Positions 1 through 29,263 of a DNA stretch of 29,263 bases are shown in pieces (position 1 is the stretch's first letter; each line of letters begins with the position of its first letter). The stretch comes from PVC group bacterium. Lineage in GTDB: Bacteria > Verrucomicrobiota > Kiritimatiellia > UBA8416. Both the position numbers and the translations under genes were made by a program. The notes below the pieces were generated by a model that made no database searches, had not been told where the DNA came from, and was given only the letters and a program-made list of their open reading frames with translations. The DNA lies in assembly GCA_003567005.1 (NCBI GenBank), contig PXBF01000048.1:1-29263 (forward strand), in the 5' to 3' direction.

Positions 1-122
1 CTTCGGACCGGTCGCGTCGTCCAGTGGCAGATATGCCGGCTTTTGGTATGTGGAAGGACCGGGATGATTTACAGGACGTTAATGAGCATGTCCGGCGTTT
101 GCGGAAAGGGAGAACCTTCTAA
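1..122 (+). CDS. 3-prime end of a type II antitoxin (VapB-like), 5-prime truncated by the window edge
   Basis: Frame 3 is open from the window start and reads ...FGMWKDRDDLQDVNEHVRRLRKGRTF, stopping at 120-122. The stop overlaps the ATG of the downstream PIN toxin (TAATG), which is the usual antitoxin-toxin arrangement. Confidence 0.4.
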   Translation, partial: SDRSRRPVADMPAFGMWKDRDDLQDVNEHVRRLRKGRTF

Positions 123-499
123 TGCTTTTTGATACAGATGTTATGATCTGGGCTTTACGTGGAAATAAGAAGGCCGCTGCGTGCATAGATGAAACCGACA
201 TACTATACATATCGGCAGTCTCCTATATGGAGTTACTCAAAGGGGCACGGAGCAAGAACGAGCAAAAAGCTATTAAGGTCTTTTTGCGCGACTTGAGGTT
301 TGAGCATTTACCGTTAACGGAAGCCATATCTCATCGTGCCGTGATTTATGTCGAAGAGTTTGCTTTGTCGTCAGGGCTAGAGCTTGCGGATGCATTAATA
401 GCTTCTACTGCGTGCGAACAGGGAATCGACCTTTGCACAGCAAATGACAAACATTATCGCGCGGTTTCTGATCTGAGCATACATGTGTTTCGTCCATAA
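122..499 (+). CDS. vapC: PIN-domain ribonuclease toxin (VapC family)
   Basis: 125 aa. The acidic PIN residues are present: FDTDV near the N-terminus, MELLKG, ADALIAST and TANDKH. It is coupled to the upstream small ORF. GC is visibly lower than in the flanking genes. Confidence 0.8.
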   Translation: MLFDTDVMIWALRGNKKAAACIDETDILYISAVSYMELLKGARSKNEQKAIKVFLRDLRFEHLPLTEAISHRAVIYVEEFALSSGLELADALIASTACEQGIDLCTANDKHYRAVSDLSIHVFRP

Positions 500-523
500 A
501 TGATGACATAGTAGGAGGGCTGT

Positions 524-1888
524 ATGTTATATGACTTGAAAACGATCACGAGGTGGGTGGAGCAGCTAAAGGATGCGGTTGAGGCTGCGGATGCAAGTGC
601 TGCGGCAAAGGCCGCGAAGCAATTGTCCTCGCGACGGGTGGCGCGAGAGTTGACGGGGACGGATCCAGTATTCATTGCAAGCATCTTGAAGGATATTGAA
701 GAGGTGAAGGCTGGCCGCATTGCGGGGTATTTACCGGAACCCGTTGCGATGGCGGTTCTGGGTAGTTTGGGGATCGAAGATGCCTCGGCACTGTTATCGG
801 TAATTCCTCCGGATCATGCGTTAGGTTTACTGCAGGATATGGATGAAGAACAGCGCAAGGGTTTAATCGAGCGCATGGATGAGGCCAAACGAGCTGAATG
901 GGAAGCGCGCCGTGATTATGATGCCGCGAGTGCTGGAGCGGTGATGACAACAGAGTTTATTGTCGTTACGCCGGATTCAACGGTTGATGACGCCTTGGAT
1001 GCAATTGCTTCGGCTCCCCCCGAGATCGAAAAAAGCAGCTATGTGTATGTTGTTGATGATGGCGGGCATCCTTTAGGTGTTGCATCGGTCCGCGACTTGG
1101 TGCGGGCATCGCGCAAGGCAACCATGGATAAGGTGATGATCGGCAATTTGCTTGTAGCGCGCACGAATGATAAGGCCAGTGATGCGGCGCGTCTTTTGCG
1201 TAACCGGCGCTATGCCATGCTGCCCATTGTGAATGAAAATGGTGTGTTGGCTGGTGTTTTGACGCTGGATGATGCTGCCGATATTCTCGCGCGTGATGTG
1301 GCGGATCAATTCAGTGGGATGGGGGGCGATACGGGCGATGAGAATTTCTTCACGCGTCCCATGGGGGCGGTGAAGCGGCGGTTGCCGTGGATGGCAGGCA
1401 ATGTTTTCCTGAATCTAATCGCTGTGGCCGTGATCACCGGGTTTGAAGATACGATTGCCCAAGTCGCCATTTTGGCCGCGTTCTTGCCGATGATTACGGA
1501 TATGGGCGGTAACGTCGGTATTCAGTCCTTGTCAGTGGCGATACGCAGCATTGCATTAGGCGAAGCACAGATCCGGGATTATCGTAAGGCGGCGGTCAAG
1601 GAGCTGGTGGTGGGAGCTGTTAACGGTTTAGCGTTGGGCATTCTGTTCGGCGTGATTGCTTTTGCAATGCGCGGGCGGCTGTTGCTGGGCCTAGTTGCAG
1701 GCACGGCACTTGGTGTGAACGTGATTGTTGCCGGTGTGGTCGGTGGTTGCCTACCGTTCCTGATCAAGCGGTTGGGCAAGGATCCAGCCATGATGACGGG
1801 GCCACTGCTGACAACCATCACCGACGTCACTGGCGTCACCATCTACCTCGGCCTCAGCACGCTGTTCATCATGCAACTGGCCGCGTAA
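524..1888 (+). CDS. mgtE: Magnesium transporter MgtE (MgtE_N domain, tandem CBS domains, C-terminal TM channel domain)
   Basis: 454 aa. It has the conserved channel motif PMITDMGGNVGIQS, an N-terminal helical domain, a CBS pair (VVDDGGHPLGVASVRDL, MLPIVNENGVLAGVLTLDD), and an AGGAGG SD 8 nt upstream of the ATG. Confidence 0.9.
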   Translation: MLYDLKTITRWVEQLKDAVEAADASAAAKAAKQLSSRRVARELTGTDPVFIASILKDIEEVKAGRIAGYLPEPVAMAVLGSLGIEDASALLSVIPPDHALGLLQDMDEEQRKGLIERMDEAKRAEWEARRDYDAASAGAVMTTEFIVVTPDSTVDDALDAIASAPPEIEKSSYVYVVDDGGHPLGVASVRDLVRASRKATMDKVMIGNLLVARTNDKASDAARLLRNRRYAMLPIVNENGVLAGVLTLDDAADILARDVADQFSGMGGDTGDENFFTRPMGAVKRRLPWMAGNVFLNLIAVAVITGFEDTIAQVAILAAFLPMITDMGGNVGIQSLSVAIRSIALGEAQIRDYRKAAVKELVVGAVNGLALGILFGVIAFAMRGRLLLGLVAGTALGVNVIVAGVVGGCLPFLIKRLGKDPAMMTGPLLTTITDVTGVTIYLGLSTLFIMQLAA

Positions 1889-1925
1889 TCGCGTAGTGCG
1901 AATGTAAGTTAGATATTGGGCAGCG

Positions 1926-2960
1926 TTATATGTGACATGAATTGTCGCGTAGGGTGGCCACGGCTTCGTTGCGGGTGGTGATGGGTTTGTTGTATGCGCG
2001 GAACAGTTCTTGCATGCGTTGGTTGCCGAAGTCGAGGTTGTGGCTGACGGAATAGAGGGCGTAGAGGGAGGGATCGGTGAATGGGTGATCGAGGTTCAGC
2101 AGGTTGGAGATGGCGGATATGATGGTGCCATATACGTATCCACACCAGAAGGGGAGTGTGATGCTGCGGAAGGTTTTGCCTGGCAGATAGACATCAGCAA
2201 GGATTCGGTAGAATTGTTCGATGGTGGTGTGTTCGTTGTCGACGATGTTGATTGCCCTGCCGGCAGCTTCCGGGGCCGTTGCGGCAAGCAGGGTGGCGGT
2301 GGCGACGGTGCTGACATGTGCCAGGGGCCAGCGATTGGTTCCGCGCCATTTCCCGAAGTGGATGATACAGGGGGCATGACGTAGGAAGTTGACGATGCGG
2401 GGGGTGAGGGTTTTGTCGCCTTGGCCCCAGACTTGCGCGGGCCGGATGATGCTCCATTTTTCAGGGGGTAATGCGCGTTGAAGCATTTGTTCTGCCCGTA
2501 GCTTGTAAACCGGATACGGGTTACGGGGGCGCGGGTTACATGTCAGCTCTTCTTCCTGTTCGCCGTGATAGTCGCGCAGGCCATACACGTCTGTGGTGGA
2601 GATGAAGACAAACCGTTGGCAGTCCAGGGCGCGACTCATACGCACCAGGTTTTCGACGGCCTCGTAATTCGTTGCGCGAAAGGCACTGCGCCATCCGGTA
2701 TCCGAGGCGCGGGCGGCGCAGTGCACGATTGCGTCAAGTTTGGCTCCGTTTACAGCAAGTGTTTTTCCGATCTGATTACGAAATGTTTCTGTGTCTCGTA
2801 TGTCACCGCGTATATAGGTGATTTGCCCTTGGTGGGGCTTGATTGTTGCTGGGATTGTGCGGTGCACGAGTGCAAGCACGTGCCAGCCGTCGTCCAGGAA
2901 TGTGCGCATGATGTGTTCGCCCACGAATCCTGCTGCACCGGTTATGAAAACATGTTTCAT
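1926..2960 (-). CDS. NAD(P)-dependent epimerase/dehydratase-family (extended SDR) oxidoreductase; candidate 3-keto-sphingoid or ketolipid reductase
   Basis: Rossmann motif MKHVFITGAAGFVGEHI at the chosen start (M35 of the 378-aa ORF). The ATG overlaps the stop of the upstream alpha-oxoamine synthase (ATGA). It is the last gene of the minus-strand operon. Confidence 0.75.
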   Translation of the reverse strand: MKHVFITGAAGFVGEHIMRTFLDDGWHVLALVHRTIPATIKPHQGQITYIRGDIRDTETFRNQIGKTLAVNGAKLDAIVHCAARASDTGWRSAFRATNYEAVENLVRMSRALDCQRFVFISTTDVYGLRDYHGEQEEELTCNPRPRNPYPVYKLRAEQMLQRALPPEKWSIIRPAQVWGQGDKTLTPRIVNFLRHAPCIIHFGKWRGTNRWPLAHVSTVATATLLAATAPEAAGRAINIVDNEHTTIEQFYRILADVYLPGKTFRSITLPFWCGYVYGTIISAISNLLNLDHPFTDPSLYALYSVSHNLDFGNQRMQELFRAYNKPITTRNEAVATLRDNSCHI

Positions 2961-4222
2961 GGGATAAGACCGTATTTTCTGCCGCATTCGGCGAAGATGT
3001 TGAGTGCCTTGTCCATTTGTTCGCGGGTCAAACTGTTCATGATGCTGACTCGCAGGCGGCATTCCTTGCGCCGAACGGCGGGGTAGGTGACCACGTTAGT
3101 AAAGACACCTGCGTGCCGCAAGTCCCGCTGTAATGCGCCCAAGATGCTTTCGTTGCCGACTACCACGGGTAGGATGGCCGATCCGGTGCTGCCGAGTTTG
3201 AAGCCGAGTATTTGCAGATTCTGCTGCATGTAGTTGATATTATTCCACAGTTGTCGGCGTCCGGCAGTGTCGGTCTCGAGCAGTTTGAAAACCTCAATGA
3301 GACCGGCGATGGTTGGAGCAGGGATGCTAGTGGAAAAGAAGTACGTGCGGGCGAAAAAGCGCAGGTAGCGGACCATGGCGGAAGATCCGGCGCAATAGCC
3401 GCCGATCGCGCCGGGTGCCTTGCTCAGGGTTCCGCAGGTGAGATCCACATTGCCTTCGCAGTGAAAATGCTCGATCGTACCGCGGCCGGTCGCCCCAACA
3501 ACACCGAGGCCATGCGCATCATCAACCATAAGCCGGCAGTTGTAGGCTTTGGCCAGTGCAACGATTTGGTCCAGGGGGGCAAGATCGCCGTGCATGGAAA
3601 AGACGCCATCGGTGATAATAAGCCGTCCCTGTTGTTCGGCTGGCAGGGCTTTGAGAATCTTTTCCAGATGTTTCATGTTGTTGTGCATGTAGACTTTGAT
3701 GGTAGCGCCGGACAAGCGGCATCCATCAAAGATCGAGGCGTGATTGGCGGAATCATTGATCACGATATCACCAGGACCGCAGAGTGCGGAAATCACCCCT
3801 ATGTTGCCGGAATAGCCGCAGGGAAACATGATGGCATCTTCCGTTTTGTAGAAGCGGGCAATGCGCTCTTCCAGCTCGCGATGCAGCACGGAGGTACCCG
3901 CGTACAGCGAGACGGCACCCATGCCATAGCCAAATTCGTCGGTTGCCTTCTTGCTGGCCGCAATCACTTGCGGATGTGTTGTGATACCCAGATACGAGTT
4001 CGAGCCCAGCATGATGACATCGTGCTCTTGTCCGTCTTTTTCGCGGATGCCTACCTCGGCATTGGCAGCCCCGGTCAATGGCAGGCCGAGCCCGTCGATG
4101 TAGCCTGGATTGGTTTTGCGGATATAGGCATCGAGCCGCTCGACTTTATGAAAGATGTCATAGCGGCCTTGCTCGGGCACAAAGTCCTCGAAACGCATTT
4201 CCTGTTGATCGGTGTCCATCAA
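2957..4222 (-). CDS. PLP-dependent alpha-oxoamine synthase (serine palmitoyltransferase / KBL / BioF family)
   Basis: 421 aa. PLP lysine motif GTLSKA, LMVDDAHGLG, and glycine-rich GSNSYLG. Overall length and architecture fit Spt-like 2-amino-3-ketoacyl synthases. Start and stop overlap the neighbouring genes. Confidence 0.85.
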   Translation of the reverse strand: MMDTDQQEMRFEDFVPEQGRYDIFHKVERLDAYIRKTNPGYIDGLGLPLTGAANAEVGIREKDGQEHDVIMLGSNSYLGITTHPQVIAASKKATDEFGYGMGAVSLYAGTSVLHRELEERIARFYKTEDAIMFPCGYSGNIGVISALCGPGDIVINDSANHASIFDGCRLSGATIKVYMHNNMKHLEKILKALPAEQQGRLIITDGVFSMHGDLAPLDQIVALAKAYNCRLMVDDAHGLGVVGATGRGTIEHFHCEGNVDLTCGTLSKAPGAIGGYCAGSSAMVRYLRFFARTYFFSTSIPAPTIAGLIEVFKLLETDTAGRRQLWNNINYMQQNLQILGFKLGSTGSAILPVVVGNESILGALQRDLRHAGVFTNVVTYPAVRRKECRLRVSIMNSLTREQMDKALNIFAECGRKYGLIP

Positions 4223-5445
4223 TTGCCTTTCTTTTTGTGATAGCAGCGCAACGAGCGGTTATCGTCACAGTATATGGTGCAAAAATTGCAATTTGTACAG
4301 GCCGACCGGATGTCGGGATCCTGTTTGAGCTTGTTGGGGAAGTCCGGTTCGCAGATTAGCGGGCGGCATAAAGAGATACCATCGAGATTGTATTGCTCGA
4401 TGCATTGCCGGATATCGTTGATATCACGAATGCCGCCGACGGAGAAAACGGGCAGGGAGCAAGCTTGCTTGATGGCGGCGGCGGATGCGGCATTATAGGC
4501 ATGGCTGAAGGGCAGGAAGCGCTTGCGGTAGGTATCCGCACGCAGGCGTTTCCAGAGACCGCGAATGAGGGCAGGGATTTTATTGAACATGGGATTGACG
4601 TTGAGTACCAGATCGACGGGGCATGCCCCACGAATAATATTGAGGGCATATTCCATTGTGCCATAGCTGATTTCCACGGCATCAATACGCAATGGCTCCA
4701 AACGGCGCACAGTCTCGATGGTGTCTTCCTGCCGGATGCCGGGCACACGGTCTTCCGTTGCGCTTAGCTTTACGAGAATCGGATAATTGTGGCCGCAAGT
4801 GTTCTTTACTGCCTGTATGGTGCGTTCGAGAAAGAGGTTGCGATCCTTGCCCCATTGATCTTCGCGGTCATTGGTCCAAGGCGACAAGAATTGGTGGATC
4901 AGATAGCCGTGGGCGGCGTGCAACTGCACGCCATCGAATCCAGCATCCTTGGCACGCTTGGCGGCGTTTCCAAACTGTTGGATGATGCTTTCGATATGCG
5001 GCGTTTGCAGAACATGCGATTTTTCGCGGAAGTAGGAACATGCGCGTCGCGATGCACCATATACTTTGTTTTGGGTGATACGCTTGCGTGTCTGGCGTCC
5101 GGTGTGGGCGAGCTGCATGAATAGACAGGTTTCTGGATGCTGCTGCTTTACATGCTGAACGATGGCGTGCCAGGCGGCTTGTTTTTCGGGGGTATCGATG
5201 CCGCATTGGCGCGGCTGCATGGCGCGGCCCTCCTGCGAGATGTGGACGAACCCGGTGACGATGGTGCCTGTACCGCCAGCCGCGAGATTGGAATAAAGCC
5301 TTGCGAGGGACATCTCTGGGATGCCATCGGAATTTCCCATTCCCTCGTATGTTGCAGAGCGCACAATTCGGTTGGGCAACGTGATGGTACCCAGAGTCAG
5401 TGGGCTGAAGAGCTTTTCTATGGTGTCTTGCGTTGCTTGCTGCAT
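4219..5445 (-). CDS. Old Yellow Enzyme-family NADH:flavin oxidoreductase with C-terminal 4Fe-4S Cys cluster (FadH / 2,4-dienoyl-CoA reductase N-domain type)
   Basis: OYE N-terminus LFSPLTLGTITLPNRIVRSATYEG, HAAHGYLIHQFLSP, and a C-terminal CTNCNFCTIYC (CxxCxxCxxxC) cluster. Start is set at MQQATQD (5443-5445). The 172-codon upstream extension in the six-frame ORF reads through palindromic repeat A and the neighbouring gene and is treated as spurious. Confidence 0.75.
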   Translation of the reverse strand: MQQATQDTIEKLFSPLTLGTITLPNRIVRSATYEGMGNSDGIPEMSLARLYSNLAAGGTGTIVTGFVHISQEGRAMQPRQCGIDTPEKQAAWHAIVQHVKQQHPETCLFMQLAHTGRQTRKRITQNKVYGASRRACSYFREKSHVLQTPHIESIIQQFGNAAKRAKDAGFDGVQLHAAHGYLIHQFLSPWTNDREDQWGKDRNLFLERTIQAVKNTCGHNYPILVKLSATEDRVPGIRQEDTIETVRRLEPLRIDAVEISYGTMEYALNIIRGACPVDLVLNVNPMFNKIPALIRGLWKRLRADTYRKRFLPFSHAYNAASAAAIKQACSLPVFSVGGIRDINDIRQCIEQYNLDGISLCRPLICEPDFPNKLKQDPDIRSACTNCNFCTIYCDDNRSLRCYHKKKGN

Positions 5446-5446
5446 A

Positions 5447-5530
5447 TCTGCGGCTCGGCGGGGACGTCTCGCCCTACCTTCCGAGTTTGAAGGCATAGGG
5501 TAGGGCGAGCCGTCCTCGGCGAGCCGTGGT
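5447..5530. repeat. GC-rich palindromic intergenic repeat, copy A (about 29-bp stem, 19-nt loop)
   Basis: gcggctcggcggggacgtctcgccctacc / loop ttccgagtttgaaggcata / ggtagggcgagccgtcctcggcgagccg. The arms are reverse complements at about 25/29 positions. The copy lies between the PurM-like gene stop and the OYE gene start. Confidence 0.8.
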
Positions 5531-5579
5531 GGCGTAGTTACGCTTGGAGAATTCCGAGAAAGTTCTTTGATTGGTGCAT

Positions 5580-6572
5580 TCATGTTTTGGCGAGGTATTG
5601 TTGGGTGTATTCCTGTACGGCTGTGACATACGGTTCGAGTGCTGGGTATGCACGCGGGCAAGGGGGCGGCTCTGGAATAGGGCGATGCATTCCGGTGCTC
5701 CGGCTTGCATATATGCCCGGATCCGGCGACGGGATGATATCTGCAATCCGGGTGAATCCGGCTGCTTTCAGCATTTCGGTTTCCTCGTCGGTTAGTGCTG
5801 GTGTGGCAAAGAGTACTTCGTACTCGCCGGCACCGCCCACGATTGCGGCAAGTGCTTGCTCGCCAGCCGTTGCTGCGAAGGCCTGTACGGTTGCGGCGAG
5901 CGGGATATTTGCGAGTTGCAGGTTGATGCGCCAGTCGGGGTTGACGGTCTGCAGGCACCACAAGGCATCCAGGAGCCCGCCGCTGGTATCGATGCCGGCT
6001 GTGGCATAGGGGCGGATCAGGGACGTTTGCTTTGTGCGCAATTCAAATGCCGGAGTAGGCGCACCGGTAAGTACGGCGAGATTGGCATCACCAACCTCGC
6101 CGGTAATCCAAAGGTGTCGGGAGTCTGGACCGAAGCGCCGCAGGATTGGGGCCGGTGCGGTGACTGGACCTGCGGCAAAACCTGTATAGCGCCATGTCGG
6201 ACAGGTGGCCATATCTCCACCGAGTAAAAAGCATTGGGCGGCTTGCAACGTTGCGCTTATTCCATCGGTCAGTTGATCTGCAAACGCGGTGTCCGCATTC
6301 GAGGGGAGTGCGAGCGTATGCAGGAAGAATCGCGGTTCGGCCCCGGTTGCCAGAAGGTCGCTGATGGTGGCGGTGACCAGGTTTGCCCCAAGCTGGCGGG
6401 GATTCTCGGATGTGAAGTGGTCTTCTTCCGGGGTAAACTCATCCATGGTTAAAGCCCAGGTCTGTCCGGCGATGTCAACGAGTTCGGCATCGCTTTCGAA
6501 TAGCGCGTTTTGCTGTTGCGGGTCGCGTTTGAATTTCCCTGCGAATGAGCGGATAAAATCGTATTCGGTCAT
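5580..6572 (-). CDS. PurM-like (AIR synthase-related) ATP-dependent enzyme; ThiL/HypE/SelD superfamily
   Basis: 330 aa. The N-terminal pattern DAELVDIAGQTWALTMDEFTPEEDHF matches the PurM-like N-domain (D-x-A ... TTD ... HF). It also has GGDMA. The ATG overlaps the stop of the upstream kinase gene. Confidence 0.65.
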   Translation of the reverse strand: MTEYDFIRSFAGKFKRDPQQQNALFESDAELVDIAGQTWALTMDEFTPEEDHFTSENPRQLGANLVTATISDLLATGAEPRFFLHTLALPSNADTAFADQLTDGISATLQAAQCFLLGGDMATCPTWRYTGFAAGPVTAPAPILRRFGPDSRHLWITGEVGDANLAVLTGAPTPAFELRTKQTSLIRPYATAGIDTSGGLLDALWCLQTVNPDWRINLQLANIPLAATVQAFAATAGEQALAAIVGGAGEYEVLFATPALTDEETEMLKAAGFTRIADIIPSPDPGIYASRSTGMHRPIPEPPPCPRAYPALEPYVTAVQEYTQQYLAKT

Positions 6573-7621
6573 TACGTGTCTTCCTGTCTCTTTCCTTCCT
6601 CTGCGGCTCGGCGGGGACGCCTCGCCCTACCGGTCGGAGCTGAAGGTGTTGGATAGGGCGAGCCGTCCTTGGCGAGCTGTGGCACGTCTGGAAAGGACTT
6701 GGCATTACATACGCCTCCACAGATCAAGTTTAGCGCTTGTGGCAGCAAGTCAATCTGAATTGGCAGCCAGCCGCGTGGGTCGCCATCGAACTCGACGGCT
6801 TGCGACGTGTTGGCTTCCAGTCGGACGGATGTACCGGTTCGCATAAATACTGCCGGTGATGCTGTAGCGCGTCCGGTGTAGAAGCCCGGGAAAATGCGGC
6901 AGAGGCCTAGTGGCGTGCTGTCGTGAATGGCAACGACGGCAAGTTGTCCGTCAGTTGGCTGCAAGTCTATATCCAGTTTCAATCCTGAAGCAATATAAGG
7001 GTTTTTGAGAATGGCGATATGATTGAAGGATGTGATAGGTAATATTTCATTGTCCAGAACCAGCTTGCAGGGCACGGATTTACTGGTGCATATGGCGCGC
7101 ATGACGCCGGCCCCGGTTCCGAGTGTATCGCCGAGCCATCTGCGGTGACGGTTGGCAAAGGCAGCCACCGTTGCGCCAAGGCCGATGTTGCAACTGCAGC
7201 CAAAGTGTGCGTTGACAGGGGTGGTATCCACGGACGGTAGATATTGTATGCGGCATGCGTCCACGGCGCGTATCTTGCCGTGTAGAAGGGTTTGCAGTGC
7301 CTTCTGTGGATCGACCGGAATGTTGTGGAATCGACAGAAGTCCGGGCTCGTCCCTGCATACAGTACCCCCATGACGAGTTCGGGGTTGCCGGAGAGCAGG
7401 ATGCCGTCGAGAACTTCATTGATGGTTCCGTCGCCACCGACTGCCACAACCGTGCAGGCGCCTCGCGTCTGGCGCGCTACTTCGCGGGCATCGCCCGCCC
7501 CGGTGGTTATGACGGTTTCCAGATCAATGCTGGCTTTACGCAATGCCGCCAGCCAGGGGTCCCAGCGTTTGCGCCCTTTGCCGGAACGCGCTGACGGATT
7601 CATGACCAGCTTCATTTTCAC
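6572..7621 (-). CDS. Diacylglycerol kinase catalytic-domain family lipid kinase (YegS / sphingosine-ceramide kinase-like)
   Basis: 349 aa. DAGK_cat signature VVAVGGDGTINEV and an N-terminal MKLVMNPSARSGKG. The last roughly 35 codons are encoded by palindromic repeat B. The true C-terminus is therefore uncertain. Confidence 0.75.
   Translation of the reverse strand: MKMKLVMNPSARSGKGRKRWDPWLAALRKASIDLETVITTGAGDAREVARQTRGACTVVAVGGDGTINEVLDGILLSGNPELVMGVLYAGTSPDFCRFHNIPVDPQKALQTLLHGKIRAVDACRIQYLPSVDTTPVNAHFGCSCNIGLGATVAAFANRHRRWLGDTLGTGAGVMRAICTSKSVPCKLVLDNEILPITSFNHIAILKNPYIASGLKLDIDLQPTDGQLAVVAIHDSTPLGLCRIFPGFYTGRATASPAVFMRTGTSVRLEANTSQAVEFDGDPRGWLPIQIDLLPQALNLICGGVCNAKSFPDVPQLAKDGSPYPTPSAPTGRARRPRRAAEEGKRQEDT
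6600..6682. repeat. GC-rich palindromic repeat, copy B, embedded in-frame at the 3-prime end of the lipid kinase CDS
   Basis: About 85% identical to copy A over about 85 bp (gcggctcggcggggacgcctcgccctacc ... tagggcgagccgtccttggcgagctg). Same orientation as copy A. Confidence 0.8.
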
Positions 7622-8904
7622 GGGTATATTCCCAGTTTCTCGTAGAGGGTTGTGGGTTCACCGCGCTTCCAGTCCTTGATAAGTTCCTGCGTGATGTGCC
7701 AGGGCAACGGCGTGCGTTCGAGCTTATGTTCGGTGAATAGCTTGTGAATGGCAGCGGCTTGCGTGCAGCAAAGCCAGTCGGCGCATGGGATGTCGAAGTA
7801 GCTGCGCATCCGTTGAAAGATGACGGAGAACGGTTCTTCGTTCACGTTGCCAAATGAGATGTTGAGAAATTCGCAGGGTTGTACTTCGCCGCTGGCCCCG
7901 ATGTAGAAGCGGTCGACCCCGCCCGCCGTGCATCCCAGCACGTGGCGTTGTTCTTCGAACACCTGGGCGGCGAGTGATGGATAATCGTGCATGCGGGAGC
8001 TGTTATAGCGTACATGTTCCTCTTGGATGCGGGCGACGAGGTCGTTTTCTGTCTGCATGTTGGTTTCGCGTCCGAGCCATGCGCCGGATGGCTTGGGATG
8101 AATGAGCTGCACGTAATCGCAATCCAGCTCGCGCGTGAAATCCATCAGCTTGTCCAGTCCGCCCTGCCGGATTTCGTCTTCGGAGAGAACCGAGTTGCAG
8201 GTTGCCACGAGATTAAGGTCCCTGCATGCGCGCACGGCATCGCAGGCAATATCGAAAGATCCTTGCTTGCGTGTGAAGCTATCATGCACGGCCGGGTCAG
8301 TGGAGTGGATTGAGACCATGAGTCCGAAAAGTCCGGCTGCTTTCAATTCTTCCAGCATGCCTGGTTTGATATTGGCACCCGTGGTATTGATCCAGATCTC
8401 GCTGCGTGCATCCAGTGCCTGTACGAGCTTCAGGAGCCGTGGGTAGCGGATGAATGGTTCGCCGCCTTCTATATCGAACATGGCTACCCCGGCATCGCGT
8501 ACCTGCAGGGCGGTTTGAATCATGGCGTCTTCGTCGATGTCGACGGCCGGATCGTTTTTCTGGTAGCAGTGCTCGCAGTCGTACGAGCAGGCCTTGGTCA
8601 TGGAATATACAATCGTTGTGGGACCGGGCGGTGTTTTCAGCAGCTTACTTTCGATGGCATAAAAGAAAGCGGGCGAGGGATAGGCAGGCAGGTAAAGGTG
8701 TAATTTGTAGCCATTGAAGACACGCACCGGCTTGTTGTGACGGAAGACCAGCAGCAACTGCAGGGCGCGTCGCAGAAAGCGGCAATATGCCAATGGGGAG
8801 GAAAAGTGTTTTGGGCGCAGTGCGTAGTAAAACGGAATATGAACGATAATACGCACGTATAGCAGCAGTTTTCGGAATCCTGTCAGGAAATGGGCATTTT
8901 TCAT
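7618..8904 (-). CDS. Radical SAM enzyme with N-terminal hydrophobic/membrane-associated extension and C-terminal Cys-rich (SPASM/twitch-like) region
   Basis: 428 aa. CxxxCxxC radical SAM motif CSYDCEHC after about 100 hydrophobic/basic residues. The downstream GGE-like FDIEGGEP fits SAM binding. The C-terminal Cys run is GCTAGG...PCEFLN...CADWLCC. ATGA overlap with the kinase gene. Confidence 0.8.
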   Translation of the reverse strand: MKNAHFLTGFRKLLLYVRIIVHIPFYYALRPKHFSSPLAYCRFLRRALQLLLVFRHNKPVRVFNGYKLHLYLPAYPSPAFFYAIESKLLKTPPGPTTIVYSMTKACSYDCEHCYQKNDPAVDIDEDAMIQTALQVRDAGVAMFDIEGGEPFIRYPRLLKLVQALDARSEIWINTTGANIKPGMLEELKAAGLFGLMVSIHSTDPAVHDSFTRKQGSFDIACDAVRACRDLNLVATCNSVLSEDEIRQGGLDKLMDFTRELDCDYVQLIHPKPSGAWLGRETNMQTENDLVARIQEEHVRYNSSRMHDYPSLAAQVFEEQRHVLGCTAGGVDRFYIGASGEVQPCEFLNISFGNVNEEPFSVIFQRMRSYFDIPCADWLCCTQAAAIHKLFTEHKLERTPLPWHITQELIKDWKRGEPTTLYEKLGIYP

Positions 8905-9872
8905 GATTTGGCATCCTTGTATTGGTCGAACAGAAATCCGATAAACACATAGCTGGCACTGAAGAGATACAGGGCCAAGGTTCCATTAAAGATGGCAATC
9001 AGGGCGATTTGCCCTGCGACACAAGCGCGGATATTGGTTGCCAGACTGAAGTAGGTGCGGTCGCCGACCGGATTATGGAAGAATAGCAGTGCCGTCCAGA
9101 GTTGTAGGAAGAGGGTCATTACCGCGCAGAATACGAAGTCGCGCACAAAGAGAATGTCACGCAGCGGCAGCCATCCGGCCCGTGCGAACAGCAGGAACAG
9201 CAACGTTGGCAGAAACGCGCCGATCAATCCGGCATAACGTGCCACATTCAAGCCGTAGCGCACGACAAATGTATTTTTTCCGGCAGCCTTGTCGCCCTCA
9301 TAGTCCTTGAAGTAGGTGTAGAACGTCATGAGTCCGTTCATGAAGGCCACAAGGATAAATCCGCTAATGCGGTTGCTGGTAAACACAGGAGTCGGCATGG
9401 GCCCGGCAGCCAGGAAACCGTAGACGGTACACATGGCGATGGACAGCCCGAAAATTGCGTTGCCGGTAAGCGACCAGGCTTTCGCATACTCATACAGAAT
9501 GTTCAGCAAAACGCCGAGGATGACCGGTACTACAGACCAAGGGTTCAGCAACCAGGAAATCGCCACCACGCCTGCCATGAGCACGCCGGATACAATCAGG
9601 GCATTGCGCGGATTCAGTTCGCCGGTAACCATGGGGCGGTTGGGGGCGTTGATGCGGTCTTCCGGCAGCCCTAGGTAATCGTTGATAATCTGGTTAATGC
9701 CCCAGCTCAGGAAAAGCATGATCAACAAAAGGGATCCGCGTGCGTGGCTGTAATGATCCGGCATGGCGAACTGGTAGAAGGATACGCCAACCCAGCCGGC
9801 AATGCCGGTAATGAAAGCATAGTAAAGCCGCATTGATTTGATATAAGCCTTCCAAAAGCTGATTGTTAACAT
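8901..9872 (-). CDS. UbiA-superfamily membrane prenyltransferase
   Basis: 323 aa and polytopic. First Asp-rich motif NDYLGLPEDRINAPNRP, second motif FKDYEGDKAAGKNT. It has 8-9 predicted TM helices. Confidence 0.75.
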   Translation of the reverse strand: MLTISFWKAYIKSMRLYYAFITGIAGWVGVSFYQFAMPDHYSHARGSLLLIMLFLSWGINQIINDYLGLPEDRINAPNRPMVTGELNPRNALIVSGVLMAGVVAISWLLNPWSVVPVILGVLLNILYEYAKAWSLTGNAIFGLSIAMCTVYGFLAAGPMPTPVFTSNRISGFILVAFMNGLMTFYTYFKDYEGDKAAGKNTFVVRYGLNVARYAGLIGAFLPTLLFLLFARAGWLPLRDILFVRDFVFCAVMTLFLQLWTALLFFHNPVGDRTYFSLATNIRACVAGQIALIAIFNGTLALYLFSASYVFIGFLFDQYKDAKS

Positions 9873-9889
9873 GCGTTGCTCCCCTTTTT

Positions 9890-11743
9890 TTATTCTATTG
9901 TCATATCTGCGGAAAAGGTGTCGGTACCATTGCCTGAGGTGAAGTAGCGTTTGCTTACGGAAAATCTGATATTTCGGGCATTCTGGATTGCATCGGGGGC
10001 AAGGCGGAATTGGTAGGATCCGGGTGCTTTGCGGGTGAGTTCGATGTCGGCGTATTTTTGTTCGTCGATTTGGACCGTGATGGCATCGGGGGATACGAGG
10101 GTATTCCCTCTATTGGTGCGCACTTCCAGCCGCCCGGTCAGGCTGCCATCGTCGGCTGTCGTTACGGATGTAAGCGATGGCTGCAAGGTATGCGGGAAGG
10201 CGATGGCTTGGTAGAAGAACTCGATGGGGAAGGCGCGGTAGGCGGGGCCGAGAAAGCTGTCTTCGAGATAGCGATGCGTGGCGTTGCCGAATGTTTCGCG
10301 ATAGATGAAGTGCATGCGGTCGTCAATTTTCTTGTAGCCCACGATTACACAGGCATGTACGCCTTTGGCGCGGATGCCGCTTTGCGGGTTGCCGCGCCGG
10401 TCGCGTTGCATGTGTTGGGCATAGAGAGGTCCCCAGGCATGCAAGGCGGCAATCAATAGCTGTTCCTTTTCCTTGGTGCTGCGTTCGCGAGCACTCCATT
10501 CAGCGATCTGGAAATACGCGTCATCATTGTCCTCATAGCGGCGTTCATCCCTGCGGCGTGTGCGGCGTGCCATCAGGTTGCGGTCGATGACCATCAACAA
10601 AGGGTGCTCATCCATAGCAAACGGGTTTTCTCCGTGTTCGTATTGCATATGATCTGGGACGAGCGGATCGGAGACGATCCCTGCATTGGTTTCTGATAGG
10701 ATGCGGGCATATCCGCGCGGGGAATAGGGGATGGGTTCACGGGTGACGCGGTCGCGCCCGACGAGTTTGAAGTTGCCGCGTGCATGGAGGTGCAGGCCAG
10801 TCAGGTTCCCAAAGCCCATGACGGTGCGCGCCACAATGCCGGCCTCTTCCCTGGCGCGTTCAAAGTAGATGCTTTCCAGATGGCGGGGGTTGATGCCGTA
10901 TTCCTGCTGTCCGCCTGCGGCATTGCGATAGGGGGAAAGTGTGCCACCGGTGGTAACGATCCACCAATCGGCCAGATAGCTTGCTGCGATTGCGAGACAT
11001 TTGGAGGTGGCCGTGCGGCGCCCGAGCGAATGACGCATTCGCACGCCGGCTTCTCGCCCGATTTCTCGATTGAATGCCTCGACGTTTTCGCGACGTTCCT
11101 CCTGCGTTTTCTTTGGCAGATCGAGCACGCCGTCGACCAGGTAAGCGTCGGGTGCATGCGGATTAATCGGAATCCCGGTCGTGAATTGCGTAACGGGCGG
11201 AATCAATTCGTTCAGTCGAGGGATCGCATTTACCGTTGGGGCTCTTTGCCATTGTCGTGCTGAAACACGAAAAAGTGGTTCGTGTTGAGGGGTGAACATG
11301 ATCGGGCTTTGGATCGAGCCGTCTTCTGGATCCACGGCAAAGAATCCGCCAATCTCGCGTTTCATATTCAGTCCAACGAGCCAGCGTGCAACACGCTCGG
11401 TTCCGTCGGGTGCCATAACCATGACCGGTCTGGCTACGGAGGTTTCCGGAAAACGTTGCAGGACTTTTCGGTAATCCTGCCAGTAGGTATGCGGAGGCGT
11501 GTCATTCGTCTTGTGATCCGCTTTTGCCCGTTCAGCGGCGATATGATCGGCAATGATGGCACGTGCTGCTTCGGCTGGTATCGCTGCCTCCAAGGTCGGC
11601 AATTCGAGAAATATATTTAGGCGTTGATTCTTGATGATCCCGGTATCAGCAGCTGAAACCATCATTCGAGCCCCGATGGCAAGCAGGATACATGCAATGA
11701 TCAACGTTTTGAAAACTGCCTGGGGTGCATTCCGCATTTGCAT
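9890..11743 (-). CDS. Large secreted/membrane-anchored hypothetical protein with possible papain-like (Cys/His) fold
   Basis: 617 aa. N-terminal signal/anchor MQMRNAPQAVFKTLIIACILLAIGARMMVSAA. Candidate catalytic Cys (TSKCLAIAASYLADWW) and His (GVHACVIVGYKK). No confident family assignment can be made from sequence alone. Confidence 0.5.
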   Translation of the reverse strand: MQMRNAPQAVFKTLIIACILLAIGARMMVSAADTGIIKNQRLNIFLELPTLEAAIPAEAARAIIADHIAAERAKADHKTNDTPPHTYWQDYRKVLQRFPETSVARPVMVMAPDGTERVARWLVGLNMKREIGGFFAVDPEDGSIQSPIMFTPQHEPLFRVSARQWQRAPTVNAIPRLNELIPPVTQFTTGIPINPHAPDAYLVDGVLDLPKKTQEERRENVEAFNREIGREAGVRMRHSLGRRTATSKCLAIAASYLADWWIVTTGGTLSPYRNAAGGQQEYGINPRHLESIYFERAREEAGIVARTVMGFGNLTGLHLHARGNFKLVGRDRVTREPIPYSPRGYARILSETNAGIVSDPLVPDHMQYEHGENPFAMDEHPLLMVIDRNLMARRTRRRDERRYEDNDDAYFQIAEWSARERSTKEKEQLLIAALHAWGPLYAQHMQRDRRGNPQSGIRAKGVHACVIVGYKKIDDRMHFIYRETFGNATHRYLEDSFLGPAYRAFPIEFFYQAIAFPHTLQPSLTSVTTADDGSLTGRLEVRTNRGNTLVSPDAITVQIDEQKYADIELTRKAPGSYQFRLAPDAIQNARNIRFSVSKRYFTSGNGTDTFSADMTIE

Positions 11744-11806
11744 GATATTTTCTCTAATAGGATATCATTCAGGAAAGATTGGTGCCTTATTCTTTTTATA
11801 TTTGTG

Positions 11807-12346
11807 CTACTCGCAGAGGTAGGCGAGCAGTTCTTCGCGGTTGGGGTGATTCTGTAGTTCGTCTTTCAGCTTATCGATGCGATGGAGTACATCTGCGCCG
11901 AAACGTTCTTCCATGCGTGTGCGGCGACTTTGCTGCAGCTCGGTATCGCGCACGGTGCGTTGCCAGGATTGCGTAAAGACGCGGTTGAGTTCATCGTGAA
12001 AGTTCCGGGCACGCAGGGCTTCCCATTCTCCGGCATCCAGCCAGATGCCGCCGGTGATGGATCGGTCGATCATGAATGGGAATCCATGACCGACTTTGTA
12101 GCGCGTCATGATGGTGCCGCTTTCGGGACAGATGCGGGCTTGGGGCGGCATATCGCTCGGTTCGGGTTGTTCGTGTTCGTCTGATTGGGGAATGTGCGGT
12201 GTGATCGCAGGTTGCTGACTGAGCCAGCGCATATAGCAGTTGGAGGGGATATAGTAGCCACCGCTCTCTTCGCAACGATAAGCCATCAGGCCATCTTCCA
12301 GTTCTGTCAATGTCATGGGCTTGCGAGATCCGACTGGGCTTTTCAT
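11807..12346 (-). CDS. Zinc-ribbon (zf-TFIIB-like) domain protein
   Basis: Start is chosen at MKSPVGS, which has a GGAGAAGG SD 6 nt upstream. There are two degenerate ribbon repeats (YRCEESGGYY..., RICPESGTIM...GGIWLDAGEWEAL). The GxWxDxGE motif is typical of zf-TFIIB-like ribbons. It is the first gene of the minus-strand operon. Confidence 0.5.
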   Translation of the reverse strand: MKSPVGSRKPMTLTELEDGLMAYRCEESGGYYIPSNCYMRWLSQQPAITPHIPQSDEHEQPEPSDMPPQARICPESGTIMTRYKVGHGFPFMIDRSITGGIWLDAGEWEALRARNFHDELNRVFTQSWQRTVRDTELQQSRRTRMEERFGADVLHRIDKLKDELQNHPNREELLAYLCE

Positions 12347-12719
12347 GCTACCTTCTCCCGGTTCTGTTTTCTGGGTGCGCGTTTTGTTTTGTTTTGCGTG
12401 TAAGGTACTGCGAACGTTGGCGCATTGGCTAGTAAAAAGTGGGTATGTCGAGGGCGTCGAGAGAATCGAGGGACTCGTTGTTGCGCCGATTTGTGCGGTA
12501 TAGGGGCTCTGCAATTTTTAGGGACGGAAAAGTTGGACAGGATGCTTTTATTCTGGCTGTTTTTCAGAACGGTTGGCGGGGCCATTCCTGGGGCTCATGA
12601 TAATGTTTGGTGTCGTTGTTTGGGGTGCCTGCCTGATTGCAAACTTTTGTGTGAATTGTAATGGCGCGGATTTCGTGCATGCGGGATGATGTGCACCGTC
12701 GAGAAACGGGAGAGTGACA

Positions 12720-13220
12720 ATGGAGTCTCACGAAATCATGCGGCGTGCAATCGGGAATGTAGGTGTCAAGGCTGTCGCAGCCGATATGGCACTGTCTTCC
12801 TCGCTGGTCTACAAGTGGTGTCAGCCCAAAGGGGATGACAACAGCGGCGCGGATAATCCCTTAGACCGGATTGCCGAACTTTGTCAAATCACGGGCGATG
12901 TATCCCCGATTGTCTGGCTGTGTGAGCAAGTGAATGGCTTCTTTGTTGAGAACGTGACCCCGGATGCGGCAGCAGCAGATGTTCGGGCCTTATCCATGAC
13001 GCAACGAATACTCAAGGAGTTTTCGGAGATGCTGGATATGGTTTCGCGGAGTATTGCGCATGAGAATGGGATTGATCCTGACGAGGCGCGTGCCATCCGC
13101 GTGGAGTGGGAGGATCTGAAGCGTGTTTCCGAACAGTTTGTGCTGGGCTGCGAAATGGGGAGTTATCTTCCGGATACGTACAAGCAACGACAACGAGTAA
13201 AACAAGGAGAGAAGGCATGA
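12720..13220 (+). CDS. Small HTH DNA-binding protein (phage CII-like helix-turn-helix)
   Basis: VGVKAVAADMALSSSLVYKWCQ resembles the lambda CII HTH (AEAVGVDKSQISRWKRD). GGGAGAG SD 7 nt upstream of the ATG at 12720. The stop overlaps the pspA start (ATGA). Confidence 0.45.
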   Translation: MESHEIMRRAIGNVGVKAVAADMALSSSLVYKWCQPKGDDNSGADNPLDRIAELCQITGDVSPIVWLCEQVNGFFVENVTPDAAAADVRALSMTQRILKEFSEMLDMVSRSIAHENGIDPDEARAIRVEWEDLKRVSEQFVLGCEMGSYLPDTYKQRQRVKQGEKA

Positions 13221-13897
13221 GCATCATGGCACGTCTAAAACGGGTAACAGTGGGTCGGATGGAGGCATTTCTTTCATCTGTTGAAGATCCGGAGACGGTA
13301 TTTCCGCAACTTGTGCGTGAGATGGAAGAGCAGGTACGTTTGGCAACGGACGCCGAGGCCAAGGCTATGGCGGCTGTGAAGTCCGCCGAGCGGACGCGCG
13401 ACCAGGCATCAGCCAAGCTGGAAAAGATGACAGATGGTGCGCGTTCCGCATTGGAGCAGGGTGACGAAGCCACGGCTCGCGAGGCCATTGCGGCCCAAAT
13501 CCAGCTTGAAGATGAGGTGGCGCGCTGTGCGGATGCCGTAGCGAATGCGAATCAATCGTACAGTGATGCGCACGAAACGCGCGTGCTCACGCAAAAGCAG
13601 TTGGATGAAGTACGTGCGAAGAAGGATGAAATTTTGAATCGCGCTCGCGTGGTGCGGTCGCAGGAAAAAATTCAGCGCACGGTGCAGGGGCCGGCGGCTT
13701 CTACTGGCAGCATTCTGGATGCGGTGGCGCGCATGGAGTCTCAGGTAGAAGAGCGTGAAGCTGGTCTTGCTGTACGTAAGGAGTTGGGACAGACGGGGGC
13801 CGGTGGTACAGCCTCGCTGGAGCAACGGATCGAGGATTTGCACAAGCAGGCTGAGATTGATCGCCGGATGGCAGCATTAAAAGGAAAACAATCATAG
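13217..13897 (+). CDS. pspA: PspA/IM30 (Vipp1) family membrane-stress protein, paralog 1
   Basis: The N-terminus MSIMARLKRVTVGRMEAFLSSVEDPETVFPQLVREMEEQV matches the PspA consensus (MGIFSRF...AEDPEKML...IRDMED). It is a coiled-coil protein with an AAGGAGAGAAGG SD. Confidence 0.85.
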   Translation: MSIMARLKRVTVGRMEAFLSSVEDPETVFPQLVREMEEQVRLATDAEAKAMAAVKSAERTRDQASAKLEKMTDGARSALEQGDEATAREAIAAQIQLEDEVARCADAVANANQSYSDAHETRVLTQKQLDEVRAKKDEILNRARVVRSQEKIQRTVQGPAASTGSILDAVARMESQVEEREAGLAVRKELGQTGAGGTASLEQRIEDLHKQAEIDRRMAALKGKQS

Positions 13898-13906
13898 CGG
13901 AGTATC

Positions 13907-14581
13907 ATGGCTATACTTGATCGTATTCATAGAATCGCCCGCGCGAATCTGGCGCAGTTGCTGGATCGCGTGGAGTCGCCCGAGGAGGAAATCACAAGCC
14001 ACATTCGTGCGCTGGAAGATGCGGCGCGCGAGGCCAAGGATGCCTTGGCGGGTTTTGCGGTTACCGTCAAGCGGCAGGAACAAGCCAACGAGGCGTTGCG
14101 CAAGTCATGCGGGGAATGGCAAGCACGCGCCGAGGCTGCGATTGAAGCTGGCGATGAAGCGACGGCTCGTCGTGCGTTGGGAGAACGCCTGAAAGCCGAG
14201 GAGCGCCTGGCAGCGTTCGAGCCCGTATTGGAGGGGCGTCGGAAAACGTATGACGAGTTGCGTGACGATCTGGTACGGATTCACGACCAACTGCATGAGG
14301 CACGGGCCAAGCTCATGGACCTGAGAGCCCGTAAGCTGGCAGCCGATGCGGAGAAGTCGATGTCGCAGCGGGTCGCCACATTCGACCGTGGAACACCGGC
14401 AGGAATGGAACGGTTGGAGGATGAAGTTCTTGCTTCGGAAGCTTCGGCTGAAATCGAGCGTGATATGCGTGGGGTACTGACGCCGTTATCCGAAAAGCTG
14501 GAGCGAGATGTGCAGGAGCGTAAAGTGGACAGCGCATTGGAGGCATTGAAGGCGCGCCTTGGAAAGGATGCCAAGGAATGA
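13907..14581 (+). CDS. PspA/IM30 family protein, paralog 2
   Basis: MAILDRIHRIARANLAQLLDRVESPEEEITSHIRALEDA has the same family signature. 224 aa, coiled coil. Confidence 0.85.
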   Translation: MAILDRIHRIARANLAQLLDRVESPEEEITSHIRALEDAAREAKDALAGFAVTVKRQEQANEALRKSCGEWQARAEAAIEAGDEATARRALGERLKAEERLAAFEPVLEGRRKTYDELRDDLVRIHDQLHEARAKLMDLRARKLAADAEKSMSQRVATFDRGTPAGMERLEDEVLASEASAEIERDMRGVLTPLSEKLERDVQERKVDSALEALKARLGKDAKE

Positions 14582-15225
14582 TCGCCAATCTTGTGCAGTT
14601 ATGGCATGCCAGCGTGCATATATCGAACTTGTTCTCGACGCTTCTGCTGTTGCTTGTGGTGGTGTACTGGATTGTCGTGCTGTGTGGTTTGCTGGATGTG
14701 GACGCACTGGATCTTGATGTGTGCGAGCTGGAAGCCGACGGTATCGAGGTTGGCTCGGCACACGGAAGTGCCGAAGGCTTGCTGGAGTATCTGAATCTGC
14801 GGCGCGTACCGCTTTCGATTTTGGTGAGCGTGTTTGCGATCAGTCTTTGGTTATTAGGGGTTCTGGCCAACCATTACCTGCATGGTACGAGCTCGGGACT
14901 TCTAGGGCTCGCAATCTTTGTGCCGAACGTGCTGGTGAGTGTACATGTGGCAAAGTTTGTGACGATGCCGCTGGTTCCTTTGTTTCGGAGCATGCATGCG
15001 GATATTGCAGAAGTACGCGATATGACGGGGACGCGTGTACGCATCACCTCGTCCTCGGCAGACGAGACGTTCGGGCAAGCAGAGGTTTTGTCGGGCGATA
15101 ACGGGCCATCGATTGTGGTGAGTGTAAGAACGGACGGGGGTGTTTTGCCGAAGGGTAGTGAAGCGGTTGTTGTGCGTGAGTTAGGGGACAAGAGTGTATA
15201 TGTGGTGAGTAAACTGGAGGTGTAG
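14578..15225 (+). CDS. YqiJ-like inner-membrane protein (DUF1449 / NfeD-like C-terminal OB domain)
   Basis: Two to three TM helices followed by a C-terminal soluble beta domain (GTRVRITSSSADETFGQAEVLSGDNGPSIVVSV). It is coupled (ATGA) to pspA-2 and sits directly upstream of the flotillin gene, as in yqiJK operons. Confidence 0.6.
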   Translation: MIANLVQLWHASVHISNLFSTLLLLLVVVYWIVVLCGLLDVDALDLDVCELEADGIEVGSAHGSAEGLLEYLNLRRVPLSILVSVFAISLWLLGVLANHYLHGTSSGLLGLAIFVPNVLVSVHVAKFVTMPLVPLFRSMHADIAEVRDMTGTRVRITSSSADETFGQAEVLSGDNGPSIVVSVRTDGGVLPKGSEAVVVRELGDKSVYVVSKLEV

Positions 15226-15228
15226 GTT

Positions 15229-17223
15229 ATGTTGGAGTCTGTATTGATGGTTGTGTTTGTTGTGCTGGCATTGGTGATTGCCGGTACAGTGGTATTGTTT
15301 TCCTCATGCTATAAAAAGGTCGAGCAGGGATCAGCGATTGTCCGCAATGGTGTAGGCGGAACAAAGGTTAGCTTTGTGGGTATGATGGTGATTCCGATTC
15401 TCCAGCGCATGGAGTTAATGGATATTTCCGTCAAGCGTATCGAGATCAACCGTTCGTGTTCGGATGGATTGATCTGTCGCGATAATATGCGTGCGGATGT
15501 GAAGGTTGCGTTCTTTGTACGAGTGAACAAAACGCCGCAGGACGTCCTCAAGGTTGCGCAGTCGCTGGGCTGTAATCGGGGATCCGATCCTGGGGCCTTG
15601 GTGGAGTTTTTTGATGCCAAGTTTTCCGAGGCGTTGAAAACGGTTGGTAAGCAGTTCGATTTTGTGGATCTGTATACGAACCGTGAGCAATTCAAGGAAG
15701 AGATCATCAAGGTGATCGGCACGGATTTGAATGGTTACATCTTGGATGATGCAGCCATCGATTATCTGGAGCAAACTCGTCTGGAGCATTTGGATCCGAA
15801 CAACATTCTTGATTCCGAGGGTATCAAGAAAATTGTGGATTTGACGGCGAATCAGGCGGTTCTGGCCAACGATATTTCGCGGAACAAGGAAAAGACGATC
15901 AAGAAGCAAGACGTCGAGGCGCGCGAGGCCATTCTGGAGCTGGAGCGCCAGCAGGTGGACGCCGAGCAGAAGCAGCAACGCGAGATTACGGAAGTGTCGG
16001 CTCGTGAGCAGGCGCAAGGTGCGGTTGTGCAGGAAGAGGAACGTTTGCGTTCCGAGCGCGTTCGGATCGACACGGCACAGGAAATTGCGGTGGCGGAAGA
16101 AAACCGGATGCGGCAGACGATCGTGGCGCAGAAGAACAAGGAGCGTACAGAGGCCGTCGAGATCGAACGAGTCGAGAAGGATCGTGGTTTGGAACGTGTC
16201 GAGCGCGAACGCGTTGTCTCGTTGAGCGAGATTGAGAAAGAAAAGGCACTCGAGACCGAGAAGAAGACCATGCAGGAAGTGTTGCGCGAGCGCGTGACCG
16301 TGGAACGCACGGTCGTGCAGGAAGAAGAGAAGATCAAGGATACGCGCGAGTTTGCCACGGCCGAGCGTGCCCGCGAAGTTGCCATGACCCGCGCCGAAGA
16401 GCAGGGCAAGGCGGGCAAGATCAAGGCGACGCTGGATGCGGAAGCCAGGCGAGATGCGGCGAAGCATCTGGCCGAGGAGCGGATTATCGAGGCACAAGCG
16501 GCGCGTGATGCATCCGAGCGTGAAGCTGATGCCCGCAAGATTCTGGCCGATGCCGAGGCTCAGGAAGCTGCTGTGACCGGTATGGCAGAGGCACGTGTGC
16601 TGGAAGCCAAAGCGCATGCCACGGAGAATTTCGGTAAGGCAGAAGCTGCCGTAATCCGCGAGAAGGCGATTGCCGAGTCCGAAGGCATCGAGAAGAAAGC
16701 CGCAGCCATGAAAGAATTCGATGGTGTGGGACGCGAGCACGAAGAATTCAAGCTGCAGTTGCGTAAGGACCTGGATCTGGAACTGGCAGAAGTGGAGGCC
16801 CGCAAGGATATTGCGCGTGAGCAGGCGATGCTCGTTGGCGAGGCACTCAAATCGGCCAAGATCGATATTGTTGGTGGCGAGGCGACCTTCTTCGAAAAGA
16901 TTGTCAACTCCGTTAGCAATGGTAAATCGGTTGATAGTTTGGTCAAGAGCAGCAATGTATTGACGGATATTTCCAACACGCTGTTTACGGGGGATCCAGA
17001 AGCCTTCACAAACCAGATCAAGACCTTCGCGGGTCGGTTCGGTATTACCAGTGAAGATCTGAAGAACCTGACCGTTTCTGCGCTCTTGGCGCGCATGACG
17101 TCCATGGCAGATGACAAGGATACCCTGGCGGCGCTGGGTCGGTTGTCGGATGCAGCCAAGCAGCTGGATCTCGGCGGGAAGAAGGTGGCATCGCTGATGC
17201 CGCAGCTAACCCAGAAAGGATAA
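15229..17223 (+). CDS. yqiK: Flotillin-like SPFH/band-7 protein (YqiK type) with about 400-aa E/A/R-rich coiled coil
   Basis: N-terminal TM helix, SPFH core (IVRNGVGGTKVSFVGMMVIPILQRMELMDISVKRIEI), a long EA-repeat coiled coil, and a C-terminal flotillin tail. GGAGGTG SD. Confidence 0.85.
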   Translation: MLESVLMVVFVVLALVIAGTVVLFSSCYKKVEQGSAIVRNGVGGTKVSFVGMMVIPILQRMELMDISVKRIEINRSCSDGLICRDNMRADVKVAFFVRVNKTPQDVLKVAQSLGCNRGSDPGALVEFFDAKFSEALKTVGKQFDFVDLYTNREQFKEEIIKVIGTDLNGYILDDAAIDYLEQTRLEHLDPNNILDSEGIKKIVDLTANQAVLANDISRNKEKTIKKQDVEAREAILELERQQVDAEQKQQREITEVSAREQAQGAVVQEEERLRSERVRIDTAQEIAVAEENRMRQTIVAQKNKERTEAVEIERVEKDRGLERVERERVVSLSEIEKEKALETEKKTMQEVLRERVTVERTVVQEEEKIKDTREFATAERAREVAMTRAEEQGKAGKIKATLDAEARRDAAKHLAEERIIEAQAARDASEREADARKILADAEAQEAAVTGMAEARVLEAKAHATENFGKAEAAVIREKAIAESEGIEKKAAAMKEFDGVGREHEEFKLQLRKDLDLELAEVEARKDIAREQAMLVGEALKSAKIDIVGGEATFFEKIVNSVSNGKSVDSLVKSSNVLTDISNTLFTGDPEAFTNQIKTFAGRFGITSEDLKNLTVSALLARMTSMADDKDTLAALGRLSDAAKQLDLGGKKVASLMPQLTQKG

Positions 17224-17439
17224 GTTGCCGGGCGTGTTTGGTGGGATCTATATTTTGCGGCCAGACACGCCCATTCGAATATCCAATGCCCAACAAGGAA
17301 TGTCCAATGTCCAAGGCAAGAGAATATGACGAGAATCGTTTAGTGGATTCTGTCTTGGTAGCCTTTCTCGTTTTCCAAAACTAGGGTGTTTATTAGGGCC
17401 ATGTTGATATGCAAAATGATGAAGTTGTAAGCTGTAGCA

Positions 17440-17600
17440 TCGGTTTTTGAAGTAGGGGTGCCCCAGTCCCTTGGGGCCCCCCCGTGCTTGAAGTGTAGAT
17501 GATTCGCGAAGTAAGTGGAACTGCAGCGCGCTCGGTGGTGCCGGGGTGGGTCAAGGGACTGACCTACCCCTACGACGAGGGTCGGCACAAAATGAAGATA
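17440..17600 (+). ncRNA. Candidate structured RNA / 5-prime leader upstream of the giant AAA+ gene
   Basis: Long-range complementarity: gtaggggt (17452-59) pairs with acccctac (17566-73), and cagtcccttg (17464-73) pairs with caagggactg (17552-61). Together they enclose about 80 nt of GC-rich sequence (ggggcccccccgtgc). The region is non-coding in all frames. Confidence 0.25.
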
Positions 17601-17630
17601 CAGGTTATATAGTAGCAAAAGGTTTGAGCG

Positions 17631-20600
17631 GTGAGTGATAACAAAGTAGACGAGAAAAAGGCAGTTGCTTCGGAGCAGTCGCAGGAGGCGCTGGAGGGCG
17701 GCTCGTACGAAATTATTCAGCGCCGGTTGCAGCAGCAGGCTGTGGCTTTGGAAGAGCGCCTGGATAAACTGAATGCCGCTCGCCGAGATGTATTCGGTGC
17801 CGTTGAAACCCGCTTGGTCGGAACGGAACGTATTTTAACGGGAAATAACTGTACCCCACGTGATATGGTTTCCATAGGGGATCGGATTCTCTTTGGCTAC
17901 AATGTCCAGTTGGGGTTGCGCAAGGACATGACGCTGGCCGATGTTTTCGGCGTGTATGTGAAAGAAAAATCCGGTTTCGTAGAACAGGGGCTGGACTTGA
18001 TTGCGGACGAGGGGTTCGAACGCGATTTTGCCGAGCTTTATCGCTACTACAAGAATACCACCTTCGTGAAATTTGCTGAACAGGGACCGAGTTTGTTCAT
18101 GGTTTTCCGGGTGGGGCGCGGTGTTTCCGATATCAAGACCTTCAAGTGGCTTGTGCGAGATGATGGTTCGCTCCGATATGTGGATAACCGTAGCGAGCAT
18201 GAGTATCGTTACCCTCCGCAGCATGAATTTGAATGGACCAAAGCGGACCGTGACATGCATCGTTCGGGGACATTCCCGCATATATCCATAGACGATCGTA
18301 TTTTCGTGGAAACGTCAAATGGCACGCTGACCATCAAGGTGGAGGACAACACATCCACAGGCGAAGGGATTTACGCGGAACCGGTTGATGACTCGGACCA
18401 GACACTGGATGATGCCGAAATCTATTTTGCATTGGTGGGGCATCTGATTTTATTGCGCATTAAACCGTATCGTGAGGATACGTTCCGGCATATTGTATTC
18501 AGCGAAAAAGTGCAGCGTGCGAGTCGCGTGGATGCGATTGAGGGTGCTTGCGTTTTGCTTCCGGAAGATCATGGCATTATTTTCTCGAATGGCTATTTCC
18601 TGCAGACGGGCGAATATAAACAGTTTGACAGCGTTCTTACGGATATGTTGTTCGATCATCGGATTGTATCGCCCAATGGTGAAGATTACCTGTACGTTTT
18701 CTACAACCGTGAATCCGGTGTGTACGTGTTGTTGTCGTATAATATTATCGAACAGCGTGTGGACACACCGATTGAATGCCATGGTTACAGCCTTTTTGCG
18801 GATGGCCGGTTGATCTACTTCAAGGCACAGGAGGAACCCACAAAGTCACATGTTGTGCAGATCTGGCAAACCGCCTATGCGTCCGAGGTTGAGTCGGTTG
18901 CCGGACGTCAGGATAGCATGCTTTTCAAAGTAGGGAATCGCGATATCGTGCGTTGCATGGCAGGATGCCGCACGCTATTGGGGCTCCTGCGGCGTGAGGA
19001 TTCCTACGCGAATCTGTATTTGGACATTATGCGACAGTCTACCGACCTGCTGGATAGTTACTTCTGGATCAAGGAAGAGGAAGCTTTTGATCCCGGCTCT
19101 GTGTTGACGGAAATCAAGGCTACGGCCTCGGCCGCGATTGATGAGTTTGAGCGCGTGCAGCAATTGCGCAACACGGCGGCCCGCCAGTTGGAGGAGCAGG
19201 AGTCGGCTACGAAGGCGCTTCTGAACAAGCTGCGCCAGTTGCGACATGAGGATATCCAGTCGCATGTTAACGCGTTGGCATCGTTACGAGAGCTCACTGG
19301 CAAAGTGATTGGGCTGCGCGATGTGCGCTACATGGATCTTGCGCGTGTGGAGGCACTCGAGAAAAACATAAAAGAGTGGCAGGAGCGTCAGGCCCGGCAG
19401 TGTGTGGAATTCCTGCTGCAGGATGATGCGATGTCGCCCTACAGCGCTCGCATCGAAGCCATGGAAGCCCGCGTGGCGGACTTGGACAAGGTCAGTGAGG
19501 CCGAAGAGCTGCGCAAAGAGGCTGAGGCGGCTGGCAGTGAGCTGGAAATGCTGATCGAGACGGTCACGAACCTGAAGATCGATGATGCCACGCAACGAAC
19601 GGCAATTATTGAAAGTATATCCAGTCTGTTTGCCGGTCTAAACCGTCTGCGCGCGGCGTTGCAAAACAAGCGTAAGCAGCTTGGCGCATCCGAAGGTGCG
19701 GCTGAGTTTGCCTCGCAGTTGAAGCTTCTGGATCAAGCGGTTGTCAATTATCTGGATGTTTGTGATACGCCTGCGAAATGCGAGGACTATCTGAGCCGTA
19801 TCATGGTGCAGATCGAGGAGTTGGAAGGGCGGTTTGCCGAGTTTGATGAATATATTTCCAAGCTTACCGACCAACGTGAAACGGTTTATAATGCTTTCGA
19901 GGCGCGTCGCCTTTCGCTTGTGGAAGCGCGTAACAAGCGTGCTGATACACTGCAGAGCAGTGCTACACGGATTCTAAACAGTATCCGGTCGCGTGTGGCC
20001 ACGATGAAGACGGTCGACCAAATCCACGGATATTTTGCGTCTGACATGATGATTGAGCGCTTGCGCGGCATTGTTTCGCAGCTTATAGAGCTCGAAGATC
20101 CTGTTAAGGCTGACGATATCCAGACGAAGCTTAAGAGTTTGCGCGAAGATGCGGTACGTCAATTACATGACCGACAAGAGCTTTTTGTCGGTGACGAGAA
20201 TGTGATCCAGTTCGGTCGTCACCAGTTCTCGGTTAACACACAAGCGCTTGACCTGACTATCGTTCCGCGTGGCGACACGATGATGCTGCATCTGACGGGG
20301 ACGAATTTCTTCGAGGCGGTTACCGATCCTGAATTTCTGGCAACGAAAGATGCCTGGGAGCAAGAACTGGTATCCGAAACGCCGGATGTATACCGGGCCG
20401 AATATCTGGCCTATTTGATGTTGAGCGAGGCTGAGAAGCAGGCTGGGGATGCGGGCGCCGGTGCGCTTGCGGATTTATCCCCGGAAGCATGGCTGGAGAA
20501 AGTGCGTATCTTCATGGCACCACGTTATGCGGAAGGCTATCAGAAGGGCATCCACGATGAGGATGGCGCATTGCTGCTGCAAGCACTTTGGGAGATTCGA

Positions 20601-22907
20601 TCGGCGATTGGCCCCTTGCGGTATCCGGGGCGTGCGCGTGCGTTAGCCTTGGTCTTCTGGAAATGGTTTGCTGGTGCGGATGATTACGATGCCATGCTTG
20701 CGCGCTTGGAAGGATTCGGGGAAAGTAACCGACTCTTTCGTGGCAATCGACGATACCAGGCCTTGATCGAGGATTTGCGCGCCTTGATTGCCGACTTCGC
20801 CGTTGACTCGAAAAACTTTGACGCGGCCTTTGCGGGAGAAGCGGCCGAATATCTTTTTGAAATCATATCAGATGGTTCAGGGCATCCGGCGAGTGCAGAG
20901 GCAGCCCGTTTATGCAAAGCATTTGAAGGGCACTTGAAAAAACTGGCGGGGGCGGAAGCGTTTACGGATGCCCGTGCGCGGTTGTCGGACAATGCTTGCG
21001 CAGAATATTCGATGGTGTACGAATGGTTGCGGGCATTTGTGGAAAGTACCGAGGCGGAGGCACCGGGCGACTCCCTGATGGAATCGGCCGCTTTGCTCTC
21101 CACCCATACATTTGATCCGGCCCTGGCTTCGAATGTGAAGTCATTCCGGGTGATCAAAGGGTTGCGAGGTAGCCATCCAAGAATCACGGATGGCGTCCTG
21201 GAACTTGACTATAGTGCGTACATAACGCGTATGAAACATTTTGTGGAGAATGTGGTTCCACGTTTCCTGCAATGTGCTGCGCTGAAAAAGAGCCTATTGG
21301 CCCGCTCACGTGAGGAGATGCGGCTGGATGAGTTCAAACCGCATGTGATGACATCATTTGTGCGGAATCAATTGATTGATCGCGTCTATCTGCCATTATG
21401 CGGCGATAATCTGGCCAAGCAAATCGGTACGGTGGGATCCTCCAACCGTACGGATCGCTCCGGTATGCTGATGCTCATTTCGCCGCCGGGTTACGGTAAG
21501 ACAACGCTTATGGAATACATTTGCAACCGCCTTGGCTTGGTGTTTATGAAAATTAACGGCCCAGCCATCGGGCACTTGGTGACATCCCTTGATCCGGCCG
21601 AGGCACCCAATGCTGCCGCACGCGAGGAGCTGCACAAGCTCGGGCTGGCGCTTGAAATGGGGGATAACGTGATGCTGTATGTGGATGATATTCAGCATTG
21701 CAACCCGGAATTCTTGCAGAAGTTTATTTCGCTGAGTGATGCGCAGCGCAAGGTTGAAGGCGTCTACAAGGGGCGTACGCGGACATATGATCTACGTGGC
21801 AAGAAGGTGGCCGTGGTGATGGCGGGCAACCCCTATACTGAGAGTGGTGAGAAGTTTCGGATTCCCGACATGTTGGCCAACCGTGCCGACATTTACAATC
21901 TGGGTGATATTCTCGGGGATCATATCGAACCTTTCAAGTTAAGCTTCCTGGAAAATGCGCTGACATCGAACCCGGTGCTGCACAAGTTGGCGGCGGGTCA
22001 CCGCAAGGATATTTATTCTGTGATTCGGATGGCGGAAAGCGGTTCTTCGGACGGTATCGAATTAGAAGGCAGTTATGGGAAGGAAGAGTTGTCCGAGATC
22101 CTTTCCGTGATGAAGAAGATGTTACGGGTACGGGATGTCGTGCTCCGCGTAAACGAGGAATACATATACTCGGCTGGGCAGCAAGATGAATTCCGTACCG
22201 AGCCTGCTTTTCGGTTGCAGGGTTCCTATCGAAACATGAACCGTATGGCAGCCAAGGTAGAAGCCGTGATGAATGATCGCGAGCTTGAGACGATGATTTA
22301 TTCCGAGTACGAGAACGAGGCTCAGACGCTGACAACGGGTGCCGAGGCCAATCTGCTCAAGTTCAAGGAGATTCTCGGGCTGTTAAAAGAGGATGAAGCT
22401 GCACGCTGGGAAGAGATCAAGCGGACGTATGCACGCCATCAGATGTTGCGCGGAGCCAAGGAGGGCGATCCAGCCAGCATGGCAGTGGCACAGCTTGCCG
22501 GTGTCGGGCAAGGATTGACGGATATCCGCGACTTGATCAAAGAGGGGATCCATGTCGAAAAGCCGTCTGCGGTGCAGACGGGACTGACCGAAGAGACGCT
22601 TGCGCGTATCGAGAAAATGCTGGCTAGCAAGAAGCCCTCGGCTCCGGCAGGCAAGTTGGTTGCCGAGACACGGCTGGCAGCCGACACCTGGGAGAAGCTT
22701 TCTAGCGTTCTCCGAGATACGCAACGGACGAATCATCTTGAAGCCCGGTGCCGTTCACTCGAGGCGATTTGCAAGAAGTGGCGTGAGGAGTTCCTACTGC
22801 CCTTGCATAAACAGTGCAACAACGAGTCCATGGAGAATGCGATCACCGTTCAGCATCTGGAAAGTATCTTGGCCGAAATCGACACGTTTCTCGATCTAGG
22901 CAAGTAA
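17631..22907 (+). CDS. Giant (1758 aa) multidomain protein: N-terminal globular region, long central coiled coil, C-terminal AAA+ ATPase of MoxR/AAA_5 (dynein-related) type
   Basis: GTG start, with an in-frame TGA just upstream. Walker A LISPPGYGKTTL, Walker B VMLYVDDIQHCNPEF, sensor VVMAGNPYTESGEKF. Residues about 470-1000 are heptad/coiled-coil rich. Confidence 0.8.
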   Translation: MSDNKVDEKKAVASEQSQEALEGGSYEIIQRRLQQQAVALEERLDKLNAARRDVFGAVETRLVGTERILTGNNCTPRDMVSIGDRILFGYNVQLGLRKDMTLADVFGVYVKEKSGFVEQGLDLIADEGFERDFAELYRYYKNTTFVKFAEQGPSLFMVFRVGRGVSDIKTFKWLVRDDGSLRYVDNRSEHEYRYPPQHEFEWTKADRDMHRSGTFPHISIDDRIFVETSNGTLTIKVEDNTSTGEGIYAEPVDDSDQTLDDAEIYFALVGHLILLRIKPYREDTFRHIVFSEKVQRASRVDAIEGACVLLPEDHGIIFSNGYFLQTGEYKQFDSVLTDMLFDHRIVSPNGEDYLYVFYNRESGVYVLLSYNIIEQRVDTPIECHGYSLFADGRLIYFKAQEEPTKSHVVQIWQTAYASEVESVAGRQDSMLFKVGNRDIVRCMAGCRTLLGLLRREDSYANLYLDIMRQSTDLLDSYFWIKEEEAFDPGSVLTEIKATASAAIDEFERVQQLRNTAARQLEEQESATKALLNKLRQLRHEDIQSHVNALASLRELTGKVIGLRDVRYMDLARVEALEKNIKEWQERQARQCVEFLLQDDAMSPYSARIEAMEARVADLDKVSEAEELRKEAEAAGSELEMLIETVTNLKIDDATQRTAIIESISSLFAGLNRLRAALQNKRKQLGASEGAAEFASQLKLLDQAVVNYLDVCDTPAKCEDYLSRIMVQIEELEGRFAEFDEYISKLTDQRETVYNAFEARRLSLVEARNKRADTLQSSATRILNSIRSRVATMKTVDQIHGYFASDMMIERLRGIVSQLIELEDPVKADDIQTKLKSLREDAVRQLHDRQELFVGDENVIQFGRHQFSVNTQALDLTIVPRGDTMMLHLTGTNFFEAVTDPEFLATKDAWEQELVSETPDVYRAEYLAYLMLSEAEKQAGDAGAGALADLSPEAWLEKVRIFMAPRYAEGYQKGIHDEDGALLLQALWEIRSAIGPLRYPGRARALALVFWKWFAGADDYDAMLARLEGFGESNRLFRGNRRYQALIEDLRALIADFAVDSKNFDAAFAGEAAEYLFEIISDGSGHPASAEAARLCKAFEGHLKKLAGAEAFTDARARLSDNACAEYSMVYEWLRAFVESTEAEAPGDSLMESAALLSTHTFDPALASNVKSFRVIKGLRGSHPRITDGVLELDYSAYITRMKHFVENVVPRFLQCAALKKSLLARSREEMRLDEFKPHVMTSFVRNQLIDRVYLPLCGDNLAKQIGTVGSSNRTDRSGMLMLISPPGYGKTTLMEYICNRLGLVFMKINGPAIGHLVTSLDPAEAPNAAAREELHKLGLALEMGDNVMLYVDDIQHCNPEFLQKFISLSDAQRKVEGVYKGRTRTYDLRGKKVAVVMAGNPYTESGEKFRIPDMLANRADIYNLGDILGDHIEPFKLSFLENALTSNPVLHKLAAGHRKDIYSVIRMAESGSSDGIELEGSYGKEELSEILSVMKKMLRVRDVVLRVNEEYIYSAGQQDEFRTEPAFRLQGSYRNMNRMAAKVEAVMNDRELETMIYSEYENEAQTLTTGAEANLLKFKEILGLLKEDEAARWEEIKRTYARHQMLRGAKEGDPASMAVAQLAGVGQGLTDIRDLIKEGIHVEKPSAVQTGLTEETLARIEKMLASKKPSAPAGKLVAETRLAADTWEKLSSVLRDTQRTNHLEARCRSLEAICKKWREEFLLPLHKQCNNESMENAITVQHLESILAEIDTFLDLGK

Positions 22908-22957
22908 TACCAAAGCGCCTCGTCATATATTCTGTAACCATAGGGTGGTCTACGGTT

Positions 22958-23731
22958 TTACTGTTCGCGGATGCGGTAGAAGCCGATGGGGTCCAGTACG
23001 GGGATTTCGCCTTTGCGTCCGTCGTCGGTGATCCGCATGGGGACGATGATTGGTTGGAATGGTTCGTGCATCAGGTCCCGGGTGTACTCCACGACATATC
23101 CGACTCCTGGTTCGCTATTCCAGGTTAAGGAGAATCTTGCGGGGTCGGCTGGGTCGCGCGCAAGTCGACTGACAATAGTGGGAGGGGATTCGGGATCGCG
23201 CGGGGTATAGGTTCCCGCAGTACCTGCTCCTGTTTCAAGGTCGGTCTGACTATAGGTTGCATCTTCCGCGTCAGGAGGTTCATAAATATAAGTCACGGCT
23301 TCAAATGCAATCGTCCATTCTTCTATAGCTTCTGATGAGCTACCGATCGAGCCTCGGCTCTCATGGTCAACCAGTCTGGCAGACTCCAGAATGATATGGA
23401 TCGCGTTGGTTTCCGCTGCGTCATTGTTGCGTTCGCCGGAGAAAGCTAATTCGATACGCCCGAATTGGGTTCCCGTGGAAAGGTCCTGTATCAGCAATGG
23501 CGTTGCTTTGTCCAAGTTTCGCTGAACCTTAATATGTGCCACTGCATTTGTCGTTTGCCCGGGAAGAAGGGAAAGTTCATGTAGAGCGCTCCAGCCGTTA
23601 TCATCCGGTGGTGTGTTGGCAAAGCCTGGGCGGGCGGGGTCGAAGCGTATCCAGGCCCTCTCGGCATAACCCGTTTGTATGGTAACTGCTGTCACCACAC
23701 ATGCTGTTACGATTAGTAGGCAACGTTTCAT
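22958..23731 (-). CDS. Secreted Hcp-like domain protein with C-terminal extension
   Basis: Signal peptide MKRCLLIVTACVVTAVTIQTGYA. Hcp-like core HIKVQRNLDKATPLLIQDLSTGTQFGRIELAF. ATGA coupling to the upstream Hcp-like gene. Confidence 0.5.
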   Translation of the reverse strand: MKRCLLIVTACVVTAVTIQTGYAERAWIRFDPARPGFANTPPDDNGWSALHELSLLPGQTTNAVAHIKVQRNLDKATPLLIQDLSTGTQFGRIELAFSGERNNDAAETNAIHIILESARLVDHESRGSIGSSSEAIEEWTIAFEAVTYIYEPPDAEDATYSQTDLETGAGTAGTYTPRDPESPPTIVSRLARDPADPARFSLTWNSEPGVGYVVEYTRDLMHEPFQPIIVPMRITDDGRKGEIPVLDPIGFYRIREQ

Positions 23732-24372
23732 TCGTCTGCACTTGGAGGTGTGTTCAGTATTTCAACACTGACATCAGCGTCAGATCCCAATCCCAGATGC
23801 CGTCCATCTTCGCCACGCGGCGAGTAGACGACTTCCACTTTCCCGAAAGACAAGGATAGCGTCTCGCTGGGTGTGTCACCATGTTCGGGAACGCCGTCGC
23901 CGTCGTCATCAGGGTCGCGGTAGTCCGGGCCCCAGTTGTATTCGTAGCCAACAACATGCACGCCCTCACTGAGCCTGATCTCCTTAAAAGGCACTGTTAC
24001 GGCAGCATCACCTTCCCCATATGTTTTGCGGATGATAAGGCGGACAGGTTCGTCAGGGGTATCCAGCGGCTCATCGGTAAAAGCTGCGCGGAATAGTTTT
24101 GGGGAGGCTTTATCGTAGGCTTTGCGAAAAACAAAAGGCCTCACCACTCTATTCTCATGCCCGTCTGGGGCTTGACCACCGTGGCGGCCAGGGTTGGAGG
24201 CGCCCCACGACCATGAATAAATTTCAATTTCGTCTTCATGAGCGGGCTCACGCGACTCTCCTTCGACACCTTCAATCTTCAGAAAAGCATCCAAGGCGGC
24301 ATGCGTTGGGGCTGGGGTTAACACAAACAAGAGGGCGAACAACACGACGTAGGTTAATGTATGTGTTTTCAT
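23728..24372 (-). CDS. Secreted Hcp1-family protein (T6SS tube protein fold) outside any T6SS locus
   Basis: Signal peptide followed by DAFLKIEGVEGESREPAHEDEIEIYSWSWGASNPG...FRKAYDKASPKLFRAAFTDEPL, which matches the Hcp1 signature (FLKIDGIKGES...KDEIEVLSFSWG...DKASPKL). Confidence 0.65.
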   Translation of the reverse strand: MKTHTLTYVVLFALLFVLTPAPTHAALDAFLKIEGVEGESREPAHEDEIEIYSWSWGASNPGRHGGQAPDGHENRVVRPFVFRKAYDKASPKLFRAAFTDEPLDTPDEPVRLIIRKTYGEGDAAVTVPFKEIRLSEGVHVVGYEYNWGPDYRDPDDDGDGVPEHGDTPSETLSLSFGKVEVVYSPRGEDGRHLGLGSDADVSVEILNTPPSADE

Positions 24373-24566
24373 AATGTTTTATTATGCAAACAAAATAATC
24401 GTGATGCAAGTTTATTATTTGTAAAAAATCATTTTTTCAAAAATACGCGTTTTTGGGGGTTGACATATTGTATAGCGGGCGTTTATGGTTCCACGCGCTT
24501 TGTAAAACCTACCTACTAGGTGAATAAATGTTGAATGATCACACAATGAGAAAGGAGGTTACCACG

Positions 24567-24659
24567 ATGGATCTCGATCCTGATCCTCTAGGTTGTATTC
24601 TCTTTTCTCATATCGTAACCCAACCGGTGCGAGTGCTTGTGTGGTCTTCTCCCGCATGA
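24567..24659 (+). CDS. Candidate leader peptide uORF (MDLDPDPLGCILFSHIVTQPVRVLVWSSPA) in the mgtC 5-prime leader
   Basis: Strong SD AAGGAGG 7 nt upstream of the ATG at 24567. 30 codons. Pro and Asp codons are alternated at the N-terminus. The uORF is followed by about 130 nt before mgtC. Confidence 0.3.
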   Translation: MDLDPDPLGCILFSHIVTQPVRVLVWSSPA

Positions 24660-24787
24660 TTCGGTCTCCTGCAAATCTTTCTGCTGCATGACCTTTTTCA
24701 ACCTCGGGCAAATACCTGCACACGCTCTTATGCCGGGTAACCTGCTTGCCATGTCTACCGTGACGTGTTGCAAACCGAGGTATTGTC

Positions 24788-25474
24788 ATGCTCATACAAA
24801 CATTTCTCATTCGGGCTGTTGTCGCCCTGCTGCTTGGATTCCTGATTGGCGTCGAACGTCAATGGCGGCAGCGTCATGCGGGTATCCGCACATATAGTCT
24901 TGTTTCGTTGGGGTCGGCATTGTTCGTGATGCTTTCCATCCTGCTGGGGGAGGGTGCCGACTCGGCCCGTATTCCTGCCCAGATTGTTTCCGGGATCGGT
25001 TTCATTGGTGCGGGTGTCATTTTCAAGGGCGGGCAATCCGTCTCCGGGCTCAACACGGCGTCGACCATTTGGACCACGGCTGCGGTCGGTGCATTGGCAG
25101 GGTTCGGCTTTCTACCACATGCTGGTGTCGGCGCGGTATTTGCCTTGGGTATCAACACCGTACTACGCCGCACATACCGTTTTTTCGAGCCGCGCAGCAC
25201 GGATACCGAACGGGGATATCGCATCTGTATTACTTGTGGAGCCGATGCCGAGCATCATATTCGCTCGGTGCTACATGCCATGCTGGCGACAGAAGGCATT
25301 CAGTTGCATGCACTGGCAAGTGAGGACCTTGATACACCCGACTATGTATTGATTCAGGCTAAGAGCCGCATGCTGCCAACGCAAACAGCAAATCTCGAAA
25401 GAATTGTTTCGCGCATCGCGCAGGAAAAGACAGTCCGCGCTGTGCGCTGGGAAACCCAAAATGACGACGAGTAA
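24788..25474 (+). CDS. mgtC: MgtC/SapB-family membrane protein
   Basis: GVERQWRQRHAGIRTYSLVSLGSALF matches the MgtC signature. Four to five TM helices, then a cytoplasmic C-domain. Confidence 0.85.
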   Translation: MLIQTFLIRAVVALLLGFLIGVERQWRQRHAGIRTYSLVSLGSALFVMLSILLGEGADSARIPAQIVSGIGFIGAGVIFKGGQSVSGLNTASTIWTTAAVGALAGFGFLPHAGVGAVFALGINTVLRRTYRFFEPRSTDTERGYRICITCGADAEHHIRSVLHAMLATEGIQLHALASEDLDTPDYVLIQAKSRMLPTQTANLERIVSRIAQEKTVRAVRWETQNDDE

Positions 25475-25484
25475 CTGAAAGGAG

Positions 25485-25608
25485 GAAAATCAAACGAAAA
25501 TACTATCGCTAGATGAGCCTCCTCAGGGTGAGCGGGGCTTTGAGCAGGTTCCCGTTTGCAACCATGCGTTGCGAAATGGAAATGATTAACGAATGAAAAT
25601 CAAACGAA
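25485..25608 (+). repeat. Pair of perfect 14-bp direct repeats gaaaatcaaacgaa (25485-25498 and 25595-25608) bracketing the mgtC-OMP intergenic region
   Basis: Both copies were read directly from the sequence. They lie about 110 bp apart, and each sits just downstream of a purine-rich stretch. Confidence 0.5.
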
Positions 25609-25627
25609 TGGAAACAAAGGTGAAGAA

Positions 25628-26350
25628 ATGAAACAAGTGGGAAAAATGAAAGTATGGGGCACCCCGACATGGGGAGCATTGGTGGTGGCTGCACTTATGT
25701 TTGCGTGGGAAGCGCAGGCGTTTGAGGCGTCGGTTGTCTGGCGTGATGAGATTGTTACGGAAGGCATTCCGTACGGTCTGAAAAAAGGCTATTCGCATCT
25801 TGCGTTTGCGACAGATATTCACGACATCACTCTAGGTGTAGAGTATTTGCAGTCATTGCGCGAGAACTACAATGAAGTTCATTTGATGGTTGGCTACGGC
25901 TGGGAGATGGGAGCGTTTGCAGGTTCAGTTGGCCTTGCAAGGGTAGATTACTCGCCTGGAACAGCCGACGACACCTGGGAGATATTGGCTGACATCGAGT
26001 GGGGCGCTACGGAGTGGTTGTCTTTATTCGTTGATGGCTTTGTCGATGTGGATGACGTGGAAGGCGGTTTCTTTGAGACCGGCATCAGCCTGACACCGCC
26101 GGATGTTTGTCCGTTCGGTGTTTTCTCCTTCGAGCCATATGTGCTTGTTGGGTGGGATGTCGGGTTCGTTTCGGGGCCGCGCCGCGTTACGGAGAATCAC
26201 TGGCAATTCGGTTTGGAGATGGAAGCGGCTTTGACGGATCACTGGTCCTTGGTTGGCGATGTTCAGCATGCGCGTCCGTTGACAAATCTGGATCGTGAAG
26301 GCGAAGGAAGTGTTACGTGGGGCGGTGTCGGTATCGCCTTTGCGTATTAA
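25628..26350 (+). CDS. Putative outer-membrane beta-barrel protein
   Basis: Signal peptide (MKVWGTPTWGALVVAALMFAWEAQA). Alternating aromatic/hydrophobic beta pattern. C-terminal GVGIAFAY, an aromatic terminal residue typical of OMP barrels. AAGGTG SD. Confidence 0.5.
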   Translation: MKQVGKMKVWGTPTWGALVVAALMFAWEAQAFEASVVWRDEIVTEGIPYGLKKGYSHLAFATDIHDITLGVEYLQSLRENYNEVHLMVGYGWEMGAFAGSVGLARVDYSPGTADDTWEILADIEWGATEWLSLFVDGFVDVDDVEGGFFETGISLTPPDVCPFGVFSFEPYVLVGWDVGFVSGPRRVTENHWQFGLEMEAALTDHWSLVGDVQHARPLTNLDREGEGSVTWGGVGIAFAY

Positions 26351-26401
26351 GAGCTGATAAGGGTAAGCTGCCAGGTTTGTCTGGTAGGTAGTAAATAGGA
26401 G

Positions 26402-26536
26402 GGTAGGGCGACGCGTCTCGCGGAGCCGGTGACCGTGGATGGAGCATATGTGTTCCATGGATTGTCCGTAGGTCGTTCAATTGGCTTAGAATGCTCGTTT
26501 CACGGTCATGGCTCACCGAGGACGGTTCGTCCTACC
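26402..26536. repeat. Related palindromic element, copy C, with the same arm family but an 83-nt loop
   Basis: Arms ggtagggcgacgcgtctcgcggagccgg and ggctcaccgaggacggttcgtcctacc. Both are similar to the arms of copies A and B (for example ggctcaccgaggacgg vs ggctcgccgaggacgg). The element sits in the leader of the second mgtE. Confidence 0.6.
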
Positions 26537-26583
26537 ACATTAATAACAGGGATGCATTTATCAACGAATAAGGAGTTGTGATC

Positions 26584-28005
26584 ATGAGTACACAATATGA
26601 AAACATGGCTGCAGAGTTGGCCGAATTGGTGCGCGAAAAGGAAGTGAGCCGCGCGAAGGAGATCTTGAGCAATACAACACCAGCAGACATTACGGCCATG
26701 CTGGTGGCCTGCGAAGACCAAACGATGGCGGTGCTGTTCCGTCTATTGAGTAAAGATGTGGCTTTGACGGTATTCGAGCTGCTGGATCCACCCGTGCAGG
26801 CGACGTTGCTGGAATCATTCACGAGCCAGGAATCGCTTGAAATGATCAAGGAGTTGGAAAGCGATGAGCTGGTGCGTTTGTTCGATGAGTTGCCAGCCAA
26901 GGTCGTAAAACGGCTGCTGGATGCATTGCCGAAAGAGACGCGTTCGGAGGCCACGAAGCTGATGGGGTATGCTGATGGCACCGTGGGGCGTATGACGTCG
27001 CCCGCTGCTGTCACGGTGAAACGAAAAACGATTGCCAAGGATGCGCTTGAAGCTGTGCGCAAGGCATCGGAAAAGGATGATGAGTCGATTAACGCCATCT
27101 ATGTTGTGGATGATCAGCGCATCTTCCTTGGTGCCGTGCCGCTGAGCGCGGTGGTGTCCGCGAAGCCCGATACCCCGATGGACAAGCTAATTGTCAAGCA
27201 GGACATTGTGACGCTGTTGACGGATCAGGATCAGGAAAAGGCTGCACGCTTGATGAAGCGTATGGATGCCTTGGAGTTACCCGTGCTGGATTCCGAGCGA
27301 CGTCTGGTTGGTGTCTTGACGGCGACGGAGGCACTGGACATTCTGCAGGAAGAGATTACCGATGATATCTATGATAAAGTTGGTTTGATTGACTTGACGA
27401 ACCGGGAGTCTGACCGAAGCTTTAATCTGATTCATGGCAGTTTCTGGCACGTCTTGAAGGTTCGGGTACCCTTCCTGTTGATCACGCTTGCGGGCGGTAT
27501 GCTTGCCGGTGTGGTGATTGATGCATTCGAGGAAATTCTCGAGGCATTGGTTGCGACCGCGATCTTTATCCCCGTCATCATGGACATGGGCGGAAATGTT
27601 GGCACGCAGTCTTCGACGATCTTCACGCGTGGCGTAGTGCTGGGGCATATCAACATGGGGGCCTTTTTCAAGCAGTGGCTGCGGGAGACCTCGCATGGCG
27701 TGGGGCTCGGGGTGATTCTTGGGCTGGGGGGTGGATTGATTGCACACTTCTGGCAAGGCGTTCCGGGGCTGGGAATGGCCGTGGGGCTTTCGCTTGCAAT
27801 CGTTATTACCCTGGGTGTTGCGCTTGGGTTCATCATTCCGTACATCTTGCTAAAGATGGGCTTCGATCAGGCTGCTGGTGCCGACCCGATCATTACGACG
27901 ATTAAGGATATGTCTGGCTTGGTGCTGTACTTCTTCCTTGTGCGATTATTGATGCCGGAAGCACTCGAGGCGGCTGCCGAGGTTGTCGAAGTCGCTATGA
28001 TGTAA
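26584..28005 (+). CDS. mgtE: Magnesium transporter MgtE, second divergent paralog
   Basis: PVIMDMGGNVGTQSS channel motif, MgtE_N domain, CBS pair. The ATG at 26584 has an AAGGAG SD 9 nt upstream. The GTG at 26578 listed in the ORF track is too close to the SD. Confidence 0.9.
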   Translation: MSTQYENMAAELAELVREKEVSRAKEILSNTTPADITAMLVACEDQTMAVLFRLLSKDVALTVFELLDPPVQATLLESFTSQESLEMIKELESDELVRLFDELPAKVVKRLLDALPKETRSEATKLMGYADGTVGRMTSPAAVTVKRKTIAKDALEAVRKASEKDDESINAIYVVDDQRIFLGAVPLSAVVSAKPDTPMDKLIVKQDIVTLLTDQDQEKAARLMKRMDALELPVLDSERRLVGVLTATEALDILQEEITDDIYDKVGLIDLTNRESDRSFNLIHGSFWHVLKVRVPFLLITLAGGMLAGVVIDAFEEILEALVATAIFIPVIMDMGGNVGTQSSTIFTRGVVLGHINMGAFFKQWLRETSHGVGLGVILGLGGGLIAHFWQGVPGLGMAVGLSLAIVITLGVALGFIIPYILLKMGFDQAAGADPIITTIKDMSGLVLYFFLVRLLMPEALEAAAEVVEVAMM

Positions 28006-28090
28006 TCATCGAAACAGAAAATGGGGCACGAAACAGGGAGGATCCGTCATCGCGCGGATCTTGTCGGCAAGGGCTCCGTCGCCACCTGCC

Positions 28091-28126
28091 GAAAGGGTCA
28101 TCGAGCCCTGCATCGATGACCCTTTC
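28091..28126 (+). other. Perfect 14-bp inverted repeat hairpin (gaaagggtcatcga / loop gccctgca / tcgatgaccctttc)
   Basis: Read directly. There is no U-tract after it. An overlapping alternative pairing gggctc(28071-76)/gagccc(28102-07) makes the two structures mutually exclusive. Confidence 0.6.
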
Positions 28127-28432
28127 ACCGACTACAACACCGAATCGGTTTGCTTGTCCTCCGAAGCCTTGACGTAGGAGGATGATGTACGCGAGCGGCT
28201 CATACATCGTAACGAGGGCGGTGCGTATCCACACTGTGCAGAAATTCGCATGCGCTGGAAGCGCGTTTGAAGCCGAACTTGACGCTACTTGCCGATTCTG
28301 CTTCATTGCCATCATGGAAGCGCTCATTCAGACCGGTACCCGCTGGCGGGTGCCGGTGCCGCCTGAAAAGCGATTTTTTATCTGTTCCATCCGAGGGTCG
28401 CGCGCCGGATCAACGAATACAAGGAAGGAAGA

Positions 28433-29263
28433 ATGAGTATGCAGAGACGAGTATTCACAAAGGGTTTGCCCCAAGTGATCCGCTCAATCGCGGCATGCCT
28501 GTGCATAGCGACCGCTCTATCGGCACTGCCAAGTTTTGGAGCCGACGCTGTCAACGAATTGCGGAAGGCGGTTCAGGCATGGTTTGATGGCAATGCGGAT
28601 GCTACGGACGACATGTCCCCCGTCATACTGCAGTCGCCGCACATCTCAAACAACGCTCTCGATAACGCCCGCGACATTGTCATGGCAGCCTACGCCAACA
28701 GCTCGATAGCCGACGAGCTGGCAGAGATTATGCCGAAGCCGCTTTTTATTACTGACAGCAGCAGCGACCCCGCACGCAATCCGCAAGAATTGCGAACGGG
28801 TGACAAGGTCATGCCGTTTCACTTCATCGGGCGCGGCGAAATGCCGGGCCGACGACCGCTGTTTATCGCACTGCACGGCGGCGGATCGGCCGGAGGCCAT
28901 GCTCCTGGCCCGCACGCTTGGGGAGTCAACACGCACGAGTGGCAAACCCAACTGCATCTGGCAACCAAAGTTTACCCGGACGGTGCTCTGTATTTCGTTC
29001 CGAGAATGGCGGATGACAATGATGGGCGCTGGTATTTCGACTATTGCCAGGACGCCTATGACAAGGTGATCCGCGCCGCGATTCTGCATCACAAGGTCGA
29101 CCCCAACCGCATTTACCTCATTGGGATCTCCGAGGGGGCATATACCGCCTATCGCCTTGGAGCCTTCATGGCCGACCGCTGGGCAGGAGCGGGCAGCATG
29201 GCGGGCGGCGAGCCGCTCGAAAACGCGCCGCCAGAGAATATGCGCAACATCGCCTTCACAGCC
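28433..29263 (+). CDS. Secreted alpha/beta-hydrolase (esterase/lipase-type serine hydrolase), 3-prime truncated by the window edge
   Basis: Frame 2 is open from ATG 28433 to the window end. Signal peptide MSMQRRVFTKGLPQVIRSIAACLCIATALSALPSFGA. Oxyanion-region RPLFIALHGGG. Nucleophile elbow GISEGA (G-x-S-x-G). AAGGAAGG SD. The ORF is absent from the supplied track because it has no stop inside the window. Confidence 0.7.
   Translation, partial: MSMQRRVFTKGLPQVIRSIAACLCIATALSALPSFGADAVNELRKAVQAWFDGNADATDDMSPVILQSPHISNNALDNARDIVMAAYANSSIADELAEIMPKPLFITDSSSDPARNPQELRTGDKVMPFHFIGRGEMPGRRPLFIALHGGGSAGGHAPGPHAWGVNTHEWQTQLHLATKVYPDGALYFVPRMADDNDGRWYFDYCQDAYDKVIRAAILHHKVDPNRIYLIGISEGAYTAYRLGAFMADRWAGAGSMAGGEPLENAPPENMRNIAFTA

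Follow-up and report, generated by a model that had tools for sequence, protein, structure and literature searches.

The core of bacterial sphingoid base synthesis consists of an alpha-oxoamine synthase (AOS), an epimerase-fold reductase and a kinase of the DAGK family. In the capnine/sulfonolipid pathway (cysteate-C-fatty acyltransferase CapB and reductase CapC) and in the CqsA/CAI-1 system, an AOS likewise works together with a dehydrogenase or reductase on a lipid-like aminoketone, an arrangement that is shared with the locus described here. In the reaction of archaeal DGGGP synthase (DGGGPS), a lipid which carries a phosphate on the neighbouring carbon receives its second hydrophobic chain. 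The closest known systems also include radical SAM enzymes that act on lipid tails, namely the archaeal tetraether synthase Tes/GDGT-MAS and bacterial Mss. Here we describe a seven-gene operon whose putative product is probably an undescribed membrane lipid. The initial annotation did not recognize this gene combination as a described pathway, and our literature searches found no published description of the cluster either.

The window, i.e. the whole stretch of DNA that was analyzed (29,263 nt), contains nine minus-strand ORFs, which are arranged head-to-tail between positions 1926 and 12346 and are the same nine that had been annotated initially. The coordinates are given in Table 1. The earlier description of 1-4 nt overlaps at most junctions is correct because five of the eight junctions overlap: UbiA/rSAM (-4 nt, ATGA), rSAM/DAGK (-4 nt, GTGA), DAGK/AIRS (-1 nt), OYE/AOS (-1 nt) and AOS/SDR (-4 nt). 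The distances at the other three are +63 nt between the genes for the 179-aa and the 617-aa protein, +17 nt between the latter and UbiA, and +134 nt between AIRS and OYE. This last gap and the final ~45 codons of DAGK are occupied by two copies of an 83-nt repeat. A repeat search assigned both copies to one direct-repeat family and found that copy 2 also forms an inverted pair. The predicted RNA hairpins have energies of -50 kcal/mol for copy 1 (z-score -6.2) and -40 kcal/mol for copy 2. No riboswitch was found in the window; a TPP riboswitch was missing from the window as well as from six loci.

Table 1. Genes and repeats of the locus, in the direction of reading, with window coordinates.
Feature	Coordinates	Strand	Match or remark
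179-aa protein, earlier labelled 'zinc ribbon'	11807..12346	-	Lineage-specific neighbour, outside conserved module
617-aa protein, N-terminal signal/anchor	9890..11743	-	Lineage-specific neighbour, outside conserved module
UbiA: UbiA-superfamily integral membrane prenyltransferase, DGGGP-synthase-like, 323 aa	8901..9872	-	Pfam UbiA, E 6e-27
rSAM: radical SAM enzyme, 428 aa	7618..8904	-	Pfam Radical_SAM, weak SPASM match
DAGK: soluble DAGK_cat/YegS_C lipid kinase, 349 aa	6572..7621	-	Pfam
AIRS: PurM-superfamily (AIRS domain) ATP-utilising enzyme, ThiL nearest, 330 aa	5580..6572	-	Pfam AIRS
OYE: OYE/FadH-type FMN ene-reductase, 408 aa	4219..5445	-	Pfam Oxidored_FMN, E 2e-50
AOS: PLP-dependent alpha-oxoamine synthase, 420 aa	2957..4219	-	Pfam Aminotran_1_2, E 4e-54
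SDR: extended (epimerase-fold) SDR, NAD(P)-dependent reductase, 344 aa	1926..2960	-	Pfam Epimerase, 3Beta_HSD
Palindromic repeat copy 1, 83 nt	5447..5529	.	Fills AIRS/OYE intergenic gap
Palindromic repeat copy 2, 83 nt, GC-rich	6600..6682	.	Within 3' end of DAGK ORF

The initial annotation treated all nine genes as one unit. The conserved unit contains only seven of them (UbiA, rSAM, DAGK, AIRS, OYE, AOS and SDR; 1926-9872, minus strand), and none of 85 related loci has a homologue of either of the first two genes; the closest relative (L086) has none either. These two genes are missing even from a relative whose core proteins are 91-94% identical. When the nine domain labels were compared with Pfam and NCBIfam, seven held, while those of the same two proteins did not. 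Neither protein has a match in Pfam or NCBIfam. The supposed zinc-ribbon protein of 179 aa contains only four Cys. The 617-aa protein had been called a secreted Cys/His protein; it has a signal/anchor-like N-terminus, which includes its one TM-like segment, but with 3 Cys (0.5%) and 18 His (2.9%) it is not Cys/His-rich.

Next we analyzed the conservation of the locus, using 44 non-redundant related loci with enough flanking sequence for the counts. All seven genes, or all except OYE, are present in 32 of the 44 loci, and in 31 of these 32 the order is that of the window. The individual genes occur in 43 (DAGK), 42 (UbiA and AOS), 38 (AIRS), 36 (SDR) and 32 (OYE) loci. This co-conservation of the seven genes by far exceeds what chance would give. 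The neighbourhood comparison that the initial annotation had suggested gave a positive answer for seven of the nine genes, which are colinear across many phyla. The hosts belong to at least 12 phyla and include Kiritimatiellia, Lentisphaerota, Verrucomicrobiota, Planctomycetota, Armatimonadota, Elusimicrobiota, Sumerlaeia, Riflebacteria, Omnitrophota, Bdellovibrionota and others. Nearly all of the related loci are labelled as metagenome-assembled genomes, and none of the retrieved locus records carries the label of a cultured organism.

Variants of the cluster show which genes belong closely together. Wherever both are present, DAGK and AIRS are direct neighbours in constant order; AIRS is missing from Omnitrophota-type and some Ozemobacter-type clusters that keep DAGK and UbiA. 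AIRS, like OYE, is dispensable in some lineages. UbiA is fused to rSAM in the protein P0362, which is encoded in an otherwise identical cluster (L089), and also in P0363; an SDR::rSAM fusion occurs in a further locus (L083). An ACP gene lies directly upstream of AOS in two loci (L062 and L064), and the versions from Riflebacteria and Bdellovibrionales have an ACP gene immediately 5' of AOS as well as genes for a ketosynthase (KS), a dehydratase-like protein (PKS_DH-like) and an MMPL lipid exporter. The neighbourhoods contain no GGGPS, no G1P dehydrogenase, no conserved small precursor-peptide ORF and no bio genes; Mqn genes are not found nearby, and a polyprenyl-diphosphate synthase is not co-conserved in the related loci. 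The window's version of the cluster has neither an ACP nor a polyprenyl-diphosphate synthase. The initial annotation had correctly stated that ACP and a GNAT ceramide synthase are missing from the nine window genes. The canonical ceramide pathway was rejected as an assignment because its bCerS/GNAT enzyme is also not among the gene families common to 80 loci, a count which covers the neighbourhoods.

None of the proteins reached a curated equivalog cutoff in NCBIfam. The AOS contains the catalytic motifs with the PLP-lysine, His and Asp (GTLSKA, NHAS and DDAH); motifs of this type mark AOS enzymes in general and not Spt specifically. Its scores relative to the cutoffs are 379/535 for the BioF/Kbl subfamily, 375/460 and 330/493 for KBL, 358/426 for BioF, and 351/640, 332/500 and 287/670 for the Spt models CFB, Beta and Alpha, respectively. 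The best PDB matches are ThAOS (276 bits), SPT (266), KBL (254) and CapB, followed by ALAS (191), BioF (187) and CqsA. Judged from these scores, the AOS lies at about the same distance from SPT, KBL and the Thermus AOS. An assignment as Spt equivalog was rejected since the protein scores below all three curated Spt cutoffs. An assignment as BioF/KBL was rejected too; here the scores are also below the cutoffs, bio genes are missing and the SDR is not TDH-like. Similarly, no neighbours typical of a cofactor pathway were matched (38 bits versus a cutoff of 420 for MqnP; no biotin genes). The initial annotation had named a BioF/KBL enzyme in a known cofactor pathway as the outcome that would speak against its reading, and scores and neighbours both argue against this outcome. 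The ACP genes adjoining AOS in the two loci mentioned above suggest only indirectly that the enzyme may use an acyl-ACP donor. The SDR has the motifs GxxGxxG and YxxxK. Its best NCBIfam match is the long-chain 3-oxo reductase OleD (2-alkyl-3-oxoalkanoate reductase; 84 bits, cutoff 580); in the PDB it matches only sugar-nucleotide SDRs, and these weakly.

The DAGK protein contains the GGDGT motif and its best PDB matches are DgkB, YegS and BmrU. The score with TIGR00147 (YegS/Rv2252/BmrU lipid kinase) is below the cutoff (91 versus 119 bits), and by its sequence the protein is therefore placed in the YegS/DgkB/BmrU superfamily of soluble lipid kinases without an assigned orthologue group. Its last ~45 aa are read through the repeat insertion; many orthologues are just over 300 aa long, and in L086, where the orthologue has 304 aa, the gene shares 4 nt with AIRS. 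The AIRS protein, initially described as a PurM-like ATPase, is a member of the PurM family and can be specified as ThiL-like: it scores 116 bits with the thiL model TIGR01379 (cutoff 184) and its best PDB match is the ThiL structure 2yxz (E 4e-11). The conserved motifs are DTSGG, GGAGEYE and a C-terminal PPPCPR. ThiL has the motif DISDG where this enzyme has DTSGG, so that its activity may be other than that of a phosphate kinase. A role as thiamine-monophosphate kinase was rejected on the basis of the score, the missing TPP riboswitch and the lipid-type context of the operon. The OYE, for which the start ATG at position 5445 was read off the sequence, carries a C-terminal CxxCxxCxxxC motif of the 4Fe-4S type, which is retained in 35 of 37 orthologues. 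It matches the FadH/OYE, BaiCD and BilR models in NCBIfam, all below cutoff, and YqjM-type enzymes and FadH (1ps9) in the PDB. In the ~640-aa models the matches extend over the N-terminal parts only; OYE has no C-terminal FAD/NAD(P)H domains.

UbiA, which has multiple TM segments, is the only integral membrane protein among the seven enzymes; the other six are predicted to be soluble. Its NCBIfam matches are all far below the cutoffs, with a prenyltransferase model and the DGGGPS models as the best ones, and it also matches ChlG/BchG models. The only sequence match in the PDB is the DGGGPS of M. jannaschii (6m31, E 3e-10), and a Foldseek search with the AF2 model (pLDDT 88) gave 6m31 and 7bpu as top matches. 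The first Asp-rich motif is altered (NDYLGLPEDRINAPNRP). In this motif, NDYLGLPEDR, the canonical middle Asp is missing; orthologues conserve the motif and mostly have Gly in this position. The donor chemistry may for this reason differ from that of DGGGPS. The second motif has the form D..GD...G..T, which is known from ChlG and DGGGPS. Identity as a DGGGP synthase was rejected on the basis of the scores (62 versus a cutoff of 296, and 58 versus 353), the altered motif and the missing partners GGGPS and G1PDH; MqnP of the futalosine route was rejected with scores of 24-38 bits versus cutoffs of 375-430 and no Mqn genes nearby. The rSAM has the features of a SPASM/twitch-class radical SAM enzyme: a CX3CX2C cluster motif (C106/C110/C113), a partial TIM barrel and a SPASM/twitch-like set of C-terminal Cys (C325, C344, C379 and C380). 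In addition, it has a conserved, family-specific N-terminal domain of ~95 aa. It had been annotated as a membrane enzyme; however, it has no TM-like segment and the maximum in a 19-residue Kyte-Doolittle window is 1.19. The closest structural matches are RiPP maturases and nucleotide-acting enzymes.

We propose, with a probability of about one half, that the seven genes are one module for the biosynthesis of a long-chain amino-alcohol lipid that is both phosphorylated and prenylated, i.e. a hybrid of a sphingoid base and an isoprenoid. The AOS would condense an amino acid, putatively serine as the likeliest, with a fatty acyl thioester to a 2-amino-3-keto long-chain base. As an optional tailoring enzyme the Fe-S/FMN ene-reductase would saturate a C=C bond conjugated to the ketone, and the SDR would reduce the ketone to the alcohol. 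The DAGK, whose superfamily also includes the sphingosine and ceramide kinases, would phosphorylate the long-chain base. The ThiL-like enzyme may add a second phosphoryl group or otherwise activate the phosphate with ATP, a step which would be dispensable in some lineages. The DGGGPS-like UbiA would then transfer a polyprenyl chain onto an O or N nucleophile adjoining the phosphate-bearing carbon; this chain would serve as the second hydrophobic tail, the role of the N-acyl chain in ceramide. The rSAM would act as a physical partner of UbiA and SDR and abstract H from an unactivated lipid carbon, with cross-linking, cyclisation or dehydrogenation as possible outcomes. In some lineages the MMPL transporter would export the product. 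The full structure, a sphingoid-type amino-alcohol phosphate with an ether- or amine-linked isoprenoid tail that is then cross-linked, cyclised or desaturated by rSAM, is a tentative suggestion for an undescribed lipid class; as part of it the rSAM would be a dedicated, O2-independent enzyme. Several observations were counted against the main reading: the product is predicted from the genes, the AOS is about as distant from SPT as from KBL and ThAOS, ACP and polyprenyl-diphosphate synthase are not in the window's version of the cluster, the structural matches of rSAM are not lipid enzymes, and the UbiA and AIRS motifs are altered. The initial annotation had proposed an unusual, non-canonical lipid pathway in which Spt-like chemistry, prenylation and radical chemistry are combined. 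The co-conservation, the fusions and the variant clusters agree with this view; the extent of nine genes and the membrane location of rSAM do not.

Since all enzymes except UbiA are predicted to be soluble and lack TM segments, a small soluble head group which is prenylated only in the last step may also apply. The product could then be a prenylated cofactor or signal molecule, with a polar head group built from an amino acid and a short acyl-CoA and a membrane anchor added last by UbiA, as in quinone and chlorophyll biosynthesis. Solubility does not discriminate here because the Spt and the sphingoid kinases of bacteria are also soluble proteins. This explanation gains from the AOS, whose scores with KBL and BioF/Kbl models are as good as those with Spt models, from the families nearest to rSAM (NirJ/AhbD, BlsE, MoaA and viperin), which act on small molecules or nucleotides, and from UbiA, which matches ChlG/BchG and is 60-83% identical across phyla like housekeeping cofactor enzymes. 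However, the kinase is from a lipid-kinase family, variant clusters contain ACP, KS, a DH-like protein and an MMPL exporter, and neither enzymes for ring formation or aromatic precursors nor a riboswitch were found; together, we consider it unlikely. It is still less probable that DAGK and the ThiL-like enzyme phosphorylate a free polyprenol, e.g. phytol or geranylgeraniol, stepwise to the prenyl diphosphate, which UbiA would move onto an unphosphorylated amino alcohol from AOS and SDR. A monophosphate kinase, an enzyme resembling ThiL (which itself makes a diphosphate from a monophosphate) and a diphosphate-using UbiA are a chemically self-consistent trio, and the constant pairing of DAGK with AIRS and the missing polyprenyl-diphosphate synthase would fit. 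But the clusters which keep DAGK and UbiA without AIRS are difficult to reconcile with such a salvage route, as is the DTSGG motif, and to our knowledge prenol kinases belong to other families.

An ordinary sphingolipid or ceramide-phosphate operon that happens to lie beside unrelated UbiA, rSAM, OYE and PurM-like genes was already disfavoured and is very improbable. The established sphingoid core is indeed present and ACP adjoins AOS in variant clusters; yet across phyla the seven genes stay together and keep their order, there are fusions of rSAM with UbiA and with SDR, the conserved neighbourhoods have no GNAT-type ceramide synthase, and the scores with the Spt models are far under the cutoffs. 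A last alternative is genuine archaeal-type glycerol ether lipid synthesis with a true DGGGP synthase, or else a RiPP/peptide-modifying rSAM system. The low DGGGPS equivalog scores, the altered Asp motif and the neighbourhoods without GGGPS or G1P dehydrogenase argue against the former, and the missing precursor-peptide ORF against the latter; we regard both together as extremely improbable.

If the hybrid-lipid reading is true, uncultivated bacteria from at least 12 phyla, which are represented by metagenome bins, make a chemical hybrid of a sphingolipid and an archaeal-type lipid. Orphan lipids in sediments could then derive from it, and the 'DGGGPS homologues' of this UbiA family that have been counted when bacteria were surveyed for archaeal lipid genes would actually belong to this pathway.

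A comparison with the sphingolipid core of Caulobacter and Bacteroides (Spt, ACP, CerR/KDS reductase and ceramide kinase) shows that the operon likewise contains an AOS followed by an epimerase-fold reductase, plus a DAGK_cat kinase, and that in variant clusters ACP is directly upstream of AOS. The module differs from this core in that it has no ceramide synthase and its AOS is under every Spt equivalog cutoff. Furthermore, its linkage to UbiA and rSAM is obligatory, with fusions in some lineages, and the ThiL-like ATPase and the Fe-S ene-reductase are usually linked to it as well. CapB of the capnine pathway is a significant PDB match of the AOS (226 bits), but a cysteate synthase is missing here; CqsA is the most distant match (127 bits). 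Both of these systems lack UbiA, rSAM and kinases. The OYE may belong to the Fe-S old yellow enzymes of the FadH/BaiCD type; the barrel and the CxxCxxCxxxC motif are present and the C-terminal pyridine-nucleotide domains are missing. ThiL is the best NCBIfam and PDB match of AIRS and has the N-terminal Asp/Glu motifs in common with it, whereas PPPCPR is unique to AIRS, DISDG is replaced and the thiamine context is missing. Archaeal DGGGPS (6m31/7bpu) is the closest solved relative of UbiA by sequence and fold, and the second motif is common to both; the identity is just 19-20%, however, and the first motif of UbiA lacks the middle Asp. The cluster has no GGGPS/G1PDH, and the partner genes point to an amino-alcohol rather than to glycerol as the acceptor.

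Nine open reading frames, whose starts were re-derived from the sequence, are arranged head-to-tail on the minus strand between positions 1926 and 12346 (see table). From the 179-aa ORF to the gene of the epimerase-fold reductase (SDR) the junction spacings are +63, +17, -4, -4, -1, +134, -1 and -4 nt. The start/stop overlaps that the initial annotation had described for most junctions were confirmed at five of the eight, and its seven enzyme-family calls were supported by Pfam and NCBIfam. Three other descriptions had to be abandoned. The 179-aa "zinc-ribbon" ORF has four Cys and no family match in Pfam/NCBIfam; the 617-aa protein, which had been called Cys/His-rich, contains 3 Cys and 18 His; and no transmembrane-like segment was found in the radical SAM enzyme (rSAM), which had been considered a membrane protein. 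UbiA is the only integral membrane protein of the set. A scan of the operon for promoters and terminators was uninformative, as it returned fewer sites than shuffled controls. No riboswitch was detected in the window or in six related loci; regulation by thiamine or another cofactor was therefore rejected. An ORF with a weak match to Phage_CP76, a CII-like regulator (12714-13220), is divergent from the 179-aa ORF that heads the minus-strand gene string.

Table. Positions of the minus-strand ORFs and of the two copies of the 83-nt GC-rich palindromic repeat.
Feature	Position	Strand	RNA hairpin (kcal/mol)
179-aa ORF	11807-12346	minus	
617-aa ORF	9890-11743	minus	
UbiA	8901-9872	minus	
Radical SAM (rSAM)	7618-8904	minus	
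DAGK-type kinase	6572-7621	minus	
AIRS/ThiL-like	5580-6572	minus	
OYE	4219-5445	minus	
AOS	2957-4219	minus	
SDR	1926-2960	minus	
Repeat, copy in AIRS/OYE gap	5447-5529		-50
Repeat, copy in kinase ORF end	6600-6682		-40

The rSAM homologs are 59-73% identical in Kiritimatiellota, Planctomycetota, Verrucomicrobiota, Lentisphaeria, Sumerlaeia and Armatimonadota, and the first neighborhoods inspected all had the order UbiA-rSAM-DAGK-AIRS-OYE-AOS-SDR. Scanning a single genome for each GTDB species gave 80 loci, nearly all of them MAG-labelled, which extended the range to Elusimicrobiota, Riflebacteria/Ozemobacter, Omnitrophota, Auribacterota, Acidobacteriota, Gemmatimonadales, Zixibacteria, a Desulfovibrio MAG, Bdellovibrionales and an alphaproteobacterial lineage. 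The nine window proteins were then compared with all loci by tblastn, and presence was counted over the 44 non-redundant loci with enough flanking sequence. The kinase (DAGK) occurs in 43 of these, UbiA and the alpha-oxoamine synthase (AOS) in 42 each, the ThiL-like PurM-family protein (AIRS) in 38, SDR in 36 and the Fe-S ene-reductase (OYE) in 32. The complete seven-gene set, or the set minus OYE alone, is present in 32 loci, and all but one of these (31) keep the order and strand of the window. Identity to the window proteins is unusually high across phyla (UbiA 60-83%, rSAM 52-73%, AOS 55-68%). The 179-aa and 617-aa ORFs found no homolog by tblastn in any related locus, including the closest relative, L086, which shares 94% (UbiA) and 91% (rSAM) identity with the window proteins. 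Hence, of the nine-gene operon proposed initially, seven genes are co-conserved, while the two upstream ORFs lie outside the unit. The seven genes are a real, strongly conserved biosynthetic module, which is apparently uncharacterised.

All-against-all clustering of the ORFs from the loci yielded no additional widely shared family. Accessory genes are sporadic: a MarR-type regulator in 6 loci, an MMPL transporter in 5, an ACP in 5 and a ketosynthase (KS) in 4. The MarR-like gene, absent from the window, is located directly upstream of UbiA in loci of different lineages (L012, 5715-6230; L023, L056, L078, L082 and L085) and may natively regulate the module. Two unrelated genomes, one an 8.2-Mb metagenome chromosome and the other from an Armatimonadota MAG, encode a PFL-like glycyl-radical enzyme together with a GFO_IDH_MocA oxidoreductase close to the cluster (L001, 18209-21290; L002, 505-3759); this may reflect coincidence or shared mobility.

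None of the seven enzymes reached an equivalog model in NCBIfam, with all scores far below the curated cutoffs. The single PDB sequence match of UbiA is the archaeal DGGGP synthase 6m31 (E 3e-10), and archaeal DGGGP synthase also tops the Foldseek matches of its predicted structure (pLDDT 88). Motif 1 of UbiA has the family signature ND[YFW]xGLxEDRxNAPxRP, in which the canonical middle Asp is replaced by Gly in most orthologs; motif 2 has the form D..GD...G..T, as in ChlG and DGGGPS. Family and structure matches identify the kinase as a soluble lipid kinase of the YegS/DgkB type. The AIRS protein matches ThiL most closely; it carries a DTSGG motif in place of the DISDG of ThiL, and a conserved C-terminal PPPCPR. 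The AOS bit scores are about equal for Thermus AOS (276), SPT (266) and KBL (254) and lowest for CqsA (127). The long-chain 3-oxo reductase OleD heads the NCBIfam list for SDR, far below cutoff. AOS and SDR were also considered as KBL plus threonine dehydrogenase, a reading that was rejected: SDR matches only sugar-nucleotide SDRs, and these weakly. OYE consists of an FMN barrel with a CxxCxxCxxxC motif kept in 35 of 37 orthologs; unlike FadH, it is devoid of the NAD(P)H/FAD domains.

Among 1.84 billion representatives scanned in full with HMMER, UbiA::rSAM fusions of 721-739 aa occur in P0362 (locus L089, 283-2502) and P0363 (locus L090, 6219-8384); in L089 the fusion is followed by DAGK-AIRS-OYE-AOS-SDR, and the cluster is otherwise identical. 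An Omnitrophota locus (L083, 7924-10287) encodes an SDR::rSAM fusion of 787 aa in a cluster reduced to AOS-DAGK-[SDR::rSAM]-UbiA, and a Planctomycetia locus (L082) has a similar gene layout. The two types of fusion indicate that rSAM acts in concert with UbiA as well as with SDR. Neither AIRS nor OYE is indispensable. More distant rSAM relatives with 25-34% identity (P0407, P0442, P0492, P0372) carry fused class-I SAM methyltransferase domains and are further uncharacterised branches of the family; one 1467-aa protein among the distant relatives combines rSAM with a long extension ending in DUF362.

Variant clusters place the module in a lipid context. The gene order in Riflebacteria is UbiA-OYE-MMPL-KS-ACP-DH-like-AOS-SDR-rSAM-DAGK-AIRS, and one Bdellovibrionales cluster reads UbiA-ACP-AOS-SDR-rSAM-DAGK-AIRS-OYE-MMPL. 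In bacterial Spt systems an ACP gene lies directly 5' of AOS, and envelope lipids are exported by MMPL proteins. A tetrapyrrole pathway (ALAS-like AOS, ChlG-like UbiA, NirJ/AhbD-like rSAM, BilR-like OYE) was considered, since models of these types are among the hits, and was rejected: none of the scores comes near its cutoff, and ACP, KS and MMPL make up the accessory genes.

From the parts list, the co-conservation and the fusions, all of which are observed, we infer the following substrates, order of steps and product as the most likely mechanism. AOS would condense an amino acid with an acyl thioester to a 2-amino-3-keto long-chain base. OYE, where encoded, would saturate a conjugated C=C bond, SDR would reduce the ketone and the DAGK-family kinase would phosphorylate the base; the ThiL-like enzyme, where encoded, would add or activate a second phosphoryl group. 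The DGGGPS-like UbiA would place a polyprenyl chain beside the phosphate-bearing carbon as the second tail, which would account for the pathway doing without a ceramide synthase. rSAM would modify the lipid by O2-independent radical chemistry, and MMPL would export the product in some lineages.

It is plausible that the product is instead a prenylated small-molecule cofactor or signal, since all but one of the seven enzymes are soluble and AOS does not clearly resemble Spt. In a further rival explanation, prenol salvage, the two ATP-dependent enzymes would make a diphosphate donor from prenol. The synteny and the fusions speak against a plain ceramide-phosphate operon, and missing partners speak against both true glycerol ether synthesis of the archaeal type and a RiPP system. 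We rate the module as a type of lipid biosynthetic operon built on a sphingoid-type core, and there is a substantial chance that its product is a new lipid class. The core of the unusual lipid inferred initially from sequence alone thus stands, with the unit cut from nine genes to seven and several labels corrected.

The two copies of the 83-nt repeat are 83% identical and have stems of 28 nt. One copy fills the only long gap of the operon, between AIRS and OYE; the other supplies the final ~45 codons of the kinase ORF by read-through. In L086 the kinase is 304 aa long, with a 4-nt overlap between its gene and AIRS, and the window kinase tail is therefore a repeat insertion. The kinase/AIRS copy is absent in L086, whose contig stops before the AIRS/OYE junction. 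The repeat looks like a REP/MITE-like element and might stabilise the mRNA or function in attenuation.

The window contains other genes. On the plus strand, 13220-22907 encodes two tandem PspA/IM30 proteins, a YqiJ-like membrane protein, a 664-aa protein without family match and a 1758-aa DUF3686 + DUF7902 + AAA ATPase; this block resembles a membrane-stress/PspA-associated system. The minus strand carries a pair of neighboring Hcp-like (T6SS_HCP) genes (22958-24372); the window is otherwise free of type VI secretion genes. Two MgtE magnesium-transporter paralogs (524-1888 and 26578-28005) are located near opposite contig ends.

If the proposed pathway is true, it is a strongly conserved and widespread route to an unknown membrane lipid in major lineages without cultured members, among them the PVC phyla, Armatimonadota, Elusimicrobiota, Omnitrophota, Riflebacteria and Bdellovibrionota, and a third route to the second tail of a sphingoid base, by prenylation instead of N-acylation. 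It would also define a new lipid-acting radical SAM family, naturally fused to partner enzymes, and provide candidate biomarkers for the carrier organisms in sediments, digesters and guts. At ~8 kb the module is compact, and heterologous expression would offer a direct test.

Bacterial DGGGPS homologs have been noted, their purpose being unclear (PMC6431249). The JGI pipeline labels bacterial UbiA orthologs (P0245 and others) as "geranylgeranylglycerol-phosphate geranylgeranyltransferase" (DGGGPS), and such labels could inflate the counts of archaeal-type lipid genes in Bacteria. The pathway, if true, would assign a function to this family of DGGGPS-like UbiA enzymes, whose mislabelling bears on the "lipid divide" debate (PMC6431249). 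Full-text literature searches returned no description of the module's gene combination. At curated cutoffs, membership failed for Spt, BioF, KBL, DGGGPS, MqnP and ThiL, and the defining partner genes of these systems are also absent. The module has in common with bacterial sphingolipid synthesis the AOS-reductase-kinase core and the ACP adjacency, and with archaeal DGGGPS the type of prenyltransferase.

Follow-up and report, generated by a model that had tools for sequence, protein, structure and literature searches.

GTAG REP dimers of a RAYT-associated family in open reading frames at consecutive junctions of a kinase-AIRS-oxidoreductase operon

Operon and palindromic repeats in the window

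The window (i.e., the whole 29,263-nt, or 29-kb, contig that was analyzed) encodes on its minus strand an operon comprising a 349-codon gene of the DAGK_cat/YegS_C lipid-kinase family (6572–7621), an AIRS-domain gene (5580–6572), and a gene for an Old-yellow-enzyme-type FMN oxidoreductase (OYE; 4219–5583 when counted from the ancestral, overlapped ATG at 5583). The TAA stop codon of the kinase gene (6572–6574) overlaps the ATG of the AIRS gene, such that the TAATG coupling described in the initial annotation of this DNA is retained, and the TGA of the AIRS gene (5580–5582) overlaps the ATG at 5581–5583. Two palindromic repeats, copy A (5447–5530) and copy B (6600–6682), lie at consecutive junctions of this operon on either side of AIRS, also as initially annotated. 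Together with copy C (26402–26536), they bring the contig to three dimers, or six arms, one of which is degenerate.

A repeat search of the window recovered copies A and B as an 83-nt direct repeat (5447–5529 versus 6600–6682) with 83% identity. Each consists of a pair of inverted arms, 28 nt long and 89% complementary, with a 20-nt spacer between them, close to the identity of about 85%, 29-bp stem, and 19–22-nt loop that had been proposed. In copy A the arms are positioned at 5451–5478 (minus strand) and 5499–5526 (plus strand) around a spacer at 5479–5498, while those of copy B are positioned at 6604–6631 (minus) and 6652–6678 (plus). The four arms carry GTAG, or in one case ATAG, and searching with the arm consensus at ≤3 mismatches returned five matches in the window versus none in 100 shuffles. 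The unit of the family is not the 80-bp palindrome, as previously supposed, but a 28-nt GTAG-headed REP (repetitive extragenic palindrome), which occurs in head-to-head dimers (copies A and B) and in tail-to-tail dimers.

Copy C is one of the latter, with its GTAG heads facing outward (left arm 26402–26431, plus strand; right arm 26510–26536, minus strand). The left arm is degenerate, with one nucleotide deleted, and the segment between the arms is also self-complementary. This copy is intergenic and lies upstream of an MgtE gene. It had been described as a third copy with the same arms and a larger loop; it belongs to the same REP family, but its arms are arranged oppositely and it is not a larger-loop version of the same hairpin.

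Predicted folds of the mRNA (minus) strand are far more stable than those of shuffled sequences both for copy A (−50.1 kcal/mol; z = −6.4) and for copy B (−43.0 kcal/mol; z = −3.0). Folding of the plus strand yields −66.9 and −55.5 kcal/mol, respectively. No Rfam family was detected at gathering scores across the whole window, and relaxed thresholds returned just sub-threshold models of eukaryotic miRNA precursors, i.e., generic long hairpins. No tRNA or tmRNA was detected in the window. An independent JGI assembly (L012) aligns without gaps to positions 5921–8735, copy B included, at 99.96% identity, which rules out an assembly artefact as the source of copy B.

A GTAG REP family accompanied by RAYT genes

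Arms in other loci were detected with an nhmmer profile, so that arms with 1-nt deletions were included. This yielded 244 arms across 133 loci (694 kb). The arm consensus is GGTAG-GGCGAG-N-CG-TCCY-CG-N'-CGAGCC-G, also given as GTAGGGCGAGSCGTCCYCGSCGAGCC. Each arm comprises a GGTAG head, a nine-position stem containing a tandem G.A mismatch, and a loop of the sequence TCCY. The canonical arms, which include two of four in the window, are predicted to fold into 3 bp, a GA/AG internal loop, 4 bp, and a tetraloop, with GTAG unpaired; the two variant arms in the window have a different or only weak predicted fold. Among 43 unique arms, the tandem G.A/A.G is conserved in 39, and the bases G, T, A, and G at head positions 2–5 are found in 41, 35, 40, and 43 arms, respectively. 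Pair 11–22 is G-C in 30 of these arms and A-T in 10, and pair 12–21 is G-C in 20, C-G in 15, and T-A in two. Individual arms have weak energy z-scores (−1.5 to +0.3), and support for the stem-loop thus comes from the covariation at these two pairs.

Among neighboring arms ≤200 nt apart in the 133 loci, 82 pairs are inverted (60 tail-to-tail and 22 head-to-head) and five are direct. Arms also occur singly and in alternating arrays, as exemplified by four arms of alternating orientation at 6976–7157 of one locus (L003).

A scan of a genome collection identified A-type hairpins in eight genome assemblies, seven of which are labelled Verrucomicrobia, Opitutia, Kiritimatiellia, Lentisphaerales, Victivallales, or Lentisphaerae and one of which is unclassified. 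Copy A itself was not among the hairpins recovered, which places the source assembly outside this collection. The exact 24-mer arm was found in at least 120 metagenome contigs. These observations bear out the earlier view that the palindromes form a dispersed REP/MITE-like family.

Six RAYT genes were identified among the arm-bearing loci, and an arm lies within approximately 60 nt of all six. The product of L003 6491–6958 matches the NCBIfam model NF047646 (‘REP-associated tyrosine transposase’) with 86.3 bits (cut-off of 80), and the RAYT gene of a further locus (L008) sits between two complete head-to-head dimers. RAYTs were the sole transposase genes detected beside arms, and no RAYT gene was found in the 29-kb window. 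The family is thus a REP family that is associated with RAYT genes in related genomes. The RAYTs are 44–56% identical to one another, while the arms are near-identical over several PVC classes.

Repeat-derived additions to the kinase and OYE frames

Orthologous operons of four other organisms are without the hairpins and retain overlapping junctions. In two of these (L001 and L002), kinase and AIRS overlap by ATGA, as do AIRS and OYE in L002, and neither of the two contains REP arms; the other two (L133 and L134) are as compact. Copies A and B thus represent a derived state, in which the junctions are longer by 138 and 135 nt, respectively. The 138-nt segment (5446–5583, minus strand), which is missing at the AIRS/OYE junction of L002, comprises copy A and about 55 nt of unexplained flank. 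The 135-nt segment (6575–6709, minus strand), which is missing at the kinase/AIRS junctions of L001 and L002, comprises copy B and some 52 nt of unexplained flanking sequence, in which a purine-rich stretch (GAGGAAGGAAAGAGACAGGAAG) lies immediately upstream of the AIRS ATG. DNA alignment with the orthologous kinase/AIRS junction reveals the latter segment as a clean extra block.

The REP dimer accounts for approximately 83 of the 135 or 138 added nucleotides. [quoted passage not shown] GTAATG occurs on both sides of copy B, 133 nt apart, which is not significant, and copy A is flanked by a duplicate of the start region with 12 of 15 matches, a level that was reached by 15 of 500 shuffles and is marginal.

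The kinase ORF terminates as ...DGSPYPTPSAPTGRARRPRRAAEEGKRQEDT*, and the last 45 codons (6575–6709) are missing from the orthologs examined. Copy B is read in the kinase frame as residues ~314–341, such that about 28 codons of the tail derive from the palindrome. The initial annotation correctly held that copy B supplies the C-terminus, but its figure of about 35 final codons does not stand. Kinase homologues with 85, 73, and 62% identity and five more distant ones all end at ...LNLIGG. Among the homologues listed, all others terminate at this motif or no more than a few residues from it, most with a length of about 304 aa, and the few longer ones bear other extensions. This ortholog comparison, which the initial annotation had called for, indicates that the tail is repeat-derived. 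The public record (P0001, 347 aa) includes the tail in the coding sequence of the kinase. No entry matched the kinase of the window exactly, and the near-identical JGI copy was reached via its cluster.

The situation at copy A depends on where OYE begins. When started at ATG 5445, OYE has its native length; when started at ATG 5583 (MNAP...), which is conserved and ATGA-overlapped, it gains 46 residues and runs through copy A. Predicted translations through the dimers read ...DGSPYPTPSAPTGRARRPRRA... at one junction and MNAPIKELS... at the other; the frame through copy A is open, as previously stated. The description of copy A as intergenic holds only if ATG 5445 is the start, and is doubtful given that the copy lies within a frame open from the ancestral start; copy A may be coding as well. 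Two of the three frames per strand escape the TAG of the GTAG head, and chance alone could plausibly leave about 46 codons open across a GC-rich palindrome.

Origin of the insertions and known repeat systems

We consider it highly probable that copies A and B are head-to-head, REPIN-like dimers of a PVC-wide, RAYT-associated GTAG REP family that were added to a conserved operon and are tolerated there as selfish DNA. By analogy with known RAYTs, the family would be mobilized in trans by this HUH/Y1 enzyme. Two dimers would have inserted at consecutive junctions of an operon whose genes normally overlap (ATGA), and with no intergenic space available, the inserts would fall within the terminal codons of the kinase gene and the opening codons of OYE. 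The surviving copies are free of stop codons in the frame used and leave the stop/start overlaps (TAATG and ATGA) undisturbed, so that ribosomes can traverse the hairpins and translational coupling is retained. The price would be 45 additional residues at the C-terminus of the kinase and, for OYE started at ATG 5583, 46 at its N-terminus. The family identity, the RAYT association in related genomes, the derived state of the junctions, and the open frames are demonstrated here, and we infer RAYT transposition in this genome, translation of the tails, and selection that filtered in-frame copies; any effect of the predicted mRNA hairpins (−43 to −50 kcal/mol) on decay or relative expression we regard as secondary.

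REPs set relative gene expression in some E. coli operons, and the hairpins could instead be selected regulatory RNA, i.e., intra-operon stabilizers, attenuators, or decouplers that tune the ratios of kinase, AIRS, and OYE; stabilizer and attenuator roles had also been suggested initially. Their stability on the mRNA strand and their placement at successive junctions on both sides of a single gene, AIRS, are in keeping with this, and a role of REPs in mRNA stabilization or termination is among the hypotheses raised in PMC3733652. Nevertheless, this explanation appears unlikely, since the orthologous operons of four organisms do without the hairpins while keeping their overlaps, no T-run terminator or promoter was found at the hairpins in a scan of 5300–6800, no Rfam family was matched, and hairpins that are translated would be continually unwound. 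Moreover, the antisense (plus) strand folds better than the mRNA strand, contrary to what selection on the mRNA predicts, and in 79 dimers the strand that folds better (G.U pairs) does not significantly follow local GC skew (Spearman −0.17, p = 0.14). We draw no conclusion about antisense RNA or the replication strand from this folding asymmetry.

An inverted repeat with a variable center also has the overall shape of a classical MITE, i.e., a deletion derivative of a DDE-transposase IS with terminal inverted repeats and target-site duplications, and the GTAATG pair around copy B and the 12 of 15 match flanking copy A could be read as such duplications. These matches are non-significant and marginal, respectively, and a MITE origin is very improbable given that the arms individually form covarying stem-loops headed by GTAG, that they are additionally found as single units, as tail-to-tail pairs, and in alternating arrays, and that the adjoining transposase genes are RAYTs, with no parent IS found. 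Least credible, and in fact refuted, is that the kinase tail is ancestral, or an assembly or frameshift artefact, with the palindrome incidental. The public annotation of the tail as coding speaks for this reading, against which stand the shorter homologues, the clean 135-nt block, and the presence of the arm sequence in unrelated contexts (eight assemblies and at least 120 contigs); the match to the independent assembly argues against an artefact. As to integron attC sites, the GTTRRRY core was not seen in the arms by eye, no integrase domain was seen among the scanned ORFs of the window, and the genes flanking A and B form a conserved syntenic operon rather than cassettes.

Descriptions of REPIN-RAYT systems usually present them as specific to a lineage and inherited vertically, whereas here near-identical arms extend over several PVC classes with RAYTs that are only 44–56% identical. 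Horizontal spread of the REPIN-RAYT system, against the vertical-only picture, or extreme long-term co-conservation is therefore conceivable. It seems doubtful that either of these holds together with specific retention of the dimers in compact operons as translated, ribosome-unwound linkers that preserve coupling and are perhaps co-opted for expression tuning or as functional Arg/Pro-rich tails.

GTAG-tagged REPs and REPINs with RAYTs have reportedly been described before (Nunvar, 2010; Bertels & Rainey, 2011). GTAG REPs, head-to-head and tail-to-tail dimers, REPs flanking RAYTs, and intragenic REPs are documented (Di Nocera et al., 2013, PMC3733652; for the definition of REPIN, see PMC3337134), and intragenic REPs form a minority within GTAG families, with the highest numbers in Opitutus terrae and R. 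conorii (PMC3733652). Residence of REPs in frame within genes is thus already on record for Opitutus terrae and Rickettsia. Like these systems, the family described here has 28-nt imperfect palindromes with an unpaired GTAG head, mostly in inverted dimers with direct pairs being rare, and the same units flank RAYT genes and lie in part inside ORFs. Copies A and B are not extragenic, with B inside the kinase ORF and A inside the open OYE frame, a location that is compatible with REP membership since intragenic REPs are a documented minority. The REP families of O. terrae differ from that in the window and encode other peptides. Neither the text nor the supplements of PMC3733652, the latter covering RPE-4 and RPE-6, nor the other relevant literature searched yielded the consensus GTAGGGCGAGSCGTCCYCGSCGAGCC.

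The initial comparison with Rickettsia palindromic elements (RPE; Ogata et al., 2000, as cited in PMC3733652) and with REP/BIME elements is apt. RPE are likewise palindromic repeats that lie in frame in protein genes and are tolerated as added peptide, including N-terminal cases. They differ in host and probably in sequence, the feature in common being their in-frame residence in genes, and RPE-1 is longer. To our knowledge, RPE-1 has no associated transposase. RPE are internal insertions, whereas A and B are terminal extensions at operon junctions. E. coli BIMEs, for which REP-dependent mRNA stabilization and translation control are reported (Newbury et al., 1987; Liang et al., 2015), share the alternating REP units, the position at gene ends within operons, and the potential for stable mRNA hairpins. 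BIMEs are extragenic and downstream of stop codons, whereas B is upstream of a stop codon and A downstream of a start codon, inside open frames.

REP repeats that are read through as extra protein tails are thus a phenomenon already known, of which this family is a new example; no new kind of system is revealed. The operon is a clean natural case of selfish palindromes entering a spacer-less operon with translational coupling undamaged, and the family documents a REP/RAYT system that is widespread in uncultured Verrucomicrobiota-type bacteria. For annotation, the 45-residue kinase tail, and possibly the 46-residue OYE leader, should be treated as repeat-derived rather than ancestral protein. 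Arg/Pro/Gly-rich peptides such as GRARRPRRA, VGRxVPxEP, DGSPYP, and AARRGRLALP in PVC or ‘hypothetical’ proteins are probably REP read-through.

Internal in-frame insertions, as in RPE, exist for the window family in other loci. Four other long ORFs over arms (the group of L070, L048, L015, L094, and L071) had no Pfam match and were discounted as genes. Arms lie within the Pfam domains of an MFS transporter and an AddB homolog, and a GltD homolog with a single in-frame arm has exactly 10 extra residues, EVGRGVPAEP, relative to PDB 7mfm_I.

Palindromes A and B at two junctions of a compact operon

A repeat search of the window recovered copy A (5447-5529) and copy B (6600-6682), the two GC-rich palindromes of the initial annotation, as an 83-nt direct repeat with 83% identity. 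Each copy comprises a pair of 28-nt arms, 89% complementary, with a 20-nt spacer. With up to three mismatches allowed, the arm consensus matched five sites in the window (the arm pairs of A and B plus a single arm at 26510-26535) and none in 100 shuffles. Copy B is reproduced in an independent JGI assembly (L012) that aligns gaplessly to window positions 5921-8735 at 99.96% identity. Both hairpins are predicted to be stable on the mRNA (-) strand, at -50.1 kcal/mol for A (z = -6.4) and -43.0 kcal/mol for B (z = -3.0). The + strand folds better (-66.9 and -55.5 kcal/mol, respectively) because several mismatches turn into G.U pairs there; across 79 dimers, the better-folding strand did not track GC skew.

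Every gene in the operon part of the window is on the - strand. These genes encode a UbiA prenyltransferase (8901-9872), a radical SAM/SPASM protein (7618-8904), a DAGK_cat/YegS_C kinase (6572-7621), an AIRS-domain protein (5580-6572), an Old-yellow-enzyme-type (OYE) FMN oxidoreductase (4219-5445 or 4219-5583), a class I/II aminotransferase (2957-4222), and an epimerase (1926-3062). This tightly overlapped operon (1926-9872, - strand) is conserved in many PVC and other MAGs, including the loci L001, L002, L133, and L134, with a content of UbiA prenyltransferase, radical SAM/SPASM, DAGK/YegS-type kinase, AIRS-domain, OYE (missing in L133), aminotransferase, and NAD epimerase genes. The operon might serve a pathway that yields a modified isoprenoid or lipid.

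The kinase C-terminus reads ...CGGVCNAKSFPDVPQLAKDGSPYPTPSAPTGRARRPRRAAEEGKRQEDT*, with the stop codon TAA overlapping the ATG of the AIRS gene, in agreement with the TAATG coupling described in the initial annotation. The proposal that copy B supplies this C-terminus was borne out by comparison with orthologs: kinase homologs at 85, 73, and 62% identity end at ...LNLIGG-xx, and DNA alignment revealed a clean 135-nt extra block at the kinase/AIRS junction of the window. The same junction is an ATGA overlap in L001 and L002, the contigs that encode the two closest homologs. Most kinase homologs are about 304 aa long, and among the 120 listed the B-type tail was found only in the window's own protein; a few are longer, with extensions unrelated to the B tail (P0067 and four others). 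The extension of P0067 (367 aa) comprises about 60 Arg/Pro/Ser-rich residues (...GRRRTENEPSFPRTGTLAGRDRPRARSVPSFPNS...) and could be a further tail of repeat origin at this same gene end.

The AIRS/OYE junction likewise carries an extra block in the window, of 138 nt. This junction is an ATGA overlap in L002, the more distant operons L133 and L134 are equally compact as a whole, and the ancestral overlapped start is kept in the window as ATGAATGCACCA (MNAP), with 12 nt identical to L002. Translation of the window shows that the frame through copy A is open as it is in B, running from ATG 5583 through the palindrome into the OYE enzyme, while ATG 5445, directly past the palindrome, yields an OYE of native length (MQQATQDT-IEKLFSPL versus MNAPSEQS-IEILFSPL in L002). 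The description of copy A as intergenic is therefore just one of two readings: it holds if translation starts at ATG 5445 and fails if it starts at ATG 5583, in which case copy A would encode a 46-residue N-terminal extension of the OYE, with the element in the same frame as in B. Judging from these sequence comparisons, A and B are derived additions to the operon.

The 28-nt arm and its RAYT association

A hairpin-tip scan of one genome per species identified the A/B arms, joined by unrelated 17-34-nt loops, in MAGs labelled Verrucomicrobia, Opitutia, Kiritimatiellia, Lentisphaerales, Victivallales, and Lentisphaerae, and metagenomes of many environments contributed at least 120 contigs with the exact 24-mer of the arm. 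Because the arms are conserved and the loops unrelated between genomes, the conserved unit is the 28-nt arm and not the palindrome of about 80 bp that was originally proposed. Among the matches listed for the exact 24-mer were two IMG/VR sequences classed as viral (L136 and L137), one of which has the same length (34019 nt) as a rumen metagenome contig with the exact arm; the two may represent prophages or host DNA that was misclassified.

The arm comprises, in order, a GGTAG head, GGCGAG-N-CG, a TCCY loop, and CG-N'-CGAGCC-G. It is predicted to fold into a stem-loop of its own, in which 3 bp, a tandem G.A/A.G and 4 bp lead to a tetraloop and the GTAG head stays unpaired; this prediction holds for the canonical variants of the arm, which make up two of the four window arms. 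Across 43 unique arms, G-C is found at pair 11-22 in 30 and A-T in 10; at pair 12-21, 20 have G-C, 15 have C-G, and two have T-A; the G.A/A.G tandem is retained in 39. A profile search recovered 244 arms in all 133 fetched loci (694 kb), where neighboring arms less than 200 nt apart were tail-to-tail in 60 cases, head-to-head in 22, and direct in only five. Copies A and B are head-to-head dimers. The element at 26402-26536, previously taken for a third copy of the same hairpin with a larger loop, is instead a dimer in tail-to-tail arrangement whose left arm is degenerate and whose interior is self-complementary. The earlier reading is supported in part, with the observation itself confirmed.

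In the Verrucomicrobia MAG locus L003 (6436-7157), an ORF (6491-6958) is flanked on the left by one arm and on the right by four arms in alternation. Its product has the HUH motif MPDHAHGI; the score against NCBIfam NF047646 'REP-associated tyrosine transposase' (RAYT; cut-off 80) was 86.3 bits, and that against Pfam Y1_Tnp was 22.5 bits, slightly below the cut-off of 23. The right-hand arms (+ - + - within 180 nt) form a BIME-like array adjoining the RAYT gene. A tblastn search with the L003 and L008 proteins recovered six RAYT genes from the 694 kb, all of them no more than about 60 nt from an arm; that of L008 is flanked on both sides by complete head-to-head dimers with a common spacer (L008 5484-6137). 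The L008 ORF continues into the downstream REP and ends in ...AGDGSSGTTRPTD. No RAYT gene was found in the 29,263-nt window.

The arms, dimers, and RAYT loci match the defining features of GTAG-tagged REPs, their head-to-head and tail-to-tail dimers (REPINs), and RAYT 'REPtrons' (PMC3733652; PMC3337134). Most notable among the side points is that the arm is near-identical across several bacterial classes whereas the associated RAYTs are only 44-56% identical, which bears on whether REP/RAYT systems are always inherited vertically.

In-frame REPs at junctions and within genes

Collectively, these observations place A and B in a GTAG family of REP/REPIN elements that is PVC-wide and associated with RAYTs; both copies are probably read through in frame at operon junctions. 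An operon with otherwise overlapping genes gained dimers of this family at two successive junctions, in segments of 135 and 138 nt that are multiples of three, stop-free in the frame used, and leave the TAATG and ATGA overlaps intact. The dimers may have arrived by RAYT-type single-strand transposition or by REP-REP recombination. In an operon without intergenic space, polar effects would be escaped only by copies that allow ribosomes to read through and terminate beside the downstream start, which would explain why A and B are both in frame and at protein termini, where Arg/Pro/Gly-rich extra tails would be harmless. The hairpins could also influence mRNA decay or translation rate; however, no terminator or promoter features were found at them, no Rfam family matched, orthologous operons exist without the elements, and folding is more stable on the antisense strand than on the mRNA strand.

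Each dimer spans only some 83 nt of its 135- or 138-nt extra block, and the remaining flanks of A and B show no significant similarity to each other. There are weak hints of duplicated junction sequence: GTAATG occurs on both sides of B at a distance of 133 nt, without reaching significance, and ATGCACCAATCAAAG and ATGCAGCAAGCAACG at A match at 12 of 15 positions, as well as was seen in 15 of 500 shuffles.

Residing in frame inside genes is a trait of this REP family more generally. Of the arms lying in long open frames, three fall within Pfam-verified proteins, each as a single 28-nt arm in frame: a glutamate-synthase small-chain homolog (L091 3563-5089, - strand), an MFS transporter (L087 3290-4744, - strand; residues 252-261), and the N-terminal domain of an AddB homolog (L068 527-3766, + strand; residues 161-170). 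Relative to PDB 7mfm_I, the insertion in the L091 protein is exactly the ten REP-encoded residues EVGRGVPAEP. Such residence is of a kind already known, as REPs wholly inside ORFs were reported by Di Nocera et al. (2013; PMC3733652), with intragenic counts highest in Opitutus terrae, a verrucomicrobium, and Rickettsia conorii (RPE-4 and RPE-6). Intragenic dimers in that study encode 20-30 residues and many intragenic units lie at the N- or C-termini of ORFs, although N-terminal cases may be untranslated (PMC3733652). The peptides encoded by the O. terrae REP families differ from those of the present family, the present arm sequence is absent from the supplements of that study, and a literature search returned no relevant paper containing it. 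The family may be undescribed, but its kind is known.

Other features of the window

A different inverted repeat (17452-17573) lies just upstream of the gene for a 1758-aa DUF3686/AAA_5 ATPase (17631-22907). Its arms (GTAGGGGTGCCCCAGTCCCTTGGGGCC... and partner) are 31 nt each, 74% complementary, and 60 nt apart, with GTAG ends outward. A GTAG head and a separate small hairpin are present in each arm; the two hairpins share a GTCCCT loop but differ in their stems (GCCCCA/TGGGGC versus GGTCA/TGACC). This repeat may represent a second REP family in tail-to-tail arrangement; no copies were found among the other fetched loci.

GC skew across the window (1-29263) is positive in all 1-kb bins but one (+0.03 to +0.30) irrespective of gene strand; all of the contig is probably part of a single replichore, its G-rich strand being the + strand. 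The window also encodes two MgtE magnesium-transporter paralogs near both contig ends (524-1885 and 26578-28002), two tandem PspA/IM30 genes (13106-14578), and an Hcp-like (T6SS_HCP) gene (22958-23728).
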